From: Mobula hypostoma
Lineage: Eukaryota
NCBI RefSeq assembly: GCF_963921235.1
Contig: NC_086108.1
Location: 73,348,001-73,412,000 of the forward strand
Reading direction: 5' to 3'
DNA length: 64,000 bases
Positions 1-64,000 of this stretch are shown here, in pieces. The notes under the pieces were generated by a model, which worked only from the letters and a program-made list of their open reading frames with translations, searched no databases and was not told where the DNA came from. The translations under genes and the position numbers were made by a program. The number at the start of each line of letters is the position of its first letter. The first letter of the stretch is position 1.

Positions 1-285
1 GAGCACTCAACTGCCCTAACTGCTGCCTAATCCATTACCTACTCTTAAGGTAATTAGATTTATTAAAGGAACTTACCAGGCCTTACCTCACTTGGAGTGA
101 AGTTCTTCCTCAGCTTCTGCTCGCCGAAGCCTCAGGAGCCAAAGCCTTCCTACTCTGTCTCCCTCTACTCCATCACCCGCTCCGTTAATCTTCTCGCTTT
201 TAAACACTCCCGCTGCCTCACGGTCCGACTTACATGCGTTTGCGCAGTCGTGCCCCGTTCAACCGCCGAAGAAGATCTAGTGTAA
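1..285 (-). mobile_element. Probable CR1 LINE 5' UTR (element continues left of the window)
   Basis: Reverse complement is CpG-rich, with GGCTTCGG, GTTTAAAA and GTAAG motifs that also occur in the CR1 5' UTR at 12413-12634. Confidence 0.6.
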
Positions 286-1187
286 TTTTTCCAAGCTTGC
301 TAATGATGTGGAGCCGTATGGCTTGTGAGGAAGATAGAGAAACACCTGGTGAATTGACAAGAACCTGGCAGATGTTTAGTAATGTGGAAATGTGAAGTCA
401 TTCACTTTGACAGTGAAAATGGAAAGGTTACATTTTTTTTAATAGTGAGAGATTGCTGGGAGGGTTTCTTTGTCTTTTGTGAAAATAAATGCAAAATATT
501 TGTTTAATTCCTCAGTCATTTTGTTATTCTACAATATAATTTTTCATGTTTCAATCTTTAAAAGACCCAGACTAGATTTAACTAATCTTTTCCTTTTAAC
601 ATATCTATAAAAGATTTGACAATTTTTGATGCGTCCTCTTTAGCCTACTCTCATACTCCACCTTCCCCTTCTTTATCAATACTTTTGTCATCCACCGAAT
701 TCTAAAATTTTCCAGATCCTTAAACTTCCTATTTTTTGGACAATGTTATGAGTTATTTTCTTTGATCTTGAAAGCCAATTTTGTGTTGTCTAAAGATATA
801 TAGTAAATACTGTAAACTATGTCATATTCCTTTCAAGGCAAGCCATTACGTGGTTAATTTCATACATTTAATATAGTTCCACAATGCGTCATAACTAGAA
901 CTCGCGTCAAGCCTTCATAGACTGCTTCACTCATATTTAAGAATGAATTGGCTTCTTTAGTCAACAAAATCATTTTGCATTTTTCAATTAAATTCAATCA
1001 ATTTATGATCACTAATTTCTAAAGATCCCTTCATTACCCAATCATCAATTAAACTTTTCTCATTAGACAAGTTACTGAAATTAATCTGTTGACTCATGGA
1101 TTCCTGTACATACTGATTTCAAAACCTATCTCTGACATACTTATTTAATTCATTCTCCACAATATTACTGCTAATTTGGTTTACCAG

Positions 1188-2506
1188 CAATGTTCCCTCC
1201 AATTTTTAGTAGTCAGTGTGCACAAAAATCTTATGTTGTGCAAATTTTTTTCCTGTGACAAAAGTATATGCACACTGAATGCACACATGGCACAGTTTAT
1301 GTTGGTTTACAAAATATTTGACATAAAACTGCACAGAATAACAACAAAATAGCATACATATTTAAGTCACTCAGTTATTTTTTCTCTCTCTCCTGTCTTT
1401 GGCATTTACCCCTTCTTTGTAAACTCTATCTCGACTAATAGAACTTCCATCCAATTGATAGCTTTTGATTCTCATTAACATATCCAAATAACATTCACCT
1501 AAACGGTTTCTCAGCTTGTTTTTGAGTTGATTCATTAGGCTAAAACCTCACTCGCCTCCGCACTAGACGCAAGAAAGATTCCCCCAATGTCCATCAACTG
1601 TGCAAGGTCGCAAAACTGTTCATTTTGAAGTACAAATGCCACCATTTGAGCAAAGTTTGAAATCAGTTTGGACTTAATTTTTTTCTTGCACGGAAAATTT
1701 GAAATAATTAAACTATCTAACTATTACAGTATTTTCAGCTAGAAAATCATGATATTTAAGACATAAGGCATTAACTTGTTCATTGCCAAATGTGAAGTCA
1801 CAATCTGCAATTGCGGAGAAATCAAAAGCTGACCATTCTTGTACCTCATCTTTAGGAAACCTTTCTTCTAAATAAACAGAAAGACTATTTATAAAAGTCA
1901 ACAGCGAACCTGCCTCTACTGCGACGTTTTCTTCACATTGTTGGCTTAGCAAAACTTTAACTTCGTCACTCCACAAAATATTGTCTCCCAGATGCTGCTT
2001 TCTTATCTTGTTAATTTTGCCTCGCACAAAATGAAGTGAATCAATAGGAATCAGGCCACTCTTTTGCAGAATCTTGCACAGTGCAGCCAGTTCATCAAAG
2101 ACATCACTTAAAACTTGTAAAGCTACTTTTTATGTGATGTTTATCAATTTCTTGTAGCAGTATTTACTAAAAACTTAGTAAGCTATCTACAGGATTTGAA
2201 ACAGATCTCTGTAAACTTTATGATATGAACACTGTCCGCCAAAGGTACCTGCTGCTGTGATGCAGCTGTACAAACTGGAACAGGAAAGGTGAGGTGACAT
2301 AAATTAGTGACGTGCATTGTGGTATTTGAAAAACCTACTAACTAGTTAACAGAAACATTTAGCTAAAAGATTATTTTCAATGAGTATAATTATTAATTAC
2401 TACATTATTTTAGGTAACTAACCTTTTGTGCACACATTAATTTCCTTTGTGCGCTGGCTGAAAAACGTGTGTGCGCGCACACGCGCACAGCTTAGAGGGA
2501 ACATAG
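1188..2506 (-). mobile_element. Internally deleted hAT DNA transposon (ZNF862/Tip100-like transposase remnant)
   Basis: TIRs CAATGTTCCCTCCAA / TTAGAGGGAACATAG; perfect 8-bp TSD TTTACCAG at 1180-1187 and 2507-2514; minus strand encodes hATC-like ...GFSLMNQLKNKLRNRLGECYLDMLMRIK (~1460-1550) plus ORF 1713-2027. Confidence 0.9.
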
Positions 2507-2777
2507 TTTACCAGTCCACCATCGATTAAAGTACCAAATGGTTGCCCATGCTTGATTCAAGCATCAAAGTTTCTGATTTATACTATGGTCTGATTTACTT
2601 CCACTCTTTCAGTTGAATGATATCAGATACAGTGTACCAAGAAGCTCACAGGCCTCACCAACCAGTAAGCAGGCATCCTCAATTCAAGACCCAAGTGGAT
2701 AGAGAAGCAATAAGGGTGCATTCCTCAGGGCTGCCCAGTAAATTCCAGACAATTATAATGCAAATATTTTACCCAGT

Positions 2778-3247
2778 CAAAGATTTAAATCACATTTATT
2801 ATCAAAGAACGTATAAATTACATGACCTTGAGATTTGTTTGCTTTCATGTAGCCACAAAGGAGGAAACGAGAAAGAACCCAATTAAAGAAAAAAAAGACA
2901 AACACCCAATGTGCAAGAAGAAAAAAAAACACAAATCATGCAAACAATTGAAAAGAACAACAACATTCTGAACCAAATTGAGTCCTCAGATCCAAACCCC
3001 AGAGTAGGCCCAAAGCCTCACTTATCAGTTCCTCATAATAGCAGGCATGGAGCAAAGCAGCCAGGCAATGTTCATTGCCTCAGCTCCATGGAGCATCATT
3101 GCTCACCCCATCACTGTTCGGAGTGATAATTTCACGCAATTTACCTCAGAAAAGCAGTTTTAGTGATTTTTTTTAGTCAGATTTATTAACCTTTAACTAC
3201 CAGTGAACTATCACGCACGTTCAGTAGCACCATCTTAAACGGAAGTT
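2778..3247 (-). mobile_element. Non-autonomous LINE-derived retroposon (ACTTCCG..AAGATGG head, Rex-like tail)
   Basis: Minus strand starts ACTTCCGTTTAAGATGGTG and ends CTTTGATAATAAA..., a tail shared with 5940-5990, 24760-24840 and 41370-41408. Confidence 0.55.
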
Positions 3248-4203
3248 AAGTCATTTTACTTTTGGCATGATTGTTAGCAAGATTTTCTTATACTCTTTAT
3301 TTGAGGTGGAAGATCACATTGTGTCAGAGCGCTTGATTTCCCCTTCTTTTATTAATTCCCTAAAATCAGTGTGAAAATGGTTCAAAAATTAGTTTTGTTC
3401 TTTGAAGAGAAAATCAGTTGTAAACAGCCTATACATTGCTTTACGATGAATATTCTGCTTATGGTCTAAAATATCATGCAATATCTTACTGGGTGTAACC
3501 ATTCAATTATATAAGACAAGTTTTATTAATAACCTACCTTATAGTTTGCATGCCCTTATTTATTTTCTGCCTTCATGCATATAGCTTGATTGTATTGGTT
3601 ATTAAGTTCTTTTGGGGGAGTATACCAAACTAGCACCTAACCAATTTATTTTTCTATGTCAGGGCTAGACTGATATGGTTCAATGCACCTTTTTATCTAC
3701 ATGTAAAAAGACAGATGATATTTAAAGATGATTAAAAAGTCAGGCTTCTTTAAATTCTTGAAACTGTAAAGAGTCACACAGAGTAATGAACTGACAGCAT
3801 ACTTAATAAGTAATTTACCTTGGAAGCAATCATCATTTTATCAAGTCAACATTAGCCCACAGAGACAGGAGCAAATTAGTTCATAATTCTATATCTGCTG
3901 TAGTTGAGAGATTAATATTTTGAATAGTAACAGCAGCAAGGTCATATGAATTTGAATACCTAAATACATGAAACCACCCAGAGATGACAAGATATGATCT
4001 GAAAAATGTCAAGTCTTATACAGAATTTGGGCACCAGGATTTTTTTCCCAGTTCATTTCATATGCAAATATGACATACAAAGGATATGTAACTAACAGTT
4101 ATTCTTGGTTTGCCTGTCAACTGAAAGAAATAAGAACACATAACAGTTATCAAAATATAAATCATAGGACCTTTTCCAAGACCTGGATCTAAATCATCGC
4201 TTT

Positions 4204-5870
4204 TAGTCATAGTCATAGTCATAGCCATACTTTACTGATCCCAGGGGGAAATTTTTTCGTTACAGTTGCACCATAAATAATAAATAGTCATAGAACCATA
4301 AATAGTTAAATAGTAATATGTAATTTATGCCAGTAAATTATGAAATAAGTCCAGGACCAGCCTATCGGCACAGAGTGTCTAACCCTGCAAAGGAGGAATT
4401 GTAAAGTTTGATGGCCACAGGCAGGAATGACTTCCTATGACGCTCTGTGCTGCATCTTGGAGGAATAAGTCTCTGGCTGAATGTACTCCTATGCCCTCCC
4501 AGTACATTATGTAGTGGATGGGAGACATTGACCAAGATGGCATGCAACTTAGACAGCATTCTCTTTTCAGACACCACCGTGAGAGCGTCCAGTTCCATCC
4601 CCACAACATCACTGGCCTTACAAATAAGTTTGTTGATTCTGTTGGTGTCTGCTACCCTCAGCCTGCTGCCCCAGCACACAACAGCAAACATGATAGCACT
4701 GGCCACCACAGACTCGTAGAACATCCTCAGCATCATCCGGCAGATGTTAAAGGACCTCAGTCTCCTCAGGAAATAGAGATGGCTCTGGCCCTTCTTGTAG
4801 ACAGCCTCAGTGTTCTTTGACCAGTCCAGTTTATTGTCAATTTGTATCCCCAGGTATTTGTAATCCTCCACCATGTCCACACTGACCCCCTGGATGGAAA
4901 CAGGGGTCACCAGTACCTTAGCTCTCCTCAGGTCTACCACTAGCTCCTTAGTCTTTTTCACATTAAGCTGCAGATAATTCTGCTCACACCATGTGACAAA
5001 GTTTCCTACTGTAGCCCTGTACTCAACCTCATCTCCCTTGCTGATGCATCCAACTATGGCAGAGTCATCTGAAAACTTCTGAAGATGACAAGACTCCGTG
5101 CAGTAGTTGAAATCCGAGGTGTAAATGGTGAAGAGAAAGGGAGACAAGACAGTCCCCTGTGGAGCCCCAGTGCTGCTGGTCACTCTGTCAGATACACAGT
5201 GTTGCAAGCACACGTACTGTGGTCTGCCAATCAGGTAATCAAGAATCCATGACACCAGGGGAGCATCCACCTACATCGCTGTCAGCTTCTCCCCCAGCAG
5301 AGCAGGGCGGATGGTGTTGAACGCACTGGAGAAGTCAAAAAACATGACCCTCACAGTGCTCGCTGGCTTGTCCAGGTGGGCGTAGACACGGTTCAGCAGG
5401 TAGACAATGGCATCCTCAACTCCTAGTCGGGGTTGGTAGGCGAACTGGAGGGGATCTAAGTGTGGCCTAACCATAGGCCGGAGCAGCTCCAGAACAAGTC
5501 TCTCCAGGGGCTTCATGATGTGGGAGGTCAATGCCACCGTTCTATAGTCATTGAGGCCGCTGGGGCGCGGTGTCTTTGGCACAGGGACGAGGCAGGACGT
5601 CTTCCACAGTACAGGAACTCTCCAGAGCCTCAGGCTCAGGTTGAATACATGGCGAAGTACTCCACATAGCTGAGGGGCACAGGCTTTGAGCACCCTGGTA
5701 CTGACACCATCTGGTCCTGCAGCCTTTCTTGGGTTGAGACGTTTCAGCTGTCTTCTCACCTGTTCAGCCGTGAAGCCCACCGTGGTGGTTTTGTGTGGGG
5801 GAGGGGTATAGTCAGGAAAGCAGGGTGGGGGACTGTGAGGAGGGGTAGGAGGGGAGAGTGGAACATGTGT
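4204..5870 (-). mobile_element. 5'-truncated Rex1/Babar-type LINE, nearly intact RT
   Basis: ORFs 5271-5969 and 4362-5270 are in one frame, split by a single TAG; motifs KAAGPDG, YRTVALTS, FFDFSSAFNTI, GAPQGTVLSPFLF, FSDD, YKYLG; 3' tail AGTAAA + (ACTATG)n at ~4204-4235. Confidence 0.9.
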
Positions 5871-5994
5871 AAGATGGCGTTTAATTCCTCTAACTATAGT
5901 GTTTGCTAAGTGTGCCCGCAGATAAAGAATCTCAGGGTTGTATCTGGTGACATATATGTACTCTGACAATAAATTTTACTTTGAACTTTGTACA

Positions 5995-6870
5995 TCCATT
6001 TTCTTCTAAAGCTGTCTCTCGGAATCCAAGGATGACATACTTCCTCTTTGGTTTTATGGGTTCTGTGGTGGCTGATGAGGCCAATGTAGGAGCTGTAAAT
6101 TTTTTCACAGGCAGGACTGGAGGAAAATGATGAGGCAGACGAGTGGGCAGTTTGTGAGCTGATGAGCTTCTCTTCCACCTGATGTTGGTTCACTTACACT
6201 TGTGCAGGATTTTACTAAGACTGCATTGATGGTATTATTTTCCAGTGCCTTGAGATGCTTGCTGCAGGTAGACCAGGTCTCAGAATCATAAAGTTACTGC
6301 TACCCAGTCACTCATGAGTTCTGTACCAAGACAGAGATAGTAATCTTCAAATACACTTTAGATGAATCAAGCAACAGCTGTGCAGGCACATGGAAGGGGG
6401 TAGTGAAAGTTATCATTGCTGTCTGTTTTCATTGAGGTGACTCTCAAAATATAGGCCACCTTTATTATCAGTGTAATATGGCAGGGTCAGTTTCAAAGAA
6501 GAATTTAGATTTTCCGGAATGTAGATGTTGGACTTAAGGCTCAACCTCTCATATGCTCTCTTGAGTGGGTCAATTATGTGTTAGAGCTCAAAGTCTTTGT
6601 GATGTAAATCAATTACTGAGATTCAAGTGAAATTAGTTCTCGAGGGTAGTCGCCTTAAAGTTGAACAGTTTCCTATTCATTCATAAGATTAGCTCCAATT
6701 ACACAGCAGCCTTTTTGGAGATGAAGAGAAAAATGCAGCAAGAGAAAACCGAGAAGTATTGAGACAGCGGTGCAGCCTTGTTTGGTCCCTGTCTTTGCAG
6801 AGTTTGGTTCTGTTGTGGACTCCATGATTAGTATCATGGCTTGCATGTCATTTTGCAGCAAGACAAATAT
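5995..6870 (-). mobile_element. Highly degraded RTE-clade LINE fragments
   Basis: TGTKQGC (cf. GVKQGC RT motif) in ORF 6673-6861 and C-terminal IGLISHHRTH in ORF 5906-6193. Confidence 0.6.
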
Positions 6871-6950
6871 AATCGTAGAAGCATACTACATGGAAACAGG
6901 CCACATAACTTACCATAACCACACCAACTAATGAGTATCCTCCATATTAA

Positions 6951-7151
6951 ACAAGACAAAATCTGCAGTTGCTGGAAATTCAAGCAACACACACAAAATG
7001 CTGGAGGAACTCATCAGGCCAGGCAGCATCTATGGAAAAGAGTAACAGTCAACGTTTCAGGCTGAGACCCTGGATCTGGTTGTCAGTCCTGATAAAGAGT
7101 CTTGGTCTAAGATGTCAACTCTTTTCCATAGATGTTGCCTGGCCTGCTGAG
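6951..7151. mobile_element. Palindromic mini Penelope-derived element (two inverted pLTR ends)
   Basis: Same sequence as the pLTR end at 52564-52700, followed by its inverted copy; flanked by a 14-bp direct repeat ATCCTCCATATTAA (6937-6950, 7152-7165). Confidence 0.85.
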
Positions 7152-7169
7152 ATCCTCCATATTAATTCC

Positions 7170-7790
7170 ATTTTCCAGAAGTAGGCCTGCAACTTTCAAT
7201 GCCAAGGCTCATCTGAATATTGCCTAAATGCTGTCAGTAACTCTGCTTCTGCAACTTCCAGGCAGTGCACTAAGAATACTATTCTCTCAGTGAAAAGGAC
7301 TCCCTGAGATCCCATTAATCTACTACCCCTTACTCTAGAACGTGCCTTCTAATTTTATTCACTTCTGAAACAGAGAAAATATTCCTGTTTCTACCTTATC
7401 TATAGCCCACTTAATTTCATATACCTCTGTCATGACCCCTCTTAACTTCCTCCACTCCAATGAAAACAGGCCTAGTTTCTCCAATTTCACCCTATAACTA
7501 TAATCATCCATTGCAGATAATAATAACCTGGTGAATCTCCTACACATTTCTCTCATCAGTAGGCTGCCACCGCATCAGGAGGTTCAGACAAGATCTGCCC
7601 TTGACAAAACCACGTTGCTATCTCTGATACATCCCTGCTTTTCCAAGTAATCATTAATTCTGTAATTCAGGATTTTTTTACAATAAGTTCTCTACCCTGA
7701 TGTTAGGCTCACAGGACTATAATTATCAATTTCTACTGTCCTTCTAGTAACAGGGGATTATATTTGCCAGCTTCCATTTATCTGGTACCA
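7170..7790 (-). mobile_element. Old degraded CR1 3' fragment
   Basis: RRFTRL...YRVKLEKLGLFSLEWRKLRG, typical of the CR1 ORF2 C-terminus. Confidence 0.7.
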
Positions 7791-9339
7791 CACTTTATTA
7801 GTCATCAAAGATGAAGTATCTCAAGCAGTGCAATGAATAGTTTTTGCTCATCCCTAATTACATGGGGAGTTTGGTTAGAGTGGGGGGGAGAAGGAGGTGG
7901 AGGGAGCCATCTTGTGTTTTTGAGTGATTTGACTGTTTTTCTGCAATTTCATGATTTATTTTCTCACAGATGTGGTACGATCTACAGAGTATTTCTGGCA
8001 TTCTCTGTTTTTGTGTTAGAATTCCGGCATCTGAGGTGTTTTTTTTTTATTTTCACTAACTTTTCTAGATTTTACAAATATACGGTTTCAAATGTCCCTC
8101 TAATAAGTCTGTAGGTAATTAATGAAATGTTTAAATAGCAGATCCATGTTGTTGAAATGTGCTATTCCTGTGCTTAATCCAGACTGGGGGGGCTGATTAC
8201 ATACCTGTGATTTGCTTTTACAGGGATGCTGTCATTGAGGCATAGTGAAGATTTGGGTCGTTCACGTAGGCCGAAAGGGCTCAGTTTGCTGATCAATTTA
8301 ACACTCAAAATCATGAATAATTTTTCATTGGTCAGGGTGTGAAGAATTTTCATTGGTGAGAACATGTATTAGGGTGACTATTTGCTTGCCTCATACACCA
8401 GAGTACTCTCCACAGTTACCTGTTGAGGTAGCCATAACCTTTTACCAGGAGCTGATATCGTCTAGTAGTGCCCAGCCTTCACTGAGTGTTTCAACCTTTA
8501 ACCACTACACTCCCCAGCTGGCGGGTCAGCAGTGGTGGCCAAGTCACTGCTCATCTGCTCCTGACTTCCAGCACAACTCCTCTCGCCTGCTCCATATCCA
8601 GCAAGAGGGTCTTTCTGCTTCCTCCCCCATCCTGTAGGTTGCTTGGTTCATGCTCTTTTCATCAAGGCCCAGCTCAGTCAGCAGCCTTGGCGGGACCCCT
8701 CTACAGCTGATCTCCATGGGGAATAGCCACGTCTGTCATCCTTTGTCCCTGCACTCCTGGTCTAAGGGCTGGTACTTCAGGGACTTCCTCTCTTCAATAA
8801 TATTAACTACTTGGAAAAAAAATCCAGCATACTATTAATCTCCATTATAATTTCCTGCTATTCCATCTATATTCTAGAAGGTCTGTTCTCCAGCACCATT
8901 GGATCCTAAGTCCATCTTGCTTCTTCCAGGTCCATGTTCCTGCAGCTCTTCTGTCTGTTGTCCATAACACTCATCACTTATCCAGTTGCTATGTCTTCCC
9001 TGACCAATATCATCTGGGTTCACTGCCCATAATTCTCATCTCTTACAGTTCACTGCTTTAACTCTGATAGATTTAAACTGTCCCAGAATGACATCTTCAC
9101 CCTTCTCCTTGATACAACATCATAACGAATTTCTCTCAGCGACTGCCACACAGAATGGATAATATTTATTCCTTTCAGGAATTCACTTGCAATATTGAAC
9201 TATCCATCTACTTGGGCTAATAGCTGATCTCTATAAAGGAAGATAATAAAATTTCATTAACAATTGATCATTTGACATCATGACAAAGGCAAAAGAAGAA
9301 AACTGGATACCCCATTATAAATTATTAAATAATCCTCTA

Positions 9340-9394
9340 TTCTCTCTCTTTCTCTCTCTCTTTCTCTCTCTCTCACACACATATACACATACAC
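9340..9394. repeat. (TC)n/(CA)n microsatellite
   Basis: Directly visible. Confidence 0.85.
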
Positions 9395-9847
9395 TAAAAT
9401 TACTTTTAGAAATCAATTTATTTTTAATGTCTTGTATAATTTTCAATCTCTAGTTAAAGCATAAAATAAATTCATAGATTGTTATCTAGACCAGTCATTA
9501 CAAAAAAATTTGAATTCAGCTCAGTGTTGTCACAAAAGCAATTTAGTAATGAATGATTTAATCAGTTTTATCCTGTGCATCTGTTCCCAAGAGCATCAGG
9601 ATAACATCTGGGGTATAACAAGATGTTCACTGCTAGCAAGACCATGTGCTGTGATGGATGAGATTCCTATAATAATGAAGGATTCCAGGGAAAAATATAC
9701 AGGAAATTAGATTTATAAACATGCATGTAAAGTGGAGGGTAGCTGTGCATCTTAATGTGGAAGTCTATGTATGTGAATGTGTATGCATCTCTGCATGCAC
9801 GTATGTGTCTGTGTGTGTACGTGACAGAGATTCTTTTCCTTGGCTTT

Positions 9848-11935
9848 AATAAGACCATTAGACAGAGGAGCAGAGTTAGGCCATTTGGCCCATCAAGTGT
9901 GCTCCACCATTCAATCATGGCTGATGCTATTTTTTCTCCTCCTCAACTTCATTTCCCAGTATTCTCATCACCTTTGATGCCATGTCCAATCAAGCACCTA
10001 TCAATCTCTGCCTTAAATACACCCAATGACCTGGCCTCTACAGCTGCACATGCCAACAAATTCGCCACTCTCTAGCTAAAGAAATTTCTCCACATCTCTG
10101 TTCTGAAAGGGTGCCCCTCTATCCTGAGGCTGTGCCCTCTTGTCCTAGACTCTCCCACCATGGGAAACATCTTTTCCACATCTACTTGGTCTAGGCCTTT
10201 CAACAATCAGAAGGTTTCATTGAGATCTCCCCTTATCCTTCTGAATTCCAGCGAGTACAGACCAAGAACCATCAAATGTTCCTCGTGTGATAACCCTTTC
10301 ATTCCTGGAATCATCCTTGTGAACCTCCTCTGGACCCTCGCTAATGCCAGCACATCTCTTCTAAGATGAGGGGCCCAAGACTGTACACAATACTCAAGGT
10401 GAGGCCTCACGAGTGCCTTATAAATCCTCAGCATCACATCCCTGCTCTTGTATTCTAGACCCCTTGCAGTGAATGCTAACATTGCATTTGCCTTCCTCAC
10501 CATAGACTCAACTTGCAAGTTAACCTTTAGGGTGTTCTACACAAGGATCCCCAAGTTCCTTTGCATCTCAGAGTTTTGATTTTCTCCCCATTTAGAAAAT
10601 AGTCCACACATTTATTTCTACTGCCAAAGTGGATGACCATGCATTTTCCAACATTGTATTTCATTTGCTACTTTCTTGCCCATTCTCCTAATCTGTCTAT
10701 GTCTTTCTGCTCCCTACCTGTTTCCTCAACACTACCAGCCCCTCCACCAATATTCGTATCATCTGCAAACTTGGTAACAAAGCCACCTATTTCATCATCT
10801 AAGTTATTTATATACATTTATATACAGCATAAAAAGAAGTGACCGCAACTCCAACCTCTGCAGAAGACCACTAGTCACTGGCAGCTAACCAGAAAAGCAT
10901 TATTTTATTCCCACTCGCTGCCTTCTTCCAATCAGCCAATGCTCTAACCATGTTAGTAACTTTCCTGTAATACCACTGGCTCTTAACTTAGTAAGCAGCC
11001 TCATGTGTGGCACCTTATCAAAGGCCTTCTGAAAGTCTAAATATACCACATCTATTGCATCCCCTTTATCCATCCTACTTATAATCTCCTCAAAGAATTC
11101 CAACAAGTTCATCAGGCAGGATTTTCCCTGAAGGAAACCATGCTGACTTTGTCCTATCTTGTCCTGTGTCACTAAGTACTCTATCACTTCGTCCTTAACA
11201 ATTGACTCCAAGGTCTTCCCAACCACTGAGGAGAGGCTAACTGTCATGGTCCCACCCGACAATGCCCCATCTTACTATTATCTCCTTGATTAGGTCTTAA
11301 TCCCCTCGTCTGATTTCCAATTGTTCCCAGTTTTCATTAATTACAGTACACCTGCTTTCCATCAGCGAACTGAGGATAAGAACCTTGGTGTCACTATCAT
11401 GCTTGACCAGTTCTTTGGACTATTCTAGTGTGTGTAAACCTCGTTTCCTGATTCCTTAGAACTGTCACTTCTAAGCTCCGCACCAATCCCTGGATAATCT
11501 TCGTAAACCTTCTCTCCGTGTAAAGATTCTCCTGAATACCTGTTCCACGTTCACGGCTGCGCTAACGCCTCACAACCCTGTCTCTGTGCCTGTGTCCTGC
11601 TCTTGGGTTCGTCCCCAGCCACATGCTTGCAACAGCTAACTGGTCTATAATTTCCTTTCTGTTGCCTTCTTCCTTTCTTAAAGAGTGGAGTGACATTTGC
11701 AATTTTCCAGTACTCTGGTACCATGCCAGAGTCCAATGATTTTTGGAAGAACATTGCTAACGCCACCACAATCTCTAACACTACCTCTTTCAGTACCCTA
11801 GGGTGCAGTTCATCTGGTCCGGGTGACTTATGTACTTGTAGGTCTTTCAGCTTTTCGAGCACCTTCTCTCTTGTAATATTAACTGCACTCACTTCTCTTC
11901 CTTCACACACTTCAACATCTGGCACACTGCTAGTG
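9848..11935 (-). mobile_element. 5'-truncated CR1 LINE, interrupted by a solo LTR
   Basis: KSPGPDELHPRVLKE, NYRPVS, QHGF..GKSCL, YLDFQKAFDKVPH, LVRPHLEYC; 3' tail at ~9848-9870. Confidence 0.92.
11242..11634 (+). mobile_element. Solo LTR (393 bp) inserted in CR1
   Basis: TGT...ACA termini; 6-bp TSD GCTAAC at 11236-11241 and 11635-11640; splits the host NYRPVS|LSSVVGK motif exactly; strand is tentative. Confidence 0.85.
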
Positions 11936-12634
11936 GAAATGTTTGGAAAAGAAGTCTACATTATTCTTATGTACCTACACATGGTGGTCCTGATATAACA
12001 TACTTTCTTAAATAAATTTCGCACCGACATAATTTAACTTTTCCTACAACTGGGAAAGTTGTTTCCGATTAGTGTCAATGTTGAGAATGTATCTCATGAA
12101 TCCTGAATGAGGAAAGAATTAGGTTTTATAATGATGTCCTGCAGAATATGAAATGCCCACCCAGCCCCAAAGTTGTGTTTTGTGCATTAGAAGTAGCCAA
12201 TAAAAATGCATCAGACAGCTTGCATCGTACAAGAAAACAAACTTCAGTGCTATCATTGTCCTCAGAGGGCAAGGAAAACATTTGGAATAAAAGATTGAGA
12301 GTTTTGGTGAATGTCAAGTAACAGAAGTGCAATTTGTCAACTAACACAAACAAGCTGAAGTAGCAGCAGTACTTGATGTTTGCTGCTCAGAACACATCTT
12401 AATTCTTTTTAAGGCTTCAACGGGCTTCGGTGGTAAACGGGAAGAGGCGAGAGCGAGGCACCAACTCTTTTTTTTCTTCCCTCTCCCCTTCGCGAATCGG
12501 CTCAGACAGGCAGGAGCAGCAGGGCTCTCACAGCTATCGGTACGAGCTAACGGTTTAAAAAGTTCATCTGTTTGGTGAGGTAAGTGGGTGAGTAGACTTA
12601 TTTTTCCTGTTTCATTCGTGTAGAATTAGATAGC

Positions 12635-13569
12635 ATGCCTGCAGGGTTAGTGCTTTGTTCAGGGTGTCAGAGGTGGGAATCCTGGGAGACCTCCAGCCTC
12701 CCTGATGGCCACATCTGCGCCAGGTGCACTGAGTTGCAGCTCCTCAGAGACCGTGTTAGGGATCTGGAGCTGCAGCTTGATGACCTACTGCTTATTAGGG
12801 AAAGTGAAGAGGTGATAGACAGGAGCTACAGGGAGGTAGTCATCCCTAGGCTACAGGGGTCAGAAAACTGGGTCACTGTCAAGAGAGGGAAGGGAAATGC
12901 CCGGATAGTGGAGAGCACCCCTGTGGCTGTCCCGTCAGCAACAAATATCTTGTTCTGGATGCTGTTGAGGGGGATGACCTGACAGGGGACGTCCACGGTG
13001 ACCGGGTCTTTGGCACTGAGCCTGGCGCTGTTGTGCAGGACAGAAGGAGGGAGAAGAGAAATGCGGTAGTCGTAGGGGATTCCATAGTCAGGGGAACGGA
13101 CAGGAAATTCTGTGAGCCTGATAGAGATACCCACATGGTGTATTGCCTCCCAGGTGCCAGGGTACGGGATGTCTCGGATCGGGTCCTGAATATTCTAAAG
13201 GGGGAGGGTGAGCAGCCAGTTGTCTTGGTACATATTGGTACCAATGACATAGATAGGACAAAGGAGGAGGTCCTGAAGAGAGATTTCCAGGAGTTAGGAA
13301 GGAAGCTGAGAAGCAGGACCTCCAGGGTAGTAATCTCAGGATTGCTACGTGTGCCAAGTGCTAGCGAGGGCAAGAATAGTAGGATCAGGCAGATGAATGC
13401 GTGGCTGAGAGACTGATGTAGGGGGCAGGGCTTCAGATTCTTGGATAATTGGGATCTCTTCTGGGGGAAGTATGACCTGTTCAAAAAGGACAGGTTACAC
13501 CTGAACCCGAAGGGGACCAATATCCTGGCGGGAAAGTTTAATAGAGCTGCTAGGGAGGGTTTAAACTAA
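12635..13569 (+). pseudogene. CR1 ORF1: CxxC..CxxC zinc finger, coiled coil, SGNH esterase (one frameshift ~12935, one premature TGA at 13414)
   Basis: CSGC...CARC, LRDRVRDLELQLDDL; esterase blocks VVGDS, LPGA, HIGTND, DRLHLN; ends GGT TTA AAC TAA. Confidence 0.9.
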
Positions 13570-16514
13570 TTTGGCAGGAGGATGGGAACCGGAATGACAG
13601 AGCGGAGGAAGGGGAAACCAGAAATAAATCTAAGATAGTGAGCAGTAAAGATGTCAGGAAAGACAGGCAGGTGATGGGGCAAATTTGTAGCCACTGGGAT
13701 GAGTTGCAGTGCAATAAAGTTGCAGTGAAATCAAAACAAAAAGTATCAAATACTGGTCTTAAGGTGTTGTACTTAAATGCACGCAGCATAAAGAGTAAGA
13801 TGGATGATCTTGTCGTACAGCTACAGATTGGCAGGTATGATATTGCGGCCATCACTGAGACCTGGCTAAAGGATGCACGTCTCTGGGAGCTGAACGTCCA
13901 AGGATACACGGTGTATCGGAAGGATAGGAAGGTAGGCAGAGGGGGAGGCGTGGCTTTATTGGTAAGAAATGATATTAAATCATTAGAAAGAGGTGATATA
14001 GGATTGGAAGGTGCAGAATCTTTATAGGTTGAGCTATGAAATTGCAGGGGTAAAAGGACCCTGATGGCAGTTATTTATAGGCCTCCAAACAGCTGCAGGG
14101 ATGTGGACTACAAATTACAACAGGAAATAGAAAAGGCTTGTCAGAAGGGCAGTGTTATGATAATTGTGGGGGATTTTAACTTGCGAGTGGATTGAGAAAA
14201 TCAGGTCGGCACTGGATCTCAAGAGAGAGAATTTGTAGAATGTCTGCAAGATGGCTTTTTAGAACAGCTTGTTGTTGAGCCCACTAGGGGATCGGCTGTA
14301 CTGGATTGGGAATTGTGTAATGAACCGGAGGTGGTTAGAGAAATTGAGGTGAAGGAACCCTTAGGAGGCAGTGATCATAACATGATTGAATTCACTGTGA
14401 AATTTGAAAAAGAGAAGCTGAAATCTGATGTGTCGGTATTCCAGTGGAGTAAAGGAAATTACAGTGGCATGAGAGAGAAACTGGCTGAAGTTGACTGGAA
14501 AGGGACACTGGCGGGCAAGACAGCAGAGCAGCAGTGGCTGGAGTTTATGCAAGAAATGAGGAAGGTGCAAGACAGGTATATTCCCAAAAAGAAGAAATTT
14601 TCGAGTGGAAAAAGGATGCAACCATGGTTGACAAGAGAAGTCAAAGCCAAAGTTAAAGCAAAGGAGAGGGCATACAAGGAAGCAAAAATTATTGGGAAGA
14701 CAGAGGATTGGGAAGTTTTTAGAACCTTACAAAAGGAAACCAAGAAGATCATTAAGAGGGAAAAGATTAACTATGAAAGGAAGATGGCAAATAATATCAA
14801 AGAGGATACTGAAAGCTTTTTCAAGTATATAAAGAGTAAAAGACAGGTGAGAGTAGATATAGGACCGATAGAAAATGATGCTGGAGAAATTGTAATGGGA
14901 GATAAGGAGATGGCAGAGGAACTGAACGAGTATTTTGCATCAGTCTTCACTGAGGAAGACATCAGCAGTATACCGGACACTCAAGGGTGGCAGGGAAGAG
15001 AAGCGTGCACAGTCACAATTACAACAGAGGAAGTACTCAGGAAGCTGAATAGTCTAAAGGTCGATAAATCTCCTGGACCAGATGGAATGCACCCTCGTGT
15101 TCTGAAGGAAGTAGCTGTGGAGATTGCGGAGGCATTAGCGATGATCTTTCAAAAGTCGATAGATTCTGGTATGGTTCCGGAGGACTGGAAGAGTGCAAAT
15201 GTCACTCCACTATTTAAGAAGGGGGCAAGGAAGCACAAAGGAAATTATAGACCTGTTAGCTTGACATCGGTGGTTGGGAAGTTGTTGGAGTTGATTGTCA
15301 AGGATGGGGTTACAGAGTACCTGGAGACATATGACAAGATAGGCAGAACTCAGCATGGATTCCTTAAAGGAAAATCCTGCCTGACAAACCTATTACAATT
15401 TTTTGAGGAAATTACCAGTAGGCTAGACAAGGGAGATGCAGTGGATGTTGTATATTTGGATTTTCAGAAGGCCTTTGACAAGGTGCCACACATGAGGCTA
15501 TTTAACAAGATAAGACCCCATGGAATTATGGAAAAGTTACATACATGGATAGAGCGTTGGCTGATTGGCAGGAAACAGAGAGTGGGAATAAAGGGATCTT
15601 ATTCTGGTTGGCTGCTGGTTACCAGTGGTGTTCCACAGGAGTCCGTGTTGGGGCCGCTTCTTTTTACATTGTACATCAACGATTTGGATTATGGAATGGA
15701 TGGCTTTGTGGCTAAGTTTGCTGACGATACGAAGATAGGTGGAGGGGCCGGTAGTGCTGAGGAAACGGAGAGTCTGCAGAGAGACTTGGATAGATTGGAA
15801 GAATGGGCAGAGAAGTGGCAAATGAAGTATAATGTTGGAATGTGTATGGTTATGCACTTTGGCAGAAAAAATAAATGGGCAGACTATTATTTAAATAGGG
15901 AAAGAATTCAAAGTTCTGAGATGCAACCGGACTTGGGAGTCCTCGTACAGGATACCCTTAAAGTTAACCTCCAGGTTGAGTCAGTAGTGAAGAAGGCGAA
16001 TGCAATGTTGGCATTCATTTCTAGAGGAATAGAGTATAGGAGCAGGGATGTGATGTTGAGGCTCTATAAGGTGCTGGTGAGACCTCACTTGGTGTACTGT
16101 GGGCAGTTTTGGTCTCCTTATTTAAGAAAAGATGTACTCACGTTGGAGAGGGTACAGAGAAGATTCACTAGAATGATTCCGGGAATGAGAGGGTTAACAT
16201 ATGAGGAACATTTGTCCGCTCTTAGACTGTATTCCTTGGAGTTTAGAAGAATGAGGGGAGACCTCATAGAAACATTTTGAATGTTGAAAGGCATGGACAG
16301 AGTGGATGTGGCAAAGTTGTTTCCCATGATGGGGGAGTCTAATACGAGAGGGCATGACTTAAGGATTGAAGGGCACCCATTCAGAACAGAAATGCGAAGA
16401 GATTTTTTTAGTCAGAGGGTGGTGAATCTATGGAATTTGTTGCCACGGGCAGCAGTGGAGGCCAAGTCATTGGGTATATTTAAGGCAGAGATTGATAGGT
16501 ATCTGAGTAGCTAG
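13560..16514 (+). pseudogene. CR1 ORF2: APE endonuclease + reverse transcriptase (several premature stops)
   Basis: YLNARSI, ITETWL, GGGVALLV, GSDHN, KSPGPDG, YLDFQKAFDKV, KFADDTK; stops at ~14025, ~14037, ~14193 and 16278. Confidence 0.95.
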
Positions 16515-17419
16515 GGCATCAAAGGTTATGGTGAGAAGGCGGGGGAGTGGGACTAAATGGGAGAATGGATCAGCTCATGATAAAATGGCGGAGCAGACTC
16601 GATGTGTCGAACGGCCGACTTCTGCTCCTTTGTCTTATGGTCTTATGGTCTTTTAATTTTCCTTCTTGGGTTTAGTGATAAGTTGGTATTTCATGACATT
16701 GAGGGTTTATACAGGGAGAAATGATATCTTCCATTCCTTATTGCTGATACTACATCCCATTTATTTTTCTGAAGCCAATAGGGTCAAGTGCTAACAGTTG
16801 GTTGGCAGAGCATTAAATCCAAAGATATTTAAAATATTGGTTCACTTTGTGGTTCGTTGTACTAAGGTCCCCTCGATCTTTTAGCTTCCAGTAATTGATC
16901 AATGGGGGTTTCTATCTCCATGAATTCACCACAGTGCTTTAATATTGTTCACTTTCTAATATATGAATAGGATACATAATATCAAGTCCACCCAAGCACT
17001 AAAAATTCTTTAACATGAGGTTCAAGAGGATTCACCACTCTGCAATGGACACCATGCAGCATCCTATGAATTAGAAAATGTGTTGCCATGCTCTGAGCCA
17101 GATTCATGTACAAACCTTGTGATAATAATCTTCTCCAGCCCCCCCCCCCCAGAGAGGAAGGGAGGAAGGGAGGGCAAATCAAGGGAGAGCACTAGAGAAA
17201 AGATGACAGGGAAGAAATGATCAGAGGTCATGGAGAACGCAAGGAGTGAGGGGAAGAGAGTTGATCTTGGGGTAATTTGTGGGTTAGGGAGAGAACCATG
17301 GCATGTTCAAAGGAAGATTGAAGTAAGTGAACTTTAATAGATTTGAATATTTATACAGTCTGAAAACATGCCCTTCAACTCAACTTGTTGATGCCTGTTA
17401 GAGATTATTGACGAGTTAC

Positions 17420-17815
17420 AGAATTTTATGAATATATCAGATATTAATTCAAATGAGATCCATTCTTTAGTTCTTAATGTAAATTACAAACAGTCAGTTT
17501 GATGTTGAAGGGGCCCCTTTGCAAATAAGCAATACTATCTGTAGAGCTCAGGCTGGCCCACAACAGGGCACTGACTGGTTGGAGATTATGGTTTGCAAGC
17601 AAAATGACCATGAGATGTTCTCTGGTATCAGCCAAAGGTTAAGCATTAACTGGTCTGCATCAAACCAGGCAATTATGGCTAAGTTATTTGCAATATTGTA
17701 AAAATTTCAACGAAGCTTAAAGACCAGACTGATATTGAGACTTAACACATCAAATTGCTGATCATTCAATAGTTGGGAGATATGTGTACACAGAGAGTCA
17801 GACTTCACAACCCTA
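17420..17815 (+). mobile_element. Diverged partial copy of the LTR family seen at 56629-58541
   Basis: Shared collinear blocks TCAGATATT..TTCAAAT, TTCTTAATGTAA, GCTGGCCCACA, ATGGTTTGCAA, CTGCATCAAACCAG, CTAAGTTATTTGCA, TAGTTGGGA..TGTGTAC. Confidence 0.7.
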
Positions 17816-17974
17816 ATCTTGGGCAACCTGGTCTCCATCCTCAGAAGGTTTTAGATTCTCTGTGAGAATTAGTTTATCCACACAAGGTGTTTGAACCTTC
17901 AGAGGTACCTTATCAATTGCAATATGCTTCCATTGTAGATATGTATGTACTGTACCATTTGTCAGACACAAAAA

Positions 17975-20930
17975 ATTGAATTGAATTGAATTGACTTTAT
18001 TTCTTACATCCTTCACATACATGGGGACTAAACTTGTTTACACTTCATCTCCACCTAAATGCGCAATGTACAATCATAGTAATTTATAATAATTTATATT
18101 CAATAGAACAGTGTAATATAGAGTACACTCAAATCAGTATGAGTTCATCAGTCTGATGGCCTAGTGGAAAAAGCTGTCCCAGAGACAATTGGTCCTGGTT
18201 GATACCATCCAGGTATCGCTTCCTGGATGGTAGCAGCTGGAATAGATTGTAGTTGGGTCCCCAATGATCCTACGAGCCCTTTTTACACACCCGTCCTTGT
18301 AAATGTCCTGAATAATGGGAAGTTCACAACTACAGATGCACTGGACTGTCCGCACCACTCTCTGCAGAATCCTGCGATTAAGGGATGTACAGTTCTCATA
18401 CCAGACAGTGATGCAGCCAGTCAGGATGCTCTCATTTGTGTCCCTGTGGAAGGTTTTAAGGATCTGGGGGCCTTCCTCAACCGTCTGAGATGAAAGAGGT
18501 GCTTTTGTGCATTTTTCACCACACAGCTGGTGTGTACAGACCACGTGAGGTCCTCAGTGATGTGGATGCCAAGGAACTTAAAGCTGTTTACCCTCTCAAC
18601 CCCAGATCCATTGATGTATTGATGTCAATAGGGGTTAGCCTGTCTCCATTCTTTCTGTAATCCACAACCACCTCCTTTGTTTTTGCGATATTGAGGGAGA
18701 GGTTGTTTTCTTGACACCACTGTGTCAGAGAGGTGACTTCTTCCCTGTAGGCCACCTCATTATTGTTTGAGATAAGGCCAATCAATGTAGTGTTGTCAGC
18801 AAATTTAACTGGCAGATTGGAGCTGTGGGTGGCGATACAGTCATGGGTATACAGGGAGTAAAGGAGAGGACTAAGTAGACATTCCTGTGGGGCTCCTGTA
18901 CTGAGAGTCAGAGGGTTGGAGGTGAGGGAACCCACTCTTACAGCCTGCTGACGATCTGACAGGAAGTCCAGGATCCAGCTGCACAAGGCAGGGTGAAGGC
19001 CGAGGTCTCTGAGCTTCCTTTCGAGCCTAGATGGAATTATGGTGTTGAATGCTGAACTGTAGTCCAAGAACAGCATTCTCACATAAGGATCCTTCTTCTC
19101 CAGATGTGTAAGGACAGTATGTAGAGCAGTGGCTATTGCGTCGTCTGTCAATCAGTTGTGTCAGTAGGTGAATTGTGAGGGGTCCAGTGTGGGTGGTAGC
19201 AAGCTGCAGATGTAATCCTTGACCAGCCTCTCAAAGCATGTGCTTATTATTGAGGTGAGTGCGACAGGACGTCAGTCGTTCAGGCATGTTACCGTGGTCT
19301 TTTTTGGTACAGGGAAAATAGTGGATAATTTGAAACAGAAGGGCACTCTACACTGGGAGAGGGAGAGATTAAAAACGTCTGTAAACACACCTGCCAGTTG
19401 TGCTGCACGCATCCTAAGTATTCGCCCTGGGATGCTGTCCGGTCCCGCAGTCCTGCGACTGTCCACTCATTGGAAACATCTGTGTACCTCAGCCTCAGAG
19501 ATGAACAGGTTGCAGGTTGTAGCGGTGGCTTTCCTCGGAGGCTCAGAGTTAGCGACATCGAACCGAGCGTAAAAGCATTTGAGCTCATCTGGGAGAGAGG
19601 CCGCAATGTTGGAGGCACCACAACGTTTGGCTTTGAAGCCTGTGCTGGTATGCAGCCCTCGCCACAAGTCACATGTGCTATTCGTTGTGAACCTTGACTC
19701 AATCTTCTCCCTATATTGTTGTTTCGGAGTCTTTGATAGGTTTGCGCAAATCGTAGCTGCTTTTCTTGAGCTCTTGTTGAGCTCCAGCGATGTAAGCTTG
19801 ATGTGACGCTGTAAGTGCTGCTCGCCCGGAACTATTAATCCAGGGTTTCTGTTTGGGAAACCCTGACCGACTTCTGGGGGACAACATCGTCGATGCACTT
19901 CCAGATGAAGCACGTGACTCCATCAGTGAACTTGGAGATATCCTCATCATGGAAGACTTTCCAGTCGACATCATCGAAGCAGTCCTGCAGCATGGAGGCC
20001 GATTGGTCAGACCAACAGTGGACAGTTTTAACTATGGCTGCCTCTTGTTTCAGCTTCTGCTTGTACATCAAGAGAAGCAGGATCAAAGAGTGGTCTGATT
20101 TTCCAAAAGCTGGATGGATCAGCGCTTTGTAAGCATTACGAAAGGCAGTGTAACAGTGGTCGAGGTGGTATCTCCACGAGTGCTCACCTGGATGTGCTGA
20201 CAAAACTTCGGAGAGACTTTCGTCAGCGACACTCGGTTAAGGTCATTGGTGACGATGAAGACAGCCTCTGGGTGTGCAGTCTCCAGCTTGATGATGGTCT
20301 CATATAGTTCCTTGAGAGCCAGGTCAGTATCAGCCTGTGGCAGAATGTACACCGCTGTGATGATAACAGCCGTGAGCTCCCTAGGCAGCCAGTAGGGTCT
20401 GCACAGCAGCACCAGATATTCCAAGTCTGGGGAACAAAAGGATTTGAGTGCATGCACATTCTGGGGATTGCACCAAGCATTGTTGACCATGAAGCACATC
20501 CCTCCTGCTTTACTCTTCCCAGAGAGGATTTTCAACCTGTCTGCCTGGAGCAGAGAGAACCCAGAGGGCTCGATGGCGTGATCCCGTATCTCCTCTCAGC
20601 CACGTCTCCACAAAGCACAAAACACTGCATTCCTTTGTTCCCCGCTGATTCTGGCTCTCAGTTCACAAAGCTTCTTATCCAGGGACTGAATGTTAGCCAG
20701 GAGTTTGCTAGGGAGTGGCAGTCGATTTGCATGCCGTCTCAGCCCCCCCAGGACGTTGGCCCTTCTCCCTCGCCTCCGGCACTTCTTCCGAGGCAGTGGC
20801 AGTGTGAGAGGTGAGCCACCCATGGATTGCACAAGCAGGGGATCTCAGTGTAGGAAAGCAGCCACATAGTGGGTAAATGCTGTCTTTCCGATGTTCAGAA
20901 GGGTCAGTCTATCATACCTGATGTGACTAT
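17975..20930 (-). mobile_element. Near full-length, degraded Rex/Babar LINE (APE + RT)
   Basis: [76 protein letters not shown]; (TTCAA)n tail at ~17975-17995. Confidence 0.9.
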
Positions 20931-21319
20931 CAGATCAACAATGTCATTGTAACTATGGCAATTTTATTAAATCACCAGCTGTACCTTTAAACTTAAGGTA
21001 TAAAAATGTGATATGCTTTGAAATTAGACAAGTTTCTCCAGAAGAATACCTGCTTGTAGGATGAATAAAGAATTTTATATCACCAGCGTCTGAGTCTCTC
21101 CATTGACTTATATCACAGTCACAACGATGATGATCAAGATGTTTATCTAGTACATGAATCCATCTTCTTTGCCTTTGGCCCAAATCCCTCTAAATCGTTC
21201 CTATCCATATATCTGTCCAAGTATTGTTCAAGTGTTGTGATTATGCCTGTCTCAATCACCTCCTCTAGCAGCTCCTTCCATTGACCCACTACCTTCTGTG
21301 TGAAAAAATAAATCAGATA

Positions 21320-21860
21320 GTTCTACTTCAGCACCACCGCAGCTGCTCTCTCCTGAAAGGACACAGCCCCAATCGCATTCACAATGATATTCTGTTACTG
21401 AGCGAATAACAATCCCGCACTTTCTGGATTTCCCGGTGCTCAGTCAGCCTCCTGTTGCCTATACCTGTGGACTAACCACCTCAGCAAAAGTCCTGCCTAT
21501 GATGATCTCGGCGTCACGGATGCTCTTCATTGAATCCAACGGCAGAGTCAGCTGTTGTTTGATCAGCTACAAACTGCACCTGGCCACTCTTCCCACCAGT
21601 AGAGTCACAAGGGACACAGAAAGTTTCCCTGAGCACCTACAGTCTGCAGGAGAAACAGGGGACTGCCTTGATAGATGTCTGGAAACCCACTAAGAATACA
21701 GAGGAAAGTTAAAGGTTTTTAGCTTCTCTTACCTGATCACCTCACAGAAGCCTCTCTCAACAAAAACTCAGTCTCAGCACTTCAGCCTCAAGGCCACCAC
21801 TCCCACAGTGACTGAACCAAAGTAACTGCTCAGTTCTTTTTAACCCACTCCTTTCCCCCT
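21320..21860 (-). mobile_element. Degraded CR1 5' UTR/ORF1 N-terminal remnant
   Basis: Minus-strand translation LDSMKSIRDAEIIIGRTFAEVVSPQV matches ORF1 LDDLLLIRESEEVIDRSYREVVIPRL at ~12780-12850. Confidence 0.6.
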
Positions 21861-21914
21861 TTCCAAGTGGTGCAGTCTGAAATTAATGAATTAAAGAACC
21901 GGGAAGTAGAGATA

Positions 21915-23743
21915 AGAGTGGTGTTTAAGAGGGGAGACTGAGATGGTAGGATTGAGGAAAAGATTTTCAATTATGTGAAGAAAAAAAGGATGACAGGAGT
22001 GAAGGTAGGACTGATTAGAGATAAAGGTGGGAGGATGTGCCTGGAGGCTGTGGAAGTGAGCGAGGTCCTCAATGAATACTCTCTTTGGTATTCACCAATG
22101 AGAGGGAACTTGATGACGGTGAGGACAATATGAGTGAGGTTGATGTTCTGGAGCATGTTGATATTAAGGGAGAGGAGGTGTTGGAGTTGTTAAAATACAT
22201 TAGGACAGATAAGTCCCCAGGGCCTGACGGAATATTCCCCAGGCTGCTCCACGAGGTGAGAGAAGAGATTACTGAGCCTCTGGCTAGGATCTTTATGTCC
22301 TCGTTGTCCACAGGAATGGTACCGGAGGATTGGAGGGAGGCGAATGTTGTCCCCTTGTTCAAAAAAGTTAGTAGGGATAGTCCGGGTGATGATAGACCAG
22401 TGAGCCTTACATCTGTGGTGGGAAAGCTGTTGGAAAAGATTCCTAGAGATAGGGTCTATGGCATTTAGAGAATCATGGTCTGATCAGGGACAGTCAGCAT
22501 GGCTTTGTGAAGGGCAGATCATGTCTAGCAAGCCTGATAGAGTTCTTTGAGGAGGTGACCAGGCATATAGATGAGGGTAGTGCAGTGGATGTGATCTATA
22601 TGGATTTTAGTAAGGCATTTGACAAGGTTCCACATGGTAGGCTTATTTAGAAGGCATAGGATCCAGGGAAGTTTGGACAGGTGGATTCAGAATTGGCTTG
22701 CCTGCAGAAGGCAGAGGGTCGTGGTGGAGGGAGTACATTCGGATTGGAGGATTGTGACTAGTGGTGTCCCACAAGGATCTGTTCTGGGACCTCTACTTTT
22801 CGTGATTTTTATTAACAACTTGGATGTGGGGGAAGAAGGCTGGGTTGGCAAGTTTGCAGACGACACAAAGGTTGCTGGTGTTGTAGATAGTGTAGAGGAT
22901 TGTCGAAGACTGCAGAGAGACATTGACAGGATGCAGAAGTGGGCTGAGAAGTGGCAGATGGAGTTCAACCCAGAGAAGTGTGAGGTGGTGCACTTTGGAA
23001 GGACAAACTCCAAGGCAGGGTACAAAGTAAATGGCAGGATACTTGGTAGTATGGAGGAGCAGAGGGATCTGGGGGTACATGTCCACAGATCCCTGAAAGT
23101 TGCCTCACAGGTAGATAGGGTAGTTAAGAAAGCTTATGGGGGGTTAGCTTTCATAGGTCGAGGGATAGAGTTTAAGAGTTGCGATGTAATGATGCAGCTC
23201 TATAAAACTCTGGTTAGGCCACACTAGGAGTACTGTGTCCAGTTCTGGTCGTCTCACTATAGGAAGGATGTGGAAGCATCAGAAAGGGCACAGAGGAGAT
23301 TTACCAGGATGCTGCCTGGTTTAGAGAGTATGCATTATGATCAGAGATTAAGGGCTAGGGCTTTACTCTTTGGAAAGAAGGAGGATGAGAGGAGACATGA
23401 TAGAGGTGTACAAAGTAATAAGAGGAATAGATAGAGTGGATAGTCAGCGCCTCTTCCCCAGGGCACCACTGAGGACATGGCTTTAAAATAAGGGGTGGGA
23501 AGTTCAAGGGGGATATTAGAGGACGGTTTTTTACTCAGAGAGTGTTTGATGCATGGAATGCACTGCCTGAGTCAGTGGTGGAAGCAGATACACTAGTGAA
23601 GTTTAAGAGACTACTAGACAGGTGTATGGAGGAATTTAAAGGTTGGGGGGTTATATGGGAGGCAGGGTTTGAGGGTCAGCACAACATTGTGGGCCGAAGG
23701 GCCTGTACTGTACTGTATTATTCTATGTTCTATGTTCTATGTT
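21915..23743 (+). mobile_element. 5'-truncated CR1 LINE, second subfamily with (TTCTATG)n tail
   Basis: KSPGPDGIFPRLL, SGVPQGSVLGPLLF, KFADDTK, LVRPH; tail TTCTATGTTCTATGTTCTATG at 23721-23741. Confidence 0.92.
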
Positions 23744-24754
23744 AAGCTATAAAAGCATCAGCAGTGGTGGGAGTCCAGAGAGACATTTGACGTCTAAGCT
23801 TTTCAAGGAGCAGGAAGGAGAATAAGGGGATGGAAAGGAAAATACTGGAGAAGAAATCATGAAGCTTTGTGCTTAGAGAAACTCCTAGAGCTGAAGTTGT
23901 AAACAGTGAATATGCACAAGCAATCATGCGCCTGACTTGTTGGATGTGTGTGTGTGTGCCCCCCGCTCCCACACACAGACAGATGATTACATTGCAAATT
24001 GCAAACAAAGTGCAAGGATTGAATTACCAATAAAATTCTATCACAATGTCTAAATCTACTGTACAGACATATTTCTAAGCCCGATCGTGGAAATCCTAGC
24101 AAAGATTTGCTAACTGGAAATTGTGCAAGAGTTCTCAAGAGTAACATTCAAATAGCACTGACCACAGCAAAATCAATAAAGCAGAGAGGAGCCTGAAAGA
24201 TAACTTGAAAGAGTGAATGACAAAGAGAGTTGAGGCCTAAAACTGAGCTATGGTTTTTCCTTCCTGATCCTGAGTACAGACAATTAATGGAGAGTCTCAT
24301 CAGGTAAAGATGCTACATTTAAATCTTGTATAGACTTGACTTCACAATGAATTAGAAGCATTTTTTTGTCCCCCCCATCTGGTCTCAGTTTGATTGCTTC
24401 CATTATTTTGGACATGCTTGAGGTTCTTCTATGATTGTTCATATCCTTCTTTTCAGCAATATTACTTAATGGGCCAGTTGCAGTCATAAATGGATACAGC
24501 GATAGTTCATTATTCAGGCATTGTAATCCATCTATTAAAGAAAAGGAAAAGTATGTTTATACAGCATCACATCTTTCAGAAATGATTCAGTGACATGGAA
24601 ATAACTACTTTTAAATGGAGTAATCTATTATGTAGGCAAATAGACCCAGCGCTTATCAGTCTTGGTACATTGACTTGAATGGGACAAATGCTTGCTAAAG
24701 TATTTCCTTCCACCATAATAGAAGAGCAAGAATTGGACCTTTTGTTCTCAAAGT

Positions 24755-25222
24755 CCTAAGTTAAAAGTAAATTTATTATCGAAGAACATACACTATGTGC
24801 TACCATATACAACCCTGAAATTCATTTTCTTGCAGGCAATTACAGTAAATACAAGAAACGCAATAGAATCAATGAAAGACCAGACCCAACAGGGCAGACA
24901 ACAACCAATATGCAAAATCAAAACAACAAACTGTGCAAATACAAATAAGAAAGAGAAAAGAGGAAATAATAATAAATAGGCAATAAATATTGAGAACATG
25001 AGATGAAAAGTCCTTAAAAGTGAATCCAGTTCAGTGGGAACAGTTCAATGATGGGGCAAGTGAAGATGAGTGAAGTTATCCCCACTGGTTCAAGACCCTG
25101 ATGGTTGAGGGGTAATAACAGTTCCTGAGCCTGGTGGTGTGGGTTCTGAGACTTCTGTACCTTCCTTTCTGATGGCAGTACCAAGAAAACAGCATGGCCT
25201 GGATGGTGAAGGTCCTTGATAA
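24755..25222 (-). mobile_element. Rex/Babar-type LINE 3' fragment
   Basis: Rex-like 3' end and tail (...GATAATAAATTTACTTT on the minus strand), as in other copies. Confidence 0.65.
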
Positions 25223-25224
25223 TT

Positions 25225-27641
25225 GTAAGTTGTATTTAGACCCCAAAAGGGTAGTAAGTAGGTGGTCGATAAATTACAACGGGAGATAGAAAATACATGC
25301 CAAAAGGGTGATGTTACAATAGTCATGGGGGACTTCAACATGCATGTAGATTGGGAAAATCAGATTGTTGCTGGATTACAGGAGGGGGAATTTCTAGAAC
25401 GTCTACAAGATGGCTTTTTAGAGCAGCTTGTGCTTCAACCCATTAGAGGATTCTGGATTGAATGTTGTGCAATGAACCAGAATTGATTAGAGAGCTTAAG
25501 GTAAAAGAACCATTAGGGCAAATGATCATAATATGATCGAATTTTCCCTGAAGTTTGAGAAGGAGAAGCTAAAGTCAAATGTTTCAATATTACAGTGGAG
25601 TAAAGGCAATTACAGAGGCATAAGAGAGGAGTTGGCCAGAATTGATTGGAAAAGAAAACTGCCAGGGATGACGGCAGTGCAGCAATGGCTGGAATTTCTG
25701 GAAGCAATTCAGAAGCCACTGGATATATACATCTGAACGAGGAAGAAGTCGTCTAAAGACAAGATGACACAACCATGGCTAACAGGGACAGTCAAAACCA
25801 ACATAAAAGCCAAAGGGAGAGCGTATGATAGAGCAAAAATTAGTGAAAGCTAGAGGATTGAGAAGCAACAGAAGCCAACTAAAAAAGACATTAAGAAGGT
25901 AAACATGAAACACAAAAGTAAGCTAGGCAATAATATTAAAGAGGATACAAAAAGTTTCTTCAGATACATAAAGTGTAAAACAGAGGCAAGAGTGGATATT
26001 GGACCACTGGAAAACGATGCTGGGGAGGTAGTAATGGGGACAAGGAAATGCAAGATGGACTGAATAAGTATTTTGCATCAGCCTTCACTATGGAAGACAC
26101 TAGCAGTATGGTGGAAGTTTACAGGTGTCGGAGTCAAGAAGGGTGTGGTTACCATTACTATAGAGAAGTTTCTTGGGAGACTGAAAGGTCTGATGGTAGA
26201 TAAGTCACCTGCACCAGAGTGTGTACAACCCATTGTTCTGAAAGAGGTGGCTGAAGAGATTAGGGAGGCATTAGTAATGATCTTTCAAGAATCACTAGAT
26301 CCTGAATAGTTGCGAAAGACTGTAAAATTGCAAATGTCACTCCACTCTTCGAGAAGGGAAAGAGACAGAAGAAAGAAAACTATTGGCCGTTTAGTCTGAC
26401 CTCAGTGGTTGGGAAGATGTTGGAATCAATTATTAAGGATGATGTCTCAGGGTACTTGGAGGCACTTGATAAAATAGGCCTTAGACAAGCTGCCACACAT
26501 GAGGCTGATTAACAAGCTACAAGCCCATGGTATTACAGGGAAGATTCGAGCATGGATAAAGCAGTGGCTGATTGACAGAAGGTAAAGAGTGGGAACCAAG
26601 GGAGTATTTTCTGGCTGGCTGCCAGTGACTAGTAGTGTTCCCAAGGGGTCTGTGTTGGGATTAAATTTTTTTACATTATATGTCAATGATTTGGATGTTG
26701 GAATTGACGGCTTTGTTCCAAAGTTTGCAGATGAAATGAAGCTAGGTGGAGGGGCAGGTAGTATTAACAAAGTAAAGATGCTACAGAATGACTTAGGAGA
26801 ATGGGCAAAGAAGTGGCAGATGGAATACAGTGTCAGGAAATATATGGTCATGCAGTTTGATAGAAGGAGTGAAAGTTTGACTATTTTCTACATGGAGAGA
26901 AAATACAAAAAACTGAGGTGCGAAAGGACTTGGGAGTCCTTATGCAGGATTCACTGAAGGTTAATTTGGAGGTTGAGTTTGTAGTGAGGAAGGAAAATGC
27001 AGTGCTAGCATTGCATTTCAAGAGGAGTAGAATATAAAAGCAAGGCTGTAATGTTGAGATTTTAGAAAGCACTGGTGAGACCTCACTTTGAGTTTTGTGA
27101 GCACTTTTGGGCCCCTTATCTTCAAACGGGCATGCTGAAACTGGAGAGGTTTAAAGGAGGTTCATGAAAATTTTTCCAGGATTGAATGGCTTGTCATATG
27201 AAGAGTGTTTGATTGTTCTGGGCTTGTGTTCACTAGAGTTCAGAAGAATGAAGGTTGACTTCATTGAAACCTATCAAAAGGTGAAAGGTCTTGATAGAGT
27301 GGATGTGGAGAAGATGTTTCCTGTGGTGGGAGAGTTTAAGATCAGAGGACACAGACTCAGAATAGAGGGGAGTCCTTTAAGAACGGAAATTAGGAGGAAT
27401 TTCTTCCACCAGATAGTGGTGAATCTGTGGAATTCTTTGCCACTGGCAGCAGTGGAAACCAAACCTTATGTATATTTAAGGCTGATGTTGCTAGATTCTT
27501 GATTGGTCAGAGCCTGAAGGAATACGGGAGATGGCAGGAAATTGGGGCTGAGAGGAAAATTGAATCAGCCATGATAAAATGACAGAGCAGACCCGATGGG
27601 CCAAATGGCCTAATTCTGTTCCTATATCTTTTGGTCTTATA
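25225..27641 (+). mobile_element. Degraded CR1 (partial APE + RT, internal deletion ~26478)
   Basis: VMGDFNMH, MIEFSLKFEKE, SSVPKGSVLG, KFADE; tail TCTTTTGGTCTTAT. Confidence 0.9.
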
Positions 27642-28149
27642 ATGGATGCTGCTTTCCATGTAGTGTTGAAGAGTATGTGTGTAATCCACAACACATTACT
27701 TATCAATCCTAACCAGAAGTGCAGAAAGTGGTGCTAGTTCTTTGAGCTCAAACTCTAAGTTTATGGAGAGAATGAAATTATTGCAGTGCCCTGGTTTCTG
27801 AGCGCTTCTTCAAGAGGCATTCACTGTATTGTTACAGAAAGAGCAGAAGGTGAGGGTGTGTGTTGCCATCACACAGGATAGACGCAGAATCTTGGTAGCG
27901 CAGAAATCTTCCCAAGTAAGTAGCACTTTCTAATTAACTTTCAGATATGAATATCAGGTTGGGTGAATAATGCGGTATCAATCAAGCCCCCCCGCCCCCG
28001 GCGGGGCAGGAAGATGAATGTAGAAACACAGTACACACAGTGGATCATCAGTTAGGGCAAAGCTGAACATGCCAAATTATGCTTCCTGAATGGTACATTG
28101 ATAAAGTAAATATTATCACCAAGGACCCTAGATGTCCCAGTAGATACTG

Positions 28150-28775
28150 CAGAATCAAAATCAGGCTTATTGTCACAGTCTTATATGATGTGAAATTTAT
28201 TCTCTTGCAGCAGCAGTACTGTGCAAAACACGAAAATTACTGTAAATTACAAAATAAGTAAAGAGTGCACAAACTGGAATAAAAAGATTAGATTCATGGA
28301 CCATACAGAAATATAATAACAGAGGGGAAGAAATTGTTCCTCTGTCATTTTTTCTGTGGGTCTTCAGCTCCTCTGTCTCCTCTGTGATGACAGTAATGAG
28401 AAGAAGATGGTGGGGGCCCTTGATGAAAGATGGATGTTGCCTTCTTGAGGCACTGCCTCTTGAAGAAGTCCTCAGCGGTGGGCAGATTTTTTCCATGATG
28501 GAACTGGCTGACCCTACAGCCCCCTGCAGATGTCTATGATCCTGTGCAGTGGAGCACCCAGAGTAGGCAGAATGTTCTCCACCATACATCTAGAGAAATT
28601 TACAAGAGTATTTGGTTTCATACCGAATTTCCTCAAATTCCTGATGAAATAGAGACACTGGCATGCCTTCTTCATGATTGGATCAATGTGTTTGGCCCAG
28701 GACAGAGCCTTGGAGATGCTGACTCCAGAAACTTAGAGCTGCTCATCCACTTTCCACCACTGACCATTCAATAAG
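28150..28775 (-). mobile_element. Degraded Rex/Babar LINE 3' part
   Basis: CSTAQDHRHLQG C-terminal region; tail (GATTTT/GATTCT) at ~28150. Confidence 0.65.
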
Positions 28776-29089
28776 AAGTTATAATCCATGCAAGCACATA
28801 GTAGAAAATGTGTTGAGGAACTTCAGACAGAGTTTCAGGAATTACAAAAAAGATTAAAATCACAAATAAAAATATCTTTTGGATTATTCCCAAAGGCATG
28901 TATTTGAAACAAATAAAGAGTAGAGAAAAATGTGTAACTGGAATACTGAGGGTTTCAGATTTCCAGGGGACTGAAGCTAATTCTGGGAGAACAGATATCA
29001 ATGCACAATGGGCAAGTGGCTTCTGCATGACTCAAGATCAATATCCTTCTTTAATGATTAACTGATACTTATATGTAGAGTTTAAATAG

Positions 29090-30578
29090 TAAACACCTAT
29101 ATGTATCAATGGTGCTGAGTTGGAGATGGTTGAGAGCTTTAAATTCTTTGGTGTAAATAGCTTGCCTTAGGCCAAGCACTTAGATGCAGTGGACAAGGAA
29201 TCACACCAGTGCCTCTTCCTCCTCAGAAGGCTCAAGAAATTTGGCATGTCCCTGATGGCACTCAACAGTTTTTATAGATATACTATAGAGAGGATTCTAT
29301 CTGGATGCATCACAGCTTGATATGGCATCTGATCTGTCCAATACCACAAGAAATCACTGAGAGTTGTGAACACAGCCCAGTCTATCATGAAAACAAGCCT
29401 CCCCTCCATTGACTCTGCTTACACTTCCCACTTCCTTGGGAAAGTAGCCAACATCATCAAAGACCCTTCCCACTCCAGTCATTTTCTCTTCTCACCACAG
29501 CTGCTGGGCAGAAGATACAAAAGTTTGAAAATGCGCACCACCATGTACAATGTTGAGCATGTGACTTCAGGTAAGATGCCAGTGCATTCAGATAGAGCGG
29601 CTTCTATGGGCTCAGCCAAAAGTGTTATTGTCTTTTTCAATGTATTATTTATGACCGCAAGACCCTGCAGGTTTACTCCATCAGTGAGTTGCTCACTGGC
29701 CAAGAAAATGAAGGAGCTGAACTTGGTACAGACCATGATGCTGCTTGCGACAGAGAGGCATGGGTGCGTAACGGGGGCGTGCAGTCTTACTGCGAGTGAT
29801 TGGCTTAGTCAATTTCCTTGTGATCACAAGACCCTGTTGGACTCTGGTAGTGTGGAATGCTGCAACGGAGGCGGATGCCCAGGGAGCTGTGTGGCCACAG
29901 TTGTACTGAAGAGTTGGCCTCAAAAAGAAGTGTTGCCTGTTTGCAACCACCCAAGGGGAGGCATGGGTGTCGGGCACTCCACCGGAACGCTGAAGGCAAC
30001 ATGGTGCAGCATCCATCCATGCTTCAGTCAGTGTTCACTCAGCAGAAGACAAGCTATCATGTGTATGACTGAAGACTGCTGCAACATTCATGGACCCAGG
30101 GACTTGTACTATACTTTCTCTGTGACTGTATTTTGCTGGTACCTACAGAATATGTATTTGCTCTCTCATATGAGCTATATGTGCCTTGTGCTGTGTATGA
30201 CTAAGGCACTGTGTTTTGCACCTTGGCCCCAGAGTAACACTGTTTCATTTGGCTGTATTCATGGGTAATCATGTAATGACAATTGAATTTGAATTTGAAC
30301 TTGAAGAACTGCTTCTGTCCTGTTGTTACAAGACACTTGCATGATGAACAAGTACTCTTGATCTCTCAACCCATCTTGTCATGGCCTGAGCACTGTATTT
30401 TCTTATCTATACTCCACTTTCTCTGCAACTGTAACATTATTTTATGCATTCTGTTATTGCTTTTCTTTTCGTACTGGCTTAATGTACTTATGATTGGGAT
30501 GATCTGTCTAGATGGCATGCAAAACAAAGTTTTTCACAGTATTCTAGTGCATGTGACAATAATAACCCAAAAACCAAC
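29090..30578 (+). mobile_element. Rex/Babar LINE 3' part, interrupted by a non-autonomous element at ~29545-30303
   Basis: SFKFFG, LRRLKKFG, VNTAQSI..LPSID, IIKDPSH, GRRYKSL; resumes at KNCFCP after the insert. Confidence 0.75.
29562..30303 (+). mobile_element. Non-autonomous retroposon (ACTTCAGGTAAGATG head, (TTGAAT)n tail)
   Basis: Interrupts the host RTT|..KNCF motif; tail TTGAATTTGAATTTGAACTTGAA. Confidence 0.6.
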
Positions 30579-33047
30579 CACCTGAATGATTCACTGAATC
30601 ACAGAAAGATTACTGTGTAAGGAGTTACCATTCAGTCCATCGAGTCAATACTAGTCCAGTATAAAAGCAATCAAGTTGGTTCTGCAACCTCCAAGTCCTT
30701 ACTGAGTTACCTTCTTAATGCCTCAATTGAATCTGCTTTCACTACTGCTGACCCCCCTAACCCTACCATCACTCCTAGGAGTGGCATCCGTGAACTAACC
30801 ATATAGACAACAAACATTAAACATTCACCATGGCAGCTCCCTTAAAAGAAAAATATAGCAGCCCTAAAAAAAGATAAAGTGGTTGAGAACCTCACTTCTG
30901 AGGAGAGATTAGAAAATGACCAAATGAGGTTTTCATGATGATTTGAGAACTTTGTCGAGTATATGAAAAAATATAATTCCCTCTGGAAAATGGAACAATT
31001 ACTAAAGGTCAGAAATTCATAATTATCAGCAAATAATCTAAAAGGGAATGTTTTACTTCATCAACTGGATCTGGAAAATTATACCTGAAATGATTATGAA
31101 AGCTGATTTCATGTGTAATTTAACAGGAAGCTGTGCAGATACTTGAGAACGAGAGCAAACATGGTTGTAGACAAAACTGCATGGAACATCATGTCACAAT
31201 GAGCTAAATAGCCACCATCTGTACTAGCATCAGAAAAAAAACACAAATCATGCATGAAAATCCGCCTGAGCCGCTTGAAAAATTACTTAAGTATTTCACT
31301 TAAAGAATAGTTCACATTATCAATACTCAAATGATATACTAGCCTCATTCATCTATTCAAGTACTAGAAGGAGGCTTAAATTGGCCACCTCCTCTCTCAG
31401 AGAGCAAATTAGTACAGCCTGCGTCAAACCAGCACTCTGCTATGCATAACTCAGGTAGAACAAAGGTTTGTGATTCTCATTTACATGACTTGGCAAGTTG
31501 AATATTTTGCCAAGTGTTGAGCAAAAGATCTTAATGTGAAGCATCATATTGTTTAAAATTTATCAAAGGATAGCCCTTTGAAAAATGGTCTTTTGTTTGC
31601 ATTTGTCCACAAATGCTAATTTCTTAACAGTGGTATGAAATTCAAGCACACAATGCAAATAAAGCTAATTAATTTACATAGGCAGCATGATTATGAAGAG
31701 GTGTTCATTGATTGGAGATTACTTGGAAGACAGCTAAGTGTCTGTTCTATATAGTTGCCTTCATTTGTCAGGATGTAAATTATCTTTATTGGATTGCAAA
31801 AATATAGACATATAAGAATAAGATTGCAAAAGATTTTTTTTGTGCTAATGCTATTCTCCTAGCCTCAGATGGTTGTAAATTCAGTTCTTTGACATATTTC
31901 TGCCTTTTCCAGACATAATTTCATTTGACTTGGTTGAACTTTCTCTCTGAAAGCCACAGCCCATGTAACGTCTCTAATTTGAATGGGACAAGGATTTAAG
32001 AAAGTGTCATTCAGAAAACTTCTTCCAGGTTGAGGCACTTGTAATAAGAAGTTTCAAATTTAGAATTCTAAACACTGATTGCATTTGTGTTGTACTTATA
32101 TTTCATAGGCTTTCAGCCTTCGTGATTTCCCAGCATTATGTTCCAGCCTAATTCCATTTGTTACTGACTATGCAAGTTTGCCAAATCTTATTTCATTTAG
32201 TGTCTTGGAAAGAAAGCTATGTCATAAGAAGTTGGTTGTTTCTGGCTTGAAGCCAGGAACAAACATCAAAAATTATCTCTGAGGATTTCAGTTTTGCCAT
32301 GTCAAGGCTCTTTCAAATTCACCCAAAGGATGTTTGGACAAAAGATCTACTTTAGCTGAAATAAAGAATTAAATATCTCAGGGCACAATTCAAATTCTTG
32401 GCTAACAAAACTATTCGATTCTGCTGAAAAACGTTTACAAAACATATATTTCTCAAATGCCAAAAGCCATATGCTGCAAAGAACTTTTCCACTCATCAAT
32501 CTTTCCTCAAGGCTTGAAAGAGGATATGATCCTAATAGGGCATTTTTAAACATTTTAATGAACATTGTAATAAAAAAGTAGGTTCAAGACCTGTTTTATT
32601 GCTTGCTGTTAATTCACTTAAGAATGAAGGAGACATCTGGTGTTGGCTAATGGGTATTTCTTGGGGCAGTTCCATAAAGTCAATTTCTATGTTGATATTC
32701 AGGTATTATATTAACACAAGCAGATCCACCAAGCCTTGGGAAAGAAAGCTATAGCCAATATTTTTATTCTGACTTTTGTTAGTGCTAGCTGTTGGCAGAG
32801 TCATATATTGTGTTTATGGCAGCAGATGACACTAGAGCTGGGTGCTGTCTACACGGACGTGCATATGTTGAGAAGAGATAAATATAGCACTGATGTACCA
32901 AGATAAACACCAGTAATTCAAATACTTTTTTTAGGAAAAAACCATTACTTTAGTGTTGCCTATATTCCAAGTTTTTCCTAGTTGAGAGATTGAGCAAGCA
33001 CTGTTTTAATAGTTAGACACTTGAAAATGTGTGCACTGGTAAATTCT

Positions 33048-33321
33048 GGCGGTGGCACGGTAGCGTAATGGGTTAGCACAATGCTTTACAGTACCAGGGA
33101 CCCAGGTTCAATTCCCACTGCTGCCTGTAAGGAACTCCTGCGTTATCTCCCTGACCGCATGGTTTTACTCCAGGTTCTTCAGTGTCCAAAGACGTATCAG
33201 TTGGTAGGTTAAGTAGTCATTGTGAATTTTCCTGTGATTAGGCTAAGATTAAATCTAGAGACTGCTGAGAGGTGCTGCTTGAAGAGCCTGTTCCGTGCTA
33301 TATCTCAGTAAATAAATAAAT
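33048..33321 (+). mobile_element. tRNA-derived SINE (V-SINE/HE1-like)
   Basis: A-box-like TAGCGTAATGG, B-box GGTTCAATTCC, (TAAA)n tail. Confidence 0.75.
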
Positions 33322-33815
33322 TGATATATTCATCAGCACCTCACTTTCCACTTCTGCAATGAAGTATTTGTTACTGAAATTAATAGTTTCACAATCTTGG
33401 GTGCCATCTTGTTTTTGAATACTTTTAATTTTTGATAATGCCATATCCTATCTTTCCAGGAAAAGCAGAAGAAATAGCTAAAAAAAAATAGGTGTACTGT
33501 CCATTTTAATTCATTCATCCTGAATCCTACGTACCCCTACTGTAGGATCCAAATGTTTTTGATCTATTTCGGAATGCTTTTACAAAAATCAGTTGCACAT
33601 GGGGATCACAAAGAGTGGAGGGAATTCTATCTTCTGCTGATAGTGTGTAACAGATAATTAGTGTGTTTTATATATCACTCCTTATTTTCCCTTCTAGGCA
33701 AAATTTGTAGGTGAGCCACTGTCAATAAAAGATATAACAATTCTCTTGGATGAGGAATTTACTAATTTCAATTGCGCATTTATATTTTATTAGAACATAA
33801 TTAATTAATTAGTGA

Positions 33816-33862
33816 TCTGTTTTATACTGTGACTAATTTTATTTGTCACAGTATAAAACAGA
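33816..33862. repeat. Perfect 18-bp inverted repeat with 11-nt loop
   Basis: TCTGTTTTATACTGTGAC-taattttattt-GTCACAGTATAAAACAGA. Confidence 0.95.
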
Positions 33863-34126
33863 ATTCCAGATTTTTCCCTTCTATTCCCTTTATTATCTCA
33901 TATAAATGGAAGAAAAATGAGTGATCTGAGACATAACTAGGTATCTTTTCACTTTACAGAGATTGACCAGTTGTTTAATACCCCACCAGTATTACATTCA
34001 ATCATAAAAGGAATAGCTGAAGACTACATTGGACCAATTCACACTCTAGGTTTCCATTTTGAATAGGTTTGCTTTGGTAGAATATGCTAATTAATAAACA
34101 TCTGTACACAAATATAATTATGTATG

Positions 34127-34565
34127 TGTAATGCCCTGGTTCATATTTTTATTGCTACGCTGCATGTATTTCATTTAGCAGTTCTGTAAGAACTGTCTGT
34201 TCTGCTGTCAACCTGTTTGGGTTATTGTTGAAGTTAAGGGATGATGAGGAATGTGTGCCATCCAATTAGGAAGGTAGAACTGAGAGAAGGTTTCTCTGGT
34301 GAGGGACACTGAGGTTGGGCTTGGAGCATATGTTTGGCAGGAGATGAAGAGAGAAGATGCTGGAGCAAACAGGTTGTAGGGATTCGACCTGGAGTGGAAC
34401 TGTGATTCGATGAAGCAAGGAGCGATGATCGATTGAGGATCAGTGAATATGGTGAAGCATTGAGCTCTAACGTGCACATTTGACTATTTAATTAAAATGG
34501 GCCTTTTTAAAATTTTTTTACTAACCCTTTAGTTAAATTAAGATTCATAAATATAATTGCTTTAA
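34127..34565. mobile_element. Possible truncated LTR
   Basis: Abrupt start TGTAATGCCC and LTR-like composition; no CA end or TSD found. Confidence 0.35.
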
Positions 34566-34569
34566 GATC

Positions 34570-35636
34570 ACTTTCACTAAAGTATGAGGAGCATTTGATA
34601 GTTCTAGGCCTGTACTCGTGGGTGTTTAGAAAAATGCGGGGTAATCTCACTGAAATTTATTGAATATTGAAAGGCCTAGATAGAGTGGATGTGGAGAAGA
34701 TGTTTCCTACAGTGGAGGAATCTAGGACATAAAATCATAGCTTCAGAACAGGCGGGAGGAGAAGATGGCAGTGCGACACAGTGCGTGCAGCTCTCCAGTG
34801 AAATAATATTGTATCTGTTAAATAGGGGCCGTGGACAATTCTGATTTGATGAAGACAGACGTGAGAAGCAGAGGAACATCTGGAGAAATTTCTGAAATGC
34901 CTGGTTTGCTACTGTTGTTACTGTGCAATTGAGAATCTCTGGAGGGTAGACCCCAAAATCCACGGCTTTGCCTGCTGCTGGCGACCTAGGCTGAGGTCGA
35001 AGCATTCGGATAGAGATGGTGCTTGGTACTCAGTGTCGGAGGGCTGATCAGAGCTCGAAGTTTTCAGACAACTCAGAGTCGGACTGTGGTCGGGCATGGA
35101 AGGGAGAGTTTTCTTCCTTCTCCCGTCTGCGTGAGATGTGGGCCTTCCGAGAAACATTGAACTTTTTTACTGTGCCATGGACTGTTCTTCATCAAGTTAT
35201 GGTATTGTCACACTGTTGTAACTATATGTTATAGTTATGTGGTTTTGTTAGTTTTTCAGTCTTGGTCTGTCCTGTGTTTTGTGATATCACACCGAAGGAA
35301 TATTGTATCATTTTTTAATGCATGCATTACTAAATGACAATAAAAGAGGACTGCATGTCCTCATAATCTAATCTAATCTAATCTAAAAAAAATCCCTTTG
35401 GGAAGAAATTTCTTCAGCTAGTGGGTGCTGAACCTGTGGAATTCATTGCCACAGACAGCAGTGGAGGGCAAGTCATTGGGTATATTTAAAGTAGAGGTTG
35501 ATATGTTCTTGACAGCAAGGGCATCAAAGATTACAGGAACAAGGCAGGAGAATGGGGATAAAATATCGGCCATGATGGAATGGCAGAGCGTACTCGATGG
35601 GCTGAATGGCCCAATGCTTTTCCTGTTTTATGGCCT
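34570..35636 (+). mobile_element. CR1 3' fragment split by the insertion at 34757-35385
   Basis: LKGLDRVDVEKMF before the insert and LNLWNSLPQ after it. Confidence 0.8.
34757..35385 (+). mobile_element. Non-autonomous retroposon (AAGATGGC head, AATAAA + (AATCT)n tail)
   Basis: Interrupts CR1; no coding capacity; tail at 35365-35385. Confidence 0.7.
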
Positions 35637-36107
35637 CAAAACGAGGGTCAGCTTAGCTCTATGGAAAGTCATAACAAGATCTGCTGATGGCTGAAAAAAT
35701 CCTTTATTCTATTGAAATGACAGTAAGACAACCATCAAGTCATTGACCATCCTGTAGCTCTCTGAACTAATCTCATTTACCAGCACTTGTTCTGTGGCTA
35801 TTGAGACCATAAGACACAGGAGTGGAATTACGATATTTTGCCCCCTTGAGTCTGCTCTGCCTTGGCTAATTTAATTTCCCTCTCAACTCTATTCTCCAAC
35901 TTTCTCCCTGTAACCTTTTATTCAAAGCTATGCCCTCTGGTCCTAGACTCTCCTACCAACGGATACAATCCTATACATCCTACATACATACACTCAGCCC
36001 AGGCCTTTTAATATTTAGTATGTTTTAATGAAATTCCCCTGCACTGCCCCCATTCTTCTAAACTCCAGCAAGTACAGGTCCAAAGCCATCAAAAGCTCTT
36101 CATACAT

Positions 36108-37316
36108 ACAGGTAGTGTTGAGGAAACAGGTAGGAAGCAATAAGACTTAGACAGATTAGGAGAATGAGCAAGAAAGCGGCAAATGAAATATAATGTTAGA
36201 AAATGCATGGTCATGCACTTTGGGAGTAGAAATAAATGTGTGGACTATTTTCTAAGTGGCGTGTGGCCAAGTGGTTAAGGCATTGGACTAGCGATCTGAA
36301 GGTTGTGAGTTTGAGCCCCAGCCGAGGCAGTGTGTTGTGCAAGGCACTTAACCACACACTGCTCGAGTCCATCCAGCTGAAAATGGGTACCGGCAAAATT
36401 CTGGGAGTTAACCTCGCGATAGATTGGCGTCCTATCCGGAGGTGGGAGGGGAGAGTCTCGTACTCTCAGTCGCTTCACGCCACGGAAACCGACATAAGCA
36501 CCAGCCTGATTCGCCTATAAAGCTCGGGACAGACTTTAACTAGCTAACCATTTTCTAAGCGGGGAGAAAATCCAAAAATCTGAGATGCAAAGGGACTTAG
36601 GAATCTTGGTGCAGAATACCCTAAAAGTTAACTTGCAGGTTGAGTCGGTGGCAAGGAAGGCAAATGCCACGTTAGCATTCATTTCAAGAGGTCTAGAATA
36701 CAAGAGCAAGGATGTGATGCTGAAGCTTTATAAGACACTGGTGAGGCCTCACCTTGAGTATTGTGAACAGTTTTGGGCCCCTCATCTTAGAAAAGATGTG
36801 CTGGCATTGGAGAGGGTCCAGAGGAGGTTCACAAGGATGATTCCAGGAATGAAAGGGTTATCATATGAGGAACGTTTGATGACTCTGGGTCTGTACTCAC
36901 TGGAATTCAGAAAGATGAGGGGAGATCTCAATGAAACCTTTCGAATATTGAAAGGCCTAGACAGAGTAGATGTGGAAAGGATGTTTCCCATGGTGGGAGA
37001 GTCCAGGAAAAGAGGACACAGCCTCAGGATAGAGGGGCGCCCTTTTGAAAACAGAGATGCAAAGAAATTTCTTTAGCTAAAGGGTGGTGAATTTGTGGAA
37101 TTTGTTGCCACCTGCAGCTGTGGAGGCCAGGTCGTTGGGTGTATTTAAGGCAGAGATTGATAGGGTCTTGATTGGACATGACATCAAAGGTTACGGGGAG
37201 AAGGTTATATACTGGGGTTAAGGAGGGGAAAAAAGGACCAGCCATGATTGAATGGTGGAGCTGACTTGATGGGCCAGATGGCCTAATTCTGCTCCTATGT
37301 CTTATGGTTTGTGGTC
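36108..37316 (+). mobile_element. 5'-truncated CR1 nested in CR1
   Basis: QRDLGILV, LVRPHLEYCEQFW; tail TCTTATGG; candidate TSD TACAT (36103-36107, 37317-37321). Confidence 0.88.
36257..36549 (+). mobile_element. tRNA-derived SINE inserted in CR1
   Basis: A-box TGGCCAAGTGG, degenerate B-box GAGTTTGAGCCC; TSD ATTTTCTAAG at 36247-36256 and 36550-36559. Confidence 0.9.
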
Positions 37317-39199
37317 TACATTCATTCTCAGGATCATACCGTAAACTTCCTCTCATCCCTTTCCACTGCCGGCACATCCTTTCTTAAATAAAGGGTCCAG
37401 ACCTGATCACAATACTCTAAATCTGGTCTGACCAATACCTTATAAAATCTCAGCATTGCATCCCTGCTTTTAGATTCTAGTCCTCAGTAAATAAATGTTA
37501 CTATTGCATTTGTTTTCCTTACTACTGACTCAACCTGCAAATTACCCTTTAGGGAATCCTGAACTAGGACTCCCAAGTGCCTTTGCACTTCTAATTTCTG
37601 AATTCACTCTCTATGTAGAAAATAGTTTATGCTTTTATTCCTTCTACCAAAGTGCATGATCATACATATCCCTACATTGTATTCCATCTGCCATTTTTGC
37701 CCATTCACCTAATCTGTCCAAGTCCTTCTACAGTCTCTCTGCTTCCTCAACACTACCTTCCCCCCACCTATCTTTGTATCATTAGCAAACTTAGATACAA
37801 AGCCATCAATTCCATCACCCAGATCATTAATATATAACATGAAATGTAGCAGACCAAACACTGACCCCTGTAAAACACCACTCGTCTCTGACTGCCAACC
37901 AGAAAAGGCCCCCTTTATCCCCTTTCTTTGTCTTCTGCCTGTTAGTCAATCTATTTTCTATGGTGACATCTTTCCTGTAATACCATGAACTCATATCTTA
38001 TTTAGCAACCTTATGTGTTGCCCCTTGTCAAAAGGCTTATGAAAATCCAAGTAAGTATCCATAGACTCTCCTTTGTCTATCCCGCCTGGTATTTCCTGAA
38101 AGAATTCCAACAGATTTGTCAGGCTAGTTTTCCTTTTAAGGAAACCATACTGGATTTGGACTATTTTATTGTCTGCCTCCAAGTATGCCGAAACCTCATA
38201 AAGGACTTCCCAACCACTGAAATCAGGCTAGCTGGCCTATCATTTCACGTCTTTTGCCTCTCTCTCTTCTTAAAGTGTAGCGTTACAATTGTGATTCTCT
38301 GGTCCTCTGGAATAATTCCAGAATCTAGTGATTCTTGAAAGATTTCTAATAATGCCTCCACACTCCCTTCAGCTATCTTCTTCAGAACCCTGGGTTATAG
38401 CCCATCTGGTTCAGTTAAGTAATCTACCTACAGACCTGTCAGCTTCCCATGTACCTTCTCCTTAGTGATAGTGACTACATTCACTTCTGCCCCCTGGCAC
38501 TCTCAAATTTCAAGCATGGTGTCTTCCACAGTGAAGACTGATACAAAATGATTATTCAATTCCTCCACCATTTCTTTGTTCTACAATATTACCTCTCCAG
38601 TATCATTTTCCAGCAATCCAATATCCACTATTGTCTTTCTTTTACCTTACATATCTGAAATATTTATGTTTGTTCAGGTGTTTCAGGGCATGAGATTCAG
38701 GGCAGGAGTTTCAGTTCTCATTTTAATGATCAATGGCATCTCAATTTTAGTGCTCATCAAGGTACTTCTTAAATGTTTTATGAGTTCTTGCATCCACCAC
38801 TTACTTAGGAAGCATATGTTGTTAAACAGTTTTGTGTCATCCTCATTCCTCTTAAAAAAATCCATAAATGATCTTCTATTGTGAAGTTCCCAGATCTGCA
38901 TAGTTACTTTTTCCTTTGTAACACTGTGTCTCACTTTTAGTCTACAATACCATATTAATCTGCTAGTAAAAGATACTGCAACTGCCAGCTTCTGTCTAGC
39001 AGCCATGACCTCACCAGTTAGCACTATATAGGGATTTTAGCTATCTACAAAATGAATCAGAATCAGAGAAAATATACAGTACAGATGGAAATCATTCAGC
39101 TGCCATGTGTGTGCTCATTAAAGAAAGAGCTACGAAGCCTAAAACCATTTTCCTGCATTATAACTGTAAGACCAAGAAGCAAGTCACATGAAGAACAAA

Positions 39200-39300
39200 T
39201 CCAAGCAACACACACAAAGTGCTAGAGGAACTCAGCAGGCGAGGTAGCACCTATGGAAAAGAGGACAGTCGACGTTTCAGGCTGTGACCTTTCATCAGAA
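39200..39300 (-). mobile_element. Penelope pLTR remnant
   Basis: CAAGCAACACACACAAAGTGCTAGAGGAACTCAGCAGG..., as at 52600. Confidence 0.8.
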
Positions 39301-39301
39301 C
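39267..39301 (-). ncRNA. Minimal type I hammerhead ribozyme motif (intact core)
   Basis: Minus strand: GUU CUGAUGA A AGGU-CACA-GCCU GAAA C GUC GAC. Confidence 0.6.
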
Positions 39302-40695
39302 AAACATAAATATTCCTTACACGAGTTGATCGTTTCTGCCTTTACTATCCTTTCAGACAGTGGGTTCTAGAGCCTTACAGTCCACTTCATGAACAATTAA
39401 CTCTCGTCTCCTCTTTTATCCTTCTTCAATACATTTAATTCAATACCACTACATTTTTATTCCTTTATTAAGGGAACTAGCTCCTTCCTATGTAGACACA
39501 TGGGTTTCTACAGATGCTGGAAATCTTGAGCCACACACAAAATGCTGGGGGAACTCAGTAAGTCAGGCTGCATCTATGGAGGGAATGAACAGTGTATGCA
39601 TGTGTAGCTCCTTCTGATATATTTAGGTAATGAGGAATGTGGGGGGTGTGGGAGAATATTCCTTGGTGGGGGGGGGGAGTGAGAGGGACCTGGATAGATG
39701 TGACATGTTCTTTGTGCAGGAGGTCATGGAGTTCCTCAGATGGGAAACAAACAAAAGTCGAGAGAAGGCTGCTAGGGAGATAACTGTAGTTGGGAAAAGC
39801 CAACAAGCAAGTAGATGTTTGTAAATCCACTTCTTATTTTTCAGATGGTAAAGGTTTTCAAGTCCTCTCTCCTTGAGTATGGAGTTTTGGTGAATAGCAG
39901 TGTGAGATGTGGCAGAGATCAGCAGCAGCAACCCAGAATGACCCCAAGACCAGAAAGTTCAAAGTGACCATGCCTTAGTCCCCAGTGAGCAAAATAGTCA
40001 GAGAATATGTCTAATGCCATATTGAGATTGTACCTGTAAGAGATCTATGAGGAAAAAGAAAGCAGTTTGAGCACTGGCCCTTGAAGTAGACCACTTTCAG
40101 AGAAATGAAATTAGTTGTCCTCTGAGCAGATAAGACTTTTATCACACCTGAGATTCAAAATCTCTCTGCAGATTGACATTTTGTGCTGCACTGCTGTTGA
40201 TATCATTTAGGATGGTATTAGATTAGATATAAGTACTAGAAAGAATAAGCATCACTGAAAAATTAGGAAACTAATTCTGAACAAGATGCTGATATGTGTA
40301 GATATTGCCAAATACTTTGCGCTCAGTTAAATAGATTTTCAGTTGTACGATATCATTTGCTTAGAAGATGTCCGAAGAAATTCCAATTTATTAACTTTGC
40401 AGTGTATGGCTTTTCATTGCCTAATGCTCTGCTCATGGCCTTTCTCCTTTGAAGGATGTTGTGACTAACCAGCCGAGATCTTCCATGTCAGGTTGGCGCC
40501 AGCAAACAACAATTCCTTGGGTGACATCTTTCAGATAGCAAATCTGTACAATTATTTCACTTTTTCTATGCCTTTTGCTTATTATTTTTGTCTTCTTAGT
40601 GTGACAGAAACTGTTGGAGCCTGTGACATACAGCTTGGAACTCGTTCTAAGGGTCCAGCGCAATTCTGTGTCCAGAGAGCTGCCTCATGGAGATC

Positions 40696-41408
40696 CAAGA
40701 TGGAGGACCACAAAGGTTCAAGAACACAAGCTGACTCAAAGAAGAGACCAGAGATGAGCCACAGGGTCATGAACGACTCCATCTCAAAGCAGTGAGGAAG
40801 AATGAAACATCAAGGTGAAAGTGAAGGGGGTCAGAGAAGACCCCCCGAAAAGATGGTCAGCAGCCAAATCAGTGTGTTCAGCCCCAGATCAGTACGTTCG
40901 ACCCACATCAACAATGTTTGAACCCGAGTTGGCGGTCACTCTTTACTGAAGGACTGAGTTCATGCACATGCTCTCCTGGTATGCAAGTGAAAAGATGCTT
41001 CCCACATTCTGAGACTTACGTGATTGTTGGACTGTGTTCTATATTGGTTTCCTTCAGTGTTTTGCTGTTTTCTTTCATGTGGCTGATTGGCGGGAGGGTG
41101 ATCTGTTAATTTTTGTGTGTAAGAGAGGGGGTTTGGAGTTTGGTGATACTGTCACTGTTCTTTTCTGCGAGTGAGGGTGTCAAGGATCAGGGATTTTTAT
41201 GGGGTTGGTGATTGTTATTGTGGCTGTTTTATGCTGTGGGGAGGGGGGATTTTGGGGGTCTGTGAATTTTGTGTCTTTTATTTTTTGGGCGGGGAGGTGA
41301 GTTGATGTCTTTTCTTTCACCAGCACCATGGTCTTTCTGTATTTAATGGCTATCTGGAGTTGTATTGTATATGCATACTTTAATAATAAAATGAACCTTT
41401 GAACTGAA
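40696..41408 (+). mobile_element. Non-autonomous retroposon (AAGATGG head, Rex-like tail)
   Basis: Tail CATACTTTAATAATAAAATGAACCTTTGAAC. Confidence 0.5.
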
Positions 41409-42102
41409 TTGAATTGACTCTATTACTTACATTCTTCAAATACATGAGGAGTAAAAATCTTTACATTACAGCTCCGTTCAAATGCACAACGTGCAATTAT
41501 AGTAATTTATAATAAATATTATGTACAACAGGATAGTCAATATAACATTGAAATACAGTTGCATCAGCACGAATTAATCAGTCTGATGGCCTGGCGGAAG
41601 AAGCTGTCCCGGAGCCTGTTGGTCCTGGCTTTTATGTTGCGGTACTGTTTCCCTGATGGTAGCAGCTGGAACAGTTTGTGGTTGGGGTGACTCGGGTCTC
41701 CAATGATCTTTTGGGCCCTTTTTACACACCTGTCTTTGTAAATGTCCTGAATAGTGGAAAGTTCACATCTACAGATGTGCTGGGCTGTCCGCACCACTCT
41801 CTGCAGAGTCCTGTGATTGAGGGAAGTACAGTCCCCATATCAGGCAGTGATGCAGCCAGTCAGGTCTCAATCGTGCTCCTATAGAAAGTTCTTAGAATTT
41901 GGGGGGGCCATACCAAACTTCTTCAAGAGGCACTATTTTGCCTTTTTTCACCACACAGCCATTATGTACAGACCACGTGAGGTCCTCGGTGATGTTTATA
42001 CTGAGGAACTTAAGGTTGTTCACCCTCTGAACCTCAGATCCATTGATGTCAATAGGGGTTAGCCTGTTTCCATTCCTCCTGTAGTCCACAACCAGCTCCT
42101 TT
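41405..42102 (-). mobile_element. Rex/Babar LINE 3' part (same family as 17975-20930)
   Basis: KELVVDYRRNG, VRTAQHICRCEL, RTNRLRDSFF; (TTCAA)n tail. Confidence 0.88.
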
Positions 42103-42571
42103 AGATAACGACTTTGCGAGCCAAGCTGCATCTGACAAGTTTGTGAGCAGGTCTCTATGGATGGCAAGTCAAGTCAACCCCTGAAATCAATCCCTTTTTA
42201 TAACAATTTTCTCCCATGATGTCTTGGATCTGGCTCTGGGCACAGACTAGCTAAATGCCTTTGCCTGTTTTACAATGGAAGAGGAAAAGGTCTTTGTCAT
42301 TAAAAACTGCTGGATTGCCCATTCGTAGGTCCATATTTGTAGATCACTGTGAAATAATGGATTTATTAAGCTTTACAGTCAATTTCTAGGCTCCAGGTCT
42401 CCTTAAATTTCTTTTGTGGCCTTGCAAAATCATTCATTTAAAAGGAATGTAACCCATTTTCTCTTCCAATGTGCAGGACAGAATACTTGTCTTCTTTAAA
42501 TTTCATCTGCTGCTATTCTGGCTCACAGATATGTTTCCAATTCCTCTTTTAATTTCTAAGCTGGTTCTAAT

Positions 42572-43424
42572 GCAGTTAAGATGTTTTTTTTTGCCAAAAT
42601 TTTTATATGTGTTTCAGGCATTACCAATTTTCGTTCCTAAATCTTTTTTTGATAAAGTTGACTCTAAAATTTCTTCATTTATTTGGCAGAATAAGAATCC
42701 GAGACTGGGTAAAATACATTTACAGAAAGCTAAGAGAGATGGAGGTTTAGCATTACCTAACTTTAGATTTTATTATTGGGCTATTAATATTCGACATATG
42801 AAATTTTGGTTACTTGACCGGGACATACTATCTATTCCTAAATGGGTAGCATTGGAATTACAATCTGTTCAGGGTTATACACTTGGTTCTATTTTAGGTT
42901 CCTCTCTTCCTTTTGATTCGAAACGCCTTAAGCAGGTCTCTAACCCGATAGTTAAATAATTCCCTAATTCAATTTAAAGTGGTTCATAGAGCACATATGT
43001 CCAAAGATAAGTTAGCGCGTTTTTACTCGCATATTAATCCTTTCTGTGATAGATGTTCGGGGCAGATAGCCTCTTTAACTCATATGTTTTGGTCTTGCCC
43101 TACTTTGGAAACTTTTTGGAGAGATATTTTCAATATTATTTCTAAGGTATTAAATATAGATATCTCTCCTCACCCTATTACTGCTATCTTTGGACTACCT
43201 AAAATTTCTAGTAATCTTTCCCCTTCAGCCCGTAGAATGATTGCATTTCTTACTTTAATGGCGAAAAGATGTATTTTACAACATTGGAAAGAGCTTAATG
43301 CTCCAACTACCTTTTTTTGGTTTTCTCAGATGATTTTATGTTTGAATCTGGAGAAAATTAGAAGTAACCTTTATGATTCTTCATTTAAATTTGAACAGAT
43401 TTGGGGACCTTTTATTCGATATTT
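42572..43424 (+). mobile_element. L1-clade LINE ORF2 C-terminal fragment (internally deleted, no tail), flanked by a 27-bp duplication
   Basis: LPKFLYVFQALPI, FIWQNK, GGLALPNF..YYWA; CCHC knuckle CDRC..HMFWSC; direct repeat TCTTTTAATTTCTAAGCTGGTTCTAAT at 42545-42571 and 43425-43451. Confidence 0.9.
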
Positions 43425-44054
43425 TCTTTTAATTTCTAAGCTGGTTCTAATTTCGCTACCTTGCTAATTTGATATGAACTGTAAATTTGACCAATTTGCC
43501 TCAGGTTTCTGGATCCAAGCCTCCAATACAAATTAGAAACAACAGTGGTTCTAGTATCTGCTAGCAGACACTGCACTCAGGATGAAGTCATTGAAAAGAT
43601 CTGCACACTGAATGAATTGATTAACAACATAATCAAAAATGTATATTCTCAGGAAAAAATGTCGTTTAAAACTGTGAATGATAGCATTTGATGAGTATTT
43701 GTTTAATATTAGAAATGGAATGAAGTTCTTAACAGGAGCTGACAACAAATGTACTGCTCCATTGTGAGAAACGATTAAGGTGAGAGATTTACAGAATCAT
43801 ACAACATGGAAAAACACCCTTTTACCCACTGAGCAGCTGCAGACCCAAGTACATCCAGCCCATTTTATCTTACCATCAGCTTTTTGGAGATTTTACCAGT
43901 CATGCACAAAGCAAGGTTCTTCTATCCTCCTTCAAATGGTGAGGAAAAGTCATACTCAGATTCATGAAAGAAGAAATAACTTCATCAAAATCCCTCATCC
44001 AATTAAGGGAATGGTCAATATATTGCAAAATACAGATGGACCATCACAGAGAAG

Positions 44055-44286
44055 AGAAGGAATTTCCTTAGCGTTGAAACTGTGGAGTTCATTGCCACAG
44101 GTGTTTGTGGAGGCCAAGACATTTAGAATGGAGTTTGATATATTTTTGATTAATAAGGATGTCAAAGGTTATGGGGAGAGGCAGGAGAATGAGGTTAAGA
44201 GGGATAATAAATCGGCCGTGACTGAATGGCAGAGCAGATTCAATGGGCTGAGTAGTCTAATTCTACTCCTATGTCTTATGGTCTAT
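44055..44286 (+). mobile_element. CR1 3' end fragment
   Basis: LWSSLPQ..VEAK; tail TGTCTTATGGTCT. Confidence 0.8.
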
Positions 44287-44469
44287 CTCAGTTTTGATTC
44301 TCACTTTTAAGAATCATGGAATCATAGAGAAATGCAACATGGAATCAATTCCCTGCCACTCACCAATCACCCATTTACATTGATTTATTTTTATCTTCAT
44401 CACATACTCATCATCGTCGCCCCCCAGATACCATTTATCCCACTCACCTAGCTGCAAATAGCAATTTCC

Positions 44470-44642
44470 AGCAGACAATTAATTCACCAAACCACACATC
44501 CTTGACATGTGGGAGGAAACCAGAGCACTTGGAAGAAATGCATATGGTCACAGAGAACAAACAAACTCCACACAGAGGGACACGAAGACAGGACCCATGT
44601 CATTGAAACTGTGAGGCAGCAGCTCTCCTGGCTGTGCCACTA
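44470..44642 (-). mobile_element. SINE remnant (V-SINE/HE1-like)
   Basis: TGTGGGAGGAAACCAGAGCAC...CAAACTCCACACAGA, the typical reverse-strand SINE core. Confidence 0.65.
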
Positions 44643-45574
44643 GGAGACTCTTGTTGCTACCGTTCTTTTTTCTTGAAATTTTAGGAAGGTCATCTAAACT
44701 GGAGGAAGGCTTGTACGCAGATGAGAAAAGATACAGCCGCAATGTCAATGAATTAACATTTTTGATTTAGTTGAGAAGCTAGGTTCACCCTCAGTCATGT
44801 TGATGATATTGCAGATGTGAAACTGCCCTTGAGTTCAATGTTCTATCATAGTGGTTACCTTCGGGGGTGGGGGGGGAGAACAGGTTATAAAGTGCCATTG
44901 TCTTAGAAATGTCACGCTTATCTATCTGTTTGTTTAATTTTGCCCAAATATGAAGTGTGATACATTGTTTTTATGTGTCCTTTGAATAGGGATAAACAAT
45001 TGTAATTTTAATAAAGGAAATGTTGCAGTCCAAGCAAATCCTATATTCTGAAACTGAGTATTTTACAACTTGATTCATAATCATGCGTTAAATGTGAGGT
45101 TTCAAATCTTACCATTTTAATGGCAACGTTACCTTTTTAATGGCAACCTCCAGAGCAACGATTTCGGCTTGACACTTAATCTATAAATATAAATCACTTT
45201 GTAGCACTATTATTTCTTAATTACCATGCAGATTCAGGTACATTAAATGACGGCTCATCCATGATAAATGGTTGATGGAAGTGATCTAGGGTTAGCCACA
45301 ATCATCTACTAATATATTTGAATCTGCATTTTAATATTCATTAAAATTCAAGTTATTTACTGTATTGCTTATAACCTATTAACTAGAAAGAAATGACATG
45401 TACTATGATGACAGTTGACACAGTGGTGCTTACTACAGCTGCTGTTAACCCTTTCTATAACCGAGGAAGAAAAAGACAGATCTAAAAAAAAATAGCATGA
45501 TTACTGTTGCCCAGTTTTCATAGTGAAGAGTGCAGAAAATACCTATAATTCTGGGTGATTTATCAGTAACAAAA

Positions 45575-45839
45575 AAAATCCAGTGAGTGGCAGCTCTGTG
45601 GGCAAAAATGCCTTGTTAATGCGAGAAGTCAGAGGAGAATGGCCAGACTGCTTCAAGCTGACAGTACCTCTAATAACCACACGTTAAAACAGTGGTGCGT
45701 AGAAGAACATCTCTGAAAGCACAAGTCGATCCTTGAAGTGGATGGGCTACAGCAACAGAAGACCACGAACATACAAAATACATTCAGTGGCCACATTATT
45801 AGGCATCTCCTGTACCTAACAAAGTGACCACTGAGTGTA
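45575..45839 (+). mobile_element. Tc1-derived element: transposase HTH fragment plus terminal double-TIR hairpin
   Basis: CGQKCLVNARSQRRMARLLQAD...LKWMGYSNRRP; TA-CATTCAGTGGCCACATTATTAGG..CCTAACAAAGTGACCACTGAGTG-TA at 45779-45839. Confidence 0.8.
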
Positions 45840-45892
45840 TTTTTAAATAAAATTACAACTTTCCAAGAAATATGATGATTGAATGTTTCCAT

Positions 45893-46106
45893 GAGCCGGC
45901 CAGTGGTGTAATGGCATCAGCACTGGACTTCGAGGTGGATGGTCCTGAGTTTAAATCTGGCTGGGTCCCAACCCGGGCAGCAGTATCTGCATGGAAGAAC
46001 GGCCTGGCAATCTACTTCTGTATCTTACCACAAAAACCCAGTGGACAACTACACCATCTAAAAGGACGCCATGAGCTTACAGCAACTCGACGGTACTCAA
46101 CAACAA
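45893..46106 (+). mobile_element. tRNA-derived SINE with (CAA)n RTE-type tail
   Basis: A-box TGGTGTAATGG, degenerate B-box GAGTTTAAATC; ends CTCGACGGTACTCAACAACAA. Confidence 0.7.
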
Positions 46107-46623
46107 TGAAGTAATGAATAAAAAGTTTAAATTGATCATATTTTCTCAGTGATATTATCTTTGATTATATCACTGAATCTAAGTTATATTTCAATATAGT
46201 GTTTGTTTCTCAGTGCAGAAAGTCTGATAGCCATTAGGGAGAAGGAAATAGTCAATGCAGTGAACCAATCAAGAATTCCTTGAAATACAAACGTTTGTAG
46301 TTCTGAGAAGAGATTCCACAATCAGATCAGGGAAGCGATTTGCAGAGATTGAATTTGGACACAGCCAAAAAAAGATATTGCTAAATGATACATCATCTTT
46401 AGATTCTATTCAGCAACTCATTTAGTGAATCACACCCCGGTATGTTTTCATGACAGGCAAAGAAAAAATTCTGGGGTGAAGCAATCATGATCCATATGAA
46501 AAGGTTTGGACTTCTGTCAAAATAATCGAAGTTTCAGGGAGCAATGAATAACATTGGTAAGAATGAGAGCTTGAAAAGTTTTGGAAAACAGCAGAAGAGA
46601 CAATGAAAAACAAGTGGAAGAAA

Positions 46624-46695
46624 AAGGAAATATAGAAAAAGAACTCACTGATGATTTTAAGGAAATATAGAAAAAGAACTCACTGATGATTTTAA
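46624..46695. repeat. Perfect 35-bp tandem duplication
   Basis: AAGGAAATATAGAAAAAGAACTCACTGATGATTTT x2. Confidence 0.9.
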
Positions 46696-47214
46696 AATTA
46701 ACTTGTGAAGTTCCTGCATGTCAAGAAAGAAGATTGGTACAGCAGAAAAATGACAATTACAACAAAGTGTCGATCTGTTGATAGCAGTGAAGGACATGAA
46801 GAAATATTAAATGAATCATTCACTATGGCATATACAGAAATTAGGACTGACCGGAAATGAGCAGAGGAGAAATTTATAGGCAGTAATTTAAACAAAATGC
46901 AGTGGATGAATTAAAGAGATTGAAGCCAGATAAATTTCCAGATGGTTTCCTACCACAGTGATTAATCAACTATGCAGGGAAGTCTGGGATACACAAGTTA
47001 AAGGGAATGAAGTGAAGTTTGGATTTAGGCAACACTGCTCCCTTACAGCACCACAGAAAATCAATAATAGGTGCAGTGAAAAGTCAGCTGGATGGGCCTG
47101 GCAGAGTGCTCTGTTCGCCCCTTGTTACAGCAAAGACTCTCCCCTAAAAGTTATTCCCTTTGCTTGCTAACTTACAATAAACATATCAGCACAAAAATTT
47201 TAAGTGCTTTATAT

Positions 47215-47494
47215 GTTAAATGTACATCAAAAATATAGTGAAATGTGTCATTTGCAACAACCAACAGTCAGAGGATTTGCAGCCTGCAAATGTCGCTATG
47301 CTTTCGGCAATGTTATAGCATACCCACAATTCACTAACCCTAACTTGTACATGTTGAAATATGGGAGGAAACTGGAGCACCCAGAGGAAACCTGCACAAT
47401 CACAGGAAGAGCGTACAAACTCCTTATGGTCAGCGGTGGGAATCGAACTGGCGCTGTAAAGCATTATGCTAGCCATTCCGCTACCATGTCGCCC
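47215..47494 (-). mobile_element. tRNA-derived SINE (V-SINE/HE1-like)
   Basis: Reverse-strand relative of 33048-33321 (GGGAGGAAACTGGAGCACCC, GGGAATCGAAC B-box). Confidence 0.7.
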
Positions 47495-48188
47495 TATGCA
47501 CAGAAACAAGAGATTCTGCAGATGCTGGAAGTCTTTAGGAAAATAGATAAAATGCTGAAGGAACTCAGCAGGTCCACAATGGACGGAAATAAACAGTTGG
47601 CATTATGGGCTAAGATCTGGCCAGTAATTAACCTCCAGATAACAGTTCAAAAAGGTTAGATTATCTACACGAGAGATTCTTCAGATTTAGGCTTAGACTT
47701 CTATATTTTATGTGTCAAGATGTTCAGATTTTGTGTGTGTGAGAAAGAGAGACATGGTTCATATGCTCTTACTGAGCAGAAATTGCCTGCAATGCATTCT
47801 ACATTACAACAATGATACTACTTATGAAATACTTTATTGATCATGAAACATTCTGCAATATCATGAGGTTTTGAAAAGTGATGTAGTTCTGTTTTTCTCT
47901 TTTCACAATAGGGTGTGTTAAGACAGCAGAGTATTGACCTGTTATTGGCGGAGCTGCTTGGATAAGTCTGTAGCACACATGCAGCTCCGTGCAAAAGCTA
48001 ACTTTCAGAGGACTTTGTGGTGCACCTCCCATACCCTTTTCCGTGAAGCAGGGTTGGTCTCTGGCTTGACAACACTGTAGAGTGAAGGATTTGACAGGCC
48101 AAAAATGGCAGATGGCAGTTAATTCAATTCCACTGCTGTTGTAAGGTCACATCACCTCTTTGATGCCCTGCATTATATTTGGAATCCA

Positions 48189-48358
48189 CACTTAGTGGTT
48201 GATTTATTAGGTACTTCCTGTACGTATAATAGTAGCCACTGAGCGTATGTTTACGATTCTGCAACTGCAGCCCATTCACTTCAAGGTTCATTGTGATGTG
48301 CATTCAGAGATGCTCTTCTGCACTCCACTGTCGCAATCCATAGTAATTTGAGTTACTA
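48189..48358 (-). mobile_element. Second Tc1-derived element with terminal hairpin
   Basis: CACTTAGTGGTTGATTTATTAGGTAC..TGTAC..GTAGCCACTGAGCG, followed by the inverted homolog of 45670-45770. Confidence 0.7.
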
Positions 48359-49334
48359 CTACAAATAATGTCAGGGACTGTTGCATCTGCAACAGAAAGA
48401 TCAAGGTAAAGGAAGCTTTTCCTTCTTGTTGATTTTGTGTGAGTTGCTTGGATTTCCAGCAAATACAGACTTTCTCATCTCCAGCAAACTAAGTCAATTA
48501 ATGGGGGAATAAGGAGGCCTTTTAAAAGAATAAACTGTGAACATACAAGTTATTTCAGTAGCCAGGCCCTTAATTGCTCAAAGTTTGATTGGTTTTAGTT
48601 AGCCCTGCGGTTAATACATACAGTACACTTCTCGATGAATATATTGAGACAAAATGTCAACATTTAAATTAGGCTCTTATTCCTCCTTGTGAGAAGTGGA
48701 GCAGGTAAAACGAAGGGCTGGAGTTGCAGTCCTACAAGCTTTAATGCAGGCAAATTTAAAAGGAGGAAGGAAAACCAGAAGGTAACATATCCTACCGTGG
48801 ATGCTCCCCAAAGACAATGGGAGGAGGTCAGAACCAGCCTCATAACTTCAAAAGGAATGAATAGACAAAGGCCACTGCAGTGAGTCTGATGTTTGTGTTT
48901 GCTTCATTCTGTGGCAGCCTTCCAGCAACCTGGACATTTAAATCATCGTTACTACACCTTTCTCATGTGGTTCCAGTGTTGAAAGTACTGAGAAGTTTTT
49001 GTTCCAAAGAATGTCCAAATGATCCCACTGAGCTCACAGATAGGAACTGAAGCCTCCAACTGCAATTTCTATGTCAAGTGTACAAGTTGTGGGCCGTGTA
49101 ATTTCATGTTGAGCTTTAGCATGCTGTGCTGGTGATTGTTTAAACACAGATGCCTGATTACAATTCCTGACATGGATTATTTCCAACTCAGCTGCATCAT
49201 CAGAATGAAACTCGAATCAGGGTACAGGTGCTTCCCTTCAGAGGGAAAGAGGGAGAGAGAGACAACTGGTGAGACTTAGCAGCCAAAAGCAATACATTGA
49301 CTGCACTTAGCGCCTGTGTTTTTAGTCAATAGAC

Positions 49335-52300
49335 ACTGCTAGAGCTGCTGGGAGTGGTTTAAGCTAACACAGCACAGAAATGGGAACCAGTATGATAGAG
49401 CTGAGGATGAGCTGGCAGGTGATGTAATATGTAATATGAATGTAAGGAAGGGCAAGCCAATGATTGGGTACAACTGCAGACAGAGCGAAGAGTTAATTTC
49501 TACCAGAGAGGTAAAATTCATAAGTTCAAATTATACAGGTGTGAAGGTGTTGTATTTAAATACACGTAGCATTCAGAATAAGGTGGACAAACTCGTGGCG
49601 CAATTAGAGATTGGTCGGTATGACATTGTGGGCATCGCTGAGTCGTGGCTGAAAGAAGGTCATAGTTGGGAGTGTAACATCAAAGGATAAACATTTCAAA
49701 AGGTCAGGCAGGAAGGTATAGGTGATGGTGTGGCTCTGTTGGTAAGATATGGAATTACTTCTTTAGAAAGAGGTGACATAAAGTCAGAGAATGTTGAATC
49801 TTTGTGGGTGGAGTTAAGAAATTGCAAGGGTAAAAAAAAACGATTATACATAGGCCTCCAAGAAGTAGCCAAACGTGGGGTCGAGATTGCAAAGGGAGCT
49901 GGAAAGGGCATGGAATAAGGGTAATGTCACAAGTGTAATGGGGGACTACAATATGCAAGGGGATTGGGAAAATCAGGTTGGTGATGGATCACAAGAGAGG
50001 GAATTTGTTGAATGTCTATGAGATGGTTTTTTAGAGCACCTTGTGCTCAAGCCTACTAGGGGAAAAGGATGTTTTAGATTAGGTGTTGTGTAATAACCCA
50101 GATTTTATTAGTCAGTTTAACATAAAGGAACCCTTAGGAGACTGTGATCATAATATAATTGAATTCATACTGCAATTCGAGAGGGAGAAGCATAACTCAC
50201 ATGTATCAGGGTTGCAATGGAATAAAGGGAATTACAGAGGCATGAGAAAGGAGCTTGCCGAGGTGGATTGGAGGAGGAATCTGGCAGGGATAACGGCAGA
50301 ACAGAGATAGCTGAAGTTTCTGGGAATAGTTCGCAAGACGCAGGAGTTGTTCAAATAATAGCAGGGGTAGACCATCATGGCTGACAAGGGGAGTTAAGGA
50401 CTGCATCAAAGCCAAGGAAAGGACATATGTGGTAGCAAAAGTGTGTGGCAAATTGGATGACTGGGAAGCTTTTAAAATGCAACAAAAGGCAACTGAAGAA
50501 GCTACAAGAAGGGAAAAAGGATGAAATATGAGGGCAAACTAGCTGATAATATAAAGCAGGACACTAGAAGGTTTTTCAGTTATATAAAGAATAAAAGGGA
50601 AGTGCGAGTTGATATTGGACCACTGGAAAACGTCGCTGTGAGGTAGTAATGGGGGACAAAAAAATGGCAGATGAACCTAATCAACACTTTGTTTCAGTTT
50701 TCACTGTGGAAGCCAGTAACAGTATGCCAGAGGTGCATGAGTGTCAGGGAGCTGGAGTGAGCGCCGCTGTTATTACTAAGGAAAAAGTGCCAGGCAAACT
50801 CAAAGGTCTTAGGGTGGATAAGTCACCTGGGCCAGATGGACGACAATGCAGAATCCTGAAAGAGGTTGCTGAAGAGATAATGGATGTATTGGTCATGATC
50901 TTTCAAAAATCACAATTCTGGCATGGTCCCAGAGGAATGGAAAACTGCAAATGTCACTCCACTCTTTAAGGAGGAAGGAAGACAAATGAGAGGAAATTAT
51001 AGGCCAGTTAGCCTAACCTCAGTGGTTGGGAAAGTGTTGGAGTCCATTATTAAGGATGAAGCTTTGGGGTACTTGGAGATTAATGATAAAATAAGTCAAA
51101 ATCAGCATGATTTCTGTCAAGGGAAACCTTGCCTGACAAATCTGTTAGAATTCTTCAAGGAAGTAAGAAGCAGGGTGGACAAAGGAGTGGCAGTGGGCGT
51201 CATTTACTTAGATTTTCAGTAGACATTTGATAAGGTGCCTTGCATGAGGCTGCTTAACAAGATAAAATCCTGAGGTGTTACAGGAAATATACTGGCCCGG
51301 ATAGAGGAATGGCTTACAGGCAGGAGGGAGCTAAAGGAAATAAAGGGGGCCTTATTTGGTTGGCAGCCAGTGACTACTGGTGTTCCTCAGTGGCCAGTAT
51401 TGAGACTGCTACTTTTCACATTGTTTGTCAATGATTTACATTTGTAGATAGCGGAATTGATGGTTTTGTGGCAAAGTTTGCGGATGATACGAAGATAGGT
51501 GGAGCGCTAAGTAGTACTGAGGAAGTAAAGCAAGTGCAGCAGGACTTAGACAAATTGGAGGAATGGGGCAAAAAAGTGACAGATAGAATATAAAGTCAGG
51601 AAATGTATGATAATGCATTTTGATAAAAGGAATAATAGTGCGGACTATTATCCAAGTGGGGAAAAAAATCAAATATCAGAGGTGTAAAGGGATTTAGGAG
51701 TCCTTGTGCAAGCTTCCCTGAAGGTTAATTTACAGGTTGAACCTGTGGTAAAGAAGGCAAATGCAATGTCACCATTTATTTCAACGGGAATAGAATATAA
51801 AATCATGCTGAAGGAAATAATGCTGAAGCTTTATATGACACTTGTCAGGCCACACTTGTGGTATTGTCAACCGTTTTGAGCCCCTTATCTCAGAAAAGAT
51901 ATATTGTCATTGGAGAGAGTCCAGTGGAGGTTCATGAGGATGATTCCTGAAATGAAGGGGTTAATATATGAGGGCATGTGGCAGATTTGGGCCTGTACTC
52001 ACTGGAATTTAGACGAATGCATGGGGATCTCATTGAAACGTACCAAATGTTGAAAGGACAAGGATAAGCTGGATGTGCACAGGATATTTCCTCTGGTGGG
52101 TGTATCCAAAACTAGAGGGTACAGCATCAAGATTGAGGGGTTAACTTATAGAACAGAGGTAAGTAGGAATCTGTTTTAGGCAGTGAATGGTGAATCTGTG
52201 GAATGCTCTGCCAGACTGCGGTAGAGGACAAGTCCATGGGTATATTGAAAGTGGAAGTTGATAGATTCCTGATTGGTCAGGCCATCGAGGGAAATGGTAA

Positions 52301-52411
52301 GAGGGCAGATGTATGGGGTTGAATGGGATCCAAGATCAGCCATGATGAAATGGCAGAGCAGACTTGATGAGCGGAATGGCCTAATTCTGTTCCTATGTCT
52401 TATAGTCTTAG
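49335..52411 (+). mobile_element. Degraded CR1 from the ORF1 end through all of ORF2
   Basis: YLNTRSIQNK, IAESWL, GDCDHN, KSPGPDG, NYRPVSLTSVVGK, KFADD; tail TCTTATAGTCTTA. Confidence 0.92.
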
Positions 52412-52563
52412 ACTGCATACTTAGAAGAAAAGTAAAATAAAATATAATCTCACAATTTGTAATTTTAAACCTGATGCACACATCTTGTTAATCTGCAATA
52501 AGATCCCCTTATATTTTCCCCCTCAAATTTTCTCTAATTTGAATTCAGAAACAATAAATAAAC

Positions 52564-54724
52564 ACAAACACAAGGAAATCTGCAGATGCTGGAAATTCAA
52601 GCAACACACTCAAAATGTTGGTGGCACATAGCAGGCCAGGCAGCATCTCTAGGAAGAGGTACAGTTGACACTTCGGGCCGAGACCCTTCATCAGGACTAA
52701 CTGAAAGAAGAGATAGTAAGAGATTTGAAAGTGGGAGAGGGAGGGGGAGATCTGAAATGATAGGAGAAGACAGGAGGGGGAGGGATGGAACGAAGAGCTG
52801 GTAATTTGATTGGCAAAAGGGATACAAGGCTGGAGAAGGGGAGGATCATGGGACGGGAGGCCTAGGGAGAAAGAAAGGGGGAGGGGAGCACCAGAGGAAG
52901 ATATAGTGAGAGGGACAGAGGGAGAAAAAAGAGAGAGTAAGAAAGGGGGAGAAAATAATAAATAAATAAATAAATAAATAAATAAGGGATGGGGTAAGGA
53001 GGGGAGGAGGGGCATTAACGTAATTTAGAGAAGTCAATGTTCATGCCATCAGTTTGGAAGCTACCCAGATGGAATATAAGGTCTTATTCCTCCAACCTGA
53101 GTGTGGCTCCATCTTGACAGTAGAGGAGGCCATGGGTGGACATATCAGAATGGGAATGGGACATGGAATTAGAATCTGTGGGCACTGGGAGACCCTGCAT
53201 TCTCTGGTGGACAGGGCGTAGGTGTTCAGCGAAACGGTCTCCCAATCTGCGTCGGGTCTCTCCAATATATAGAAGGCCGCACCGGGAGCACTAGACGCAG
53301 TGTATCACATCAGCCAACTCACAGGTTAAGTGTCGCCTCACCTGGAAGGACTGTCTGGGGCCCTGAATGGTGGTGAGGGAAGAAGTGTAAGGGCATGTGT
53401 AGCACTTGTTCTAATTACAAGGATAAGTGCCAGGAGGGAGATCGGCAGTAAGGGATGAGGGGGACAAATGGACAAGGGAGTCGCGTAGGGAGCGATCCCT
53501 GTGGAAAGCAGAGGGGGGAAGGGAAAGATGTGCTTAGTGGTGGGTTCCCGTTGGAGGTGGTGGAAGTTACGTTGGACCAGGAGGCCGGTGGGGTGGTAGG
53601 TGAGGACAAGGGGAACCCTACCCCTAGTGGGGTGGCGGGAGGATGGGGTGAGAGCAGATGTGTGTGAAATGGGAGGGATGCGTTTGAGAGCAGAGTTGAT
53701 GGTGGAGGAAGAGAAGCCCCTTTCTTTAAAAAAGGAAGACATCTCCTTCGTCCTTGAATGAAAAGCCTCATCCTGAGAGCAGATGTGGCAGAAATGGAGG
53801 AATTGCAAGAAGGGGATGGCATTTTTGTAAGAGATAGGGTGGGAAGAGGAATAGCCCAGGTAGCTGTGAGAGTCCGTAGGCTTATAGTAGACATCAGTAG
53901 ATAAGCTGTGTCCAGAGATAGACAGAAAGATCAAGAAAGGGGAGGGAGGTGTCGGAAATGGACCAGGTAAATTTGAGGGCAGGGTGAAAGTTGGAGGCAA
54001 AGTTGATGAAGTCAATGAGCTCAGCATGCATGCAGGAAGCAGCGCCAATGCAGTCGTCAATGTAGCGAAGGAAAAGTGGGGGACGGATACCAGCGTAGGC
54101 TTGGAACATGGATTAGCCCATGGCTATACCTTTAGTTTGGAGAAAGTGGGAGGAGCCAAAGTAGAAATTATCAAGAGTAAAGACTAATTCTGCTAGACAG
54201 AGGAGAGTGGTGGTAGAGGGAAACTGGTTAGGTCTTGAATCCAAAAAGAAGCGGAGAGCTTTGAGACCTGCCTGGTGACCTCCAACCTGATGGCATGAAC
54301 ATTGACTTCTCTAACTTCCGTTAATGCCCCTCCTCCCCTTCTTACTCCATCCCTTATTTATTTATTTATTATTTTTTTCTCCCCCTGTCTTTCTCTCTCT
54401 TTTTTCTCCCTCTGTCCCTCTCACTATATCTTCCTCTGGTGCTCCCCTCCCCCTTTCTCCCTAGGCCTCCCATCCCATGATCCTCTCCCTTCTCCAGCCT
54501 TGTATCCCTTTTGCCAATCAACTGTCCAGCTCTTAGCTCCATCCCTCCCCCTCCTGCCTTCTCCTATCATTTCGGATCTCCCCCTCCCCCTCCCACTTTC
54601 AAAACTCCTACTATCTCTTCTTTCAGTTAGTCCTGACGAAGGGTCTCGGCCCGAAACATTGACTGTACCTCTTCCTATAGATGCTGCCTGGCCTGCTGCG
54701 TTCCACCAGCATTTTGCTTGTGTT
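52564..54724 (-). mobile_element. 5'-truncated Penelope-like element (RT + GIY-YIG) with inverted pLTR
   Basis: LRYIDD, HPALKFT, LPFLD, YYKPTDSHSYL, CGLLYIGETRRRLGDRFAEH; ~450-bp inverted repeat 52603-53060 / 54279-54724; candidate TSD ACAAT(A/G)AATAAAC at 52551-52563 and 54725-54737. Confidence 0.92.
54629..54664 (+). ncRNA. Hammerhead ribozyme motif in the pLTR
   Basis: AGUC CUGACGA A GGGU-CUCG-GCCC GAAA C AUU GACU; the inverted partner at 52663-52698 has GAAA>GAAG. Confidence 0.65.
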
Positions 54725-55351
54725 ACAATGAATAAACCCTGTTTATTCATTTCCAGGCCAAACCCATTTATTGCTCACCTCTAATTTCCTTTAGCCACTT
54801 TCTTGAATCAGTGTGGTCCACTGTTAGTGTGCAGGGCTCTCCAGAATTCTGATCCAACAATTTTAAAGCTAGTGTGTACCATTTACTCTTAGTGGATTGT
54901 CATGTCCCAAGGTATTTCACAGGAATTTGAACAAATAAAAATTTAACAATTTTATTTAAAGTGATGTCAAAACAGGAAACAAAAGATATAATAAATACAT
55001 TGAGTGTTGAAATTACCTCATTTGATCCATGTATATCATAGACTTTCCAGCCATCCTGGTGCATATCCTTTTAAAGTTTGCAAGATATTTTACTGAACAA
55101 ATTCTGTAAATCCACATAAGATCATAAGCCAAAGGAGCAGAATTGGGCTATTTGCCCCATCAAGTCTTCTCCAACATTCAATCATGGCTGATTTATTTTC
55201 CCTCTCAACCCCATTCTTCTGCCGTCTCTCAGTACCTTTAACACCTTCACTAAACAAGAAACTGTCAACCTCCACTTTAAAGATACCCAATGGCTTGGCT
55301 TTCATAGCATTCTGTGGTAATGAATCCCACAGAGTCACCACACTGTGGCTA

Positions 55352-55894
55352 AGCATTGTAGAAAGCATTCTTCTAGTGTGCATCACAACCTGGTATGGAA
55401 GTTGTCCTGTCCAAGACCGGAAGAAGCTGCAGAAGATCATGGACACAGCCCAGCACATCACACAAACCAATCTTCTGTCCTTGAACTCACTTTACACCGC
55501 ACGCTGTTGGAGCAGTGCTGCCAGAATAATCAAAGACACGACCCACCCAGCCAACACACTTTTTGTCCCCCTTCCCTCTGGGAGAAGGCTCAGGAGCTTG
55601 AAGACTCGTACGGCCAGATTTGGGAACAGCTTCTTTCCAACTGTGATAAGAATGCTGAACTGATCCTGACCCAGATCTGTTCCGTACCCTCCAAATATCC
55701 GGACCTGCTGCTCGGTTTTTTTGCACTACCTTACTTTCCATTTTCTATTTATGATTTATAATTTAAATTTTTAATATTTACTATTGATTTGTACTCCAGG
55801 GAGCGCAAAGCACAGAATCAAATATCGCTGTGATGATTGTATGCTCTATTATCAATTGTTTAGCAACAATGAAGTATGAAGTAAAGTAAAGTAA
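55352..55894 (+). mobile_element. Rex/Babar LINE 3' part nested in CR1
   Basis: IVESILLVCITTWYGSC, LPSGRRLRSLKTRTARFGNSFFP; (AAGTA)n tail. Confidence 0.85.
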
Positions 55895-56628
55895 AGAAAT
55901 TCCTCTTCACCTCTTTTCTATGGGGATGTCCTTCTATTCTGAGACTGTTCCCACTGGTTCTAGACGATTCCACTATTGAAAGCATCCTCTCCACGTTCTC
56001 TCTAAAGGCCTTTCAATATTCATAAGACCATAAGATTTAGGAGCAGGAGGCCATTCGGCCCATTGAGTCTGCTCTGTTGTTCAATCACGGGCTGATCAAT
56101 AGGTTTCAGTGAGATTTGCCCCCACCTCATTCTTCTAAACTCCAACCAGTAAAGGCCCAGAACCATCAAACTATCTTCATATGTTAACCCTTTCATTCCA
56201 TGGATCATTATTGAAACCTCCTCTGTATCCTCTCCAATGCCATCACATCCTTTCTTAGATATAGGCACAAAACTGCTTTCAATACTACAAATGTGGTCTG
56301 ACTAATGCCTTATAAAGCCTCAGCATTACATGTTTGCTTTCATGTTCTAGTTCTCTCGAAATGAATGCTAACATTACATTTGCCTTCCTTACTACTGACT
56401 CAATCTGAAAGTTAGACTTTAGGGAATCTTGCACTAAGACTCCAAAATCCCTTTGCACCTCTGGTTTATGAATTTTCTCTTTGTTTAGAAAATATTCTAC
56501 ACCTTTATTCTTTTTACCAAAGTGCATAACCATATATTTCCTTACATTGTATTTCATTTGCCACTTCTTTGGCCATTCCTCTAACCTGACCAAGTCCTGC
56601 CATGGAATCCCTGCTTCCTCAATACTAC

Positions 56629-58541
56629 TGTGATGGCTATTCATTTTCCAGGGCCCAAGAAGCTATTGTTTACCTCAGCTTTCTAGCACATAACTTCTCC
56701 AAAGAGTCAGATATTGTTTCAAATAAGGACAGGTCTTCAATTCTTAATGTAAGTGGAAAGCAGCTATCAGTCTGAAGTTAAAAAGACAGTTCTGCAAACG
56801 AACAGCACTGTCTATAGTGCACAGGCTGCTGGCCCACAGAAGGGGGCTGGCTGCTCAAGGCACATGGTTTGCAAAGTGAATTAACCACAAAATGCTCTCC
56901 TTTGCTTCAGCCAAACGTAAGACAATGGGCTTTTGTTAATTGGCCTGCATCAAACCAGAAAACACTGACTAAGTTATTTGCACCAATGTGACTAAGGTTC
57001 AAGGAAGCTTGCAGACCAAGCTGATTTTGTCAACTGCCATATCATCATTGTCACAGGTATAGCTGATCAATCAGTAGTTGGGATATTTGTGTACTCCGAG
57101 AGTTAGCCCCCACAGCATTAATTGTAGGGATCTGGGATTTTTGTCCCCAGAGGTTTTTTGTGTGATTGATTTACTTTGTTCCAGAAAAGGTATCTGAAAA
57201 ACATCACGTGCAGATAATGTCAACTAGTAGCAAAACAGCATAAATGTTTGAAAGCATTGGAGATTATTAGGAAGTACAATGAGCATGAAGAAAGACAGGG
57301 CGAGAGAAAGAAGAACTAGAATTCAACACTCAACCTTAGGTTTCTATGATGGATGACTCATTCATCTGCAACTCATAGTTACGTTCTTTTAGTTCATAAG
57401 AATTGAACCTGTGTTCAGAAATCCTTTGTATAAATTCAGATCTCAGAAGTCTTTTATATCTCATAAGTCTCTGTGAGTGTTAAATTTATGTTAAGAACTA
57501 CACTGGACAACATTTTTTTTAAGTGTTGCTTCCTCAGTATTTTTGGTTTATAATAGACCGCTTGAAGCTGACCACAAATATAATTTCAGACTACTTGTAT
57601 CAGGTAGGAATTTGGACAAACAAAAAACTAACTTCTATTGAATATAATGCTTTTAATTGCATAACGATACTGAGGCTTTGCAATAGTTCAACTAAGCTAT
57701 AAATACTTTGTTGATGATTTTCATTTGTACTCATTGTCTGAGGCTTCTCGCTTAAGTGTCCATCAATAATCTGCCAGCACTGATGGATTCCAGTTGCCCT
57801 GATACTATTTCTCCATGACTGCAATGTCCTGGTAAAACCTTTTTCCATGCTCGTCACTGACAGCACCAAGATTTGCAGGGAAGAATTTTAAACAGGAATG
57901 CAGAAAATGAATCTTTAGTGACATGTTGCACATCATGGTTTTATATGCTTAAGAAAATTTTGCCAAGAAAATTTTCAACACATTCTTGAATGGCTGCCAT
58001 GTGATTTTCTCCAGTCCCAGTAGATGATATTCGAATTGCCTGTCATTGATGACCCATTTGATTTGCAGACTAACAAAAGTACCTTCCTAGATCATGGCAT
58101 CCCTTATTCTGATGTGAATTATGAATTGAAATAACAAATATAGGCAATTTCAAAAAGATGGTCTGTGATAGGGAAATTTCATAGTGATTTTCATGATCAA
58201 CAACCCAAAACCCATAAGATACACACAAAAGTATTCCAAAAGCGAGATCTTTGTTGTCCAGTGTTGTTTGTCTATATTTACACATGTATCTGTAAAATAA
58301 ACTGCGTTAAACTACTTTGTTAACTGGAAGTGTCTCCTGCTTGGTAGGGGACCCTCCACTCAAGAAGCAGGTATTGATGTTAGACCTAGACAGGGAATTA
58401 AACTAGTCTTTAAAGAATAGGTTGGCCCATTACAACATACTGTACGTATAGTGGAGGTACCCATACTACCTCTATTGGGTAGGGCTTAATCTGTCCTTTT
58501 GAGTTTAGGGCTTTGTGGACAGAGAACCCCATACCATCACA
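56629..58541 (+). mobile_element. Solo LTR (~1.15 kb excluding the nested transposon) inserted in CR1
   Basis: Termini TGTGATGG / CCATCACA (8-bp inverted); 4-bp TSD CTAC/CTAA; AATAAA at ~58295; CR1 resumes after it. Confidence 0.8.
57501..58263 (-). mobile_element. Internally deleted Chapaev3-like (CMC) DNA transposon
   Basis: Perfect 12-bp TIR CACTGGACAACA / TGTTGTCCAGTG; minus strand CNMSLKIHFLHSCLKFFPANLGAVSDEHGKRFYQDIAVMEK*YQGNWNPSVLADY*WTLKR (~57745-57930). Confidence 0.85.
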
Positions 58542-60206
58542 CTAACTGCTCTTCCACCTGTCTTTGTATCATCCACAAACTTGGCCACAAGGCCATCAAT
58601 TCCATCATCCAGAACATTAACATATAATGTGAAAAGTAGCTGACCCAACATTAATGCCTGCAGAATGGCACTAATGCCACTAGTCACTGGCAGCCAATCA
58701 GAAAAGGCCCCTTTACTCCACTCTTCACGTCTGCCAGACAGCCAATCTTCTGTCCATGTTAGTATCTCTCCTGTAATACCATGGGCTCCTATCTTGTTAA
58801 GAAGCTTCATGTGTAGCACCAAGTCAAAAGCCTTCTAAAAATCAAAGTAAACAACATCTACTGACTCTCCACTGTCTATCCTGTCTGTTATTTCCTCAAA
58901 GGATTCCAATAGATCTGTCAGGAAAGATTTCCTCTTAAGGAAACCATGCTGATGTTAGCCTATTTTATAATAATGGACTCTAATATCTTGAGAACCACAG
59001 AAGTCTGGCTAACTGGCCTATAATTTCCTGCCTTTTACCTCCCTTCCTTCTTAAAGAATGGAGTGATATTTGCATTTTTGAGTCCATAACCATTGCAGAA
59101 TCTAGTGATTCTTGAAAGATCATGATTAATGCCTTCACAAACTCTAGTTTATTCTTTCAGAACCTTGGCGTGAAGTCCATCTGGTCCAGGTGACTTATCT
59201 ACCTTCAGACCTTTCAGATTCCCAAGCACCTTCTCCTTAATAATAGTGACTTCATTCACTTCTGTCCCCCTGGTACTCTTGAATTTCTGACAAACTGCTG
59301 GTGTCTGTCACAATGAAGAAAGACAAAAAAAAATATTTATTCAGCTTTTCTGCTGTTCTTTGTTCCCCATTACTACCTCTCTGGCATCATTTTCCAGTGA
59401 TCCAATATCCACTCCTTCCCCTCTTAATATATCTGAAAATACTTTTGGTATCCTATTTTATATTATTAGTTTCCTTACCTTCATATTCCACCTTTTCTCT
59501 TCTTACATTTTTTATGTTGCCTCCTGTTGGTTTTTAAAAGCTTCTCAATCCTCTAGTTCTCTATTACATTCATTTTATCTTTCCATTTGACCACATCTTC
59601 AAAACTCTATTAAATTTGTCAAATATTAATTCCCTTTATCTGTATACTCTGATTAAAGCATGCAGTTCAACATAACTAGTTTGATCATGAATTATTAATT
59701 ATGTAGATGATATATTATGTACATAACTAATATTAAACTAATTTATCTACTGTTAGATCTTCCCAACATTCCTGAAAAAAGTGCTGTATTGATTAATCTT
59801 CTATCTCATGTAAATCTTCCCTGAAACATTGGCTGTAAAATTCAAGCGCACCATGACCCTTGTTTGGGTAAAGTAAGTGGCAATTTGGGCCTCGTCTGTT
59901 TTGAGAGCCGTGAAAATCCAAAGAAAAACACCAGCTGCCGTGAATCTGAAATGAAAACAGAAAATGATTGGGATACTCAGCATGTGAGCAGAAAGAAACG
60001 GGGTCAATAACCCTTCATCAGAACCTTCATTCATAGCATTGACATAAAATGGTAACGTTGTTTTTCTTTTTGCAAACTAGCTGAAACATCTTAGCATCTT
60101 CAGGACTCCAGTGTTTTAATCATTTTGAAGACAATTTTCTAGGAGAGGAGGAACCAACAAGGTTTTGGAAAAGAATTCCAGAGCTTGAGTAGGTTACAAT
60201 AATACG

Positions 60207-60233
60207 TATATATATATATATATATATATATAT
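60207..60233. repeat. (TA)n microsatellite
   Basis: Directly visible. Confidence 0.9.
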
Positions 60234-61014
60234 GGTAAAACTCTATATAGATATAAAACTATAATCCTATAGATATAGAGTGCAGATCATTCTGACTAGT
60301 TACACAACAGCCTAGTGTAGAGACTCTAATGTACAGGATCTCTATAGGCTGCAGAGAATTGTAGGCGCCGCCTGCTTTGTCACAGGCACAAGCCTTCTCT
60401 CCATCACGGACTTCTTCCAGAGTTAGTGACTCAAGAAACTGGCATCCATCATTAACGACACCCACTCTATAACATGCCCCCTTCTTGTTACTACCATACA
60501 GGAGCCTGGAGATCCACACTTGATTGTTCAGGAACAGTTTCTTCCCCTCCATTAACAGATGTTAAACATCCCACAAGCCCAGGAATACTAACTCCCTACT
60601 CCTTTGTATCTACAGAACCAGAGTGTGAGTATGTATTACCCATCCCCAGGGACCACCCAAGAAGAGTGTACTGCCCAAGAGTCTTATGGTCTTATAGTCT
60701 TCAAAGTCCTTGAGAGTGAGTTCATAGGTTGTCAGAACAGTTTAGTGATGGGGCGAGTGAAGTTGAATGAAATTATCCTCACTGGTTCAAGAGCTTAATG
60801 GGTGAGGGGTAACAACTGTTCCTGAGCCTGTTGATGTGGCTCCTGAAGCTCCTCTATCTTGTCCCTGATGCTAGCAGCATGAAGAGAGCATGACCTGGAT
60901 GGTGGTGGTCCTTGAAGATGGATGCTGTTTTCCTGTGATAGCTCTACGTGCAGATGTGGTTAATGCTGGACAGGAACATATCAATGTCTTTTTTAGGACT
61001 TTCCAGTAAAATTG

Positions 61015-62785
61015 TTTCCCCTCCCCTTTTTGCCTTCTTCTGTTCCCCACTCTGGCCTCTTTGCTCTCCTCACATGCCTATCGCCTCCCCCTGGTGCCCC
61101 TCCTCCTTCAGTTTCTCCCATGGTCCACTCTCCTCTCCTATCTGATTCCTTCTTCTCCAGCCCTTTACCTTTCCACCGACCTGGCTCCAGCTATCACCTT
61201 AGACCTTAAGACCATTAGACACAGGAGCAGAATTAGGCCATTCAGCCCACCAAGTCAGCTCCGCCATTCCTTCATGGCTGATCCCAGATCCCACTCAAAA
61301 CAATACACCTGCCATCTCGCCGTATGCTTTGATCCTGACAGAATAGGAAACAATTTACTTCTGCCTTAATTATACCCACAGACTTGGCCTCCACTACAGT
61401 CTGTGGCAGAATATTCCACAGATTTACTACTCTCTAGCTAAAAAAAAATCCTCCTTTCCTCTGTTCTAAAGGGTTATTCCCTTAGTTTTGAGCCTGTGCC
61501 CTCTAGTTCTGGTTACCTCCATCAGAGGAAATATCCTCTTCACATCCACCTTATCTAGTCCTTTCAACATTCAGTAGGTTTCAATGAGAGCCCCACACAT
61601 TTTCCTAAATTCCAGTGAGTACAGGCCTAAAGCTGCCAAATGCGCCTCATATGTTAAACCCTTCATTTCTGGAATTATCTTCGTGAACCTCCTCTGGACC
61701 CTTTCCAATGGCAATACATCTTTTCTAAGATATGGGGCCCAAAACTGTTGACAATACTCCAAGTGTGGCCTGACTAGTGTCTTACAAAGCCTCAACATTA
61801 TCTCCTTGCTGTTATATTCTACTCCCTTTGAAATAAATGCCAACATTGCATTTGCCTTCTTCACCACAGACTCAACATGTAAATTAACCTTCTAGGAGTC
61901 TTGCACAAGGACTCTTAAGTACCTCTGCACCTCTGATGTTTGAAACTTCTCCCCATTTAGGTCCACACTTTTACCAAAATGCATTGTCATATATTTCCCA
62001 ACACTATTCCATTTGCCACTTTTTTGCCCATTCTTCCAATTTGTCTCAGTCCTGCTGCAATTACATTGCTTTTGCTCAGCACTACCTACCCCTCCACCTA
62101 TCTTCATATCATCTACAAACTTTGCCACAAAGTCATCTATTCCACTAGCTTAATCATTGACAAACAATGTGAAAAGTAGCAGACCCAATTCTGACCCCTA
62201 AGTAACACCACTAGTCACTGGCAGCCAACCAGAAAAGGCCCCTTTTATTCCCACTCACTGCCTCCTGCCTGTCAGCCATCCCTCTATCCAGGCTAATATC
62301 TTTCCTGTAACACCACAGGATTTTATCTTGTTAAGCTGCCTCACGTGTGGCACCTTATCAAACACCTTCTGAAAATCCAAATAAATGACATCTACTGCCT
62401 CTTCTTTGTCCACCTTGCTTGTTACTTCCTCAAAGAACTCTAACAGATTTGTCAGGCAAGATTTCCCTTTACAGAAACCATGCTGACTTTGATTTATTTT
62501 ATCATTAGTCTCCAAGTACCTCGAAAAGTTATCTTTAATAATAGACTCCAACACTTTCCCATTCACTGAAGTAGGGCTAACTGGCCTGTAATTTCCTTTA
62601 TTTCTCCTTCTCTGTCCTAGCTGGTCCTTTATCTTCTAGCTGGTCTCCCTTCCCCTCTCCCCATTTTTTCTATTTTGGCGCCTTCCCCCTTCTTTTCCAG
62701 TCCTGATGAAGGGTCTCAGCCTAAAGCATCGACTGTTTATTCATTTCCATAGAAGCTGAATTCCTCCAGCACTTTGTGTGTCTTA
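61015..62785 (+). mobile_element. Penelope pLTR remnant split by a CR1
   Basis: Pyrimidine-rich pLTR 61015-61200 resumes at ~62610-62785, with a degenerate hammerhead at 62699-62734. Confidence 0.7.
61201..62610 (-). mobile_element. 5'-truncated CR1
   Basis: SQHGFCKGKSCLTNLLEFF, YLDFQKVFDKVPH, KFVDD, LVRPHLEYC; tail at 61201-61220. Confidence 0.9.
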
Positions 62786-63366
62786 CTATGTTGCACAAAG
62801 TATCTTCCACATTCTCAGACATTTCATCTTATTTTTGAACAGAGTTGTTTCCTGGGAATCGGTTTAATTATTTGGTCTGATGACTTATGCAAAACCACAC
62901 TCGGAGCCGCCCTTATTGACAGAATCAGTTTTTCTCCAATTTTATGGGGCTTTCCAGATTTAACAACGAGCAATGAAATGTTGTGTGAAACATGCCACCA
63001 TTGTTTTGTGAAGTGCTAGCAAGCATGTTTTGAAGTGTTTTTTATTTATGAAACTTTTCAGGAGGTGACTGAAAATAAGCCAAGTTCTTTTTTGTTTTAT
63101 CAAAGCGTATTCTCTTCAAATGTTCAAGGAGCATGAACAGTTTCATTGCCTCATTTGAAAAAAAACATTTTCACACAACAAATATATTGGCTGCTGTTGG
63201 TTGCTTGGTGCTGTCATAAATTTATATTTCAGATACTCCACACTATATTGTCTACATTTCTTTTCAGTTTGGTCTTCTTCTGCCATTTTCATTAGAGATT
63301 AATTACCATGGTCAATCTCTGAGCCAATTAATCCTTAGATACTGTTGTTTGTCCAACCTCAAGCAC

Positions 63367-63512
63367 TGTGATTATTAAGTTATGATGTCACGGATTGTGA
63401 TTAAAGTTATGATGTCATGATGTATGTGATTGATAAAGTTATGATGTCATTATGTATGTGATTGATAATGTTATGATGTCATGTGTATGTGATTGATAGT
63501 TATGATGTCATG
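63367..63512. repeat. Minisatellite, ~5 copies of a ~30-bp unit
   Basis: Unit approx. TGTGATTGATAAAGTTATGATGTCATGATGTA. Confidence 0.85.
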
Positions 63513-64000
63513 TTTGTTTTATTAATAGCATTTGATAAGGTGAAACACAGTTATTTGAAATATTACAGGAAACTCAGCTCTAGATTCGAAAGACCTCCAC
63601 CTAATCAGAAATCTGTACTGGGAACAAACTGCCGCTGTAAGAATAGATGGAGAAGTGAGTCAGTTTACGAAAATTAAGAGAGGCGTTAGACAAGGGGGTG
63701 TTTTCTCCCCTGATTTGTTTAATGTGTACAGTGAGACAATATTACAAAAAATAAGAGACATCTTGGGTATCAAAGTTGGCGGTGAAAACATCAATAATTT
63801 TAGATATGCGGATGACGCTGTGTTAATTGCAAGTACGGAGGAAGAACTACAAAACTTAATCGATATAGTTGTTGAAGAAGGCGCTTAAATGGGTCTATCT
63901 ATCAATTGCAAAAAGACAGAATGTATGATGATATCCAAAAAGAAAGAGAATCCTATCTGCAGGCTGAGAATAAACGGGGAAGACATACAACAAGTACAGA
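63513..64000 (+). mobile_element. RTE-clade LINE RT fragment (runs off the window)
   Basis: AFDKVKH, IRNLYWEQTAAVR, RGVRQGGVFSPDLFNVYSE, RYADD. Confidence 0.88.

Follow-up and report, generated by a model that had tools for sequence, protein, structure and literature searches.

It has been considered unclear by which route ORF2 is translated from bicistronic LINE RNA; for SART1 reinitiation was demonstrated, and ORF1 was argued to be necessarily a product separate from ORF2 (PMC3708506). SART1 uses an overlapping UAAUG together with a downstream structure (PMC10275272, PMC3708506). In coronaviruses (U_UUA_AAC) and in retroviral gag-pol, an X_XXY_YYZ heptamer lies at the end of the structural ORF, and the polymerase ORF occupies the -1 frame without a fixed start codon (PMC3542737, PMC5009743). 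T_TTA_AAC, G_GGA_AAC and A_AAA_AAC are listed among the shiftiest heptamers (PMC5009743), and shifting at a heptamer is normally poor when no stimulator accompanies it (PMC3542737). In viral programmed ribosomal frameshifting (PRF), the stimulator is usually a stem-loop or pseudoknot 5-9 nt downstream; in arteriviruses (nsp1beta plus PCBP) and cardioviruses it lies beyond that spacing, at 11-14 nt, pea enation mosaic virus has a stop-dependent site, and a nearby stop can matter (PMC5009743). A 2016 review described natural G-quadruplex stimulators as anticipated but unknown (PMC5009743). Among retroelements without LTRs, a frameshift that has a pseudoknot can divide ORF1 of Penelope-like elements (PMC8557442), and a frameshift has been proposed in the gag of Drosophila HeT-A (PMC5009743). 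A literature search whose coverage lay outside the primary CR1 papers returned no report of such frameshifting in CR1.

The element described here lies on the forward strand of the window (the whole 64-kb stretch of DNA that was analyzed). Its ORF1 (12635..13569) encodes a zinc-finger-like CX2CX16CX2C motif, a leucine-rich coil and an SGNH/GDSL esterase, with Pfam matches to PF13472 (E 3e-7, narrowly missing its curated cut-off) and to PF17182 (E 2e-6). The esterase blocks G-D-S, G-x-N and D-x-x-H are all recognizable, the last of these as DRLH at 13489..13500, 26 codons upstream of the ORF1 stop. The ORF2 frame (13560..16556) matches PF03372 (endonuclease) and PF00078, with the reverse transcriptase (RT) at ~15228-15857, and in a profile search of PDB the APE endonuclease matched the endonuclease structures of L1 and TRAS1; locus L004, searched against PDB as a single sequence, gave no match. 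A 3' hairpin followed by a short tandem-repeat tail is typical of CR1, and the 3' end of the element (16590..16648) carries hairpin arms at 16590-16597 and 16621-16628 and a (TCTTATGG)2 tail. The element was assigned to CR1 by this 3' end, the APE endonuclease and RT in ORF2, and the zinc finger, leucine zipper and SGNH esterase in ORF1. In comparisons made without a named CR1 RT, its ORF2 is ~42% identical to L004, L006, L009 and L016 and 28-29% identical to other LINEs within the window. The same ORF1 layout and APE-RT ORF2 characterize CR1 subgroup 7, ORF1 type IVB (leucine zipper, zinc finger, esterase; PMC4120745), a paper whose main text contains neither "frameshift" nor "overlap". The nearest named proteins to the window ORF1 come from rays and sharks, and a CR1 of the esterase kind is found here in a cartilaginous-fish-type genome. 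The window copy is dead and cannot use its shift site, because ORF1 carries a TGA at 13414-13416 as well as a frameshift near 12935, and ORF2 contains five premature stops (14025, 14037, 14193, 16278 and 16512).

At the junction, ORF1 ends GAG GGT TTA AAC TAA (13555-13569), placing the heptamer T_TTA_AAC (13560..13566) in X_XXY_YYZ phase directly 5' of the stop (13567..13569; TAA here, TAG or TGA in relatives), so that ORF1 reads ...G-L-N and the -1 frame F-K-L. These coordinates from the initial annotation all proved correct, as did its reading of a -1 frame open from the TAG at 13551-13553 into the endonuclease; we find that frame open as far as the TAG at 14025, with no start codon upstream of F-K-L. 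That the frame opens only two codons before the heptamer is accurate as to position and incidental as to meaning, since other junctions open 1-37 codons upstream, and this TAG is absent from 18% of the depth in run X1. A second, older copy has GGT TTA AGC TAA at 49356..49367, also as annotated, with the heptamer broken (TTTAAGC) and the G-run lost. Run X1 compared 14,999 contigs, and contigs drop rare variants; none of the variants listed (40 of 61 rows) falls within 13553-13573 (p ~0.035). A single copy is weak evidence because the 64-kb window contains TTTAAAC 19 times, and X_XXY_YYZ of any kind has a frequency of 0.0043 per position. The case for a shift signal is one of conservation across copies rather than of the window copy alone.

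Loci for comparison were retrieved with an internal ORF1 peptide pattern, not with the heptamer. Of 44 metagenome loci, 24 stop short of the ORF1 C-terminus (L009, one of these, was regained via the endonuclease), and a further three (L001, L011 and L017) end at or before the junction. Exact TTTAAAC is present in 17 of 20 homologous junctions located via the ORF1 or ORF2 protein; the others comprise one TTTAAAT, which is still canonical, and two decayed copies, namely the second copy in the window and L014. Flanking alignment columns are mostly 30-80% conserved, and nucleotide identity upstream of the heptamer is only 39-58% among some five groups. Conservation also extends beyond amino-acid constraint, the check that the initial annotation had proposed: in seven loci, a single codon is kept at 2 of 47 invariant degenerate ORF2 (endonuclease) residues versus 3 of 3 at F-K-L. 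Codon usage gives NNT-TTA-AAC a per-locus chance of 0.004-0.016 in five loci and 0.13-0.22 in two, probabilities that are not fully independent given that the lineages are related. In the -1 frame linker of the same number of loci, F1, K2 and L3 are invariant and the remainder is unalignable except for Gly7 (6/7). A phased X_XXY_YYZ ends the upstream ORF, and the downstream ORF is open in frame -1 from the shift site onward.

The C-termini of 86 distant esterase ORF1 proteins extend the comparison. Asn is the final residue in 57 of them (background 4.6%), with endings of xLN, QGN or SKN, and 26 of the 86 are without an end signature. Residues of the pyrimidine-only and purine-only classes number 15 and 1 before LN, and 0 and 9 before GN (Fisher 5e-6, without correction for kinship), the pattern that T_TTA_AAC versus G_GGA_AAC would predict. 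We read the three endings as probable peptide prints of three classic slippery heptamers, with xLN seen in DNA and QGN and SKN in proteins. The esterase ORF1 was vertebrate-only among the sequences of PMC4120745, and here the same junction occurs in a distant group. Scans of viral contigs found no relatives; prokaryote genome contigs gave no match for the QGN group and one 506-nt fragment that does not include the junction.

The junction layout is heptamer, stop, 7 nt and GGGGG. The G5 run, a candidate stimulator, starts 10 nt after the heptamer (13577..13581 in the window, where it reads GGAGG, with G at 13579 in 95% of the depth in run X1). At least four of five G at positions 18-22 were found in 15 of 15 junctions versus 0 of 51 other TTTAAAC, and the run is kept although amino acid 6 varies. 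The initial annotation had noted a G-rich tract as a mere caveat; the tract is present, but it is a conserved element at a fixed distance. Its remark that no clear hairpin follows was borne out. Local folds were no better than shuffles (z -2.6 to +1.6 in 10 loci), the consensus fold of the junctions was empty, and no shared long-range partner was found in the sequences covered, which included the 3' UTR for the window copy only. Rfam gave no match. Because folding without an explicit pseudoknot model found no stem-loop or pseudoknot 5-9 nt downstream, we do not class the junction as a canonical structure-stimulated -1 PRF site, although it may still work like one. It differs from viral sites in this immediate stop and G5 after 10 nt, and in being carried by an APE-type LINE. 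Its likeness to the arterivirus and cardiovirus sites is one of geometry only: the CR1 motif is G-rich, begins after 10 nt and has no known trans-acting protein. The adjacent stop might matter as in pea enation mosaic virus. Penelope-like elements and HeT-A are not APE-RT LINEs, and their shifts involve a pseudoknot or lie within gag, as opposed to heptamer-stop-G5. A universal G-quadruplex at the G5 run is doubtful, because beyond a single G6 run L003 and L004 offer just two GG, both distant.

Taken on comparative sequence evidence, esterase-type CR1 LINEs probably express ORF2 at least partly via programmed -1 ribosomal frameshifting, giving an ORF1-ORF2 fusion in the gag-pol manner suggested by the initial annotation. 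Most ribosomes would stop at the codon right after T_TTA_AAC, releasing ORF1p, and a minority would slip back one base on UUA_AAC and read F-K-L onward, yielding an ORF1-linker-endonuclease-RT fusion. The stimulus would be neither a local hairpin nor a pseudoknot; as candidates we see the neighboring stop codon and the unstructured G5 run, the latter probably a protein-binding or ribosome-contacting site. What the comparison shows is the conserved heptamer, its phase, the open -1 frame and, in two elements, the lack of a usable AUG; the slip itself, the resulting fusion and any function of G5 are inferred. Searches for longer proteins, which are weak tests, returned no natural in-frame ORF1-ORF2 fusions.

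The main competing explanation is termination-reinitiation as in SART1 or L1, which likewise have a bicistronic LINE RNA with low-level ORF2; the heptamer and G-run would then retain the ribosome, which would restart at a nearby AUG or near-cognate codon. This is the route shown for SART1 (PMC10275272, PMC3708506), and 6 of 17 junctions (L005, L006, L009, L016, L032 and L037) do have an in-frame AUG at codon 4-5, which in five of them lies 2 nt past the stop (codon 5) and in L032 forms an overlapping TAATG. The start position is not conserved, however (codon 4, 5, 23, 39 or 59), which also counts against the independent ORF2 start raised as a caveat for the internal ATG of the window copy; that ATG, at 13674, is indeed the first in its frame (codon 39) within the linker (13570..13775). 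The intact distant elements L003 and L004, whose -1 frames are open for 403 and 828 codons, have their first in-frame AUG at codon 59, downstream of the NARS motif (codon 45). The Asn of this motif (13776..13778 in the window) aligns with L1 Asn14, a water-coordinating residue of the catalytic site according to PMC8565326; no passage on Asn14 was found in PMC4837594. As judged from this alignment, L003 and L004 have no usable AUG for ORF2, and from 30 nt ahead of the stop to ~60 nt beyond it L003 has no AUG in any of the frames, although near-cognate CTG, GTG or ACG codons are available upstream of NARS in both. Linker codons 13-17, which lie upstream of the first AUG, differ only at third positions between the window and second copies. 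The CR1 junctions keep a phased slippery site in place of the conserved start and downstream structure of SART1, and reinitiation does not predict the X_XXY_YYZ phase, an ORF2 that is always -1, or the switch among LN, GN and KN endings. We consider it unlikely as the sole route, and some amniote-type subfamilies may reinitiate at the codon 4-5 AUG in addition to frameshifting.

RNA processing can involve G-runs and hexamers resembling TTTAAA, and the lack of a stimulator structure would suit an RNA-processing or DNA-level signal (a weak poly(A) hexamer plus G-run, a splice acceptor or an internal promoter) with ORF2 made from a separate RNA. Such a signal is improbable for a motif whose position is tied to codon phase and to an ORF2 in -1, and TTTAAA would vanish with the GN and KN endings; the splice acceptor was rejected, as the stop varies among TAG, TAA and TGA and leaves no fixed AG. 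Polymerase slippage, adding or removing a base at the motif so that a minority of RNAs are in frame, would give the same fusion product with no need for RNA structure, but TTTAAAC has only 3-base runs and no indel of at least 4% was seen in the run X1 contigs (DNA, from which rare variants are dropped); we regard it as highly improbable. Least probable, and already disfavored, is protein constraint on a C-terminal Leu-Asn with chance codon choice and no signal. Vertebrate-type alignments do show L and N with little or no variation at the ORF1 end, and TTA is common in L003 and L004, but elsewhere synonymous sites have reached saturation, the tail that separates DxxH from LN has anywhere from 25 to 39 residues, and the G-run would need a separate explanation. 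Two other decoding routes were rejected: stop read-through, as in the 11 intact junctions the 0 frame stays open for no more than 1-40 codons, and a +1/-2 shift, as that frame has a TAA inside the heptamer.

An extended form of the programmed -1 frameshifting model, offered tentatively and as a whole somewhat more doubtful than even, would join an ancient structure-free -1 cassette with heptamer switching, a G5 stimulator and RT tethering. It is conceivable that slippery heptamer, immediate stop, 7 nt and G5 are common to esterase-bearing retroelements across animals, and that their heptamer has changed between U_UUA_AAC, G_GGA_AAC and A_AAA_AAC. A new kind of stimulator could likewise be represented by the G5 run, be it a contact with the ribosome, a natural G-quadruplex, or a binding site for ORF1p or for a host protein that recognizes G-runs, and the fusion might, by analogy with gag-pol, tether the RT to a membrane-binding esterase particle.

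CR1 is widespread in animals, and no interspersed repeat of the chicken genome is more abundant (PMC11835228). A frameshift route would differ from the stop-and-restart reported for other LINEs, and a conserved CR1 frameshift, if true, would contradict the need for a separate ORF1 product as argued in PMC3708506. The 22-nt signal from the CR1 junction is directly testable in a standard reporter, and the G5 run, if it is the stimulator, would be a natural G-rich one. If the frameshift is true, the annotated beginning of CR1 ORF2 would change, and cellular -1 frameshift sites would gain a large class.

A CR1-type LINE of nearly full length occupies about 12.4-16.65 kb of the window. Its ORF1, read from the ATG at 12635, encodes a zinc-finger-like motif and an SGNH esterase, its ORF2 encodes an APE endonuclease and a reverse transcriptase (RT), and its 3' end consists of a hairpin followed by a (TCTTATGG)2 tail. 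The named ORF1 proteins closest to it are from rays and sharks. ORF1 ends with GAG GGT TTA AAC TAA (13555-13569), in which T_TTA_AAC (13560-13566) stands in X_XXY_YYZ phase. No stop interrupts the -1 frame from 13554 to 14024; its earliest in-frame ATG is at 13674 (codon 39, counted from the F-K-L of the heptamer), and a second, decayed copy reads GGT TTA AGC TAA at 49356-49367. The positions given in the initial annotation were all correct on re-reading. The window copy is dead: near 12935 ORF1 loses its frame, at 13414 it meets a TGA, and five premature stops interrupt ORF2. A single copy proves little, because the window has 19 occurrences of TTTAAAC and a frequency of 0.0043 per position for canonical heptamers of any kind. 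The 5' UTR (12440-12635) contains a T-rich pyrimidine tract and a donor-like GTGAGGTAAGT site about 55 nt upstream of the ORF1 ATG. Elsewhere in the window, 5'-truncated CR1-like ORF2 fragments without a junction lie at 10900-11955, 22076-23227, 25229-26957, 36540-37076, 56285-56662 and 62255-62635. Pieces of another LINE type lie at 4362-5975, 18161-20595 and 55097-55663, two of them with RT segments about 28% identical to CR1 ORF2, and decayed ORFs at 53338-54123 (minus strand) have a peptide style that we take to resemble Penelope-like RT C-termini.

Metagenome loci with a CR1-type ORF1 were fetched using the internal ORF1 pattern V[CV]CLPGA[RK][VI] (44 loci). The ORF1 C-terminus was reached by tblastn in 20 of the 44, and L009 was added via its endonuclease; L001, L011 and L017 were left out because their sequence stops at or before the junction. 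The resulting 18 loci and both window copies gave 20 junctions. The heptamer is exactly TTTAAAC in 17 of them, the remaining three being L010 (TTTAAAT), the decayed L014 and the second window copy (TTTAAGC). All seven heptamer columns are invariant in the exact junctions (17/17), and upstream columns mostly show 30-80% conservation. The junctions form about five groups, between which upstream nucleotide identity is 39-58%. Most loci have their closest named ORF1s in turtle or snake, and L003, L004, L010 and L024 form a distant group, the L004 ORF2 being 36-42% identical to the ORF2s of other loci. Wherever a long ORF2 frame is present, it lies at -1 from the heptamer (403, 828, 632, 796, 438 and 835 codons). 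The heptamer junction is real and far wider than a single copy, and both the heptamer and the -1 phase on which the initial annotation relied are conserved.

Downstream of the heptamer, the order is stop codon, seven variable bases and GGGGG (G5), with G at positions 18-22 in 15/16, 16/16, 15/16, 15/15 and 15/15 junctions. At least four G occupy these positions in all 15 exact-heptamer junctions of sufficient length to be scored, versus 0 of 51 other TTTAAAC sites in the same sequences; this control is the informative number, because the motif was derived from these very junctions. The run begins at the third base of codon 6 (a variable residue: Q, K, L, R or S), takes in a GGG Gly codon and ends on the opening base of codon 8; elsewhere, 22-38% of Gly codons are GGG. 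Of 45 loci, 12 contain a single exact copy of the 22-nt motif, and the window has one match at one mismatch (0.02 expected). No RNA structure accompanying the motif was found in local folds, a consensus fold, long-range pairing or Rfam, in keeping with the initial failure to see a clear downstream hairpin.

Within-family variation was assessed in a single sequencing run, X1, of which 14,999 contigs match 13380-13800 at a likeness of at least 80%. Among the 40 of 61 variants listed, all at roughly 9% of depth or above, 20 variable positions lie in 13417-13552 and 13553-13573 is free of them (p ~0.035 for the variant-free 21 nt; p 0.2 for heptamer and stop alone), weaker variants in 13553-13573 being possible among the other 21. 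All four T>C variants are among those listed, and the heptamer has none. No indels at 4% or above were found in these contigs over 13380-13800. Because 13579 is G in 95% of depth, the window family reads GGGGG where the window copy has GGAGG. The run provides modest evidence for junction conservation.

The heptamer is conserved beyond amino-acid constraint. Across seven loci, a single codon is used at 3/3 of the F-K-L residues, versus 2/47 of the other invariant degenerate ORF2 residues. For five loci the codon-usage chance of NNT-TTA-AAC is 0.004-0.016, and for L003 and L004 it is 0.13-0.22, values that cannot simply be multiplied because the seven loci represent only three groups. All seven share F1, K2 and L3 in the -1 frame, and six of them share Gly7 (Glu in the window copy); beyond these residues the linker, which reaches the endonuclease motif NARS after 40-91 codons, cannot be aligned between groups. 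If the F-K-L bases are under constraint in both frames, ribosomes must read the -1 frame at that point; because this frame opens two codons upstream in the window, without a start codon, such translation also needs a shift.

Six of the 17 junctions have their first in-frame AUG at codon 4 or codon 5; others have it at codon 23 (L015), 39 (window) or 59 (L003 and L004). The ATG at 13674, initially suggested as an independent ORF2 start, is present, but the position of the first AUG varies among junctions. Codons 13-17, which precede any in-frame AUG in the window family, differ between that family (DRAEE) and the second copy (DRAED) at third positions only. Translation of ORF2 by reinitiation, perhaps operating beside frameshifting in those subfamilies whose AUG is codon 4 or 5, is favored by the six junctions with an AUG near the stop and by near-cognate start codons upstream in L003 and L004. 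However, ORF2 begun at the AUG of these two loci would be without the NARS Asn, because that AUG follows NARS (codon 45). This Asn aligns with L1 endonuclease Asn14, a water-coordinating catalytic-site residue equivalent to APE1 Asn68 (available text of PMC8565326). We regard reinitiation as unlikely. Heptamer conservation, phase and AUG placement support the -1 fusion originally proposed; beside it, an RNA-processing signal at the junction is improbable, polymerase slippage more so, and protein constraint alone least probable of all. The chief results against frameshifting are the absent structure, the six near-stop AUGs and the two copies with the heptamer lost; that two weak searches found no natural in-frame ORF1-ORF2 fusion also counts against it.

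ORF1 protein endings extend the comparison. Among 56 close protein matches, 37 retain the esterase end and 36 of these finish xLN. Distant ORF1s with a D-x-x-H block and a 20-45 residue tail (86 of 142 representatives) end in LN (41), GN (10), KN (2), other xN (4), FFx (3) or otherwise (26). The preceding residue is pyrimidine-only in 15 cases and purine-only in 1 before LN, versus 0 and 9 before GN (Fisher 5e-6, inflated by kinship). This is the pattern expected of T_TTA_AAC, G_GGA_AAC and A_AAA_AAC, all listed among the shiftiest heptamers in the available text of PMC5009743. Judging by these protein ends, GN and KN families would use G_GGA_AAC and A_AAA_AAC, respectively; some such ORF1s could be from RTEX or Penelope elements. 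In an 88-row esterase tree with tails left out, LN, GN and KN endings are interleaved within one well-supported 24-row clade, and an 11-row clade that includes named proteins of ray-finned fishes, presumably the ZfL2-like group, has no end signature. A separate esterase clade (P0330, P0390, P0400, P0405) has x-K-N 26-28 residues from D-x-x-H, where others end LN or GN, and then 7-11 further residues, possibly reflecting A_AAA_AAC with a longer overlap. Within the QGN clade, P0310, P0326, P0342, P0325 and P0385 end FFH, FFR, GFR or GFLGRV, compatible with U-rich or G_GGU_UUU heptamers. A distant family ending SKHSLN (P0045 and P0059; clusters of 204 and 620 members, long contigs) suggests that an esterase-bearing element underwent a burst very recently. 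CR1-type esterase ORF1s on very short contigs in bacterial records labelled Pseudomonas aeruginosa and Providencia alcalifaciens (P0140 and L045:56-337) are likely vertebrate contamination, and CR1 ORF1 sequence in P0139, P0003 and P0411 has been given unrelated host-gene names in public annotation (40S ribosomal protein S24 isoform, WD repeat protein 87, prefoldin subunit 5).

A search of available full-text papers found no report of frameshifting at this junction; it is possible, if somewhat doubtful, that the first descriptions of chicken and turtle CR1, Repbase notes or Kapitonov and Jurka 2003 mention the overlap or suggest a shift. The term 'CR1' was not found in the available text of the frameshifting review PMC5009743, nor 'frameshift' by term search in that of three papers on CR1 ORF1 or recoding. 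Frameshifts are already in print for Penelope-like elements (PMC8557442) and HeT-A (PMC5009743), as far as the available text of each goes. In pea enation mosaic virus, shifting depends on a stop codon 3 nt away from the shift site; spacers of 11-14 nt occur at arterivirus -2 and cardiovirus sites, versus 5-9 for RNA structures (PMC5009743, available text); the CR1 G5 run begins after 10 nt. Because downstream structure is lacking, the junction is not classed as a canonical -1 site; by every available sequence test it nonetheless resembles viral -1 frameshifting. Very probably, ribosomes would slip in tandem on U_UUA_AAC at the end of ORF1, promoted by the adjoining stop codon and the G5 run and not by a hairpin, and so produce an ORF1-ORF2 fusion protein at low frequency.
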